Source: Lentimicrobiaceae bacterium
GTDB lineage: Bacteria; Bacteroidota; Bacteroidia; Bacteroidales; WCHB1-69
Direction of reading: 5' to 3'
Assembly (NCBI GenBank): GCA_009787485.1
Contig: WQWP01000003.1
Span: forward strand, 1-42,075
Length of the DNA: 42,075 nucleotides
Positions 1-42,075 of this stretch are shown one piece after another. How positions within the stretch are numbered: position 1 is the first letter of the stretch; each line of letters starts with the position of its first letter. A program made the position numbers and the translations under genes. The notes under the pieces were generated by a model. The model was not told the DNA's origin, did not search any database, and worked only from the letters and a program-made list of their open reading frames with translations.

Positions 1-29
1 ATTGTAGTTTTATGGCATCAAAAAAATGC

Positions 30-37
30 TATTTTTG
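30..37 (+). promoter_or_regulatory. Bacteroidota sigmaA -7 box (TATTTTTG) for the tRNA
   Basis: TAnnTTTG consensus 26 nt upstream of the tRNA 5' end. Confidence 0.65.
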
Positions 38-63
38 CAGCCGTTTTTCAAGTGCGAAAAACC

Positions 64-137
64 GGTCCCTTAGCTCAGACGGTTAGAGCATCTGACTCAT
101 AATCAGGGGGTCCTTGGTTCGATTCCAAGAGGGACCA
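64..137 (+). tRNA. tRNA with CAT anticodon, most likely tRNA-Ile2 (lysidine type); elongator Met not excluded
   Basis: Acceptor stem GGTCCCT/AGGGACC, D arm TAGCTCAGACGGTTAGAGC, anticodon loop CT-CAT-AA (CAT at 98-100), T arm GGTTCGATTCC; resembles E. coli ileX-type tRNAs; CCA not encoded. Confidence 0.9.
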
Positions 138-138
138 C
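95..138 (+). repeat. attL core repeat
   Basis: ACTCATAATCAGGGGGTCCTTGGTTCGATTCCAAGAGGGACCAC; 43/44 identical to 7775-7818. Confidence 0.95.
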
Positions 139-151
139 AAATGAAAATAAG

Positions 152-182
152 ACAGTTACAAAAACCCTGTAACTGTTTTTTT
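152..182 (+). terminator. Intrinsic terminator after the tRNA, supplied by the element
   Basis: ACAGTTACA-7 nt loop-TGTAACTGT followed by a T run. Confidence 0.75.
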
Positions 183-190
183 ATTGCTCC

Positions 191-208
191 TGAACAAATT
201 TTGAACAA
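191..208 (+). repeat. Putative integrase arm-type site pair (left)
   Basis: TGAACAAATTTTGAACAA, identical to 7629-7646; itself a tandem of TGAACAA. Confidence 0.7.
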
Positions 209-382
209 ACAAATCGTCTCAGTTAGTTTTTCAGGATGATTTCCTATTTTAATTCAAACCGTATTCCCGATATTTTTTCATAAAAATTGTTAAAAAACCG
301 CAACCATTGCAAATTAGTGGATATACATTTTATAATGAGGGGAAGATTCCCCCCTCAGAAATAATATAAACACACACACACC

Positions 383-1624
383 ATGTACAAAACAAAAGAA
401 GAAAGATTGTATTTTTTACAAGATTATCAAAATTTTGATGACATTTATTTAAAACACAGAGACGCAAATTTCAACAAAGGTAATCCACGAAAATATATCA
501 GATGTTCAAAAGAAAGTATTTTAAATTCCAAAATTATAATTTTTAAAAATCAAAAATTCAATTATCTTTGTTTGGACTGCGACAAAGGTATTAGCAAATT
601 AAATGATGAAATTATTGATTTTCTTAATCAGTATAACATAGTTTATTTTATCACACAGGGAAGTTGGACAGAGGGAAAACCGACAGACTCGGCAACGTTA
701 TGTATTCAATATAAAAATTTCAACAACGAAATTCGCAAAAAATTGAACAGACTTTTTATAGTTGTTTCGAGACTTGACGGTGAAATGACATGTGATCCGT
801 TGGCAATTGGAGATCAGATGAAATCGGTTTTCACATATCAAATGGAAAGTAAGTATTACAATAGAGAGGGTGGAAACGTTTTTGATTTAGAGAGATTGAA
901 TGAAATTGCATATTCACATTTTAATAAAAATTGGGATGAGGTAAATCGTTTGGCAAATCAATATAGAAGTGAATCGTATTATCAGAAATATAGAGCAATG
1001 AGAGAGAAAGATTTTGAGGGTATTTGTTTTAGCAAGTTGGAAAAGTATTATCAATATATGAGCAAACACAATTACAATAATTGGTTATTTATTCAAAAAG
1101 AAATTGATGAAGATTTTAATTTGATAATGAAAAAATACAAATCACTGCCATTAGCAAAGAAAATACAAACCGTCCATAAAAAAACATTAATTAGAGATTA
1201 TGTTTTGATAAATTGGTGTAAATGTGATGGTTATACGGAAGATTTAAAATTTTTTGCCGATTTATTGAAGAAAAAATTTAAGATAACATCAAAGAGACAG
1301 ATTTACAAAGTTGCGAAAGAAAAAGAAATACAACCATTCAATATAAGTTCCAAGTATTTAGATTATGTTTCTTTGATTAATGACGAACATTTAATAACAA
1401 TAAAAGACAAATTAAACGATTGCAAAACAAAGACAAGAAAACGTATAAAACCAACAAAGAAACACAAAGAACACAAAAACAAAGGGAAAGTTACAATGTA
1501 TTTTATAGAGAAGAACGGAAAGATTAAAGAAGTAAAATCAAATGAGAAGTCTGCATATTTAAAAAGAGGGTGGACGATTGTTGTAAAACCGCAACTTTTG
1601 CAAAGAGACGAATATACATTATAA
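383..1624 (+). CDS. Putative replication initiator (Replicase/ColE2-type AEP-like N-terminus, basic C-terminal tail)
   Basis: 413 aa; LCLDCD (DxD motif); CDPLAIGDQMKSV resembles the Replicase DPGYSGxxxKNP motif; first gene of the rep-xis-int cluster. Confidence 0.55.
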   Translation: MYKTKEERLYFLQDYQNFDDIYLKHRDANFNKGNPRKYIRCSKESILNSKIIIFKNQKFNYLCLDCDKGISKLNDEIIDFLNQYNIVYFITQGSWTEGKPTDSATLCIQYKNFNNEIRKKLNRLFIVVSRLDGEMTCDPLAIGDQMKSVFTYQMESKYYNREGGNVFDLERLNEIAYSHFNKNWDEVNRLANQYRSESYYQKYRAMREKDFEGICFSKLEKYYQYMSKHNYNNWLFIQKEIDEDFNLIMKKYKSLPLAKKIQTVHKKTLIRDYVLINWCKCDGYTEDLKFFADLLKKKFKITSKRQIYKVAKEKEIQPFNISSKYLDYVSLINDEHLITIKDKLNDCKTKTRKRIKPTKKHKEHKNKGKVTMYFIEKNGKIKEVKSNEKSAYLKRGWTIVVKPQLLQRDEYTL

Positions 1625-1682
1625 AGGGAAACCAAAGAAAAATTATTGTATATTACACACATAAAATAAAAACATATCAATT

Positions 1683-1979
1683 ATGAGAACAACAGATGAA
1701 AAATTCGTTGTACAATTGACGGTACAACAATTAAAAGAAATTATTTGCGAAGTAATCGCAACATCATTCACAGCAAACACATTGCCAAAATATGAATCAA
1801 CGGCAACGGAACGTGGCAAAAAATTGACTGGACTAAGAGAATTATCAAAACACATCGGTTGCGGTGTGAATAGTGCATTAAAAATCAAAAATGAGGGGAA
1901 AGTTCCATATTCAAAAATTGGCAATAGATTTTATTTTTATTCAAATGAGGTGGATATTGCATTACAACATACGGTATAG
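1683..1979 (+). CDS. Excisionase-like HTH protein (DUF3853/HTH_17-like)
   Basis: LTVQQLKEII N-terminus and LTGLRELSKHIGC...VPYSKIGNRFYF winged-HTH pattern; immediately upstream of the integrase. Confidence 0.8.
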   Translation: MRTTDEKFVVQLTVQQLKEIICEVIATSFTANTLPKYESTATERGKKLTGLRELSKHIGCGVNSALKIKNEGKVPYSKIGNRFYFYSNEVDIALQHTV

Positions 1980-2027
1980 TTTTATCGTATTTTTAATTAA
2001 TACAGTCAAAAAAATAAAAAGAATACA

Positions 2028-3332
2028 ATGAAAAAACAGTCAAAGAAAAGTATTGATATTCATAACAAGGAAAGAATACCCGCAATAGAAGAAAGAAATA
2101 TTGGTGGTGTGGGAATAAGATTGATGTATGATACCAGAAATTACAAAAAAGAAGATAGGTGTCTTATTGCCGTTTGTGTAACATATTCATACAAAAGATG
2201 GTATTATCCAACCGGAACGAATTCATCCCTTGATGACTATCTCCGTATAGTAAATGCAGGAACACAGGGAAAATGGTGTGAGATGAAGAAAGATTTAGTT
2301 CGATATTTTAATTATGTAGAAACGGCTGTAAAAGAGTTGATTACAGACGGATTTTCATTAGAAAAATTAAAAGAACGTATTGGAAAGGGAAGCAAAATTG
2401 CCAAAACAGATTTATTCGGTTATTGGGAGGAGATTGCCGAGACGAAACGAAAATATAGAACAAAACAAGGTTATTTAGGTTCATTAAATTCATTCAAAAA
2501 ATTTCGCAATAATGTGAATTTAATGGTAGGGGATGTTACCGAGACGATGATTGAAGATTGGAAAGAGGAAATGGAAAGTATAGGAAATGGGAATACGACA
2601 CAAGCAATTTATTTGCGAAGTTTAAGAGCAATTTTGAATTGTGCAATAGCAGATAATATTATTACGAAAAAACCAAAAATCATATTTCCTGTAAGTAGCA
2701 GACGGACAGATAATTTCATTCCTGTAGCAGATATTTTGAAATTAAAATCGTTTGTTGCTCCTGATGATTGGACAAATGCAGAAAAAAAATGTATTCAGAG
2801 AGCAATTGATTGGTGGTTAATATTATATTGCTGCAATGGATGCAATACGGTTGATTTGGCAGAGTTAAAATGGAATGATAATTATTTTTATGACAATGAA
2901 TTATCGTTCATTAGAAGTAAGATAAGGAGCAAAAAAGAGATAGAGGTAAAAATACCAGTTATACCCGAATTAAAAGAGTTATTGAAAAAATACGGTAGTA
3001 TTCCCGAAAAAAACAAATTAGTATTTCCTCAAATTTTAAGAGATGCAGCAACCGAAAAACAAAAGGTTGACCGTATTCACGGTTTCAATAAAAAGATGAT
3101 TAGAAAATGGTTAGTTTTGCCGTGTGAAAAATTAGGTATTAGAAACATTGGTGCACAATTTGCCCGAAATTCGTTTATTACGACCCTCACACATCACGGA
3201 GTATCAGATAGTTACATTGATCGTGCAGTGGGACATACGGATAACCTTTTGCGAGGTTATCAAGGTGGGTTTTCAAAAAAGAAACGATATGAGTTTAATA
3301 GTCAATTATTTATAGACCCTGAATTAGATTAA
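2028..3332 (+). CDS. Tyrosine site-specific integrase, Bacteroidota type (arm-binding, SAM-like and catalytic domains)
   Basis: YYPTG arm-domain motif, YLRSLRAILNCA core-binding motif, NGCNTVDL, FIRSK, ARNSF, VGHT and LRGY catalytic region. Confidence 0.9.
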   Translation: MKKQSKKSIDIHNKERIPAIEERNIGGVGIRLMYDTRNYKKEDRCLIAVCVTYSYKRWYYPTGTNSSLDDYLRIVNAGTQGKWCEMKKDLVRYFNYVETAVKELITDGFSLEKLKERIGKGSKIAKTDLFGYWEEIAETKRKYRTKQGYLGSLNSFKKFRNNVNLMVGDVTETMIEDWKEEMESIGNGNTTQAIYLRSLRAILNCAIADNIITKKPKIIFPVSSRRTDNFIPVADILKLKSFVAPDDWTNAEKKCIQRAIDWWLILYCCNGCNTVDLAELKWNDNYFYDNELSFIRSKIRSKKEIEVKIPVIPELKELLKKYGSIPEKNKLVFPQILRDAATEKQKVDRIHGFNKKMIRKWLVLPCEKLGIRNIGAQFARNSFITTLTHHGVSDSYIDRAVGHTDNLLRGYQGGFSKKKRYEFNSQLFIDPELD

Positions 3333-3599
3333 TACATTATCGCTATATTTATGCAATTTTGCAAAAGAAAGTAGTTTGTTGTAATTATTTTCGGTTGTAA
3401 TAATTGTATAGGAGTTTGCATCAATTTTAATCGGTTTTAATTCCCCACGACAGATTAGGAGTATCATTTTATCCAACATGGCAATTAGTCCATCGTCGTT
3501 TTTAATATATTCATCAGAATACAAAACATATTTTTTCGTTGCACCCTCATTGACATTTTCGTTAAGAAAATTATCAAATGTTGTATATCCTTTAATCAT
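3324..3599 (-). CDS. Small hypothetical protein with a phage internal-head-protein-like leader
   Basis: 91 aa; starts MIKGYTTFDNFLNENVNE; convergent with and overlapping the end of the integrase. Confidence 0.65.
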   Translation of the reverse strand: MIKGYTTFDNFLNENVNEGATKKYVLYSDEYIKNDDGLIAMLDKMILLICRGELKPIKIDANSYTIITTENNYNKLLSFAKLHKYSDNVLI

Positions 3600-3642
3600 A
3601 GTAACCGTATTTTTTGTATATATCCCAATTTAAAATTTCATG

Positions 3643-3650
3643 TATTTTTG
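3643..3650 (+). promoter_or_regulatory. Putative TAnnTTTG -7 promoter box
   Basis: TATTTTTG followed by CACC, just upstream of the base-paired region 3710-3864. Confidence 0.45.
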
Positions 3651-3709
3651 CACCCTGATTATAAACGAAAATTTATTGCATTATGACGTAGAAATAGTCT
3701 GAAAAATTT

Positions 3710-3864
3710 AATAGTGATTTGCTATTATTCTTCCATCCAATTACGACATTAATTTATTCTTTACGGAATGATTTTGTAAATCATCAAAAAGATGAGGAAC
3801 AATTTTGCTGAAAGATATGTGTCGTAACATGGATGGCAGCAAAATTTGTTCCTCACTATTTTTT
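3710..3864 (+). ncRNA. Candidate structured RNA or attenuator leader with interlocking helices
   Basis: 3733-3748 pairs with 3820-3836; 3793-3810 pairs with 3837-3855; 3710-3717 pairs with 3853-3860; T run follows. Confidence 0.45.
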
Positions 3865-3955
3865 AATAAGTTTCAATGTGAGTACAAAAATAATAAAAAA
3901 ATAAATGGAGTTGCCGATAGCCAAAAGTGGAGGCAAAATTTTAAATTTATACAAT

Positions 3956-4180
3956 ATGGTAACGTTTTATGTAGTAAAAGATTATGAAACACCGGAACAT
4001 GCAGGTGCAAGTGGTTTATTTCAATTGATTACAGTTAGTATTCATCGTGATGATGATGAAATTGATGATGTAACAAATGAAGTTGATTCGGGTAAATTTT
4101 TTAGGGATGATGAAGAATTAAAAAAATATTTTTCAAAAGTATTTGAAATAGAAGAGGATATAATGATTGCGGAAGACTAA
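3956..4180 (+). CDS. Small, very acidic hypothetical protein (74 aa; ORF track starts it at 3905)
   Basis: ATG 3956 preceded by an A/T-rich initiation region; 21 D/E versus 7 K/R by manual count. Confidence 0.6.
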   Translation: MVTFYVVKDYETPEHAGASGLFQLITVSIHRDDDEIDDVTNEVDSGKFFRDDEELKKYFSKVFEIEEDIMIAED

Positions 4181-4370
4181 AAAAATTGTTGAAAAAACCG
4201 ATTTATTCGGTGTGATGATTGGTGTTGTGGGTAGGTATGGAGTCAGCAATGAATGATGTTGTGTGTTTAAAACATGTAAATTACATTTGTTTGTTGTATT
4301 ACAATATGTTAGCGGACATGTGTGGGTAAGTGATATGATGTAACGACGTGCAAAAAATTATTATTGATTT

Positions 4371-4386
4371 AAAAAAAAAAAAAAAA
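4371..4386. repeat. Homopolymer A16
   Basis: 16 consecutive A. Confidence 0.9.
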
Positions 4387-4480
4387 CGATGTATAAATGA
4401 TATCATAATTATTGATATTCTTTATTATTAAATTCTAAATAACAACACAAGTCATTGAACCAAAGCAAATTATTTTTTAT

Positions 4481-5064
4481 TTTGAATTTGGCGAAAATAT
4501 GAAATTATCAATTTAAAAACGAACAATATGAAAAAGAGAAGGAAACAGTTTGACTTGGAAGTTCAAAACGTAGGTGATGTTTTTTGGATCGGGTACACAA
4601 AGACACCCGAAGACTTACACTGTGATTTTGAATTTAACTTCCGTCAGGGACTGTTTCCTTTTTATTTTAAGGTTGCAAAAATAGGAAATTATCAATTAAT
4701 AACAAACAAAAACAAAATGGGAGTGTTTCGACTGAGAACCCCCTTCGAAGTAGTTAACACCTCTCAGTTACAAGACTGTAACTTTTCATGGAACAGTGCA
4801 ATGTTTTATAGTTTAAGTTCTGTTTACTTTACTCCCATGTTTTTGTTTTAATTTGAAATGCAAATGAAAAAACCGGAAATTTTGTTTTATCCAACAGGTT
4901 CCACGATGTATTTAACACATTTGGGCGAGACCTTGATAATCTGCCAGTTGTGCGCAACCATAAGGTTGACAAAATGGAAAAAAAACCTTTGGTTTCCATG
5001 TTTCCGGTTTAATTTCATTTGAATTTGCAAAAATAGACATATTAATCAATTAAAAACAATAATT
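4481..5064 (+). ncRNA. Candidate array of three ~150-nt self-closing structured RNA domains separated by a repeated spacer
   Basis: Closing stems 4539-4549/4650-4660, 4704-4724/4831-4848 and 4861-4879/5001-5021 with nested helices; spacer motif G(C)AAAATA..AAATTATCAATT..AAAAAC..ATG at about 4490, 4675 and 5027. Confidence 0.5.
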
Positions 5065-7626
5065 ATGACAAAAACAATTTTTAAAATTTTATTTCTGTCC
5101 ACCCTACTTTTAATAGGGGTAATAAACACGAACGGACAAACGTGGCCACCTGCAGGAATGCAAGGTGACGGACTAACCGCAGAAACTGCATGGGAAATCA
5201 CCACACTAAGTCATTTATTTGCACTATCCAATCATGTGAACGATTTTGATAATCAAACATCGGGTAAGTATTACAAACTGATGAACGATATTGACATGTC
5301 GGGTATTTCATTTATCCCAATAGGTGGAATGCAGTTTGAGTGGACCTATACATATACTGCATTTCGTGGAAATTTTGACGGTAACGGTAAAGTAATCAAA
5401 AATCTAACTATCAATAGTTCATCAGACAGGGTAGGATTATTTGGACACGTTGCCAGCAATGCAACATTTCAAAATCTCGGTTTGGAAAACGTCAATATCA
5501 CAGGTGGTCAATACATAGGTGGATTGATTGGAACGGTCGGTGCAATGAGAGGGCAAGCAACAACAACAGGAAACATCACAATCTCAAACTGTTATGTTAC
5601 AGGCAAAGTCACAGGTACACAATCCGTTGGCGGTCTCGTTGGGTACGTCGCACCCAATTCCACATGCAACATAACCAATTGTTACACTGAATGTAACGTA
5701 ACCGCCAACAATTTTGTAGGTGGACTGGTAGGTGATAGTCGCGGCGACATTTCCTATTGTTACACGACGGGAACAGTCAAGGGGAACGGAACTGAGTACA
5801 TTAATGCAGTTGGCGGTGTAATCGGCAGGTATCTTTCCGGAACAGTCAAAAACGTTGTTGCCGCAAATGACACCGTAATCAATTATGGTATAGGTATTGT
5901 TGGTCGTGTAATCGGTAGCAATCAAGGTACGACACCCTTAAATTGTTACGGTCTCACGACAATGGTAATCGCAAACAATAACGGTGTCAACGGTACTAAC
6001 GCAACAATCACCCAATTACAGTCCCAATCCTTTTACACAACCCCATCTAATTGGAACACATCCCCGTGGAATTTCACAACAATCTGGACAATCTGCAATG
6101 CCAAATCGTTCCCTTATTTCCAACATCAAAATAAACCTTGCCAATACACCATAACCCCATCGGCAACCGCAGGTGGTACAATTTCCCCAAACACCCCACA
6201 ATCCGTACCGGTAAACGGAAACATCACGTTCACGGCAACCCCCACCGGCAATTGCAAAGAGGTGGATGTGTGGAAAATTGACAACACGGTGGTGCAAACA
6301 GGTGGCAACACCTACACAATCCAAAATGTGCAATCCGACCAAACAATTTCCGTTTCCTTCAAAACAATAATTTACACGTTAACACCGTTGCCGGCAACGA
6401 ATGGGACAATTTCCCCGAACACCCCCCAAACGGTAGAATGTGATGGATCGCTAACAACAACATCTTTTTATGCGACCCCCAATACAAATTATGAGGTGGA
6501 TAAATGGTATGTGGACGATGTACCCGTTCAAAACGGTGGCAATTCATTTGTTTTTTACAACTGGACCCTCACTGCTAACCACACGATTGAGGTAACGTTC
6601 AAATATGTACCACCAACGTACACCGTAACGTTTGCATCGAACGGTGGCAACGGCAATATGACACCGCAAACGTTCACAGAGGGTGTACCGCAATCACTTT
6701 CACAAAATCAATTTTACCGAAACGGTTATGATTTCAAAAATTGGAACACATCGGCAAACGGCAACGGAACAACCTATCAAAACGGACAAACGATAACCGT
6801 TTCCGCAAATATGACCTTATTTGCACAATGGGAAACAACCCATATTCCCGTAACGAATATAACGAACGTTCCCACAACGGCAACCGCAAACGTTCCCTTG
6901 ACCCTTACAGGAACAGTTGTACCTTCAAATGCAACCTATAAAACAATCGTTTGGACGGTAAAATCGGCAGGAACGACAGGTGCAAAAATCGTTGGTAACG
7001 TTTTTACGGCAACCTCATCGGGAACGGCAACCATAACGGCAACCATACAAAACGGTATTTCAATGGGTGTCCCATACACAAAAGATTTCACAATAACCGT
7101 GAATACCGATTTTGTGAAAGTGACTGATATAACGAACGTCCCCACATCGGCAACCGCAAACGTTCCCTTGACCTTGACGGCAACCGTATTACCAACCAAT
7201 GCAACAAATCAATCAATCATTTGGACAGTGAAATCGCAGGGAACAACCTCCGCAACCATAAATGGCAATACGTTTTTGGCAACCTCATCGGGAACGGCAA
7301 CCATAACGGCAACCATACAAAACGGTGTTGCCGTGGGGACTCCGTTTACCAAAGATTTCAACATCAAGGTGGACACCGTTGTTGGTATTGCCGAAAACAC
7401 CCTCATAAATTTTCGGGTATATCCCAACCCGACAACCGATTACATTACAATTGACAATGAGACTAATTTCACACAAATGGCTATCATTTATGACATCAGA
7501 GGGAGTATTGTAATTTCGGCAATAATTTCCCCATTTGACAAAACCAAAGTGAATATGGGACATTTATCGGTGGGAATGTATGTATTGAGGGTAGGAAATG
7601 AAACGATGAAAATTTTAAAGGAATAA
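5065..7626 (+). CDS. T9SS-secreted surface protein: signal peptide, GLUG-motif beta-helix, divergent InlB-B repeats, two Ig-like repeats, T9SS type A C-terminal domain
   Basis: FRGNFDGNGKVIKNL and repeated VGGLVG (GLUG); YTVTFASNGG...RNGYDFKNWNT...LFAQW (InlB B repeat); VYPNPTTD...LSVGMYVLRV CTD. Confidence 0.9.
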   Translation: MTKTIFKILFLSTLLLIGVINTNGQTWPPAGMQGDGLTAETAWEITTLSHLFALSNHVNDFDNQTSGKYYKLMNDIDMSGISFIPIGGMQFEWTYTYTAFRGNFDGNGKVIKNLTINSSSDRVGLFGHVASNATFQNLGLENVNITGGQYIGGLIGTVGAMRGQATTTGNITISNCYVTGKVTGTQSVGGLVGYVAPNSTCNITNCYTECNVTANNFVGGLVGDSRGDISYCYTTGTVKGNGTEYINAVGGVIGRYLSGTVKNVVAANDTVINYGIGIVGRVIGSNQGTTPLNCYGLTTMVIANNNGVNGTNATITQLQSQSFYTTPSNWNTSPWNFTTIWTICNAKSFPYFQHQNKPCQYTITPSATAGGTISPNTPQSVPVNGNITFTATPTGNCKEVDVWKIDNTVVQTGGNTYTIQNVQSDQTISVSFKTIIYTLTPLPATNGTISPNTPQTVECDGSLTTTSFYATPNTNYEVDKWYVDDVPVQNGGNSFVFYNWTLTANHTIEVTFKYVPPTYTVTFASNGGNGNMTPQTFTEGVPQSLSQNQFYRNGYDFKNWNTSANGNGTTYQNGQTITVSANMTLFAQWETTHIPVTNITNVPTTATANVPLTLTGTVVPSNATYKTIVWTVKSAGTTGAKIVGNVFTATSSGTATITATIQNGISMGVPYTKDFTITVNTDFVKVTDITNVPTSATANVPLTLTATVLPTNATNQSIIWTVKSQGTTSATINGNTFLATSSGTATITATIQNGVAVGTPFTKDFNIKVDTVVGIAENTLINFRVYPNPTTDYITIDNETNFTQMAIIYDIRGSIVISAIISPFDKTKVNMGHLSVGMYVLRVGNETMKILKE
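6857..7370 (+). repeat. Intragenic tandem duplication with a 270-bp period (two Ig-like domains)
   Basis: For example GGCAACCTCATCGGGAACGGCAACCATAACGGCAACCATACAAAACGGT occurs at about 7008 and 7278. Confidence 0.85.
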
Positions 7627-7628
7627 TT

Positions 7629-7646
7629 TGAACAAATTTTGAACAA
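7629..7646 (+). repeat. Putative integrase arm-type site pair (right)
   Basis: Identical to 191-208. Confidence 0.7.
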
Positions 7647-7774
7647 GTAATTTGAAGACATTGTAAGAATAGAAAACATAATTTAAAACGAAGTTATGTT
7701 ATAGTCAGCCATTTAGTAACAATATTAACCACAACAGAAGACACACAAAAACAGGAAAAAACAAAACTGATATA

Positions 7775-7818
7775 ACTCATAATCAGGGGGTCCTTGGTTC
7801 GATCCCAAGAGGGACCAC
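7775..7818 (+). repeat. attR core repeat (displaced 3' half of the tRNA)
   Basis: 43/44 match to 95-138 with one mismatch (T124 vs C7804); no tRNA 5' half upstream. Confidence 0.95.
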
Positions 7819-7838
7819 TTTTATCTGTTTAAAATTAG

Positions 7839-7875
7839 AAAAAATCGTTGTAAATCAGAATACAACGATTTTTTT
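7839..7875. terminator. Bidirectional intrinsic terminator (original tRNA terminator / AAA gene)
   Basis: AAAAAATCGTTGTA-8 nt loop-TACAACGATTTTTT. Confidence 0.75.
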
Positions 7876-7876
7876 G

Positions 7877-9091
7877 TTATCTCTTTAACAGCCAATCTAC
7901 AATGTTGATATGTTCAATCCCTTCAATTTCAGAAGTTATTAGGTCAGTAGAGATAATATATTTTGGATAATTATCGTCAATAGATTTTAATGGACGGATT
8001 TCTCGCTCTGCTGTTTTAGGATCGGACATAGACCAAGTAACTTGATAATATTCAAATTTATTCAGTGCATTTTTTACAATGAAATCCACTTCATACGCTC
8101 CAACTTTTCCAATCCAAATCTGATAACCTCGCCTGTTTAATTCTAAATACACAATGTTTTCTAAAATATGTCCTACATCTTGATATTGAAATTTTCCAAG
8201 CTTTAAATTCCGAAAGCCAATATCTACCAAATAGTACTTTTCTTGTGTTGCAAGTTGCTGTTTACCTTTAATATCAAAACGGCTTACTTGATAAAAGACG
8301 TAAGAATTTACTAAATATTCGATATATCTTTCTACTGTATTGTGATGTATGTCTTGTTTATCTTGTTTCATTGCTTTTGAGATGCTATTTGGCGATACAA
8401 CACTTCCAATTGCACCCATTAAGAATTTTGAAAGATTATCAAATCCTCTCATATTCTGAATATTATATCTCTGCTTAATGTCTTTCTCTACAACGGTGCT
8501 GTACACGTCTTGAATATACCTGTTTTGAATATCAGCGCCTTGGCTTCGCAATAAAACGCCTTGTGGCAACGAAGTTTCATAAAGGTAGTTATTAAATAAT
8601 TCATATTTATTTAATGCCGTATTTTTTTGACTTTCAAAATATTCGCCGAATGAAAATGGCAAAATATGTATCGTAATGTAACGACCTGACAACAATGTTG
8701 CAATTTCGCCCGACAAAAAATAAGCGTTTGAACCTGTTACATACAAATCAATAAATTTCTCAGTATATAAGGCATCTATGAGTCGTTCAAATTCAGGAAT
8801 TTGCTGTGGCTCATCAAGAAAAATGTAATTCATATTTTCTTTGTCCGTTTTGGAAAAAATATCTTTGTAAATATCAAGCCACGTGTATTCTTCCGGAAAA
8901 ATCGGCTTTTCAAAATTATAGCATTGAACTCTGTTTGTTGGCGCTCCTGAATCAATAATTTGTTCAGCAAAAATTTCTAACAAAGTGGATTTACCCGAAC
9001 GTCTTAATCCTGTAATAACTTTGATAATATGCTCGTCTTTCAACTTTTCTAACTGTTGAATGTAGTTTTTTCTATTTATTAGCTCATTCAT
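7877..9091 (-). CDS. AAA_14 ATP-binding protein with DUF4143 C-terminal domain
   Basis: Walker A GLRRSGKS, Walker B IFLDE, TGSNA, KYYLVDIG, LENIVY...EVDF. Confidence 0.9.
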   Translation of the reverse strand: MNELINRKNYIQQLEKLKDEHIIKVITGLRRSGKSTLLEIFAEQIIDSGAPTNRVQCYNFEKPIFPEEYTWLDIYKDIFSKTDKENMNYIFLDEPQQIPEFERLIDALYTEKFIDLYVTGSNAYFLSGEIATLLSGRYITIHILPFSFGEYFESQKNTALNKYELFNNYLYETSLPQGVLLRSQGADIQNRYIQDVYSTVVEKDIKQRYNIQNMRGFDNLSKFLMGAIGSVVSPNSISKAMKQDKQDIHHNTVERYIEYLVNSYVFYQVSRFDIKGKQQLATQEKYYLVDIGFRNLKLGKFQYQDVGHILENIVYLELNRRGYQIWIGKVGAYEVDFIVKNALNKFEYYQVTWSMSDPKTAEREIRPLKSIDDNYPKYIISTDLITSEIEGIEHINIVDWLLKR

Positions 9092-9180
9092 ATTTATTTG
9101 ATATTTAATTATTTAAATGCAATTTTATCAAAACTTCGTGTTTTTAAAAGTTTTGACAAAGATAGTTTTTTTTCAACCAT

Positions 9181-9206
9181 AAAAAAGGGGCGCAATCTGC
9201 GCCCCT
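9181..9206 (-). terminator. Intrinsic terminator downstream of the giant gene
   Basis: AGGGGCGCA-ATC-TGCGCCCCT with a T run on the minus strand. Confidence 0.75.
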
Positions 9207-9244
9207 ACGTTTCGGCATTTTAATGCCGCCTGTTTCGTTAATGA

Positions 9245-12200
9245 TTACTTCTTAACAAAACTCTTCACTCCCGTGCGGTCTCCTTCTATTACACGAATGA
9301 AGTAAGTTCCTGCGGAAAGTGTAGTGATGTTGATGTCGAATATAGCTTCATCGGTTTCATATTTGGCAATATGCATACCCATGGCGTTATATACTTCAAT
9401 GGTAGCCGGCGCCGTAGCAGTACGTTTAACGGTAACTTTGTCGGTAGCCGGGTTGGGGAATAGACCGAAAGTAAGATCGTAATCGTTGATACCTAATGGC
9501 AATTTAACTGGTACAATCATATCTTTATCAGCAACAATTACATTGCCGGTTTGTGTAACATACGACAGTGCAGAAACTACCCATGGATATGTTCCGGGAG
9601 GTAAATCTTCAACTACATTACCTTCAATTGGTTCACCGTTAAATTCTATGAAAGCATCCGGTATTGGATTTCCTTCCATATCTGTTACCTCGAATGTTAC
9701 TTTATATAAACCACAAGCAGGATCGGTAATGGTAAACGGTATGGTTGCCATTGTAGATTCGCCGCAAGCAAATACTGAGGTAACACCGGCTACGTGATCG
9801 CCTTTCAGTACACCTGTAAATGTATATTCGGTTTCTGTAGTTTGGGTTACAAACTTACCATCTAAATATACATTGTAGCCGAGGAAGGTCTTCGAGTCGC
9901 TGCCTTTGCCCGGGAAGTCAACAGAAATATCATCTAACATAAAGAACCATGAGTCAACGGAAACTACATTAATAGCCAAATATACATCTTGACCTGCATA
10001 AGCAGTTAAATCAAAACTATACTCTGTCCATGTATTTTCCGGAGCTGAAATATAGGCGTCATCTTGTATGAATGTAAATGCTGCCGGAACCGGATCCGTT
10101 GTTGACACTCCTACTTTAAATCTTTCTAACTGATATACACCTGCATTCGTCCGATAAGATTTTGCCCAGAATTTTAAATATACACCTGCAGCAATCTTCA
10201 TCTTTGGTAATATCAACCAGTCATCTTGCCAGTATCCGGCATTATCGGAAGACCATGTTGTCAGATATTTATTTCCACTATGCGGCTGTGCATCCGCATC
10301 AGCGCTTAGAGCCGTTTGAGATGGATTAAATACCATATACGATTTTGGTACTGTTGCATTTGGCCAGTTAGCCTGGGTATGACTAAATGTATTTGCCCCA
10401 TCAACATCAATTAAAATATAATCGCCAATATCTGCAATAATGAAATTTTGGTAGCTTTCCATATCATCATAGAAAGGAGTGAACTGAATTTCATTATTCC
10501 ATGTAAAGAGTGCGCTACAGCCATCCACGTCTATTTCTAAACGTACCGGCTCTGTTAATTTATCAAGTACATTAGAGAACGCAGGATCAGACACTACACC
10601 ACCATGGTAGCAAGTTCTTACTGCATATCTGTACATTCCCGGAGCAGCGGTATTCCAACTGTAATCTACAAATCTCAGGTCGGTTACCGGGTTGTTGGTT
10701 AATGTTACCCATGCAGCTTGGTTATTTTCTTCTCCTTTTACAAGACGCCATAGTTTGTAACCGATAGGACCAAGCGCTTTTTCGCCGCCGCGCAACTTAG
10801 AATCATCTGTAACTACAGGCCCTTCCGACGGAGTGCTAATAATTGCAGGACCTTTCGCTAACGTAGTTTGCATGCTTCCTTCCTCTATATTGGCAGAGCG
10901 GCTGGCTCCTTTGTTGGCAACATAGCCAAACTTGCCGCCATCTGTTCCAATAGCGCGAATCATACAGTTTTTAAAGATGCTGCTCTCTCCAAACGGACTA
11001 AATGGGTAAACTGCACTTAAACTGTAATAGTTTCCGTCTGTTACGAAGGGCCATTCAGCGTTAGGAGCATCTGTTCCTACACTGGTAAAGCCACCATTAG
11101 AAGGACTTACGCCGATGAAGAATCCATCAGGACAAGCCACAGGCTCCGGAAATTCGTATTCACACCATTGTAAAGGAGTGTTCGGAATATTCAGAACTTT
11201 AAATATTACCTTGTTTCTATCAGGAATATTGTTGGTTAAACCAAGTACCCATAAATCGTAAGCCGGTTGAACTACATTGGTGGTTGAGTACCAACTCATA
11301 CTGAATAGCGTTGTGCTTTCTCTATGTACAGAGCCTATCACACTTTCGCGCGTACCTACCTCGGGGAATCCTATTTGCTGATCGTTAATTCCGCTATCAT
11401 AACGGAACTCTTTCGTTGGAAGTGCCGGCGTTCCCCAAGTAACTTCTGCATAACAATCTTCAAAATAGTTGGCTTCTACATTTCTTGGTTCTTCAGGTAT
11501 TTCTAATAAGATAATCGGTAAGTTGGTATTTCCAATAATATCTATGGTTGCGGTATAAGGTTGGAAACCTTCTGCCTCAGCATAAATTGTATATGGGCCA
11601 TCGAAAACAAACGGGAATTCAAATAAACCTAACTCAGGGCCGGACTCGGTTTCGTAGGTGTTACATCCACCTTCCAATTTCAATGTAGCGCCGTTAATGA
11701 ATGTTTGTCCATCGGCAGCTTTCACTGTACCAAATACCACACGGGTATGCAGGGAGAAATTACGTACTGTACTCATATTGGCATAAATAGTAACATTAGC
11801 CGTTGCAATAGCTCCGCAGAGATTTGCTTCTATAGCGTAGTTGCCCGGTTTCAGGTACAGGAATCTGTAGAATCCGTCTGCATTGGTCATTGCATAAAGT
11901 GCAGTACCTGTAATTTGTACTTTCACGCCTTCTATCGGAGCGCCTTGGTCATCGCTTACAACTCCGGATAATGAGCCCATTCCTTGCATGTTGAATGTAA
12001 ATCCGGCATTCGGGAGGCCTTGAGTCAGGTCGAGTGTTCCGCCGTTACCGGTTGGATTCAACAGGTCGAACTCAGCGCCACCGGCATCATCTTTGTAAAG
12101 CATTCTTGAACGTCCTGCGAGAGGAGTGCATTTGAATCCATCGGTTGAGTTGCCGTAGCCACTGTCGTATCTTTGAGAGTAAATTACCAAAATTTTACCG

Positions 12201-15200
12201 TTATATTCGTACGGCGTAGCTAATGGAATATTAAAGGTATATTTTCCTGTAGGGAAGCTTCTTATGCCGTCATATACTTCTGTAAAGATATTAGGATCTA
12301 CCCAGCCGGCATTCAGGTTATCAAGATTATCCACTTCACCTATCCATACGCGAATTCTTACACTTTGCAAATTAGTGCCGGTATGGTCAATAGATGCTTG
12401 ATAAGCAATATTGTTGATAATACCGCCATTGGTTCCAAATTCGTGTGGGAAGTATATCGATTGCGACAAACTCTTACGATAGTAGAGGTTGTAAGGCACT
12501 CTTCCTGAGTTATTTGTTGCGTTTGGATCGCCAATCTCGATGATAACCGTACCTTCAGGACTCACTGTTATTGGGAATAGCGGGGTTGTGTTATTTCCAA
12601 GGAACATGTCGCTCTCAAAATCCACATAGCCTTTAATATTTAGTATTCCAACGTGCGCTGCGGTGAAAGCATCTACCGGAACTGTATATTGACCAACGGC
12701 TTCAGGAGCTAAGAATGTGGTGATTTCGCTTTCTCCCAACAATTCATTGTCTTCTGTTAATACTTGAAGTTTAAAGTTGGTTACAGGGTTAATCCCTTTG
12801 TTCTTAACAGTTATGGTATAATCATAACTGTTTCCTACAGTTGGATTAGGTCCGGCAATTGATATGGCTTCCATATCTATATCAAAAATGCCTTCCAATT
12901 TTACTTCGTCAACATAGAGGTTAAATTGATTAGCAATAGAATAGCAATAATATCCCAGATGTAAAATTCCTGCAGGAAGAACTACTACAAATTCTGCATT
13001 AAGCATATTTCCGCCTGTACCGCTAATCGCTGTATAGTCGTGTATCACATTAGTTTGTGCAGCAACGGTATTGCTGGCTCCCCAAGTTACGCGCAATCTT
13101 TCCAGGTATGAAGTGGAGTTGGTGCCATACTTGAATGTCAGTCTGTATTCTCCTGCGGCAGGTACCATAATCGGAGGTGAAATCATCCAGTCGTTGGCAG
13201 GAAGTGTAGAATGCCAGGTATATTGTGCCAAACCGTTGTTGGGCGGAGTGGTAGTTGGCGTAGTACGTGTCCAGGTATTACCGCCGTTCAAATCAATTAC
13301 TGTCCATTCGTTGAAAACAGCTTGTGTTTCAAAGTCGCAGAAATAAGGAATGGTGTAAGGTTCACTTGGTAAACACACCTCATTCGACATCCCTGTATAG
13401 AAGTCATTCGGACAAAGAAGTTCCACTTTATAACAAGCCGCATAAATAGGGCCGAGCGGATCTACATAAGGGCTGGTAGCGCCTGTCATTATAATAGCGC
13501 CATCGCGGTAAATTCTTCCGGTAACTCCGGGCTCATTCGTCCATGAAATTCTATTGCCACCGGCAACGCGGGTAACAGCGATTACAGCAGGATCGCAATC
13601 GGGCACAAATACACAAGGCAAGTCTATCGTTTCGCAAACAAGTTCAGACTCTTGGCCATCGGGGCAAATTGATTTCACACACCACGTATGTCCACCTACC
13701 CAAGGATCGAAATCATTATCAATGTACGATTTTTTCTTTGTGGTGGCAATATGATCGCCATTACGGTAAACCATATATTCTAAGTCGCTGCCCGGGCAAA
13801 CCCTAAGTCTGAGATTAGCTCTGAATTGAGTTCTTGTCATACTTCCTGCAGGCGCTGCCGGATTTATCTGATTGTAGTCGTCGTATGCGTAGATGGTCTT
13901 ATATTGTGTAAGGGTACCTCCTGCCCAACTACTGGAGAACCAACCGGTACCCATGGTTTGGTTGATGGCAATTACAAGATTACCACCGTCATATTCAAAT
14001 GGTTCTTCAAAATCTATGGAAGTCCACTGGTCAGCTGCATTAAATGTAACCGTACCGCTATACATTAATGTCAATTCGGAAAGCGGAATAAATTCGGATG
14101 CAGTAACCGGAGTACCAAATTCGCTTTTGGTCGTAGTTCCTATATAAACCGCCACCGGAATAGTTTTTACCGCATTAACTCCGGTAGTACGATAGCCAAA
14201 TGCTACCCCTGAAATGAGCGCGCCTACAGCATCTCCAATTTCCGACTCATTATAAATGGTTTGCGTATAGGCATTATTATAAGTTGTATATATTGGTGAA
14301 CCGAGGCCTGTTGTAGTACCGGATGGAACCACTAAGCCTTCGCATTCGCCCATATCTTCAGTTACCGTTATAGATTGACATACGCTTTGCGGCCCACAAT
14401 CTTGTGAAGGAGGATAGATAGCTCTTACACAATAGCTATGCTGTCCGGAAGGCGCGAATGAATGGGTGAAAGAAGTAGTATTTACGGTTTCTAACAGCGT
14501 TCCGTTGAAACGTACTTCATATCCTGTAGGTGTGCCGGAGGCAGCCGTCCATGTTAAATTAACACTTTGACCTGGAGCTTGAGTAGCCGTAAGGCCAGAA
14601 ATTGCGGGACATGGGTCTTTGCCTGCACCTGCTATAACAAAAGATTCAACACTTCTCTCTGCGGGGAAAGTTCCGAGAATAGTAAAAGCGCCTGTTGCTT
14701 TATTAATGGTGCGCCACTGTGTTGTATTGGTTGGCAGATCTGGGCTGCGGAAAGCATGATACAAGATACCTGTTTCCGGATCAATATTAATATCCTGAAT
14801 CCAGTTTCCGGCCGGATATGTAGAAATTTGGGTAAATGCTCCGGTTGTTAAATTAAGCGTACCAAAAGTTGATTGAGTTACGCTGAGGTTCAATGCATAG
14901 CAAGTTCCGTCAACATCAATAGCAATATATCTAACTGCATCAGTTGTTGATATTTGAGTAAATATACCGGTTGCAAGGTCAATCGTTCCAAATCGGGCTG
15001 AGGGCTCAGGAAACTCTGTAGCATACGCTATACCGGTAACAGGATTTAATGCCATACTGATACAATCGGGCACCTGGGCGTTATTGGAGTTAATGATAAC
15101 AGTTGCTCCGGTTTCCGGATCCATTTTTCTATAAGAATTAACGTATGGAGCGCTGCTGGTACAAGTTACTATTCCTATTTGACCATCTGCAGGATCATAA

Positions 15201-18200
15201 ACCATAGCCTGATGAGAGAGCGTGATGGCTACAAGTGGTGGCACCGGTGCGTTAAAATCGCCCAGTGTGGTTAAAAATGCAGCGAAAGGAGGAGTGGATG
15301 AAGCCGTGGTATATACGAACGGAGAGGTTTCGCCTCTAAACGGAACAGGCGCAACGAACTCTGTTTGAGGAGTAAATGTCATGGTTCCTGCCGGAGCGTG
15401 TCTTTGCGCAAGACTGTTTGAAGCGTTATTTTGTTCTAATGCCAATCTATCCGCCATTACTTGCAGTTCGCTTTCCGGATCTACTTTAGGCGCTGCTGTT
15501 GTAAATTCAACAGGATCTTCAGTTCCTTTTCCTTTACCGGCAACGTTCCATGTTAATATCGCGCTGCAATCGTTGTCCACGCGGTCGTAATCTACTGTAA
15601 AATTAACGATCGGAAGCGCTTCACACTCATTTCCTTCAACGCAAATTGGTTTTGAAACTTCCACCGGCAGCGATTGGTCGCCTGTTTCGCAAGCCACAGT
15701 TACCGACCAGGTGTGAGGTACATTGTTGTTGAAAGATGCGGTATAAGTAGTGCCTTCGTGATTTGCAACAAGAAGTGCGCCGTCTAAATATATATTGTAG
15801 GTAACATCTCCGGGGGTAGGACCATCAGGACTGGTTATTAAAACATCATCAATAAATGCGTCATCGCCATCCCACTCATAAGTAAAGTCATGGAATCCCA
15901 AATAGTAGGTTCCGCTTGTTGTAGGTGTAAAAGTGTAAGTAATTTGCGTCCAATTGGCAAAGTATACATTGAGATTTTTATACACTTCCACACCGCTATT
16001 CATTGCTGAAATGGTTGGATTTTGGGCTATTTTTACTTCAAAGCGATTTCCATCACCGGCATTATATCCCATCAGCGCCCAAAAACTTATTGTATAGGGA
16101 ACACCTTGTGTTAGAGCAACACCGGGGCTAAACATCCACGCATCTTTATCAGCTTCGTCATCCCACCAGCAAGCAGCTGCTTGGTCTCCGGTATATGCTT
16201 GCCAATCATCAACAAACCACCACCAGCCATCGCCAACAGATGTTTCTGTCCAGCCGTCCGGCAAATCAAAAACATCAGCATCTTCAAATCCTTCCGAAAG
16301 AAGAATGCCTTTAGAATAATTAGGAGCTAAGCCGGGTGTATTGTTACGTTCAGCTCTTTTTTGAAGTATCGTTTCTTTTTTTACCGATTTTTCTTTTTCG
16401 CTTTTCTCAACCCGAATATAATCAGGGTTTGTGGCGCCTTTTCCTTTCGCCGGCGCCGTCCACGACAATGTTGCAGAATTACATGCATTGTTGTAAGCAA
16501 CGGTTAAACCTGTTGCGGGGTCGCAATCGCCTGATGGCGGTTGGCAAATTGGTTTTGCTACTGTTACCGGATCTGATTCGCCGCCATCTTCGCAAACTAC
16601 TTTCACCGACCATGTATGAGGTACATTGTTTTCGAAAGTTGCGGTATAATTAGTGGCTGCAGTTGTGGTAAGTAGTGTACTGCCTCTATATACATTATAT
16701 GTAACATTTCCGGGGGCAGTTCCACCTGTTATTTGTGCATATCCGTTTCCTGAGGGGTCTGGGTTCGCCACAAAGTTAGGTTCGCCGAATTTGATGGTAA
16801 TTCCGTTTGTAACTCCATCAATATTTCCGGAGCCTGCGCCGCCGCCGCCGCCCCAATGTCCTGCGCCGCCGCCATACCAGCCGCCGCCGCCGGCACAACC
16901 GCCTAAACTACCATTATAACCGCCGCCAGTTCCAAAACCGCTGGGGGGTACATTATAACTGAGCATCTGTGTGGCACCTGCGCCACCGGCTGTTTGTGTG
17001 CCACCTTGTCCGAGATTTGCTGGTGCTCTGGAAGAAGTACCGTCGCCGCCGGTTAAACCGCCGCCGGCGCCACCATGACTGTTTACATATGAATTGTAAC
17101 CGTCGGCGCCACCGCCACCGCCGCCAACAATGATTCTGTTGGCATAAGTGTCGTTTTGGGTGGTTCTTATATCTGTTCCGCCGCCGCCGGTACCTCCGTC
17201 GTTACCGGCAGAAAATGTTCCTGTAATAACGCCGCCACCGTTCCAGCCGCCTGCAGCCGTTCCGGGTCCTGTAGAAGTACCTCCCTTTCCGCCAACATAA
17301 ACATAATAGGTTGTGGGCGCTGTAACATTAATCGTTCCTTTTGAGTATCCTCCCTTACCTCCTGATCCATGTTTGGCATTTCCGCCATCGGCGCCCCAAA
17401 CTTCAATTTCGTAAGTTCCGGGTTGCAGCTCTACGGGTTGCGGTGCGCCTGTGTAGGAGAAAATTTGGGTGTTCGTGCTTTTGCCGGCCGGGGCTGTCCA
17501 CGACAATGTCGCAGAATTACAGTTTAAGTTGTAATTAACAGCTAAGTTTGTTGCGGGGTTGCACTCGCCGGGCTCATCTCCACCTTCACAGAAATTGAAT
17601 TTTATATTCGGACGGTTGGTGAGTCTTGTTCCGGTACCCGGGGCTGTTGGATCATAAACACTGCCATCTCTTCTTGCGTGTATGGTTTTTTCCCCACTGG
17701 TAGCTGTTCCGTTCCAAAGCGGGGTGGTAGTGCTGCCTATATAAGCGTTAATTCCATTTTTAAAGTTTACAGCTACTACAACATTATTGCCACTATAAAC
17801 AAATGGAACATCAAGTTCAATATATATCCAACCTGCTTCACATACCACAGGCCCGTTATATACTAATTCCATATCAGCCGGCAACACCCAATCGGTAGTG
17901 GAGGCAAAAGTGGTCTTGGTGGTATTTCCCAAATAAATATCCACATTGGGGAAAGTAAAAGGCGTATGAATATATTGGAAGTTGAGCGCTGTGATTTCAC
18001 CTGAACTGCCATATCCAATCTCCGCAGCATCATATATTTGTTGCGCGTATGAAAAATAGTTGAACGATCCTATTGGAGCTGCAGGCATTCCTACTGTTCC
18101 TTCGCCCACTTGATAGGGCACTTCGGTTTCTTGACAGGTATGATATTTGCAGGGCTCCATAGTTGCGCTCATGGGGTCAGATTCGCCCTGTTCGCAAACC

Positions 18201-20896
18201 ATCGTAACGGCATAAGTATATCCTAAATAAGGATCTGCTGCTTTGTCTCTCCAGTGGAGTTGTTGCGTACCGGCTTTTATAAGACCACCATCGCGGTAAA
18301 CATTATATTCGGTAGGGATATATCCCACACCGGTTCCGTTTATCACAAATACAAGTTCAAATTGATTGCCGGTGGTGCCATCTACGCAACGTTGCCAATC
18401 CGCACCCACTCTTTGAACGCCATTTCCGTTTTCCTCAATGCCCAACACGGTAACAGGAGGAATCCATGGGCCTGAAGCCAAAGAGCCTGAAAACATCATC
18501 TCAATCCAATAAACGCCTCTTTGCAATGTTAATCCGTCAATATCAGCCACCACTTTCATCAATCTGCGATCTGTGTTGGTAAGAGCGGCTAATGTAGTTC
18601 TATTAACATTAGAATACTCGGTACTAATCATACGATTGGTCGTCATATCCCCCCAAATTATCGTTCCGCCTTCCATGGGGGAGGCGTCCCAAATTCTTAC
18701 AAATACGGCGGTAATCGTAGAGGTAGTAGAAGGCGCCGAAGTTTGATACACGTAGAAATCAACGGTTTCAATGGTTGACTCTCCACTAAAGATAAAGTCG
18801 TCTGCTACTGAATAATTACTCGTAGAGCTTGCATTCATACCATAAGTGGTGCTATACGGATCGTTTATAGCACTCGCATCTGCGCCTGCTGCACCTGCTC
18901 CCGGGTGTGTAATGAATGGGCCATTGTCGTAAAGAACGCCACTTCTTGGGTTGCTATATCTCGGATGTTCCGGCGTTACGATATTCAAATTTGCTAATTC
19001 TTCTTTAGAAAGTTTTTCTGCTCTGTCTTGGCTCAACGGGTCAACATTTACCGGAATAGACGGAGTGGTTTTCATTGGGTTTGTATAAATATTAATACCT
19101 CCGCGTCCTGTGGGAGGTGCCCACCTGGGCACAAAGTTACCGTCGTCGCAAACAACGGCGAAGTTTTGTACAGGGGGACAATCGCCTCCGCTTGTAGCTT
19201 GGAAATTAGCCGTATAAGTAGCGTCAACAGTAGCATTAAAAGTAAGCGGGTTGGCAGTAGAGCCGCCCGGAGTCCAACTTGCAAAGGTATAGCCTAAGTT
19301 GTCACTTGCGGTTAAAGTAACGGGCGCACCTACGGCATACGTGCCGCCACCGGTAACTGTGCCTGCACCTATAGGGTTAACGGCGGTGGTAATGGTTACG
19401 TTGTTGGCAGCTTCTGCTACCGTTCCAACAATATTCATATTACCGGTAATGTTTTGACCACCCAGTGTGTACCAGCTTGTACCGATGGCAAAATGCCCAC
19501 CATTGGCATTCCCCGGAGTGTTTACAGAATATGAAAGGGGATAAACACTTGCTGTAGAAACGGTATTTACAGTGTAACCAATAAAAGTATTGGTGCTTTG
19601 TAAGTTATAAGGAGTAGTTAATATTATTGTATTCCATCCATTCACAGTGGGCGTGAAAGGCTGCGTATATAAGTTAGCGCCTGTAGTTGAACTTCTTACC
19701 CAAATAGAACAATCTGTGAGATCTGATGGATCTGCAGAAAGATAAACGTCTAAAGCTGTAAGTTGTTTTCCAACAAAGGGCGTCATAGCAGCTGCGAGAT
19801 AACCTATAGTAGCGTGACAGGCAGATGGATTCACTGTTGCTCCGTACGATCCATTGTTATTATATGTACAATATCCCATAGGTTGTATTGCGTATATTTT
19901 TTGTGTTAACGGGTCAGAAATATCATTTCCGGCAACTGCATCGCCTGAAAGAATAACTTTTCCTTTTACTGTGAGATCACCTGCAGTAGTAGGCGTATAT
20001 GTAACATTAACATTTGTAAAAGCGCCTGGCGCCAAAGCAGTAGTAACCGGTGTTGAGCCTATAACAGCATTGGCGGCGTCGAGGAGTTGAACCGTATAAT
20101 TACTTTGTGATGCTGTGCCCGTATTCCATACCGTAACGGCATAAGTAGTTTGGGTGCCTACCCATTTTAGCGCCGGAGAAGCTACGATAGAAGCAGCAAG
20201 GTCGTTGGTGGGTAATGCGGGTGCGCCTGAAACGTAGCCTTCAATTACCAAATTACCTGCCGTAGTAAAGACATTCCAATTAGCTCCTACTCCATTAGTA
20301 TTTGGAACAGTGGCTCCAATAATGTAATTTGCTCCACCCGCTTTGTAGGTATCTCCTGTTGTGGTAAGAGGCATAGGGCGAATTTCGTTAGTCGTTCCTG
20401 AAGTAGTAATATGCGTTACTGAAAAACCAAGAACCAAACCATTTGTAGTTAGCGTGTATGGAGTTGTTAGTATAACATCATTCCATGCGCCCGGTGCTAC
20501 CGTACAACTTTGCTCATAGAGAATAGCGCCCGAAAGTGAATTTTTTATCCAAACTTTTCCACTGCTGGGTACTAAACTGAGATTTTGTGAAGCTGCCGGA
20601 AAGTAAAAGCTGATTTGATCCAGCACACCTCCCACATAGTTGTACATTTGTTGGGAAGTAAAAGAAATACAACCATGAGAATAAAAAGTACCCACACCAA
20701 AATTGGCGTTACCTAATCCGGCAAAAGTGGTACCGGCATAGTACTTTAAAACATAATCCGCTCTCGAAACATTTTGCTCCGGAAGGATTTGTTCTTTTCC
20801 CATTGTTACATGATTTTTTGGCACAAGGTTCTGTGCACTCAGATAGCTCACACTTGCCATGAAGATGAGAGCTAAGAAAAAGATAATTTTTTTCAT
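9245..20896 (-). CDS. Giant (~3,883 aa) modular T9SS-secreted adhesin-like protein (CARDB, split FN3, cleaved-adhesin/choice-of-anchor J, glycine-rich and carboxypeptidase-regulatory-like domains, CTD)
   Basis: Signal peptide MKKIIFFLALIFMASVSYLSAQ at 20896; DAWMFSP, NDWMISP and DDWLILP cleaved-adhesin motifs; YNVYRDG FN3 motifs; LFPNPATD...LSAGTYFIRV...FVKK CTD. Confidence 0.9.
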   Translation of the reverse strand: MKKIIFFLALIFMASVSYLSAQNLVPKNHVTMGKEQILPEQNVSRADYVLKYYAGTTFAGLGNANFGVGTFYSHGCISFTSQQMYNYVGGVLDQISFYFPAASQNLSLVPSSGKVWIKNSLSGAILYEQSCTVAPGAWNDVILTTPYTLTTNGLVLGFSVTHITTSGTTNEIRPMPLTTTGDTYKAGGANYIIGATVPNTNGVGANWNVFTTAGNLVIEGYVSGAPALPTNDLAASIVASPALKWVGTQTTYAVTVWNTGTASQSNYTVQLLDAANAVIGSTPVTTALAPGAFTNVNVTYTPTTAGDLTVKGKVILSGDAVAGNDISDPLTQKIYAIQPMGYCTYNNNGSYGATVNPSACHATIGYLAAAMTPFVGKQLTALDVYLSADPSDLTDCSIWVRSSTTGANLYTQPFTPTVNGWNTIILTTPYNLQSTNTFIGYTVNTVSTASVYPLSYSVNTPGNANGGHFAIGTSWYTLGGQNITGNMNIVGTVAEAANNVTITTAVNPIGAGTVTGGGTYAVGAPVTLTASDNLGYTFASWTPGGSTANPLTFNATVDATYTANFQATSGGDCPPVQNFAVVCDDGNFVPRWAPPTGRGGINIYTNPMKTTPSIPVNVDPLSQDRAEKLSKEELANLNIVTPEHPRYSNPRSGVLYDNGPFITHPGAGAAGADASAINDPYSTTYGMNASSTSNYSVADDFIFSGESTIETVDFYVYQTSAPSTTSTITAVFVRIWDASPMEGGTIIWGDMTTNRMISTEYSNVNRTTLAALTNTDRRLMKVVADIDGLTLQRGVYWIEMMFSGSLASGPWIPPVTVLGIEENGNGVQRVGADWQRCVDGTTGNQFELVFVINGTGVGYIPTEYNVYRDGGLIKAGTQQLHWRDKAADPYLGYTYAVTMVCEQGESDPMSATMEPCKYHTCQETEVPYQVGEGTVGMPAAPIGSFNYFSYAQQIYDAAEIGYGSSGEITALNFQYIHTPFTFPNVDIYLGNTTKTTFASTTDWVLPADMELVYNGPVVCEAGWIYIELDVPFVYSGNNVVVAVNFKNGINAYIGSTTTPLWNGTATSGEKTIHARRDGSVYDPTAPGTGTRLTNRPNIKFNFCEGGDEPGECNPATNLAVNYNLNCNSATLSWTAPAGKSTNTQIFSYTGAPQPVELQPGTYEIEVWGADGGNAKHGSGGKGGYSKGTINVTAPTTYYVYVGGKGGTSTGPGTAAGGWNGGGVITGTFSAGNDGGTGGGGTDIRTTQNDTYANRIIVGGGGGGADGYNSYVNSHGGAGGGLTGGDGTSSRAPANLGQGGTQTAGGAGATQMLSYNVPPSGFGTGGGYNGSLGGCAGGGGWYGGGAGHWGGGGGAGSGNIDGVTNGITIKFGEPNFVANPDPSGNGYAQITGGTAPGNVTYNVYRGSTLLTTTAATNYTATFENNVPHTWSVKVVCEDGGESDPVTVAKPICQPPSGDCDPATGLTVAYNNACNSATLSWTAPAKGKGATNPDYIRVEKSEKEKSVKKETILQKRAERNNTPGLAPNYSKGILLSEGFEDADVFDLPDGWTETSVGDGWWWFVDDWQAYTGDQAAACWWDDEADKDAWMFSPGVALTQGVPYTISFWALMGYNAGDGNRFEVKIAQNPTISAMNSGVEVYKNLNVYFANWTQITYTFTPTTSGTYYLGFHDFTYEWDGDDAFIDDVLITSPDGPTPGDVTYNIYLDGALLVANHEGTTYTASFNNNVPHTWSVTVACETGDQSLPVEVSKPICVEGNECEALPIVNFTVDYDRVDNDCSAILTWNVAGKGKGTEDPVEFTTAAPKVDPESELQVMADRLALEQNNASNSLAQRHAPAGTMTFTPQTEFVAPVPFRGETSPFVYTTASSTPPFAAFLTTLGDFNAPVPPLVAITLSHQAMVYDPADGQIGIVTCTSSAPYVNSYRKMDPETGATVIINSNNAQVPDCISMALNPVTGIAYATEFPEPSARFGTIDLATGIFTQISTTDAVRYIAIDVDGTCYALNLSVTQSTFGTLNLTTGAFTQISTYPAGNWIQDINIDPETGILYHAFRSPDLPTNTTQWRTINKATGAFTILGTFPAERSVESFVIAGAGKDPCPAISGLTATQAPGQSVNLTWTAASGTPTGYEVRFNGTLLETVNTTSFTHSFAPSGQHSYCVRAIYPPSQDCGPQSVCQSITVTEDMGECEGLVVPSGTTTGLGSPIYTTYNNAYTQTIYNESEIGDAVGALISGVAFGYRTTGVNAVKTIPVAVYIGTTTKSEFGTPVTASEFIPLSELTLMYSGTVTFNAADQWTSIDFEEPFEYDGGNLVIAINQTMGTGWFSSSWAGGTLTQYKTIYAYDDYNQINPAAPAGSMTRTQFRANLRLRVCPGSDLEYMVYRNGDHIATTKKKSYIDNDFDPWVGGHTWCVKSICPDGQESELVCETIDLPCVFVPDCDPAVIAVTRVAGGNRISWTNEPGVTGRIYRDGAIIMTGATSPYVDPLGPIYAACYKVELLCPNDFYTGMSNEVCLPSEPYTIPYFCDFETQAVFNEWTVIDLNGGNTWTRTTPTTTPPNNGLAQYTWHSTLPANDWMISPPIMVPAAGEYRLTFKYGTNSTSYLERLRVTWGASNTVAAQTNVIHDYTAISGTGGNMLNAEFVVVLPAGILHLGYYCYSIANQFNLYVDEVKLEGIFDIDMEAISIAGPNPTVGNSYDYTITVKNKGINPVTNFKLQVLTEDNELLGESEITTFLAPEAVGQYTVPVDAFTAAHVGILNIKGYVDFESDMFLGNNTTPLFPITVSPEGTVIIEIGDPNATNNSGRVPYNLYYRKSLSQSIYFPHEFGTNGGIINNIAYQASIDHTGTNLQSVRIRVWIGEVDNLDNLNAGWVDPNIFTEVYDGIRSFPTGKYTFNIPLATPYEYNGKILVIYSQRYDSGYGNSTDGFKCTPLAGRSRMLYKDDAGGAEFDLLNPTGNGGTLDLTQGLPNAGFTFNMQGMGSLSGVVSDDQGAPIEGVKVQITGTALYAMTNADGFYRFLYLKPGNYAIEANLCGAIATANVTIYANMSTVRNFSLHTRVVFGTVKAADGQTFINGATLKLEGGCNTYETESGPELGLFEFPFVFDGPYTIYAEAEGFQPYTATIDIIGNTNLPIILLEIPEEPRNVEANYFEDCYAEVTWGTPALPTKEFRYDSGINDQQIGFPEVGTRESVIGSVHRESTTLFSMSWYSTTNVVQPAYDLWVLGLTNNIPDRNKVIFKVLNIPNTPLQWCEYEFPEPVACPDGFFIGVSPSNGGFTSVGTDAPNAEWPFVTDGNYYSLSAVYPFSPFGESSIFKNCMIRAIGTDGGKFGYVANKGASRSANIEEGSMQTTLAKGPAIISTPSEGPVVTDDSKLRGGEKALGPIGYKLWRLVKGEENNQAAWVTLTNNPVTDLRFVDYSWNTAAPGMYRYAVRTCYHGGVVSDPAFSNVLDKLTEPVRLEIDVDGCSALFTWNNEIQFTPFYDDMESYQNFIIADIGDYILIDVDGANTFSHTQANWPNATVPKSYMVFNPSQTALSADADAQPHSGNKYLTTWSSDNAGYWQDDWLILPKMKIAAGVYLKFWAKSYRTNAGVYQLERFKVGVSTTDPVPAAFTFIQDDAYISAPENTWTEYSFDLTAYAGQDVYLAINVVSVDSWFFMLDDISVDFPGKGSDSKTFLGYNVYLDGKFVTQTTETEYTFTGVLKGDHVAGVTSVFACGESTMATIPFTITDPACGLYKVTFEVTDMEGNPIPDAFIEFNGEPIEGNVVEDLPPGTYPWVVSALSYVTQTGNVIVADKDMIVPVKLPLGINDYDLTFGLFPNPATDKVTVKRTATAPATIEVYNAMGMHIAKYETDEAIFDINITTLSAGTYFIRVIEGDRTGVKSFVKK

Positions 20897-20980
20897 AATG
20901 AATAAATTTTGGTTAATAATTATTTTGGTTTGATTTTTATGTGATTTTTTAGTTAGCTTCTTTATTATATAATTAGCCTG

Positions 20981-20988
20981 CAAAAATA
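20981..20988 (-). promoter_or_regulatory. -7 promoter box for the giant gene
   Basis: TATTTTTG on the minus strand about 85 nt upstream of ATG 20896. Confidence 0.6.
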
Positions 20989-21264
20989 CATTTTTTCATA
21001 TATTAACTATTGATTGTTGATTTTTTTGTTATTTGTGGATATTTTTTTTGAGGGTAAAGATTGAGCCCAAAGTAAAATTGAACCGGAGAAGTCGAAAAAA
21101 TGCCTAATCCCGAAGAAAAAATGCAAATTGCAGATAAAAACTGCTTATTTTTCGTGTTTTTTAACATATTGATTATTAGTAAAATAATTTATTGAAATTG
21201 ATTTTTGAACGATTCTTTTTATATTTTTGCCGCGTTAATGAAATATTATAAAAATATTAAATGT

Positions 21265-21888
21265 ATGAAAAATCAAAATCCAATCCCTCCAGCCCCAACT
21301 TTTGAAAGTACATGGGCATCGTCACGAAAAGCCAAATGGCAAATGCTAAAAGCCGAACAGCAAATGAAAGAAGCAAACCGCCGAATGAAAGAGCAAATGC
21401 AAGAGCAAATGCAAGAGACCGGCCTCAAAATGCAAGAGACCGACCGCCGAATGAAAGAACTGCAAAAATTAATGGGCTCCTGGTCCACCAATCACGGCTC
21501 ATTTGCTGAAGAGTATTTTTTCAATGCTTTTGAAAACGGCAAGCAAGATTTTTTCGGAGAGCATTTCAATAAAATTAGAAAAAAGGTAAAATATGTGGAG
21601 TTAAATCTTGAGGATGAATACGATATTGTACTGTATAATGACAATTCCGTAGCCATTATCGAAGTAAAATACAAAGCGCATGAGAATGATATACCCTCTG
21701 TGTTAAAAAAAGCAGAGACATTTAGAATATTATGCCCCAGCTACAAAGATTTTAAAATTTACCTCGGTTTCGCTTCCATGAGTTTTTATGAGGAATTAGA
21801 GCAGGAATGTATCAAACAAGGCATTGCCGTAATAAAACAAGTGGGCGATACGGTGGTGATTAATGATAGTCATTTGCGGGTTTTTTAA
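21265..21888 (+). CDS. Coiled-coil plus PD-(D/E)XK nuclease-like protein (DUF3782-like)
   Basis: Q/E/M-rich repeats, HGSFAEEYF, EYDIVL...IIEVK; TATTTTTG box at 21222-21229 favours a start downstream of the track start. Confidence 0.7.
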   Translation: MKNQNPIPPAPTFESTWASSRKAKWQMLKAEQQMKEANRRMKEQMQEQMQETGLKMQETDRRMKELQKLMGSWSTNHGSFAEEYFFNAFENGKQDFFGEHFNKIRKKVKYVELNLEDEYDIVLYNDNSVAIIEVKYKAHENDIPSVLKKAETFRILCPSYKDFKIYLGFASMSFYEELEQECIKQGIAVIKQVGDTVVINDSHLRVF

Positions 21889-22017
21889 TAAATCAAGGCA
21901 AAATCTTATTTTAAACTGCTAATATTAAGTATTTTACAATTTGTTTTTAGAAAAAAAGGTAACTCAGGTTTTTCTAAGCAAAAAAAGTATATTTTCGCCG
22001 CCTCATTCAGCAGAAAC

Positions 22018-22092
22018 GCCGCGTTCGTCTAGCTGGCCCAGGACATCAGGTTTTCATCCTGAAGATCAGGGGTTCGAATCCCCTACGCGGTA
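22018..22092 (+). tRNA. tRNA-Glu(TTC)
   Basis: Acceptor GCCGCGT/ACGCGGT, anticodon arm TCAGG-TT-TTC-AT-CCTGA, T arm GGGGTTCGAATCCCC. Confidence 0.92.
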
Positions 22093-22258
22093 CAAAATGA
22101 AAAGCCAATTATTTACAAATGAAATAGTTGGCATTTTTGTTTTTATGGTTTTGGCACGTATTTGGCATTTTATCCGTTTTTGCTTTAGATTTTAATAAAA
22201 AAGAGAAAACCGGAGCAAACTTAATTACCCCGGTTTCCCACAACCATGAAAACAAATA

Positions 22259-22414
22259 TTACTTTTTAGCTAAAAAGTCTTTTACACTGTCGGTTTCCAT
22301 AACCGCTTCTTTGAACGTGTAAGCTCCGGTTTTCGGAGAGCGTTCCATTTTGATTACGCGGGTGTAAGTTACTCCACCGGCTCTTTTTAATGTTGCAACT
22401 GTCTTCTTTGCCAT
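22259..22414 (-). CDS. DUF4295 family protein (Bacteroidota ribosomal protein bL38); missing from the ORF track
   Basis: Manual translation MAKKTVATLKRAGGVTYTRVIKMERSPKTGAYTFKEAVMETDSVKDFLAKK (51 aa), directly downstream of rpmG. Confidence 0.88.
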   Translation of the reverse strand: MAKKTVATLKRAGGVTYTRVIKMERSPKTGAYTFKEAVMETDSVKDFLAKK

Positions 22415-22422
22415 AACTCAAA

Positions 22423-22611
22423 CTATTTAATTTCTTTATGAACCGTTACTTTCTTTAAATAAGGATTGTATTTCTTCAATTCCAATCTCTCTGTAGTGTT
22501 TTTTCTGTTTTTGGTAGAAATGTATCTCGACATTCCGGGCACGCTGCTGGTTTTTTGCTCAGTGCATTCCAAAATAATTTGTTGTCGTGCTTCCTTGTTT
22601 TTCTTTGCCAT
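22423..22611 (-). CDS. rpmG: 50S ribosomal protein L33
   Basis: IILECTE...[33 protein letters not shown]. Confidence 0.97.
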
Positions 22612-22734
22612 TGTGCTACTCTTTTAAAAATAAAAAGACCTTTATCAATTGTGGGCGCAAAAATACACTTTTTTATATACCAAAAATCAAATGCCCTTTT
22701 TTATTCTTAAAACAACTCTAATATACTAATTTTC

Positions 22735-22765
22735 AATTCCTAATTCCTAATTCCTAATTCCTAAT
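22735..22765. repeat. Heptamer tandem repeat (AATTCCT)x4
   Basis: Direct reading; overlaps the obgE stop codon. Confidence 0.85.
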
Positions 22766-23753
22766 TTACCAAAAGTTTCCAAATCTCATCCTTCAACTCC
22801 TGCAAATTCTGCTGCCCAACCGACGAAATAAATACAACCGTAATGTTTTCCGGAACCTTTTTTTGAATCGCTTTCAATTCTTTTTCCGTCAGCAAATCAC
22901 ATTTCGTAATAGCAAGCATCCTTTTTTTATCCATCAATTCGGGGTTGTAAGCCTTGAGTTCATTCAGCAATATCTGATACTCTTTTTTAATATTCTCTGT
23001 GTTGCATGGAATCATAAAAAGCAGTAAGGCATTGCGTTCGATGTGGCGCAAAAACCGAAGTCCCAATCCTTTTCCTTCCGATGCGCCTTCAATAATTCCC
23101 GGAATATCTGCAATAACAAACGATTGGTGGTTGCGATAGGCGACCATTCCCAAATTGGGGCGCAACGTAGTAAACGGATAATCAGCAATTTTAGGTTTTG
23201 CATTAGAGAGCACGGAAATTAACGTTGATTTTCCCGCATTGGGAAATCCTACCAATCCCACATCGGCTAATACTTTGAGTTCTAATATCAACCATTCTTC
23301 CATACCTTCTTCGCCGGGTTGCGCAAAACGCGGCGTTTGGCGAGTAGCCGATTTAAAGTGCACATTGCCCAGTCCGCCCCTTCCACCTTTTAATATAACG
23401 AACTCTTGTCCATCTTCTAATACTTCACCAAAAAATTCGCCGGTTTCGGGATGTTTTACGATGGTGCCTAAAGGAACTTCTACCACGGCGTTTTTCCCGT
23501 TTTTTCCAAAACACTGGTTTGAGGAGCCGCCGCCGCCGTCTTCTGCAAAAATATGTTTGGTATAGCGCAAGTGCAGCAACGTCCATAAATTCCGGTTTCC
23601 TTTCAAAATAATGTCGCCGCCTTTGCCGCCGTCGCCGCCATCGGGTCCCGCTTTAGGATCTTGCGCGGTGCGTTGAAGGTGCGCCGAACCAGATCCGCCT
23701 TTGCCGGAGCGGAAGAATATTTTTACGTAATCTATGAAATTTTCGTTTGGCAT
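22761..23753 (-). CDS. obgE: GTPase ObgE/CgtA
   Basis: Gly-rich Obg fold, [21 protein letters not shown]. Confidence 0.97.
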
Positions 23754-23769
23754 AAAAACCTTTCGTTTA

Positions 23770-23850
23770 TTTAAGATTTAAGGATTTAAGGATTTAAAGC
23801 TACGGTTTCCACATTCCAACTTTAAATTATTAAATCTTTAAATCTTTTAA
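23770..23850. repeat. Inverted pair of short tandem ATTTAAGG/ATTTAAAG-type repeats
   Basis: TTAAGATTTAAGGATTTAAGGATTTAAA ... TTAAATCTTTAAATCTTTTAAA; the same unit recurs at 31217-31254. Confidence 0.65.
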
Positions 23851-24401
23851 ATTTTCCTCGACCCCGGCTTCACATAAGGAATCCCTTCCTTGCAAAGTGG
23901 ACAGTTTTCCGGCTCCCAACTTTCAATGTCTAATTTGATGGCATCGAAAATGGGGTATTCGATGTTGCCGGTACTGCGGTTGGCAATACAAGCAATTCCT
24001 ACGATTTCTGCGCCGTATGGTTTCAACGCCTCAATGGTTTCTAAGGATGATTTTCCGGTGGTAACTACGTCTTCGGTAATCAGTACGCGTTGCCCGGACT
24101 GTATTTCAAAACCGCGGCGCAATACCATTTTCCCGTCCTCGCGCTCTGTAAATATCGCCGGCACGCCTAATTGGCGACCTAATTCGTAAGCTACAATGAT
24201 GCCGCCCATGGCAGGCCCCACTACAATGTCCACAGGAGTGTCTTTCAATTTTTCAACCACAACCGCCAAAACTTTCGCTGCTTTGTCCGGATATTGTAAT
24301 AATTTGGCACATTGGCAATAACGGCTGCTGTGTCTTCCTGAAGAAAGGAGAAAATGACCTTCTAAGAGGGCTTCAGATTGTTTTAAGTGTTCTATAACCA
24401 T
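23847..24401 (-). CDS. pyrE: Orotate phosphoribosyltransferase
   Basis: [11 protein letters not shown]; PRPP motif [13 protein letters not shown]; CPLC...KPGSR C-terminus. Confidence 0.93.
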
Positions 24402-24428
24402 AATGTATTATTTAAAAAGGAGGTGCTT

Positions 24429-26933
24429 TTATTTTACAACTATTTTAACGTTTCCGGTTGAACCATCTAAATAAGAAATAGTAAAAATATAATTGCCCGG
24501 AACGAAGTTAGAAACATCTATAGAGGTTTTCGAGTCTATAGCCGGAACTACTTTAATAATTTGACCGATAGAGTTAACAATTGTGATTTTTTCCATACGC
24601 ACCCCTTCAACGTGAATAACTGTATTCGAAGGATTTGGATAAACTTTCAACGGGTTGGAGTGCTCTTCAATTCCAATAATTATTGTGCACGCTTCGTTTG
24701 AAGGAGCTGATTCAACATCCTCATAAGTCGCTTTAACATAGTAACAATATTGAACATCTACTACTACCTCTGTGTCAATGTATTGTTTATCAACAATATT
24801 AGATGCTATTTTTTCTTCATCTTTGTAAATGTTGAACAAGATTGAATCATCCTCGTATTCCCATATAAGTTCAATTTCTTCTTGTTGTGGATTTGCAGTT
24901 AAATTTATTGGAGCTGCCAATATCAGTACATTAATTGAAACTTCATCAGAGATACAGTCGTTAAGATATTCAACTGCTACTGAATAGGTATGATTGCCGG
25001 GAGGAGCGTTCTCAAAAAAACTTTCGGTTTGGATTGAACCAATAAACTCATCGTTGCGAAAAACATTATAGTGTAAAATTTCCAAAATTAGTTCAGGCGC
25101 ACTCCATGATAACGTAACGGCATTCCCATCCACACTTGCAATGAAATCGGTTACTGCATCACAAATACTTACAACATGAACACTTTCACATATCATTGCT
25201 GACTCACAATATCCTTCATCATTTTGATACACTGCAACAACACAAAAGCTATAATTACCTTCTTCCGGCGCTTGAAAAGTAAACGATTCTTCGGTAACCA
25301 TTTCTGGAGCCTCTTCTCCATTAATATAAATAATGTAACCTACCAAATCATTGTCATTTTCCGGTCTGTTCCATGTGATGTTTGCAACTTTGTCGTAACT
25401 TAAGGTGCAAGCCAAATTTGAGATTGGACTGCCACAGCTCTTAACAGTTAAAACTGCTTCGTAAGCATCCACCCTACCGGATCCGAAGATATTGCCTTTG
25501 GGTGAAGTTGCATTGGGCAAACGTACTGCAGTGGTTTCTAATATTTCGCAGATTTCTGCCGGAGTAAGATTCGGATTTTTTGATAACATCAAAGCCATAA
25601 CTCCTGCTACGCCCGGCGTTGCCATCGAAGTACCACTCATGGTATTATAGCCGGAATTATTAGTATAATGTAATGATTTTATATCTACTCCCGGCGCACA
25701 CACATCGGGGCGAATTAAGCCTATGCCGGGGTTATAAGGATAATCGCCATATCCTGTAACCGTTTGCCATTGCACCGGACCTCTCGACGTGAAGTTTGCG
25801 GCGGCATCATTAATATTTGTAGCGCCCACACATACAACGGCAGATAACCCGCCGGTAGTGGTTTGGTCGGGATGTAACCACGGTGGAGGGCAATCGCCGG
25901 GGGTTCTTACATTTTGAGGAATAGGATACTGCCCCATCGATTGTCCCTCATTACCGGCAGCAACAGAGGCAACCACTCCGGCTTCAAGGGCATTCACCAT
26001 AGTATTTCGATATTGTAAACGAACAGAAACAGCCGGATTAGCCCAGCCAATTGACATACTGAGTACATGAGCGCCTTTCTCAACTGCAAACTCAATAGCG
26101 CTAACTACATAAGATGGAGTTCCGCCACCTTGGTTATTTAAAACTTTTAGCGCCATGATGGAAGCTTTTGGCGCCATTCCGGTTTGAGAACCGCTGAAAC
26201 CATTACCCGCCACTGTTCCGGCACAATGTGAACCATGACCTGTGCTGCCCTGATAATTATGATCATCCTTCGGATTATTATTATTCGCTACAAAATTCCA
26301 ACCATGATACGGATAATCAGGATGTTCCCACATATTCCCTTGCAAATCGTTATGATTGTAATTAACGCCGGTATCAAGCACCGCAACAATAATACCTTCC
26401 CCTTCATATCCTAAGTCCCAAACAAGATGTGCATTTACTTTCAATACATTATATGTAATCTCTCTCGTTTCATCGGTAGTGTTGGCTTCATACTCCGGAA
26501 GCAAGTTCTCTTCTTTATCAAAACCTATCAGAAGCACGTCATCCAAGTAAGATAATGCCTCAATCACCTCTTTGGTAGCATAACAGTTTATCCCATTAAA
26601 AATCCAAAATTGAGTAATATCTGTAACGCTTTCACTGTTAGCAAAATAATTCAGGTAACTCATGACTTCCTGTTGGGTTTCTTGAGCATATCTCTTCAAC
26701 TCATTGACCACAAAAGTGCGCTTATCTGCTTTTGATCTGTAAATTGATGAAAGAGAGCGCAACTCAAACTGGTCGTATTGGGCTCTCATAATGATATTGA
26801 TTCTTATTAGTTCGTCATCGCTTCTCAATTGGATTTCGTCTTGAAGTACTGGATCAATCTTCGGAATCTCTTGGCAATAAGCATTAAAGCAAATTGCCAA
26901 GGCTGTTAAAATAAACAAGGTAATTCTTTTCAT
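24429..26933 (-). CDS. S8 (subtilisin-like) serine peptidase with FN3 repeats and T9SS CTD
   Basis: Catalytic triad motifs VLDTG, HGSHCAG and SGTSMATP; VYPNPS CTD. Confidence 0.93.
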   Translation of the reverse strand: MKRITLFILTALAICFNAYCQEIPKIDPVLQDEIQLRSDDELIRINIIMRAQYDQFELRSLSSIYRSKADKRTFVVNELKRYAQETQQEVMSYLNYFANSESVTDITQFWIFNGINCYATKEVIEALSYLDDVLLIGFDKEENLLPEYEANTTDETREITYNVLKVNAHLVWDLGYEGEGIIVAVLDTGVNYNHNDLQGNMWEHPDYPYHGWNFVANNNNPKDDHNYQGSTGHGSHCAGTVAGNGFSGSQTGMAPKASIMALKVLNNQGGGTPSYVVSAIEFAVEKGAHVLSMSIGWANPAVSVRLQYRNTMVNALEAGVVASVAAGNEGQSMGQYPIPQNVRTPGDCPPPWLHPDQTTTGGLSAVVCVGATNINDAAANFTSRGPVQWQTVTGYGDYPYNPGIGLIRPDVCAPGVDIKSLHYTNNSGYNTMSGTSMATPGVAGVMALMLSKNPNLTPAEICEILETTAVRLPNATSPKGNIFGSGRVDAYEAVLTVKSCGSPISNLACTLSYDKVANITWNRPENDNDLVGYIIYINGEEAPEMVTEESFTFQAPEEGNYSFCVVAVYQNDEGYCESAMICESVHVVSICDAVTDFIASVDGNAVTLSWSAPELILEILHYNVFRNDEFIGSIQTESFFENAPPGNHTYSVAVEYLNDCISDEVSINVLILAAPINLTANPQQEEIELIWEYEDDSILFNIYKDEEKIASNIVDKQYIDTEVVVDVQYCYYVKATYEDVESAPSNEACTIIIGIEEHSNPLKVYPNPSNTVIHVEGVRMEKITIVNSIGQIIKVVPAIDSKTSIDVSNFVPGNYIFTISYLDGSTGNVKIVVK

Positions 26934-26986
26934 AAAATTAGATATTATTAAGGATTAAGGTTCAAATTCAATCTTTTTGAACTCTA

Positions 26987-27400
26987 TTAATGTTTTCCGC
27001 AGGGCTTGTTACAGCCTTTTGGCGCTGTTGTACATTCTGCCGGAAGTTTGGCGCGCGCCTTTTCGTCCGCTTTCACTTGATCGGCATTGAAACCCAATTT
27101 GGCGATGGCGGCACGAATGGCATCGGGCGTAGTTTTCTTCGGATCGTAAGCTACTGCTATTTTGCTTGTTTTGTCGTCATATTTAATAGCTTTTACCCCC
27201 TTAGCGTGAGGTAAATTTTCTTCGAAAATGGCATTACTTTTGGCAGAATACGCGTTGGTTTGAATAACCACAGTTTCTGCACCTTTTACTTCAAGTTTAG
27301 GATCTGCATTGCATTTGGCTTTGGCAGCAGCGCCACATTGTTGTGCCATAGCGGTAAAGCTGAAAAGAGCTAAGGTTACGATTACAATAATTTTTTTCAT
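26987..27400 (-). CDS. Secreted heavy-metal-associated (HMA)-like domain protein
   Basis: Signal peptide; HMA-like GVK...VAYDPKKTT...IAKLGF...LPAEC; CxxC site absent. Confidence 0.75.
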   Translation of the reverse strand: MKKIIVIVTLALFSFTAMAQQCGAAAKAKCNADPKLEVKGAETVVIQTNAYSAKSNAIFEENLPHAKGVKAIKYDDKTSKIAVAYDPKKTTPDAIRAAIAKLGFNADQVKADEKARAKLPAECTTAPKGCNKPCGKH

Positions 27401-27450
27401 AAGTTTTATAATTTAATGTGAATGATTAATAGGTGGCAAAAGTAATATTT

Positions 27451-28746
27451 TTAACGTATAAATTTCGAAAATTCTCGAAGCATTAAATCCACGCGAAAAT
27501 CAGGAGTAATACAACGACAATCTTCCAATTTTTTGGCTTCTAAAAACATGTTATAAGACTCTGTAAATTTTTCATTTATACATAATGCAAGCGCCTCGGC
27601 AACCATTTTGTCGTATTGTTCTTTTATTTCTTTAGGCTCAAGGTTTTCTGCATCTGATGTTGTTTTTTCTGCATTTATTACCATGTTTTCTACATCTATT
27701 GTAATATTTTCTTCTAATTCTGCATATTTTTCTTCTAATTCTATATCCTTTGTAAATTCTATATCTTTTTTCACATTTTCTTCTGTGATTGCAACAATAG
27801 AGGGTTCTACTTCTAAAATTGCATTTTTTTCTGCCGGTATTTCTACCGGTGCCATTTTTTCCGGAATTTCTACCGGAATATACTCATAATTTTTTAAGGG
27901 AGGATTCGCGTCTAAATATTCTTGCGCATACCGGTGAAAAAGGGCGGAAATTTTTGGATTTCCTCTCTGTTCGGCGACTGCCGCAATGGATAGATAAGAC
28001 TCATAAATTCCTGACTTTGAACGTAAAAGACCATGATAATAATCATCATTACAATAAGAAGAAGGTAAATTGAGGCAGAAAATTTCTAAGATTTCAAACA
28101 GTTCTAAGGCTTCGGCAGCGTGATCTATTTGTACCAAAGAATCGCCGGTTTTGTACAATTTATCGTAAAATTTGTCTGTAAATTCTATCGCCTGCATTTC
28201 TTGCCCACGATCCATTTCCGTTTCGTAGTAAAGTGTATTTAATAACGACAAACAAGCTTCAAAGCGATTTTTATCAAGCAACTTGTTTAGTTTTAATAAA
28301 ATAGCATTTGGAAAAGTTTCATTGTATTGCAGCGATCTGAATAAAAAATATTCACCGTCTATTTCATTTTTAAATTGATATTCATGAAGCGCTTTTTCAT
28401 AAAACATGAGATACACCTTTTCGTTTAATCCGCTCAATGAATCATATAGCAGTTGCGCATCGGCTTTAAGCTTATCATATTTATTAATAAGTTCGCTAAA
28501 TGTAATGTCGGTACATTCGGTAAAATAAGAAATCTCTTCATCTCTGAATTGTTTTAATTCTTTAATAATATCCTGTGCCATTAAATAATGAAGGGGAATA
28601 TAATCCGGGTCGTGAAGATTCAGGTGGATTATTTGTGTTTCTTTTTGGTTTAAAAATGGCATTATTTTTTCGCAATCAATTTTTTGCGCAAATAAAAATG
28701 GATTACAAAAAAATAAACAAATAAAAAGCCACCTGTGTCGTTTCAA
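27451..28746 (-). CDS. Hypothetical secreted helical (TPR-like) protein
   Basis: 431-aa ORF, TTG start, signal peptide, acidic low-complexity linker. Confidence 0.7.
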   Translation of the reverse strand: MKRHRWLFICLFFCNPFLFAQKIDCEKIMPFLNQKETQIIHLNLHDPDYIPLHYLMAQDIIKELKQFRDEEISYFTECTDITFSELINKYDKLKADAQLLYDSLSGLNEKVYLMFYEKALHEYQFKNEIDGEYFLFRSLQYNETFPNAILLKLNKLLDKNRFEACLSLLNTLYYETEMDRGQEMQAIEFTDKFYDKLYKTGDSLVQIDHAAEALELFEILEIFCLNLPSSYCNDDYYHGLLRSKSGIYESYLSIAAVAEQRGNPKISALFHRYAQEYLDANPPLKNYEYIPVEIPEKMAPVEIPAEKNAILEVEPSIVAITEENVKKDIEFTKDIELEEKYAELEENITIDVENMVINAEKTTSDAENLEPKEIKEQYDKMVAEALALCINEKFTESYNMFLEAKKLEDCRCITPDFRVDLMLREFSKFIR

Positions 28747-28755
28747 AGAAAAAAA

Positions 28756-29295
28756 CTAAGGGGTTAATAAGTAATCGTTTATCGCTTTTTTTAATTCCTC
28801 TCTGTTCAAATAACCAACGGTACTGGATATGGAACCATGAGGTTTGAAATACAGCAACATGGGAATACTTTTCACATTAAACGCAAAGGCTATTTCTTTA
28901 GCTTTGTCGATGTCAACTTTATAAAAAATCACTTTCCCTTTGTATTCTGGAGCCAGTTCATTTAATAATTGAGATAAATAACCGCAAGGTTTGCACCAAC
29001 TTGCATAAAGATCAACAATACAGGGAGTTTGCCCTAAGTACTGAAATCCTTTTGGGTTATCTAAGGCGGTAATGCGTTCCGCAAACTCTTTTTCAGACAG
29101 CACGATTACATTTCCGGAAAGATCTTCCGGTATCCTTTCAGGCGCTATCGGGTTTTTTAATAAGTCGTAATTACCAGCCTCAGCATCTTCCGAAACAATA
29201 CTTTCCGTATGGGGAATATTGGAGTTGCCGCATGATAATGCTATGGTCATCATAATGACAAATAACAGGATGAGTTTTTTTTTGAGGGTTTTCAT
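28756..29295 (-). CDS. Thioredoxin-domain lipoprotein
   Basis: WCKPC active site, IALSC lipobox; start uncertain (29295 or 29304). Confidence 0.85.
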   Translation of the reverse strand: MKTLKKKLILLFVIMMTIALSCGNSNIPHTESIVSEDAEAGNYDLLKNPIAPERIPEDLSGNVIVLSEKEFAERITALDNPKGFQYLGQTPCIVDLYASWCKPCGYLSQLLNELAPEYKGKVIFYKVDIDKAKEIAFAFNVKSIPMLLYFKPHGSISSTVGYLNREELKKAINDYLLTP

Positions 29296-29396
29296 TTTTT
29301 GCATTATTATTAGGATAGATAACACTTTTTTTGGGGAAATATTGTAAGTGAACTAATAAGAGATGGTTTGCGTTTTCAACAATGGAGCTGGGGGCA

Positions 29397-29444
29397 AAGG
29401 TATTATTGCAAAATAATATTAAGGTATTATTGCAAAATAATATT
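29397..29444. repeat. Perfect 24-bp tandem duplication
   Basis: AAGGTATTATTGCAAAATAATATT x2. Confidence 0.9.
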
Positions 29445-31209
29445 AATGAAACATATTCTCAATAATATCCCTATATTTTTCTTGCACCAAATTACGCTTC
29501 ACTTTCAACGTAGGTGTTAGTATCTCAGTGAGTTGAGACCATTCATCGGGAATAAGCTCAAACTTTTTCACTTGCTCCGTATCCCCAAAAAAAGTGTTAT
29601 ATTTTGCCATTTCACGGGCATAGCGTTTCAATATTTCCGGGTCCTTCACAATTTGCTGCGGATTTTGGTATTCTATTTGATGACGTAAACACCAAGCTTG
29701 CAAGAAGTTGAAATCGGGAGAGATCAATGCAGCCGCAAATTTTTGTCCTTCACCCACTACTACAATATTTTCGATAAACGGCGACTCTGAAAATTTTTCT
29801 TCAATCATTTGAGGGTTAATGTATTTACCCATTGACGTTTTGAACAAGTTTTTCAATCTTCCGGTCAAAATAAGTTGCCCTTTTTCATTGATACGTCCCA
29901 AATCTCCGGTATGAAACCAACCCTCTTCATCAATTACGGTTTTCGTAAGCGCTTCATCTTTGTAATATCCCAGCATTACATTGTGTCCGCGGCAGCATAC
30001 TTCTTTGTTTTCGGAGATTTTTACATCCACGCCCGGCAAGGGAAATCCTACCGTTCCGGCTTCTCTTCCATCTTTAGCCCGGCAACTTACAGCAATAACC
30101 GGCGAGGTTTCTGTTAATCCGTATCCTTCAAACACCGGCATGCCGATAGCAGAAAAGAAAGAGGCCAAGCGAGGTTGAATACTGGCGGCTCCGGAAACCA
30201 CAATGTCGAAATTACCTCCGATATTCTTACGTATTTTACTGAAAACTAACTTGTCAGCAAGTTTATGTTTTTGTTTATACCACCATGTACGATCATGATC
30301 CTGAATTTTGTAGTTACGGGCAACAACCACTGCCCATCGGAAAATTTGCTTGGTAAGCCACGGCATATTATTGCTGGACATATAAATTTTATCGTAGATT
30401 TTCTCCAGCATACGTGGTACGGTGGACATCATAGTGGGTTTCACCTCTTTAATATTTTCGGCAATTGTACCCAAGTTTTGTGCATAATATACCGACATCC
30501 CCAAATATTGATAAAGATACACCAACATCCGCTCGTAAGCATGGCACAACGGCAAAAAGCTAAATGCAATATTAGACCACGGCGCTGGTGTTTCACGCAA
30601 ATTCATAACCTGACCTATCAGATTATCGTGCGACAACATCACCCCCTTGGGAGTTCCGGTAGTACCTGAGGTGTAAATAATTGTGGCACAGCTGGAAGAG
30701 TTTACGGCAGATTTTCGTTTCTCTAATTCTTCGGGGTTTGGGTTTTCTTTTCCCAAATTAACCAATTGCTGAAAATAGGGAAACTTTTTGCGATCTTTAA
30801 AAGTGTAAAGATATTCTAATTCAGGTACTTCTGACATTACGGAAGAAACTTTCTCCATTAATTCAGCGCCCTCTAAAATAACTAACTTTATTTCTGCATG
30901 ACGCAAAATGTATTTATATTCGTGAGTGGCTAATGTGGGATAAATAGGAACGGCAATTGCTCCAATTTGCATAATTGCCATATCCAACATATTCCATTCA
31001 GGTCTGTTCGTAGAAATAATGCCTACTTTATCTCCCGCGTTTATGCCTAATTTGATCATGCCATAAGAAAGATTGTTCACAATTTCAACGTATTCGGTAA
31101 GCGAATACTTTCTCCATGTTTTGTCTATTTTTCCTGCCAAAGCAACCTCTTGATTCGGGTATTTTTCTTGATAATGTGTTAAAATGTCAAAAATTCGTGT
31201 TGGTTCCAT
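29443..31209 (-). CDS. Long-chain fatty acid-CoA ligase (AMP-dependent synthetase)
   Basis: YTSGTTGTPKG, EGYGLTE, WFHTGDLG, LTPTLKVKR. Confidence 0.93.
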   Translation of the reverse strand: MEPTRIFDILTHYQEKYPNQEVALAGKIDKTWRKYSLTEYVEIVNNLSYGMIKLGINAGDKVGIISTNRPEWNMLDMAIMQIGAIAVPIYPTLATHEYKYILRHAEIKLVILEGAELMEKVSSVMSEVPELEYLYTFKDRKKFPYFQQLVNLGKENPNPEELEKRKSAVNSSSCATIIYTSGTTGTPKGVMLSHDNLIGQVMNLRETPAPWSNIAFSFLPLCHAYERMLVYLYQYLGMSVYYAQNLGTIAENIKEVKPTMMSTVPRMLEKIYDKIYMSSNNMPWLTKQIFRWAVVVARNYKIQDHDRTWWYKQKHKLADKLVFSKIRKNIGGNFDIVVSGAASIQPRLASFFSAIGMPVFEGYGLTETSPVIAVSCRAKDGREAGTVGFPLPGVDVKISENKEVCCRGHNVMLGYYKDEALTKTVIDEEGWFHTGDLGRINEKGQLILTGRLKNLFKTSMGKYINPQMIEEKFSESPFIENIVVVGEGQKFAAALISPDFNFLQAWCLRHQIEYQNPQQIVKDPEILKRYAREMAKYNTFFGDTEQVKKFELIPDEWSQLTEILTPTLKVKRNLVQEKYRDIIENMFH

Positions 31210-31340
31210 ATAAAAAAGATTTAAAGATTTAAGATTTAAGGATTTAAAATTTTAATGTAACAGTTGCGAAAAAAACGCGAATTGCTACACAAAATATACT
31301 ATTATTACCTACTTATCAATAATAATTGCAAAATATGAGA

Positions 31341-32174
31341 TTACGGGGTGAAATTTTGAATTATGGGGTGAAATTTTGCAGCTAAATTTGCATCTTGGCA
31401 CATTAATCGCAAATTATATCCATTTTTATCTATTTGATATGCGCCGTAGGTAGGTTGCAGCGCTTTATGCGGACAATTATATATACATCCCAAACACATA
31501 TCGCAACGATTTCCAAATTTTGGCTTTTCATTTTCGATTTGTATGTTGGATGAACAACAGTTTTTGGCACAACGTCCGCAGCCGATACAATTATCGGAAA
31601 CCTGTATTCTGTTTCCAAATTTGGAGGTGGCTCTCTTTTCTGCTTCTCCTAATGCAGAAATCAAATAATCAATCCAGTACACAACCTTTCTTAGCCTTTT
31701 TTTAGATATAATAGCTTGAAAAATGGCATCCATTTTATTGGGTAATTTTGAAAGAATATCTACATATTTTTCTTTTTCGGGCGTCTTCATCCAATTGTTA
31801 GGCATTCGAACCATTTCTTCTAAAATAACGTTAAAATTGCTCTTTTTTAATAATTTAACGGTTTTGCTCCGGCTTGCAGAATTGCTCAATACGTCGCCCC
31901 CACCGGAAACGGAGATGAGTGCTGTTTTACAACGATTGCCTGCCAAATGGGCTACCCATTCATAAATCGGTTTGGGCGCACAAAAAGAGTGCACCGGAAA
32001 AATTAAGACATAATAATCAATATGGTTGATTTCACTGATGCCATCAATTTCGGCTCTGAAAATTCTATTCACTTCGACATTTAAGTTGTTGTTTCTCAAC
32101 TTTTCGGCTAATAATTCGGCTACTAATTTTGAGCCGCCGGTGCCGGTGTGGTAATCTATGCGGATGTTTTTCAT
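31341..32174 (-). CDS. EFR1-family flavodoxin-ferredoxin protein
   Basis: YHTGTGGS flavodoxin loop, MPNNW, CIGCGRCAKNC and CDMCLGCIYNCP. Confidence 0.88.
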   Translation of the reverse strand: MKNIRIDYHTGTGGSKLVAELLAEKLRNNNLNVEVNRIFRAEIDGISEINHIDYYVLIFPVHSFCAPKPIYEWVAHLAGNRCKTALISVSGGGDVLSNSASRSKTVKLLKKSNFNVILEEMVRMPNNWMKTPEKEKYVDILSKLPNKMDAIFQAIISKKRLRKVVYWIDYLISALGEAEKRATSKFGNRIQVSDNCIGCGRCAKNCCSSNIQIENEKPKFGNRCDMCLGCIYNCPHKALQPTYGAYQIDKNGYNLRLMCQDANLAAKFHPIIQNFTP

Positions 32175-32325
32175 GAATATAATTTGATGATATACTAAAT
32201 TAACGAAAAAACAAATCTTTAATTTTGGGTAGAATACTTTTTTTTACCTTATAACCTAATACTCGATAAAAAGTAGATATTTGCATCGCTTTTTAAAAAG
32301 CCCCGATTCTCATTAAAAATCATGA

Positions 32326-32649
32326 ATGGACGGATTTGAAAAACAATACTATAGCATAAGTGAAACCGCCGAAATATTTGGCGTAAAAACTTCACTTTTG
32401 CGCTCATGGGAAAATGAATTTGAACTTTTAAAGCCTTTTAAAAATCAAAAAGGTACCCGGTTTTTTACCCAAAAAGACATGGAAGTCATCCGTACAATAT
32501 TGCATCTTACTAAAGAAAAGGGATATACGTTGCAGGGCGCCAAAGAAGCCATTCGTGGCAATTTTGCCAAAACCGCCACACAAGCAGAGGTGGTTCATAA
32601 ACTGAACTCCGTAAAAGAATTTTTATTAGAAATTAAAAACAATTTATGA
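32326..32649 (+). CDS. MerR-family transcriptional regulator
   Basis: YYSISETAEIFGV...LRSWENEF...GTRFF...GYTLQGAK. Confidence 0.92.
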   Translation: MDGFEKQYYSISETAEIFGVKTSLLRSWENEFELLKPFKNQKGTRFFTQKDMEVIRTILHLTKEKGYTLQGAKEAIRGNFAKTATQAEVVHKLNSVKEFLLEIKNNL

Positions 32650-33779
32650 TGAATCCAATAAGGATGGTTGATCTGAAAGGTCAATATGAGAAAATTAAAA
32701 AAGAAGTAGATGAAAGTGTTTTACAAGTTATTGAAAGTACAGCTTTTATAAACGGACCCAAAGTAAAGGAGTTTCAAGCACACTTGGAAAATTACTTGGG
32801 AGTTAAACATGTCATTCCTTGTGCCAACGGCACCGATGCTTTGCAAGTATCCTTAATGGCACTCGGTTTAAAAGCCGGCGATGAAGTGATTACTTCGCCC
32901 TTTACGTTTATTGCTACAGCCGAAGTTGTTGGATTACTTGGAATTACATGTAAATTTGTAGATGTGGAGTGGGATACATTTAATCTCGATGTTACCCAAT
33001 TGGAAAAAGCGATCACTCCAAAAACTAAAGCGATTATTCCTGTGCATCTTTTCGGACAAAGTTGCAATATGGAGAAAATTGCAGAAATTGCAGAAAAATA
33101 TGAACTCTTTGTGGTAGAAGATGTTTGTCAGGCGATAGGTGCAGAATTTGTCTTCAAAAACGGAGAAAAAAAGAAGTTGGGAACTATAGGTGATACCGGC
33201 TGTGTCTCTTTCTTTCCTTCCAAAAACTTAGGCTGCTACGGAGATGGAGGCGCTATTTTTACTAATGATGACGAAATTGCAAGAAAATTAAGAGGAATTT
33301 GTAACCACGGCATGTTCAAGCAGTACCATCACGAATTATTGGGTGTAAATTCGCGTTTGGATTCTATTCAAGCTGCTGTTTTAGATGTAAAATTGGCACA
33401 TTTGGACGAATATAATGCAGCGCGCAAAAAAGCAGCCGGTTTTTACAACAAAATGTTCGAAAATCACCTAAAATTAGAAACGCCGACAATTTCTTCATTT
33501 AGCACACATGTTTTTCATCAATATACGCTAAAAATGAAAAATGCAAATCGCGAGGCAATCATTGAGAAGATGAAAGAAGCTGAAATTCCGGTAATGATTT
33601 ATTACCCTATTCCGTTGCACTTGCAGGAAGCATTTTGTTATTTAGGGTACAAAAAAGGGGATTTCCCTGTTGCAGAAAAACTGTGCGATTGTGTAATCTC
33701 ATTACCCGTACATACCGAACTAACCGAAGAACAACAAAGGTATATTTGCGAAAAATTGCTTGAAGAACTAAAAAATTAA
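32646..33779 (+). CDS. DegT/DnrJ/EryC1/StrS aminotransferase
   Basis: [34 protein letters not shown]. Confidence 0.95.
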
Positions 33780-33784
33780 TAATA

Positions 33785-33820
33785 ATCTGCGTAAATCTGT
33801 TATATCTGTGTCATCCGCGT
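33785..33820. repeat. Degenerate 9-10-mer ATCTGYG tandem repeat
   Basis: ATCTGCGTAA ATCTGTTAT ATCTGTGTC ATCCGCGT. Confidence 0.6.
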
Positions 33821-33835
33821 GCTAAAAAAATAATC

Positions 33836-34522
33836 ATGATAAAACTCACCGGCATCGAAAAAAGTTACGGAAGCCTGAAAGTGCTCAAAGGTATTGATTT
33901 AGATATTCATGAAGGCGAGGTGCTCGCCATTTGCGGCGCCTCCGGTGCAGGAAAATCAACTTTATTGCACATCATGGGAACTTTGGATCATCCGGATAAG
34001 GGAGAAGTGCTTTTTGATAATAGTTCTGTTTTTGCACTTAATGATCAGGAGTTGTCACTTTTTAGAAACAGAAACATTGGCTTTGTTTTCCAGTTTCATC
34101 ATCTATTACCTGAATTTACTGCTGTGGAAAACGTAGCATTACCCGCCATGATTGCAGGCGAATCGAAAAAAAATGCCCTAAAAAAAGCGCAGGAAATGCT
34201 CCAAATTATGCAACTTTCGGAGCGTTTTTTGCATAAACCTGCACAATTGTCAGGTGGAGAACAACAGCGCGTAGCCGTTGCACGGGCATTGATTAACAAC
34301 CCAAAAATAGTGCTTGCCGACGAACCCTCCGGAAATTTAGATACTGAGCATGCCAAAAATCTACACCAACTTTTTTTCAGTCTAAGAGATCAATTCAAAA
34401 AAACGTTTGTCATTGTTACACATAATGAAGAACTTGCAAATCTTTCAGATAGAAAAATTATTATCCAAGACGGCGTAATACGAAAAGAAATTAAAAAAAA
34501 TATTGCCGTCAGTTTTAACTGA
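33836..34522 (+). CDS. lolD: ABC transporter ATP-binding protein, LolD-like
   Basis: [38 protein letters not shown]. Confidence 0.8.
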
Positions 34523-34525
34523 CGG
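34506..34525. repeat. REP-like palindrome that supplies the stop codon
   Basis: CCGTCAGTT-TT-AACTGACGG. Confidence 0.6.
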
Positions 34526-34557
34526 AATAGAAATAAAAATCAAAATTCAAAAATTAT

Positions 34558-35478
34558 ATGAAAATAGGACTCATTGGTTGCGGATACCTCGGGAAAATTC
34601 ATGCTAAATGCATAAAAGAGATAAAAAAATTAGATTTAGTGGGTGTTTACGACATTAATTTGGAATCAGCGGAAGAAACTGCAGAAAAATTCTTCACTAC
34701 TGCATATTTTGACTTGCAGGCATTAATTGACAATTGCGATGTGGTGGACATTGTAGCCACCACCACCGATCATTACGAATTAGCAAAAGCAGCCATCATT
34801 TCCGGAAAACATTGCTTTATAGAGAAACCGCTGACGGCAACAGTGGATGAAGCTGTAAAATTGATTGAACTCGCTGAAAGACACAATGTTATTGCTCAAG
34901 TGGGACATGTGGAACGGTACAGCCCTGCTTTTATCGCTGCTTTGCCGCATCTCTCCAAGCCGTTTTTTATAGAAGCGCAGCGTTTATGCAAATTTAACCC
35001 ACGCGGCGCTGATGTTTCTGTAGTGCACGATTTAATGATTCACGATATTGACTTGGTATTGTCCATTATGCAAAGTGAAATTGTTGACATTCAAGCTATT
35101 GGTTATAAATTTATCACCGACACTTTAGATTTTGCAAATGCCAGACTGCTGTTTGCCAATGGCGGTGTTGTCCATATTACCGCGAGCAGAATTGCTGCCC
35201 AGCCTGTACGAAAAATGTGCATTTTTCAAGAAAAAAATTACCTGACTGTAGATTTTCAAGAAAAAAAAGTAGAAATGATTGAATTTGAAAATCGCCAAAC
35301 TTTTGCTACCGAAATTCCTATCGTAGAGCATAATGCTATTGTAGAAGAATTGTCGGATTTTGTTCAGGCTGTTGAACATCAAAGATTGCCCAAAGTTAGC
35401 ATGAATGATGGGTTGAATGCTTTACGTATTGCTGATAAAGTGGTTACTAAAATTCTTCAACAAAAATTAAAAATGTAA
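34558..35478 (+). CDS. Gfo/Idh/MocA family oxidoreductase
   Basis: GCGYLG, IEKP, VGHVER, DLMIHDID. Confidence 0.93.
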   Translation: MKIGLIGCGYLGKIHAKCIKEIKKLDLVGVYDINLESAEETAEKFFTTAYFDLQALIDNCDVVDIVATTTDHYELAKAAIISGKHCFIEKPLTATVDEAVKLIELAERHNVIAQVGHVERYSPAFIAALPHLSKPFFIEAQRLCKFNPRGADVSVVHDLMIHDIDLVLSIMQSEIVDIQAIGYKFITDTLDFANARLLFANGGVVHITASRIAAQPVRKMCIFQEKNYLTVDFQEKKVEMIEFENRQTFATEIPIVEHNAIVEELSDFVQAVEHQRLPKVSMNDGLNALRIADKVVTKILQQKLKM

Positions 35479-35485
35479 AATAATA

Positions 35486-35507
35486 GCGCCTAAAAGGCGT
35501 TTTTTTT
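35486..35507 (+). terminator. Intrinsic terminator
   Basis: GCGCCT-AAA-AGGCGT followed by a T run. Confidence 0.6.
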
Positions 35508-35510
35508 GAC

Positions 35511-36458
35511 ATGAAAAAATGCTACTTTTTAATTTTTTTATCCATCATTGTCTTTCTGAATTTTTCATGTGTAAGACCAAATCTTACGCCTGCTTATCTT
35601 TTCTTACATATTGAAGATTTTCAAGATTGTATAGATGTTTCAAACCTTCATGATAGAGGTTATTCTCAAGATGAACTGGATATTATTAAACATCAGAATT
35701 TTAAAGATGCTTTGGTGAGTTTAAACGGGCAACAAACAGGATTCTGGAACTTAGAGTGGCCTGATCAACGACCATGCACAATTCCGCTTTTGCCCGATTA
35801 TGAGAAGACGAATTATATTCTGATTGTTCCTTGTGCAAGAATTGTTAGTATGACCTTAACTACAGTTCCCTATCATTTTTTAATATCTATGCCTGAAGAA
35901 CATTTATTTGATATGGAAGAAAGAGGTGAATACAAACTGTCTAATCTTAAATTTCAATATCGGCCGGCTGTTGATTTTCCTGTACGGGAAACTTTTGTGC
36001 AAAGTACTCGTTTTGAATCCATTGATACTGCTCATGGTGCCCCTTTGAATATTTTGCCGGTAGAAGTAGAGGGAGTGCAAAAATCGGTGGGAAAGGTTGA
36101 CCTAAATAGTTCATTACCATACTTTAATATAGCCACCGAGTATTTTTCGTTGCCTGGACAAGGCGTTCGACAGTTTTGGGAAATATATTATCAGAGTGAT
36201 CATGGAGAAATGACAACCTATCTTAATTTTAGAAATAGCCCTATGGGAATTTTCGATAAAGACATGGCTGTTTTTCCTTCGTCAGGTGGAGTTTGGAAAA
36301 AAGCTTATATTGAACTTACGGACGAAATATCTGATGCGGCCGGCTATCTTACAAATATATCTGTTCGTTTAGGTATTAGAGGAAACTTAAACAAAAATGC
36401 CCCAAATGCTTATTTCCATTTAGGTCATATAAAAGTAATTACGATGCCCTCATATTAA
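35511..36458 (+). CDS. Hypothetical lipoprotein
   Basis: Signal peptide ending NFSC; WKKAYIEL motif. Confidence 0.75.
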   Translation: MKKCYFLIFLSIIVFLNFSCVRPNLTPAYLFLHIEDFQDCIDVSNLHDRGYSQDELDIIKHQNFKDALVSLNGQQTGFWNLEWPDQRPCTIPLLPDYEKTNYILIVPCARIVSMTLTTVPYHFLISMPEEHLFDMEERGEYKLSNLKFQYRPAVDFPVRETFVQSTRFESIDTAHGAPLNILPVEVEGVQKSVGKVDLNSSLPYFNIATEYFSLPGQGVRQFWEIYYQSDHGEMTTYLNFRNSPMGIFDKDMAVFPSSGGVWKKAYIELTDEISDAAGYLTNISVRLGIRGNLNKNAPNAYFHLGHIKVITMPSY

Positions 36459-36468
36459 AACGCGATTT

Positions 36469-37890
36469 ATGGATAAAACTCGAAAACTCTTTTTCTACGT
36501 TCTTTTCGATATTCTATCAGCTGCTCTTACATGGGTTATCTTTTTTATCTATCGAAAATATAATGTAGATCGCGCTGTTTTCGACCATTTTACAGCATCT
36601 GTGCTTCAAGACTCAATGCTTTATGTAGGGTTGGTGGCGCTGCCTGCTTATTGGCTCTTTTTGCACACTTTCATTGGCGCCTATACCAATCCTTATAGAA
36701 AATCGCGCCTTCGTGAGTTGGAAATTACACTATTAGCTACTTTCTTTGGAACTTTACTATTCTTTTTTGTCTTTATTCTTGATGATGTGGTAAATACGCC
36801 TTTCGACTACATTAAATACTTTTTCATCTTGTTGTTTTTGCAATTTTTCCTTACGTATATTCCTCGTGTGCTGATTACTACCATTACCATTAACAAAATT
36901 AACAGCGGAAAAGTAGGATTTAAAACCTTAGTGATTGGAAGCGATATGATCGCGTTGCATGTTTACCAAAATATCATTAAACAAACGCCATACGTTGAAA
37001 AATATATTGTAGGATATGTACGAGTGCCCGATGAGCAAGATGAATCTATTGCAAGTAAACTTCCTTGTTTGGGAACGCTTTCGGATTTACCGGCTATTGT
37101 AAAAGAGCATCAGATTAATGAATTAATTGTGGCTATTCAAAATGGAAAACGAAAGTTGATTGAAACGATTATTACATCAATTGGAGATAATCGGGATTTG
37201 ATGCTGAAAATTATTCCGCAGTCGCAAGATTATTTAATGGGAAGTGTGAAAATTTCTGCAATTTTGCAAGAGCCGCTGATTTCCGTACCTACAAAGGATT
37301 TCCCTGTTTGGCAACATTTTATAAAGAGATTTTTGGATATTACCGTATCTGCTTTGGCTATTATCGTGCTGCTTCCACTCTATATTTTCTGTGCGATTGG
37401 TGTAAAGTTGTCTTCAAAAGGTACGATTTTTTATTTACAAGAACGAATAGGTTTGAATGGTAAACCCTTCCAAATCATTAAGTTTCGTTCTATGGTGGCA
37501 GATGCGGAAACGGGAACTCCGCTGTTATCGAGCAAAGATGATCCGAGAATTACAAAATTCGGACACTTTATGCGCAAAACACGTTTGGATGAAACTCCGC
37601 AATTTTTGAATGTTTTGTTGGGAAATATGTCCTTAGTAGGTCCGCGACCGGAACGTCAATTTTATATAGATCAAATTGTTAAAGTAGCTCCACACTACAA
37701 ATTGTTGCTTACAGTGAAACCCGGCATGACCTCGTGGGGACAAGTAAAATTCGGCTACGCAGAAAACATTGACGAGATGGTAGAGCGGTTAAAATGGGAT
37801 ATTCTTTACTTAGATAATATGTCGCTCCAAACCGACATTAAGATATTAATATATACCGCGTTAATTGTAATTAAAGGAACCGGAAAGTAA
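36469..37890 (+). CDS. Initiating sugar transferase (polyprenyl glycosylphosphotransferase)
   Basis: Transmembrane N-terminus; KRFLD, KFRSM, RLDETPQ, MSLVGPRPE, VKPGMT. Confidence 0.93.
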   Translation: MDKTRKLFFYVLFDILSAALTWVIFFIYRKYNVDRAVFDHFTASVLQDSMLYVGLVALPAYWLFLHTFIGAYTNPYRKSRLRELEITLLATFFGTLLFFFVFILDDVVNTPFDYIKYFFILLFLQFFLTYIPRVLITTITINKINSGKVGFKTLVIGSDMIALHVYQNIIKQTPYVEKYIVGYVRVPDEQDESIASKLPCLGTLSDLPAIVKEHQINELIVAIQNGKRKLIETIITSIGDNRDLMLKIIPQSQDYLMGSVKISAILQEPLISVPTKDFPVWQHFIKRFLDITVSALAIIVLLPLYIFCAIGVKLSSKGTIFYLQERIGLNGKPFQIIKFRSMVADAETGTPLLSSKDDPRITKFGHFMRKTRLDETPQFLNVLLGNMSLVGPRPERQFYIDQIVKVAPHYKLLLTVKPGMTSWGQVKFGYAENIDEMVERLKWDILYLDNMSLQTDIKILIYTALIVIKGTGK

Positions 37891-37891
37891 A

Positions 37892-38602
37892 ATGCCCTAT
37901 TTTTTTCAGGAAAATTTATCTCAAGATTTATTTACGCTTTCTTCGGAAGAATCGAAGCATATTATAAAATCTATGCGCCTGAAAGAGGGCGATTTTATTT
38001 GGGTAACCGATGGGAAAGGCACGTTAGCAAAAGCAGCATTAACCAATACATTTAGAGATGGTTGCGAGGTAAAAATTGTGGAGCGTATTTTCCATGACAT
38101 TTCTTCACTAAAAAAATTACATCTCGCCGTAGCCCCCACAAAAAACCCGGACAGAATGGAGTGGTTAGTGGAAAAAGCGGTGGAAATTGGCGTATCGCAA
38201 ATTACTTTTGTTACTTGCGACAGATCTGAAAGAAAGCATGTCGATTTAAACCGATTATATCGAATTGCAATTGCCGCATTAAAACAATCTCAAGGAACGT
38301 GGTTGCCGGAATTAAAAATGCACTCTTTTGTACAATTTGTAAATGAAAGTAACCTATTAAATGCAGCTAAATTTATTGCGTATTGCGATGATAAAGAGAA
38401 ATCTACGGAAGTTTCTCATATTAAATTTCAACATAAAGAGGCTGTATTTTTAATTGGGCCTGAAGGCGATTTTACACCTCAGGAAGTACTTTTTGCAGAA
38501 AAAACCGGTTTTCAGCCTATTTCTCTCGGCAAAAAAACATTGCGCACGGAAACGGCGGCACTTTTTGTAGCGTGTTGGTTTTCGGCGAATACAAACAACT
38601 AA
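37892..38602 (+). CDS. rsmE: 16S rRNA m3U1498 methyltransferase
   Basis: HIIKSMR, EKAVEIG, IGPEGDF, LRTETA. Confidence 0.95.
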   Translation: MPYFFQENLSQDLFTLSSEESKHIIKSMRLKEGDFIWVTDGKGTLAKAALTNTFRDGCEVKIVERIFHDISSLKKLHLAVAPTKNPDRMEWLVEKAVEIGVSQITFVTCDRSERKHVDLNRLYRIAIAALKQSQGTWLPELKMHSFVQFVNESNLLNAAKFIAYCDDKEKSTEVSHIKFQHKEAVFLIGPEGDFTPQEVLFAEKTGFQPISLGKKTLRTETAALFVACWFSANTNN

Positions 38603-39003
38603 ACCGTCAGCTTAATCCCTGAAATCTCCTTCCCCAATTCATTTAACGTTTTTTCAATTTTTGCTACCTGTTTTTGAGAGATATACTCCCCACCTCTGTA
38701 GCGGCGCATTAAAGAGCCATTCATCTTTGCTTTTTTTGCAAATTTAGTAACGTTTATCCAATCGAAATAATTAAAAAAAGAAGCGATATCGTATTTATAT
38801 TCAAAAGCAATGTTTTGCAACTCCTTTGGTAATTCTTCATTATTATCTATATAAGACTCATTCACTTCTTTCACAGAGTTTTCAAAATCGGCTTTAGCTT
38901 CTTCAACGGTATTTCCAATACCAATAATAAAGCTATTTACTTTTGGCGTAAAAATAGTGTACATACCATCTTTCCCTTTTTCTATTAATGCAATAGTTTT
39001 CAT
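38599..39003 (-). CDS. hicB: HicB-family antitoxin
   Basis: IEKGKDG...GNTVEEAKADF; INVTKFAKKAKMN HTH-like C-terminus; downstream of hicA. Confidence 0.8.
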   Translation of the reverse strand: MKTIALIEKGKDGMYTIFTPKVNSFIIGIGNTVEEAKADFENSVKEVNESYIDNNEELPKELQNIAFEYKYDIASFFNYFDWINVTKFAKKAKMNGSLMRRYRGGEYISQKQVAKIEKTLNELGKEISGIKLTV

Positions 39004-39045
39004 TTTTTAATATTTTTGGTTATTATCTTTTTTGTAAGTTGTACT

Positions 39046-39228
39046 TTAAAATCCTACTTGTTTTTTCAATCTATTATATGCATCTTTAGGGACTTCTTGC
39101 GACTTATGCCTCCCTATTAAAATGGGAAATTCTTTTTCACTGTGCCGATAAATGTCATGATTTGAGCCATTTCTCTGCAAGTACCATCCATTTTCTTCTA
39201 CAATTTTTCTAATTTCTGACCATTTCAT
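39046..39228 (-). CDS. hicA: HicA-family toxin (60 aa)
   Basis: MKWSE...GWYLQRNGSNHDIYRH...RHKSQEV; TATATTTG promoter box at 39260-39267 on the minus strand. Confidence 0.88.
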   Translation of the reverse strand: MKWSEIRKIVEENGWYLQRNGSNHDIYRHSEKEFPILIGRHKSQEVPKDAYNRLKKQVGF

Positions 39229-39330
39229 AATTACTTTATTTCTCGTGAATATTACGCGGCAAATATAGCACAAATTCGTTACATATTATTCAAATAAAAA
39301 AATATTTCATCTTTGCAGCCCAAAACAAAT

Positions 39331-42075
39331 ATGATGAAGAACGATATTTTAAACTCCCAACACCCTATTTACAAAATTGTTGGAAAAGTAGCAGAAGAAA
39401 AGAAACTCGCCGCTTTTGCCGTTGGCGGCGTAGTGCGCGACCTGTTTTTAAACCGTTTTTCAAAAGATATTGACATTTTGGTGCTGGGAAGCGGCATAGA
39501 ATTGGCACAAGCGGTAGCCCACGAGATTTCACCTACGTTAGAAGTGAATGTTTTTAAAAACTTCGGCACCGCGCAGTTTGTTTTTGAAGGCGCCGCTATT
39601 GAGTTTGTGGGCGCAAGAAAAGAATCGTACGACTTTAACTCCCGCAAACCTACCGTAGAAAACGGCACATTAGAAGACGACCTCTCGCGCCGCGATTTTA
39701 CGATAAACGCCATGGCAATAGGAATTTCCGGCGAAAAAACCGGCGAATTGATAGACTTATTCAACGGCTTTGATGACCTGCAAGCCAAAATACTACGCAC
39801 ACCGTTAGATCCCGACATTACCTTTTCTGACGACCCTTTGCGCATGATGCGCGCCGTGCGATTCGCTTCACAATTGAACTTTACCATTGAGCCGAAAACG
39901 TTGGCAGCCATCAAACGCAACGCGCATCGTTTGGAAATTATATCGAAAGAAAGAATTATGGATGAGTTTAACAAAATATTGCTCTCCAAAAAACCTTCGG
40001 TGGGCATTCAGTTATGTGAAGAAACCGGACTGTTGGTGCAGTTCCTTCCGGAATTGCCCGCCCTGAAAGGCGCAGAGGTAATGGATGGCAGAGGTCACAA
40101 AGAGAACTATTTACACACATTGCAAGTGGTGGACAAAATTGCCATGGTTTCACCGAACTTATGGCTGTTGTGGGCTGCCTTGCTGCACGATATCGCCAAG
40201 CCGGTTACCAAAAAATATGATGAAAAAGTGGGTTGGTCGTTCCATGGGCACGAATATATCGGCTCTAAAATGGTGAAAAGTATCTTTAACCGTTTAAAAA
40301 TGCCTACCAACGAAAAAATGCGCTACGTTCAAAAAATGGTGGCGTTGCACCTGCGCCCTATTGCTTTGGTAGAAGATGAAATTACCGATTCTGCCGTTCG
40401 GCGTTTACTGTTTGATGCCGGCGATGATGTGGATGACCTCATGTTGCTTTGCGAAGCCGATGTTACCTCAAAAAATCCGGAAAAGATAAAACGTTGCTTG
40501 GAAAATTTTGCCCACGTGCGCACAAAACTCAAAGAAATAGAAGAAAAAGACCGTTTGCGCAATTGGCAGCCGCCCATTACCGGCGAGTTGATTATGCAAA
40601 CTTTTCAACTGTCGCCAAGCCGTGAGGTCGGCATCATTAAAGACGCTATCCGCGAAGCCATCTTAGACGGAATTATACCCAACGAATTTAGCGCCGCATA
40701 TAACATGATGTTGGAAGAAGGGAAAAAATTGAAGCTAAAAGGAGAAAATAGAAAGGAGAAGGGAAAAATATCCCCTTCAAATTTTGAAGGGGTGCCCGAA
40801 GGGCGGGGTAGTTTATATAAAAATAGAGAATGGAGAAAAACGCCTCCTCCCGTTCATGAAATTACTTCCTGTTCATTGCAAGCGCCTCAAAACTATTTGA
40901 TATCGAAAGAGATTCCGCTCTATCTTTTTCAAAATCCCAATTTAGATTTGATTCATATTCTTATCAAAGTGAAGGCGGGCGCTCTGTACGAGCCGGTAAA
41001 ATTTGCCGCACATGCCACCTATCAACTTCTAAAAGAAAGCCATACAAAATTCTCCGCCACCGAGATGGACGATTTTTTAGCTTGCCATGGTATATCATGG
41101 AAAACGTATATCCATACTCAACACATTGCCATTCAATGGATAATTCCAAAAAGAAATATGGACAAGGCACTGCCCATACTTTGGGAAGCCTTATCCAACC
41201 CCTGTTTTAGAAATGAGGATTTGCAATGTTTTAAAGAATCAAAAATCAAAGATTTAGAATACAATACTGCAAAATTCAACTATCGCGCCACGCAACTGAT
41301 GTTTGCTGAAATGTTTCCCTCCGATACTTCAATCGGAACTATTTTGACGAAAGAGTATATTGAAGTTTTAACTGTAGAACAGCTGCAAGAGTATCATCAA
41401 CAAACGTTTACGGAAAATAATATTCGGGTTTTTGTAACGGGAAATATGGAGGATGAGGTGATGAGACGATGTGGTGATGAGATGATGAAAAGGGAGAAAG
41501 GAGAAGGGGGAAAGGAGAAGGGAGATAAGCTGGGGATTGCGGGTCAAGCCCGCAATGACGGTCAAAAATCCCCTTCAAATTTTGAAGGGGTGTCCGGCGA
41601 AGCCGGACGGGGTAGTTTATATAAAAATAAAAAACTAATCATTGAACCCCGTGAAGGCGCCCTCCAATCCTCCTTCATCCTCTGCAAAAAAAACATCGCC
41701 TACACCCACGAAGACCGGCGCAACTTTGAAATACTAAGCACTTTATATGGAGGCTACTTCGGTTCTCGCCTCATGCAAAACCTTCGCGAAGAAAACGGCT
41801 ATACTTACGGCGTTTTTTGCAACAGCCTCTTTTATGAAAACGAATCCATTTTTTATATCGAAGCCGATGTCGTAGTAGAAAAAACAAAAGCCGCTATTAA
41901 TGAGTGTTTTAACGAAATGATGCTGCTACAAAACGAATTAGTGAGCGAGGAAGAACTATCCTTAGTAAAATCCTATCTGCTGGGCGAGTTTCTCCGCGAA
42001 GTGGATGGCTCGGTTTCCTACCAAAAGAAATTCTCCTATTGGAATGAGTTTCAATTGAATGAAACAGAAATGCAG
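39331..42075 (+). CDS. Class II CCA tRNA nucleotidyltransferase with HD domain, continuing in frame into an M16 peptidase-like region; truncated by the window end and missing from the ORF track
   Basis: VGGVVRD...DID, EDDLSRRDFTIN, DDPLRMMR, LLHDIAKP (about 39331-40740); no stop found in manual translation; later GGYFGSRLMQNLREENGYTYG M16 motif. Confidence 0.85.
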   Translation, partial: MMKNDILNSQHPIYKIVGKVAEEKKLAAFAVGGVVRDLFLNRFSKDIDILVLGSGIELAQAVAHEISPTLEVNVFKNFGTAQFVFEGAAIEFVGARKESYDFNSRKPTVENGTLEDDLSRRDFTINAMAIGISGEKTGELIDLFNGFDDLQAKILRTPLDPDITFSDDPLRMMRAVRFASQLNFTIEPKTLAAIKRNAHRLEIISKERIMDEFNKILLSKKPSVGIQLCEETGLLVQFLPELPALKGAEVMDGRGHKENYLHTLQVVDKIAMVSPNLWLLWAALLHDIAKPVTKKYDEKVGWSFHGHEYIGSKMVKSIFNRLKMPTNEKMRYVQKMVALHLRPIALVEDEITDSAVRRLLFDAGDDVDDLMLLCEADVTSKNPEKIKRCLENFAHVRTKLKEIEEKDRLRNWQPPITGELIMQTFQLSPSREVGIIKDAIREAILDGIIPNEFSAAYNMMLEEGKKLKLKGENRKEKGKISPSNFEGVPEGRGSLYKNREWRKTPPPVHEITSCSLQAPQNYLISKEIPLYLFQNPNLDLIHILIKVKAGALYEPVKFAAHATYQLLKESHTKFSATEMDDFLACHGISWKTYIHTQHIAIQWIIPKRNMDKALPILWEALSNPCFRNEDLQCFKESKIKDLEYNTAKFNYRATQLMFAEMFPSDTSIGTILTKEYIEVLTVEQLQEYHQQTFTENNIRVFVTGNMEDEVMRRCGDEMMKREKGEGGKEKGDKLGIAGQARNDGQKSPSNFEGVSGEAGRGSLYKNKKLIIEPREGALQSSFILCKKNIAYTHEDRRNFEILSTLYGGYFGSRLMQNLREENGYTYGVFCNSLFYENESIFYIEADVVVEKTKAAINECFNEMMLLQNELVSEEELSLVKSYLLGEFLREVDGSVSYQKKFSYWNEFQLNETEMQ
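40770..40825 (+). repeat. REP-like palindromic element, copy 1 (in frame)
   Basis: CCCCTTCAAA-T-TTTGAAGGGG hairpin plus GCCC-GAA-GGGC hairpin plus GGGGTAGTTTATATAAAAATA. Confidence 0.85.
41531..41561 (+). repeat. Second-family REP-like palindrome (in frame)
   Basis: ATTGCGGG-TCAAG-CCCGCAAT followed by GAC. Confidence 0.75.
41568..41629 (+). repeat. REP-like palindromic element, copy 2 (in frame)
   Basis: Same as 40770-40825 except the second hairpin is GTCCGGC-GAA-GCCGGAC (6 nt longer). Confidence 0.85.

Follow-up and report, generated by a model that had tools for sequence, protein, structure and literature searches.

Why would a bacterial integrative island carry a small gene whose start resembles that of a phage late gene? 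The gene in question lies in the window analysed here, a stretch of 42,075 nucleotides from a Lentimicrobiaceae bacterium, a gut member of the Bacteroidota, and an earlier note on this DNA had described it as an orphan with a capsid-targeting-type leader and a late-promoter-like motif, switched on by a helper phage and packaged into its virions. Our comparisons with related loci, with the host genome and with uncultured phages suggest that the island probably slips a protein of its own into the particles of an infecting phage.

A small gene on an integrative island

The region is a 7.7-kb island integrated at a tRNA-Met gene, from about 139 to 7818 (Table 1). The other long open reading frames (ORFs) taken as genes between the att repeats all lie on the plus strand, which bears out the description of the target as the only minus-strand gene of the element. 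The left 5 kb of the island shows a G+C content of 28-32%, like that of the phages considered below (31-32%) and unlike that of the flanking DNA. Contigs from four public DNA runs break at 94 and 7804, that is, at the att repeats; among these contigs, aligned to positions 1-8200, neither an empty site nor a circle junction was found, and some of the contig joints stem from a related, diverged element.

Table 1. Features of the island and of the target gene (positions in the window)
Feature	Position	Strand	Remarks
attL, 3′ part of tRNA-Met (gene 64-138)	95..138	+	left att repeat
Primase-polymerase-like protein, 413 aa	383..1624	+	N-terminal domain like archaeo-eukaryotic primase / primase-polymerases
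DUF3853-like small protein	1683..1979	+	weak match: 21.4 bits, Pfam cut-off 22.1
Tyrosine integrase	2028..3332	+	convergent with target gene, 9-nt overlap; arrangement shared by L002 and L003
Target gene	3324..3599	-	91 aa, ATG start; translation MIKGYTTFDNFLNENVNEGATKK...; protein begins MIKGYTTFDNFLNENVNE
Mature part, residues 19-91	3327..3545	-	predicted beta-alpha-beta-beta-alpha, pI about 8
Leader, codons 1-18	3546..3599	-	MIKGYTTFDNFLNE/NVNE/; two (I/L/V)-N-E sites; variable-length linker follows
GATATATAC box	3616..3624	-	-25 to -17 from ATG; matches phage promoter-like box GATATATA(A)
Host-type (Bacteroidota) -7 box TATTTTTG	3643..3650	+	points right, away from target; TACATTTG in L002
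Long hairpin	3786..3862	.	21-nt arms, 81% complementary; T-runs on both strands; within conserved 305-nt spacer
Host-type -7 box TATTTTTG	3885..3892	-	points left to target, about 290 nt upstream; conserved in L002
Small acidic protein	3956..4180	+	divergent neighbour of target; kept in L002
attR, 44-nt copy of tRNA-Met 3′ part	7775..7818	+	98% identical

The primase-polymerase-like product, which has 11 homologues, none of them named, is probably the replication protein of the island. This assignment leans on a structure model (pLDDT 74.7) whose matches all fall below the safe level: Prim-PolC (Z 6.6 over 174 residues), the S-2L PrimPol (Z 6.5) and RepB' (Z 6.3), with Foldseek E-values of 0.08 or worse. 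Searches of the island proteins against PHROG (E <= 0.001) returned no family except the integrase, and by tblastn against three phage contigs nothing besides the leader of the target protein; the island holds no recognisable gene for packaging, for capsid hijacking or remodelling, or for helper sensing. The profiles PF03420 and PF07068 were silent in the element's own 86%-complete genome, and equally so in control genomes, which makes that result uninformative. As for the small acidic protein, its ORF in L002 starts at the residue that matches M18 of the window ORF 3905-4180. A tRNA fragment adjoining the integrase in L003, seen by eye, was confirmed by neither ARAGORN nor Rfam and has been set aside. 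Nothing else in the island looks phage-directed.

The target is a real gene under purifying selection. Its ORF, its start MIKGYTTFDNFLNENVNE and the GATATATAC box 17-25 nt upstream are present on the sequence as first described, and an in-frame TAA 11 codons upstream fixes the start codon. A comparison of the window with L002 and L003 gives a dN/dS of 0.19-0.22 in the frame of the gene and of about 1 or higher in the others, the codon-complementary antisense frame excepted, and the frame stays open in five sequences with identities down to 60%. These values make it very improbable that we are dealing with a chance open frame antisense to the downstream region of the integrase, a reading that could appeal to the absence of any known family and to a low-confidence structure model.

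The family is small, with four homologues in public protein sets and no further ones in scans of genome contigs and viral contigs; among 151 other genomes of the host's family, neither the target protein nor its acidic neighbour has a homologue. Several candidates were rejected: L004 and L005, from a metagenome scan, are spurious matches of 22 residues (in L005, the one inspected, within an antisense ORF), P0006, from a search of representative proteins, is a repeat protein, and P0007 and P0008 match over 18-35 residues only, in 7-8 stretches. The protein has no match in Pfam, PHROG, NCBIfam, PADLOC or PDB sequences, a PDB profile search gave a best E of 0.58, and the ESM Atlas offered nothing usable. 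The AlphaFold2 (AF2) model has a pLDDT of 59.3, and its resemblance to TFIIH p8/Tfb5 (best Z 4.4) or to several MerR-type N-terminal domains (Z 3-3.9) was read as noise. The mature domain has no relative in the phage contigs G171, G172 and G177 or in IMG/VR.

The leader and its counterparts in huge phages

The capsid targeting sequence (CTS) of phage T4 is given as MKTYQEFIAE (PMC8442874), and it is described as an N-terminal tag of 10-19 residues in which residues 4 and 7 matter for targeting and residues 8 and 10 for processing (PMC9026906). The same literature lists IPI, IPII and IPIII, all of them internal proteins, together with Alt, as CTS-tagged proteins from which the tag is removed by the prohead protease gp21 (PMC9026906, PMC8442874, PMC3012670). 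At an offset of four residues, Y4, F7, I8 and E10 of T4, as these sources present them, align with F8, F11, L12 and E14 of the target protein (PMC9026906, PMC8442874). Here the motif occupies residues 8-14 and a second site residues 16-18, at the extreme N-terminus. The five family members, when aligned, all share F8, F11 and E14, and at residue 12 they have either L or I; the AF2 model predicts a short helix at residues 8-12 followed by a low-confidence coil.

How much of this could be chance? An (I/L)xE within the first 20 residues occurs in 210 of 1591 long ORFs of the host genome, and by itself is trivial, whereas the fuller pattern ^M.{2,9}F[DE].F[ILMV].E fits only 3 of the 7263 host ORFs with 40 aa or more. 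When these 7263 ORFs are scored with a profile made from 53 phage leaders, the target comes out on top, with a score of 12.7 bits that equals the lowest phage leader (phage median 33.3), the next host ORF lying 1.3 bits below. The likeness lies in the core: the prefix MIKGYTT does not line up with MKxIKx, with which the phage leaders usually begin, no MKxIK stands in register, and the anchor residue is at position 8, whereas in 30 of 54 phage leaders it is at position 7. When IMG/VR was scanned with MIKGxxxF[DE]xF, one match only was returned, an internal one. The match in the core is partly circular, because the search pattern was derived from the target itself; the promoter box, on the other hand, played no part in the leader search.

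That search, a scan of IMG/VR with F[DE]xF[ILMF]NEN, retrieved at least 118 loci. Among the matches listed, the motif was N-terminal (within 20 codons of the first start) in 43 of 112 open-frame cases, as compared with 11 of 92 in the same scan of cellular genomes, none of which had the MKxIK prefix (Fisher p = 2.5e-5, the IMG/VR side again being the matches listed). Also among those listed, 38 N-terminal ORFs reduce to 28 distinct proteins by their first 40 residues, of which about 25, as read by eye, carry the typical prefix on otherwise unrelated bodies; 16 of 19 leader proteins scanned have no PHROG family. The near-complete contigs carrying these genes are phages of 136-319 kb. PF03420, the gp21-type protease, scored above its cut-off in 5 of 20 carrier records, including 4 of the 5 that are at least 48% complete, and PF07068, the gp23 profile, was found in 4 of 5 carrier records. 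On sequence grounds, then, T4-type huge phages carry the F..F(I/L)NE leader as a tag at the N-terminus of many proteins that are not related to one another.

As the earlier note had anticipated, T4-like phages with F..FLNE-type leaders do occur, and their gene complement includes a prohead protease of the gp21 type (S77) as well as a capsid protein of the gp23 type. In the three carriers read over their full length, a loose pattern finds 12 leader-tagged genes in G171, 22 in G177 and 20 in G172, often in tandem arrays, with the consensus M-K-x-I-K-x-[FY]-x-x-F-[IL]-N-E anchored at residue 7; one G171 gene begins MKTYEEFINEA, and in the 59,597 aa of that phage the strict motif is N-terminal six times and internal once. 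Among named phages, the capsid protein of G171 has its closest kin in an uncultured huge phage (50% identity), in Prevotella Lak phages (35-38%) and in Tenacibaculum phage pT24 (28%). The last two infect Bacteroidota, and the hosts of G171, G172 and G177 are presumably Bacteroidota as well. The lineage that combines box and leader must be narrower than the huge phages of Bacteroidota, since pT24 and Lak-A1 have neither in the 42 kb around the capsid gene; in LR756500, ATATATAA is the top word and its 42 kb hold no leader gene. The earlier note had proposed to look for both signals in phages of the island's habitat; phages with both are present in IMG/VR, and none of this lineage was tied to that habitat.

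The box and its surroundings

In these phages, which had been picked by the leader, GATATATA is the most enriched upstream 8-mer of G171 (before 34 genes, where 1.6 are expected) and of G172 (36, with 2.0 expected), and the third-ranked one of G177 (22, with 1.2 expected). It is strand-specific in all three, with 34/1, 23/2 and 42/5 occurrences in the sense direction and in the antisense control. The box precedes the genes for the head protease, tail sheath, tail tube, minor coat and tail fibre, while among phage genes without it 23 belong to DNA metabolism and 4 are structural (Fisher p = 0.003). It lies directly upstream of 14 of 54 leader genes as against 78 of 940 other genes (p = 2e-4). 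The leader-bearing phages do have the box ahead of head and tail genes, then, and not ahead of replication genes. The host-type word TAnnTTTG is enriched upstream of genes in G172 (46 against 28 in the antisense control) and not in G171 or G177; bS21 was found only in G171 among the three.

Because the phage leaders and the ranking and placement of GATATATA both fit, the reading of a late-promoter-like motif joined to a capsid-targeting-type leader is sound. The qualifier needs one correction: what stands upstream of the target is the promoter-like box of this phage lineage and not the late box of T4, as TATAAATA is absent there and its single nearby copy (3307-3314, minus strand) is downstream of the gene. 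The sequence GATATATACAAAAAA is identical over 15 nt to the box preceding the head-protease gene of G171. The GATATATAC variant itself is rare in the phages, making up 2 of 48 copies in G171, one of them before the protease gene.

The 9-mer GATATATAC alone is unremarkable, since the single copy of the window is equalled or exceeded in 27 of 100 shuffles. The 8-mer GATATATA, which occurs once in positions 1-8200, stands in the 60 nt before only 4 of 1882 host genes, and the combination of box and leader is rare in the host genome, unlike either the 9-mer or the (I/L)xE alone. The box and the leader core of the target match those of the phage lineage, and the host genome uses neither. In L002 the box reads GATATATAT at the same spacing, and in P0005 the same spacing is implied by an open upstream frame (...GIY...). 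Over the 14 codons upstream of the ATG the window and L002 differ at eight positions, each of them non-synonymous, and the stretch is therefore a DNA signal and not coding. The conservation between the two loci is not specific to the box, because the whole 305-nt spacer is conserved, with 91.5% identity to L002 as compared with 84.1% for the target ORF.

The spacer has further contents. The host genome uses TAnnTTTG upstream of its genes (73 of 416 against 20.8 expected), and the earlier statement that no such box lies nearby on the minus strand is correct for the first ~280 nt upstream and fails beyond, where a perfect TATTTTTG occupies 3892-3885. This box and the one at 3643-3650 face each other, the phage-type box lying ~20 nt from the conserved divergent host-type promoter, and the hairpin between them folds with a z-score of -4.7. 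Nearer to the gene, at -33 to -26, TAAATTGG was considered as a host -7 box and discarded, L002 having no such sequence there. In a second host gene with the phage-type box, GATATATAATA occurs upstream of C60 9702-9944, an apparent truncated metallophosphoesterase behind the end of another gene, and was treated as chance.

This layout lends itself to a different interpretation, in which the target is an ordinary small protein that assists the integrase module, for example in excision or as a switch, or is paired with the small acidic neighbour, and the F..FLNE helix and the AT-rich box arose by chance. The box would then belong to a conserved control region holding two face-to-face host-type promoters. 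The gene always adjoins the integrase, overlapping and convergent, and the spacer alongside it is conserved, each strand of it bearing a host-type box and the hairpin in it being bidirectional; moreover, the profile score of the leader is marginal, and so many genes had been screened beforehand that some double matches are to be expected. We nevertheless consider this rather unlikely, given that the joint rarity of the two signals in the host genome is about 0.2% times 0.04%, that phages chosen by the leader alone proved to have the flagged 8-mer as their top upstream word, and that the protein, which matches no DNA-binding or toxin-antitoxin family, is not basic (full-length pI 5.7).

If the two signals do derive from phages, the gene could still be a passenger, with box, leader and ORF copied from a huge phage and kept for another cellular job, for instance as a small regulator or in anti-defence, the tag and box being relics. 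The clear affinity of both signals to this phage lineage, and the phage-like G+C content of the left 5 kb of the island, set apart from its flanks, are compatible with such an origin. Relics should decay, however, and here the key residues of the leader are invariant down to 60% identity, the spacing of the box is kept and the dN/dS is 0.2; nor has any phage homologue of the mature domain been found. We regard the passenger as unlikely.

A possible route into the virion, and its meaning

We favour the proposal that the late machinery of a phage transcribes the target gene and that its product is loaded into proheads, to which we give an even chance. Phage-driven transcription, packaging and cleavage of the product, and its purpose, we infer from the signals described above. 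The gene would answer to a T4-type huge phage, through its late programme, and not to the host: in the uninfected cell it would be silent or weakly read, at most from the distant host-type box through the terminator-like hairpin. Upon infection by a phage of the GATATATA(A)-box lineage, the phage-modified RNA polymerase would start at GATATATAC, 17 nt before the ATG, and the leader (aromatic-x-x-F-(I/L)-N-E) would bring the product into the core of the assembling prohead, as the CTS does in T4. The gp21-type (S77) protease would then cut after LNE and/or VNE, leaving a protein of 73-77 residues inside the head. The mature protein could either spoil the progeny virions, as a defence of kin cells, or enter the next cell with the DNA, there aiding the island or blocking the phage. 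The full picture, with an island that mimics the capsid tag and late promoter of a giant T4-type phage and so has the phage make and load a “Trojan horse” protein, which ruins the progeny or is injected onward, is a more tentative proposal.

Like the internal proteins of T4, the target has a short N-terminal tag, a cargo of about 75 residues and a putative late-type box near its start. Unlike them, it has its gene in a bacterial integrative island instead of a phage genome, its tag stands four residues further from the start, its box is GATATATAC instead of TATAAATA, and no protease, scaffold or capsid gene lies near it. With the leader genes of G171, G172 and G177 it shares the core of the leader, the GATATATA(A) box and a similar G+C content (about 31%); those genes number 12-22 per phage and often stand in tandem, whereas the target occurs once, on a host island, its leader has a shifted prefix, and its mature domain is unrelated to theirs.

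The element also resembles the satellites P4, PICI, PLE, PICMI and I55: it is small, carries a tyrosine integrase, sits at a tRNA-type site and probably encodes a primase-like replication protein, and one of its genes may respond to a specific lytic helper. It differs from them in the lack of recognisable packaging, capsid-remodelling or helper-sensing genes, a lack that is partly paralleled by PICMI, which is described as being packaged in concatemeric form and leaving the capsid unchanged (PMC10803314). It was not until 2025 that satellites of jumbo phages were first reported, with the I55 island carried by jumbo phage JPTI55 (PMC12772148).

A full-text literature search yielded no report of a satellite that uses a capsid targeting leader. 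To our knowledge, the only use described for capsid targeting sequences is that by which a phage loads its own internal proteins. In the target we would then have the first case of a capsid-targeted protein whose gene lies outside a phage, and with it a new means by which defence islands or satellites act on huge, lytic phages that infect Bacteroidota. Provided that an element borne by the host can tag a protein of its own and leave its expression to the phage, the inside of the virion turns into a place where phages and mobile elements fight each other. Should this hold, the sequence rule of a lineage-specific late box followed by a leader could find phage-responsive genes in bacterial genomes, and the same rule could help to match uncultured huge phages with the hosts and the parasites that belong to them.

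A convergent orphan gene next to an integrase

The ORF, N-terminus and upstream box (GATATATAC) described in the earlier note are all exact (Table). Its coding pattern indicates that this 91-aa ORF is a real gene: among the window and two metagenome copies of the region (L002 and L003), dN/dS is 0.19-0.22 in the target frame, and every other frame except the codon-complementary one has a value of about 1 or above. The first of these values speaks against the view that no gene exists here, which deserves very little credence. The orphan status claimed for it stands, with no match in Pfam, PHROG, NCBIfam, PADLOC or PDB sequences. Three homologues were found among 5.8 billion clustered proteins and one more when 1.84 billion representatives were searched in full with HMMER, and none in 151 other genomes of the family, genome_contigs or IMG/VR. 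The AF2 model is poor (pLDDT 59.3), with a short helix at 8-12, a coil and then a beta-alpha-beta-beta-alpha arrangement, and a fold search with it gave no match above Z 4.4.

In both L002 and L003 the gene is likewise convergent with the integrase gene and overlaps it. A protein homologue of the target (P0004) and one of the 413-aa protein (P0018) each come from a contig given as 71,743 bases long, probably the same one. In L003, homology to the window stops about 170 nt upstream of the integrase (1700-1790), and is followed, by eye, by a piece resembling, in reverse complement, the 3' half of a tRNA, called by neither ARAGORN nor Rfam, and then by a metabolic gene; this integrase module thus seems to lie at another tRNA and to lack the 413-aa and DUF3853 genes.

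Features of the island and its borders (window coordinates)
Feature	Position	Strand	Remarks
tRNA-Met gene	64-138
413-aa protein	383-1624		first in island gene order
DUF3853-like protein	1683-1979		21.4 bits, slightly below cut-off
Tyrosine integrase	2028-3332
Target ORF	3324-3599	-	9-nt overlap with integrase end
Spacer	3600-3904		305 nt, between target and small acidic protein
Promoter-like box	3616-3624	-	-25 to -17 from ATG
Host-type -7 box	3643-3650	+	perfect
Hairpin	3786-3806 / 3842-3862		between the face-to-face -7 boxes
Host-type -7 box	3892-3885	-	perfect
Small acidic protein	3956-4180
107-aa ORF			after small acidic protein
T9SS-sorted surface protein	5065-7626	+	853 aa; GLUG, Listeria-Bacteroides repeat, Big_2, Por_Secre_tail domains; largest island cargo
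44-nt copy of tRNA-Met 3' part	7775-7818		98% identical
AAA_14/DUF4143 ATPase	7877-9091	-	directly outside attR; PADLOC candidate defence family PDC-S01, E = 1e-141
3912-aa ORF	9245-20983	-	almost 12 kb, adjoins island

The leader and its phage carriers

The first 18 codons of the gene appear to specify a viral N-terminal tag. Residues I2, G4, F8, F11 and E14 are shared by all five members of the family, position 12 is always L or I, and a linker of variable length (about 11 residues longer in the homologue P0005) separates this leader from a conserved core. An (I/L)xE within the first 20 residues is by itself a weak feature, present in 210 of 1591 ORFs. When IMG/VR was scanned with the back-translated pattern F[DE]xF[ILMF]NEN, at least 118 loci were recovered, and among the matches listed 43 of 112 with an open frame of at least 60 codons had the motif no more than 20 codons from the first start after a stop. 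Thirty-eight N-terminal ORFs among these matches gave 28 distinct proteins (first 40 residues), about 25 of which start, by eye, with M-K-x-I-K-x-F-E-E-F-(I/L)-N-E-N and continue into unrelated bodies; 16 of the 19 leader proteins scanned had no PHROG family. The same motif in the genomes of 185,579 species (at least 120 loci) was N-terminal in only 11 of the 92 matches listed, several of them depending on doubtful starts (Fisher p = 2.5e-5 for the difference, among matches listed), and none of those listed had the MKxIK-type prefix or the GATATATA box discussed below.

Against a profile of 53 phage leaders, the target ranks first among 7263 host ORFs with 12.7 bits, only 1.3 bits above the next, a score equal to that of the weakest phage leader (phage median 33.3); its homologues reach 13.3-19.2 bits. 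Its prefix MIKGYTT is out of register with the phage MKxIKx, and no phage in IMG/VR has exactly this prefix; like the low profile score, these points weigh against the capsid-targeting reading. Since the search pattern was taken from the target, agreement with the phage core is to some extent circular, which does not apply to the N-terminal bias, the number of unrelated proteins tagged in each phage, the T4-type head genes or the box.

The carriers of the leader are, from their gene content, T4-type huge phages. The T4 gp21 prohead protease family (PF03420) scores above cut-off in 5 of 20 carrier records, and in 4 of the 5 rated at least 48% complete by CheckV, the others being mostly fragments of 9-38%; a gp23-type capsid gene (PF07068) adjoins the protease in four of five records. 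The earlier note had asked whether T4-like or jumbo phages from the same habitat have F..FLNE leaders. Three huge-phage contigs chosen by the motif from IMG/VR and read whole have such leaders: a loose regex found 12 (G171), 22 (G177) and 20 (G172) tagged genes, often in tandem arrays. The strict motif occurs in G171 six times N-terminally and once internally over 59,597 residues. One G171 gene starts MKTYEEFINEA, the T4 tag being MKTYQEFIAE (excerpt of PMC8442874), and a second leader-tagged gene immediately precedes the protease gene. For the G171 capsid protein, the nearest relative belongs to an uncultured 462-kb phage (50% identity); those of Prevotella Lak phages share 35-38% and that of Tenacibaculum phage pT24 shares 28%, so that the named relatives infect Bacteroidota; G171 also encodes bS21. 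In 42 kb examined, neither leader nor box was seen in pT24 and Lak-A1, which weighs against the capsid-targeting reading as well. Freshwater phages of 293-331 kb and 31-34% G+C with predicted Bacteroidetes hosts are described as having the same fusion gene, 'prohead core scaffolding and protease' (PMC9723584).

In the 319-kb G172 (L161-L162), 11 paralogous genes of 231-315 aa stand in tandem at about 38.6-48.4 kb, each with the start MKRI(S/I/V)NYKTF(I/V)NES; the array is like the T4 internal-protein locus, much enlarged.

A promoter-like word shared with the phages

In the 60 nt upstream of genes, 8-mers were counted without bias, a test that does not depend on the way in which the phages had been selected. 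This count placed GATATATA first in G171 (upstream of 34 genes versus 1.6 expected, 48 copies in total) and G172 (36 versus 2.0, 55 copies), and third in G177 (22 versus 1.2, 34 copies), where ATATATAA was first. The word is strand-specific (34, 23 and 42 genes versus 1, 2 and 5 for the reverse complement in the three contigs), and 38 of its 48 copies in G171 touch non-coding DNA, which makes up 7% of the contig. These distributions mark it as a promoter-like word of these phages; the T4 box TATAAATA is not enriched (11 of 56 copies upstream). In G171 the phage word stands before genes for the tail sheath and tube, a tail fibre, a minor coat protein and the head maturation protease (31 box-preceded genes were scanned at E <= 1e-5). 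Of 148 motif-less genes, the 94 that remained once shorter ones had been set aside comprised, at E <= 1e-12, 23 of DNA, RNA or nucleotide metabolism versus 4 structural (Fisher p = 0.003 for box against gene class, the sets being compared at these different thresholds, 1e-5 and 1e-12). The box lies directly upstream of 14 of 54 leader genes versus 78 of 940 other genes (p = 2e-4). The G171 protease gene is preceded by GATATATACAAAAAAG and the target by GATATATACAAAAAAT.

The host genome has 86 copies of GATATATA in 2.26 Mb, upstream of 4 of 1882 genes including the target, and by this count does not use the word; its TAnnTTTG boxes precede 73 of 416 genes versus 20.8 expected. A single copy of GATATATA occurs in window 1-8200. 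L002 retains GATATATAT at unchanged spacing. P0005 as called is over-long, with an upstream part reading ...VQTYTKFLIGIYRKSTIMKIKG, and its comparison with the window's own upstream frame (VQKYMKF*IGIYTKNTVTM) implies, from protein rather than DNA, that GGN-ATH-TAY is retained with the same spacing even though this homologue is only 60% identical. The match could instead be a coincidence within an ordinary control region linked to the integrase, which we consider unlikely. The 9-mer box, with one copy in the window, recurs at least once in 27 of 100 shuffles and is weak alone. Also weighing against the phage reading, its C variant is rare, a conserved host-type box of divergent direction is only some 20 nt away, and the spacer is conserved as a whole (91.5% identity to L002, versus 84.1% for the target ORF and 79-89% for the flanking genes).

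With two host-type boxes face to face and, between them, a hairpin (fold z-score -4.7) with T-runs on both strands, the spacer resembles a switch made of convergent promoters, or else an antisense RNA pair; no Rfam family matches it. In L002, the stretch immediately before the acidic ORF, 513-548 (-), matches the DUF805b RNA motif (RF02914) with 39.7 bits against a gathering score of 35.6. The equivalent window stretch, 3905-3955 (+), does not, and has DNA look-alikes (79-88%) elsewhere in the host genome (C133:158-222, before a zinc-ribbon ORF) and in several relatives.

The island and the capsid-targeting reading

Between them, the tRNA-Met gene and the copy of its 3' part enclose an island of about 7.7 kb, with a G+C content of only 28-32% in its left 5 kb. 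The genome is of Bacteroidota type, as the T9SS C-terminal sorting domain of the surface protein and the TAnnTTTG boxes indicate. The gene for this protein has 40-45% G+C versus about 30% in the rest of the island, which suggests a composite origin. All public runs containing the stretch are labelled termite gut metagenome. Two of them (X1, X2) contain a 4668-base contig (depth 8) with a diverged integrase copy (about 81-87% identical over window 2054-3118), in which island parts are joined in another way (2054 to 7627, the two being on opposite strands, and 3671 to 6733); the same samples thus contain related elements of different layout.

The 413-aa protein, with 11 homologues, none named, is probably a primase-polymerase: the N-terminal domain of its model (pLDDT 74.7) aligns with this family (Prim-PolC, Z 6.6 over 174 residues; S-2L PrimPol, 6.5; RepB', 6.3), matches that are consistent in family, yet with Z below the safe level and Foldseek E-values of 0.08 or worse. 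Integrase, att repeats and this probable enzyme would fit a satellite. A PHROG search recognised no packaging or hijack gene on the island, and the public-run assemblies compared with it contained no excised circle or empty site. Neither the mature domain nor any other island protein has a relative in G171, G172 or G177, which weighs against the capsid-targeting reading. That the gene is a phage-derived cassette, now with another job, seems rather improbable to us.

The first report of a jumbo-phage satellite, in Pseudomonas, dates from 2025 (PMC12772148), and a full-text literature search found no paper joining a capsid targeting sequence with a satellite. The model for the proposed mode of action is the T4 capsid targeting sequence. 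Excerpts of PMC3012670, PMC9026906 and PMC8442874 describe T4 internal proteins as widely different, with only the tag in common, loaded into the scaffolding core and cut once by gp21; residues 4 and 7 are important in targeting, residues 8 and 10 in cutting (PMC9026906, section 2.6). These four positions align with F8, F11, L12 and E14 of the target, which is nevertheless outside the strict set of such proteins because its gene is not phage-encoded. We would give about an even chance to the capsid-targeting reading, in which the target would be expressed from a phage-type box, and its product put into proheads and trimmed there.

Follow-up and report, generated by a model that had tools for sequence, protein, structure and literature searches.

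Fold-back segments between copies of a predicted promoter-leader-start module ahead of an adhesin-like gene on a Lentimicrobiaceae tRNA-Met island

What kind of element is formed by three fold-back segments standing directly ahead of the cargo gene of a small mobile island: RNA units, small protein genes, signals in single-stranded DNA, recombination substrates, or debris? The window analyzed here, a stretch of 42,075 nt from a termite-gut Lentimicrobiaceae bacterium, carries this array on a 7.7-kb island at a tRNA-Met gene (64-138, plus strand; Rfam 70.3 bits, also called by ARAGORN). The 3′ part of the tRNA gene constitutes attL (95-138) and is repeated on the plus strand at 7775-7818 as attR, the right end of the island. 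The plus strand encodes (i) p413, an island core protein (383-1624) whose N-terminal domain is modeled as AEP primase-polymerase/RepB′-like; (ii) a DUF3853-like small protein (1683-1979; Pfam PF12964, E 2.8e-4, with 21.4 bits just missing the cut-off of 22.1), possibly an excisionase or regulator; (iii) the tyrosine integrase of the island (2028-3332; Phage_int_SAM_5 1.3e-12, Phage_integrase 7.8e-5, PHROG 1 integrase 3.3e-19); and (iv) the cargo gene (5065-7626), whose product is, by Pfam, a secreted GLUG/Listeria-Bacteroides-repeat/Big_2 protein, adhesin-like and with a T9SS C-terminal sorting domain.

A sequence-only reading had described the array as a periodic series of three different self-closing domains. 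The array is real: three different self-closing segments (D1-D3) lie within 4481-5067, and all helices listed for them are present where they had been placed. D1 (4536-4664) is a continuous 129-nt rod with 40 Watson-Crick pairs in its arms, closed by AAGGAAACAGT (4540-4550) and ACTGTTTCCTT (4650-4660) around the inner helices TGAC/GTCA, GGAAGTT/AACTTCC, and TCGGGT/ACCCGA. D2 (4703-4850, 148 nt) has a closing helix of ~19 bp, formed by AAACAAAAAC..ATGGGAGT (4704-4724) and ACTCCCAT.GTTTTTGTTT (4831-4848), with two hairpins inside; the ACTGAGA/TCTCAGT pairing suggested as a pseudoknot turned out to be an ordinary nested hairpin of the MFE fold. D3 (4856-5026, 171 nt) is closed by a helix of 9+11 bp between CAAATGAAA.AAACCGGAAA (4861-4880) and TTTCCGGTTT..TTTCATTTG (5002-5022), and of the inner pairs proposed for it, the MFE fold contains only a part. 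The domains had been said to share no obvious sequence, and the interiors of D1-D3 are indeed mutually unrelated; searched against its own genome, a covariance model of D1 recovered D1 alone, and neither D2 nor D3.

The folds are significant on both strands. As RNA, none of 200 shuffles was as good as D1, D2, or D3 on either strand (z -3.2 to -5.7), so their stability is not that of shuffled sequence. D1 reached -47.0 kcal/mol (z -4.88) on the plus and -39.3 kcal/mol (z -5.66) on the minus strand; the corresponding z-scores were -4.10 and -3.17 for D2, -3.88 and -4.83 for D3, and -4.44 and -4.80 for the whole array (0/100 shuffles as good). With DNA parameters, z was -4.04/-3.53 for D1 and -2.84/-3.07 for D2, whose plus strand was matched by 2/200 shuffles. 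G-U pairs had been taken to favor the plus strand. This is true of D1 (7 G-U to 0 A-C) and fails for D2 (3:2) and D3 (1:2); z-scores against own-strand shuffles give no such preference, and the positive GC skew of the region (0.24) would alone produce G-U pairs on the plus strand. Folding that is significant for either strand, under RNA as well as DNA parameters, was counted for the RNA and single-stranded DNA readings, and the original interpretation, which named a multi-domain ncRNA, an array of sRNA cassettes, and a structured single-stranded DNA signal as options, is partly supported. By the standards of their own genome, the rods are not outstanding: among 358 candidates seeded from inverted repeats and ranked by GC-corrected energy, D1 came 128th and D3 207th, with D2 absent from the seeds. 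A MITE or other dispersed palindromic repeat was rejected, BLAST of the array against its own genome having returned the self match and matches of at most 54 nt. As a general observation on this genome, it contains many MITE-like palindromes far more perfect than the D1-D3 rods.

The periodicity resides in a direct-repeat family at 4475, 4659, and 5012 (identity to the first copy 77% and 64%), and a weaker copy sits near 4846. The spacers had been regarded as alike, weakly so in the third unit, and so they are; they are nevertheless more than spacers. Judged by its sequence, the repeat (S) is the predicted promoter, leader, and ATG of the cargo gene, present in three extra copies. S4 (4999-5068; nhmmer E 5.5e-9) serves the cargo gene, its plus-strand -7 box TGAATTTG (5020-5027) lying 37 nt ahead of the ATG at 5065. 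S1 (4465-4531; E 1.9e-9) has the plus box TGAATTTG at 4483-4490, the minus box TATTTTCG read from 4499 to 4492, and an ATG at 4528; S2 (4649-4720; E 3.4e-12) has the plus box TAAGGTTG at 4668-4675 and an ATG at 4717. S3 (4843-4880) is a degenerate, shortened copy that emerged from repeat families and the box scan, with the plus box TTAATTTG at 4848-4855, the minus box TTCATTTG from 4868 to 4861 followed by CA, and an ATG at 4858; the S profile missed it at E <= 10 (nhmmer). S1, S2, and S4 are true paralogues confined to the array locus, the next best nhmmer match in the 2.26-Mb genome reaching only E 0.049. The S pattern matched three times in this genome; of 400 further genomes of the order, two had a single match, in each case within a coding gene.

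Genome-wide, the host -7 consensus is TATTTTTGC, 20-45 nt ahead of ATGs, in agreement with the Bacteroidota promoter given as TAnnTTTG/TTTG in PMC7366714. In S1, S2, and S4 the plus-strand box precedes the ATG by 37-42 nt, a spacing like that of host genes, and each plus-strand box in the array has one mismatch. The minus-strand boxes of the four copies have 0, 1, 0, and 1 mismatches, with a C after each. Just two boxes of the array are perfect, and both are read from the minus strand: one in S2 (TATTTTTG, 4683 to 4676, with TTTG 19 nt upstream) and its positional counterpart in S4 (TATTTTTG, 5035 to 5028), each followed by CA; given the AT-rich base composition, we estimate that chance alone would place one perfect -7 box in roughly every 600 nt over two strands. 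One further box (4623-4630, one mismatch), inside D1, is the sole box within a segment closed by inverted repeats. S itself is an imperfect palindrome centered between TTTG and CAAA, with host-type -7 boxes on both strands, so that promoter-like boxes frame each unit. At its foot each rod extends into the boxes of the S copy that follows (inverted repeats I4 and I15), with those boxes lying only partly in the basal stems. The array is unlikely to yield one multi-domain RNA, given that each unit carries a predicted promoter copy and T-runs of its own.

A stop-free frame starts from each copied ATG, a feature that the sequence-only reading had missed along with the better boxes on the minus strand. 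A 107-codon open frame (4528-4851, plus strand) runs from the S1 ATG through D1 into S2, whose ATG is in frame, and ends in S3; a 54-codon open frame through D3 (4858-5022, plus strand) is in the ORF list. Unit by unit, the frames following an S copy comprise 63 (without a stop of its own), 44, and 54 codons. Across the three units the S-ATG frame has no stop and the remaining five frames have 1-6 each; over the 107-codon stretch the numbers are 0 versus 2-6, and every minus-strand frame contains at least one stop. In dinucleotide shuffles the probability of remaining open was 0.020, 0.056, and 0.082 for units 1-3 (product 9e-5), or jointly 0.008 when shuffling was limited to the right halves. 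In units 2 and 3 the start codon is part of the closing helix (pairing probability ~1.0); unit 1 has codons 2-8 paired at 0.6-0.99, and the cargo start is paired at 0.3-0.4. The buried starts, the stop-free S-ATG frames, and the restriction of perfect -7 boxes to the minus strand are new points.

Do these frames simply represent ordinary small protein genes, i.e. orphans of 107 and 54 aa expressed from cargo-promoter copies, with incidental mRNA structure? Their stop-free ATG frames and host-like box-to-ATG distances would fit, as would the codon score of the 107-aa ORF, which at 0.093 falls among the highest 5% for spurious ORFs, close to the island genes (0.13-0.14), and its presence as a gene call in public sets. 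It is a singleton there, however, and among 1.84 billion representatives searched for relatives it had just two weak matches, to proteins of >1,400 aa. Phe makes up 14% of its residues (0.86% of real 107-aa windows are that high), and its Atlas model has a pLDDT of 0.35 and a pTM of 0.19. The 54-aa ORF is absent from the protein collection and has a spurious-ORF-like codon score (-0.059). By these searches and this model, the array ORFs are orphan, Phe-rich, and unfoldable. Coding sequence seldom folds at z -4 to -5, and the start codons in helices also tell against small proteins, an explanation distinctly unlikely overall.

The array is, by its sequence, a real oddity, and for its function we offer a proposal; its transcription and the direction of it we infer. 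Tentatively, the array may consist of three autonomous sense/antisense fold-back RNA units built on S copies, our preferred reading, though one that we rate as short of probable. Since S is palindromic and has -7 boxes on both strands, each of D1-D3, lying between two S copies, would be transcribed convergently. From the left S would come a plus-strand RNA with an A-rich leader and a short frame of 63, 44, or 54 codons, folding back so that its start region is paired with its own 3′ end. The right S would give rise, on the minus strand with its better promoter boxes, to a non-coding hairpin RNA of ~140-160 nt that starts at the rod foot and ends in the T-run behind the rod. The units would act as cis-encoded RNA modules of the island, with an architecture like that of type I toxin-antitoxin or dual-function sRNA loci. 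Also counted for antisense units was a terminator-like hairpin with a T-run (4191-4211) just left of the array, the sole terminator-like site detected within 3300-5300, oriented for minus-strand transcripts arriving from the array side. Template switching can maintain imperfect palindromes without selection on RNA, which counts against RNA units.

At gathering thresholds, Rfam found two tRNAs and nothing else in the whole window, and at E <= 10 the region 3600-5200 gave seven chance-level matches (9-23 bits versus cut-offs of 50-180). The search for homologous elements that had been recommended yielded no array in 10 related islands or 60 relatives, nor in 400 genomes of the order with the S pattern as a proxy; the array is apparently unique. 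Two related islands (L017 and L020) carry cargo homologues at the same place (50% and 46% identity), and between their integrase module and cargo gene, where the array sits, each has one small ORF (86 and 67 aa). A co-linear DNA alignment matches S1 and the left arm of D1 with the small ORF of L020, from its promoter through roughly its first 60 nt, and ends near the D1 apex. These observations would suit duplication debris: a palindromic promoter-leader-start, tandemly duplicated, with decaying functionless remnants between the copies, such as fold-back copies of the 5′ end of the small gene found in relatives at this position, with palindromes kept by quasi-palindrome correction at the DNA level. 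An array seen once, with a small ORF in its stead in L017 and L020, unrelated D interiors in a genome tolerating many long palindromes, and ORFs of non-protein-like appearance point the same way. The L020 alignment alone is not significant, though (score z 2.0, reached by 5.6% of shuffles), and BLASTP among the small ORFs gave no match. Debris would also have to keep a significant fold in three adjacent, different segments. The closing helices sit in flanks otherwise homologous among S copies, and by direct reading their sequences differ from unit to unit with complementarity kept (GGAAACAGT/ACTGTTTCC, ATGGGAGT/ACTCCCAT, ACCGGAAA/TTTCCGGT). Stop-free ATG frames, too, speak against decay, even granting the left halves as inherited coding sequence. 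We consider debris somewhat unlikely.

Replication or transfer of the excised island as single-stranded DNA could offer another role for the rods, either as ssi-like priming sites for an AEP/RepB′-like primase or as Frpo-like hairpin promoters providing early cargo expression. AEP/RepB′-type primases act on single-stranded DNA hairpins, and under DNA parameters the folding of the rods is significant (z -2.8 to -4.0), the foot of each rod including the next S box region. The AF2 model of p413 (pLDDT 74.7), a protein without a match in Pfam, PHROG, or NCBIfam, resembles Prim-Pol and RepB′ folds over residues ~3-195, with VIA-align Z-scores of 6.6 for Prim-PolC, 6.5 for S-2L PrimPol, 6.3 for LigD-pol, 6.3 and 5.8 for RepB′, and 5.5 for CAPP. 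Structural Z-scores of 5.5-7.1 are nevertheless middling, models without clear matches often reaching such values; the best Foldseek E was 0.079 and Atlas leads stood at 0.81-0.82. Known ssi hairpins measure ~40 nt, and the array is 2.9 kb away from p413, whereas hairpins in relatives directly adjoin the p413 gene (in L019, 2180-2480, z -6.2). No relaxase family was recognized among the island ORFs scanned (Pfam, PHROG, NCBIfam). Moreover, a hairpin promoter should fold best on the template (minus) strand, and D1 as RNA is less stable there than on the plus strand. With the open frames also left unexplained, a single-stranded DNA signal seems unlikely.

Recombination was considered in two forms, namely invertons switching the adhesin-like cargo and integron-like hairpin cassettes stacked at S. 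Surface proteins are typically phase-variable, a tyrosine recombinase is encoded 1.1 kb upstream, inverted repeats of 11-21 bp bound each D, direct S copies flank the D segments like att copies around tandem integrated elements, and the perfect boxes face the opposite way to the cargo gene, an orientation that an OFF switch would have. Yet the promoters lie in S, outside the segments bounded by inverted repeats, with just the one-mismatch box in D1 within them, which speaks against an invertible promoter. Contig pieces spanning the array (X1, 3913-7037; X2, 3913-6754) show a single arrangement with 0 differences, contigs being blind to rare forms; the main joints table has no joint within the array, and one low-depth contig breaks at 4859. 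The S copies are merely 64-77% alike. The integrase has its own att sites at the tRNA gene and is not IntI-type (NCBIfam integrase_gron, 12.3 bits versus a cut-off of 265). Integron hairpin ends carry the core motif RYYYAAC ... GTTRRRY; by direct reading, the arm ends GGAAACAG/CTGTTTCC, AAAAACA/TGTTTTT, and CCGGAAA/TTTCCGG contain neither this nor R″/R′, and an integron was rejected. Recombination substrates are very unlikely. A bolder form, with S as an expression-and-capture site at which the island tyrosine recombinase or a hairpin-dependent route would stack hairpin-only cassettes ahead of the cargo gene, would give Bacteroidota an integron-like platform with cassettes made up of fold-back RNA genes, not protein genes. 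Taken jointly with a milder form, in which the units would represent type-I-like sense/antisense addiction modules, the first to be described for the phylum, it strikes us as highly improbable.

If the sense/antisense units are expressed, the locus would be a compact case in which a mobile island turns copies of its own promoter into new small RNA or peptide genes. It might also serve as a sense/antisense maintenance module, of which this phylum has hardly any known examples, and the palindromic S would then be a natural promoter part for Bacteroidota that works in both directions. If the array is debris, promoter duplication and fold-back copying would yield gene-like, stop-free, structured units, one of them already annotated as a protein. 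Either way the array probably affects expression of the cargo gene, since it lies directly ahead of a secreted adhesin-like gene on a mobile element of a gut symbiont.

Several known systems share features with the array. Like integron attC arrays, it places a tyrosine recombinase beside imperfect palindromes of 60-170 nt that share a hairpin shape and differ in sequence; unlike them, it has a conserved element between the palindromes, where integrons carry variable ORFs. RSF1010 has the RepB′ priming sites ssiA/ssiB, and long imperfect hairpins upstream of genes on an element encoding a RepB′/AEP-like protein recall both these and Frpo promoters; the array differs in hairpin size, in its distance from the primase gene, in boxes only partly in stems, and in the lack of a recognized relaxase family among the island ORFs scanned. 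An Frpo-like promoter would hold both of its boxes within the hairpin stem and lie next to oriT, in the leading region of a conjugative or mobilizable element. For these two systems, the title of PDB 3h25 names RepB′ bound to initiator DNA, and PMC11541004 describes Frpo-type promoters as several per region, upstream of ORFs. Adjacent units with their own promoters, conserved flanks, and unrelated middles also resemble OmrA/OmrB, paralogous sRNA genes in tandem whose ends are shared and whose centers differ, except that the conserved part of the array is promoter and leader, not RNA ends, and its bodies are long rods. The similar S copies (E 3.4e-12 to 5.5e-9) before unrelated interiors match the promoter reuse by putative mobile promoters in PMC3575422, where copies precede genes elsewhere; here they are in tandem at one locus, before units of 130-170 nt. 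With regard to type I toxin-antitoxin loci such as hok/sok, ibs/sib, and txpA/ratA, of which we know no described Bacteroidota example, the array peptides do not correspond to the commonest kind of toxin, a membrane peptide: they match no Pfam toxin family and have no transmembrane-like stretch (best 17-residue Kyte-Doolittle windows 0.68, 1.25, and 1.34), and the predicted antisense spans the whole unit. The likeness to these loci lies in tandem copies on a mobile element, in short ORFs (44-63 codons, i.e. under ~60-70) each with its own predicted promoter, in the predicted fold-back of the mRNA 5′ start onto the 3′ end, and in a putative opposite-strand promoter that would give an overlapping antisense RNA.

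The array at 4481-5067 is a real, statistically solid structure whose function is only putative. It consists of three self-closing segments (D1-D3) and of copies of a promoter-leader-ATG module (S1-S4) lying between and around them. The sequence-only reading had described spacers of shared sequence, with unit 3 sharing it only weakly. This similarity holds for S1, S2, and S4, which align over ~65 nt and have their ATG in the same relative position (4528, 4717, and 5065), whereas S3 is a shortened, degenerate copy. Because S4 is the cargo gene's own promoter, leader, and start, and the other S segments are its copies, the array is a local triplication of the expression module of this gene (5065-7626, plus strand), which encodes an 853-aa secreted GLUG/List-Bact-repeat/Big_2 protein with a T9SS tail. 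A profile of S1, S2, and S4 recovered these three at E-values of 3.4e-12 to 5.5e-9, with the next best site in the genome at 0.049. A degenerate S pattern matched three times in the own genome; of 400 other genomes in the order, two had a single match, in both cases within a coding gene.

S is an imperfect palindrome with its centre between TTTG and CAAA, and carries -7 boxes on both strands. On the plus strand, every copy has a -7 box at one mismatch to the host genome's own consensus (TATTTTTGC), which is of the TAnnTTTG kind described for Bacteroidota (PMC7366714). This consensus and the T9SS sorting domain of the cargo protein point to a Bacteroidota-type organism. The minus-strand box is TATTTTTG in S2 and S4 (zero mismatches, then CA), TTCATTTG in S3, and TATTTTCG in S1; in S2, TTTG lies exactly 19 nt upstream of this box. 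The sole terminator-like site in 3300-5300 is minus-oriented and located just left of the array. Across 1008 upstream regions, the motifs ACTAACCACTAACC and TTAAATCTTTAAAT were overrepresented within 60 nt of the start of long ORFs (~70-94 occurrences vs. 7-18 further upstream), and the same genome has palindromic arrays of GGTTAGTG-type repeats (C105:2736-2869 and C6:28603-28704).

All helices named in the sequence-only reading were found. Folded as RNA, the whole array reached z-scores of -4.4 on the plus and -4.8 on the minus strand. The corresponding values were -4.88 and -5.66 for D1 (4536-4664), -4.10 and -3.17 for D2 (4703-4850), and -3.88 and -4.83 for D3 (4856-5026), and in each of these six tests 0 of 200 shuffles folded as well. 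Under DNA parameters, D1 and D2 gave z-scores of -2.8 to -4.0. D1 forms a single uninterrupted rod, a long helix closes both D2 and D3, with hairpins inside, and the pseudoknot once proposed for D2 gives way to a nested hairpin. The argument that G-U pairs favour the plus strand is borne out for D1 (G-U to A-C, 7:0), but not for D2 (3:2) or D3 (1:2), and such a bias is also expected from the GC skew of the region (+0.24). The interiors of D1-D3 are unrelated, and the closing helices differ from unit to unit yet remain complementary, within flanks that are otherwise homologous. Such rods are not extreme genome-wide (D1 and D3 rank 128 and 207 among 358 inverted-repeat-seeded candidates); the unusual part is the tandem of three different rods with a shared module between them. 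The genome holds many near-perfect MITE-like palindromes; they form several families, 130-190 nt in length and with long terminal inverted repeats, that fold at -90 to -138 kcal/mol and lie at sites including C152:2881-3069, C150:1259-1438, C46:11560-11739, C75:2417-2606, and C1:21991-22178. To the left of S1, the minus strand of 4185-4490, which the terminator-like site would close, had been considered as a fourth domain but was unstructured (z = -0.10).

The frame starting at each S-ATG is stop-free across its whole unit, and the remaining five frames contain one to six stops each. Under dinucleotide shuffling, the probability of an open frame was 0.020 for unit U1 (4528-4716), 0.056 for U2 (4717-4848), and 0.082 for U3 (4858-5019), the product being 9e-5, or 0.008 when the right halves alone were shuffled. 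U1 lacks a stop of its own and continues in frame into U2, forming a 107-aa ORF (4528-4851, plus strand), which is called in public gene sets but as a singleton. That these frames encode ordinary small proteins appears quite improbable to us. The 107-aa ORF had no family match, and phmmer against 1.84 billion representatives returned itself and two weak matches in very long proteins. Its Phe content is 14%, a level seen in 0.86% of real 107-aa windows, and its Atlas model has a pLDDT of 0.35. An Atlas lead to galectin (0.85) was discarded as chance-level by the tool's calibration. By codon score, U3 resembles a spurious ORF and the 107-aa ORF is borderline; all unit peptides are devoid of a transmembrane-like stretch. 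Pairing probability is ~1.0 for the start codons of U2 and U3 and 0.6-0.99 for codons 2-8 of U1, compared with 0.3-0.4 for the cargo start.

Duplication debris, with palindromes maintained by template switching, would account for these odd peptides and for the uniqueness of the array, but it does not fit the open frames, and we consider it rather unlikely. As the best single account we tentatively propose a putative array of autonomous sense/antisense fold-back RNA units, since several facts have to be explained jointly: (i) the copied two-way promoter module; (ii) the unique, significantly folding segment after each S copy; (iii) the closing helices, which are complementary yet differ; (iv) the ATG frames, stop-free and confined to the plus strand; (v) the buried starts; and (vi) the better promoter being that of the minus strand. 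A minus-strand transcript of such fold-back units would begin at the foot of the respective rod and then reach the T-run behind it.

The listed contig pieces from two sequencing runs that are possible sources of the sequence, X1 (3913-7037) and X2 (3913-6754), span the array in one arrangement with zero differences; contigs cannot show rare variants. The main table of contig joints holds no joint within the array, and invertons or integron-like hairpin cassettes are in our judgement highly improbable. Two runs from other samples contained identical island fragments at a depth of 2-4, and runs X3 and X4 had almost no cover across 4385-4658. A run of 16 A at 4376-4391, immediately left of the array, may be a slippage-prone tract; reads appear cut at 4360-4395. 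One low-depth contig (~4.7) in X1 and X2 breaks at about 4859 and continues at about 1429, in the p413 gene, after 16 additional nt. This contig, linking the start of unit 3 to the p413 gene, may stem from a related element, the comparison having been run at 80% likeness.

The array sits on a 7.7-kb island integrated in tRNA-Met (64-138), in a genome bin of 2.26 Mb (39.7% G+C, 86% complete); the listed runs that contain this sequence carry the label termite gut metagenome and include no RNA run, which is neutral as to transcription. The island is bounded by the 44-nt 3′ part of tRNA-Met (95-138), repeated at 7775-7818 with one mismatch, and a TGAACAAATTTTGAACAA motif is present just within each end (191-208 and 7629-7646). 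Besides the cargo gene, it encodes the core protein p413 (383-1624), a DUF3853-like protein (1683-1979), a tyrosine integrase (2028-3332), and two 91-aa orphans (3324-3599, minus strand, and 3905-4180). In front of a 91-aa gene lie a promoter that is conserved (TATTTTTGCAC) and a long 5′ leader (3640-3905; 2580-2860 in L020, a related metagenome island); within the leader, a conserved hairpin of ~65 nt (GAGGAACAATTTTGCT ... AGCAAAAT.TGTTCCTC) is common to both, and this may be a regulatory leader. Next to the island lies a 3912-aa ORF (9245-20983, minus strand), flanked by an AAA_14/DUF4143 ATPase gene (7877-9091, minus strand) and tRNA-Glu (22018-22093).

p413 had no sequence family match. 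The N-terminal domain of its AlphaFold model (pLDDT 74.7) aligns to several AEP primase-polymerases and RepB′ (Z 5.5-6.6); the top Foldseek rows name the same proteins (E about 0.08-0.09), and Atlas leads agree with this likeness. Modelling points to p413 as a probable primase or replicase; by the calibration that comes with the tool, the structural scores are middling. We regard it as improbable that the rods are ssDNA signals for this primase-like protein, or hairpin promoters comparable to Frpo (PMC11541004).

Among 152 family genomes, p413 was present in its own and absent from the other 151. Neither p413 nor the integrase had close relatives in genome and viral contig collections; relatives came from metagenomes only (21 proteins for the integrase and 12 for p413). 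The array was absent from all ten related metagenome islands (blastn, tblastn), and Rfam gave no family over the array at either gathering score or E ≤ 10. BLAST searches of the own genome and of 60 relatives yielded only short matches of up to 73 nt (best E = 2.5e-6), nearly all to promoter or leader parts and none spanning a domain. A covariance model of D1 scored D1 itself at 152.9 bits and, at E ≤ 10, missed D2 and D3 and had no other match in the genome. Two of the related islands, L017 and L020, have a homologue of the cargo gene, and in each a single small, unrelated ORF (86 or 67 aa) lies in front of it; BLASTP gave no alignment between these ORFs and the unit peptides. S1 and the left arm of D1 align co-linearly with the small-ORF start of L020 (z = 2.0, reached by 5.6% of shuffles), an alignment that is suggestive only. 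The same slot in L017 holds one 98-nt rod and a terminator; this rod-plus-promoter region was unsupported as a homologue of the array (z = -0.12, weak alignment). The related island L021 (9503-11142) has a different cargo, namely two ORFs made up of tandem 60-nt (20-aa) units, the core of which occurs 17 times. Beside the p413 or DUF3853 gene, L019 has a strongly folding hairpin cluster (2180-2480, z = -6.2) and L023 iteron-like inverted and direct TATAAAAGAGGTAGATTTT repeats (10711-10839), which are candidate origins or operators of the island family.

The description in the sequence-only reading thus stood, and its interpretation stays open in a sharpened form. The array is apparently unique and of moderate interest. 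Membership among integrons, invertons, MITEs, or Rfam families fails in each case on at least one defining feature; the architecture of the putative fold-back units would resemble that of type I toxin-antitoxin systems or dual-function sRNAs.
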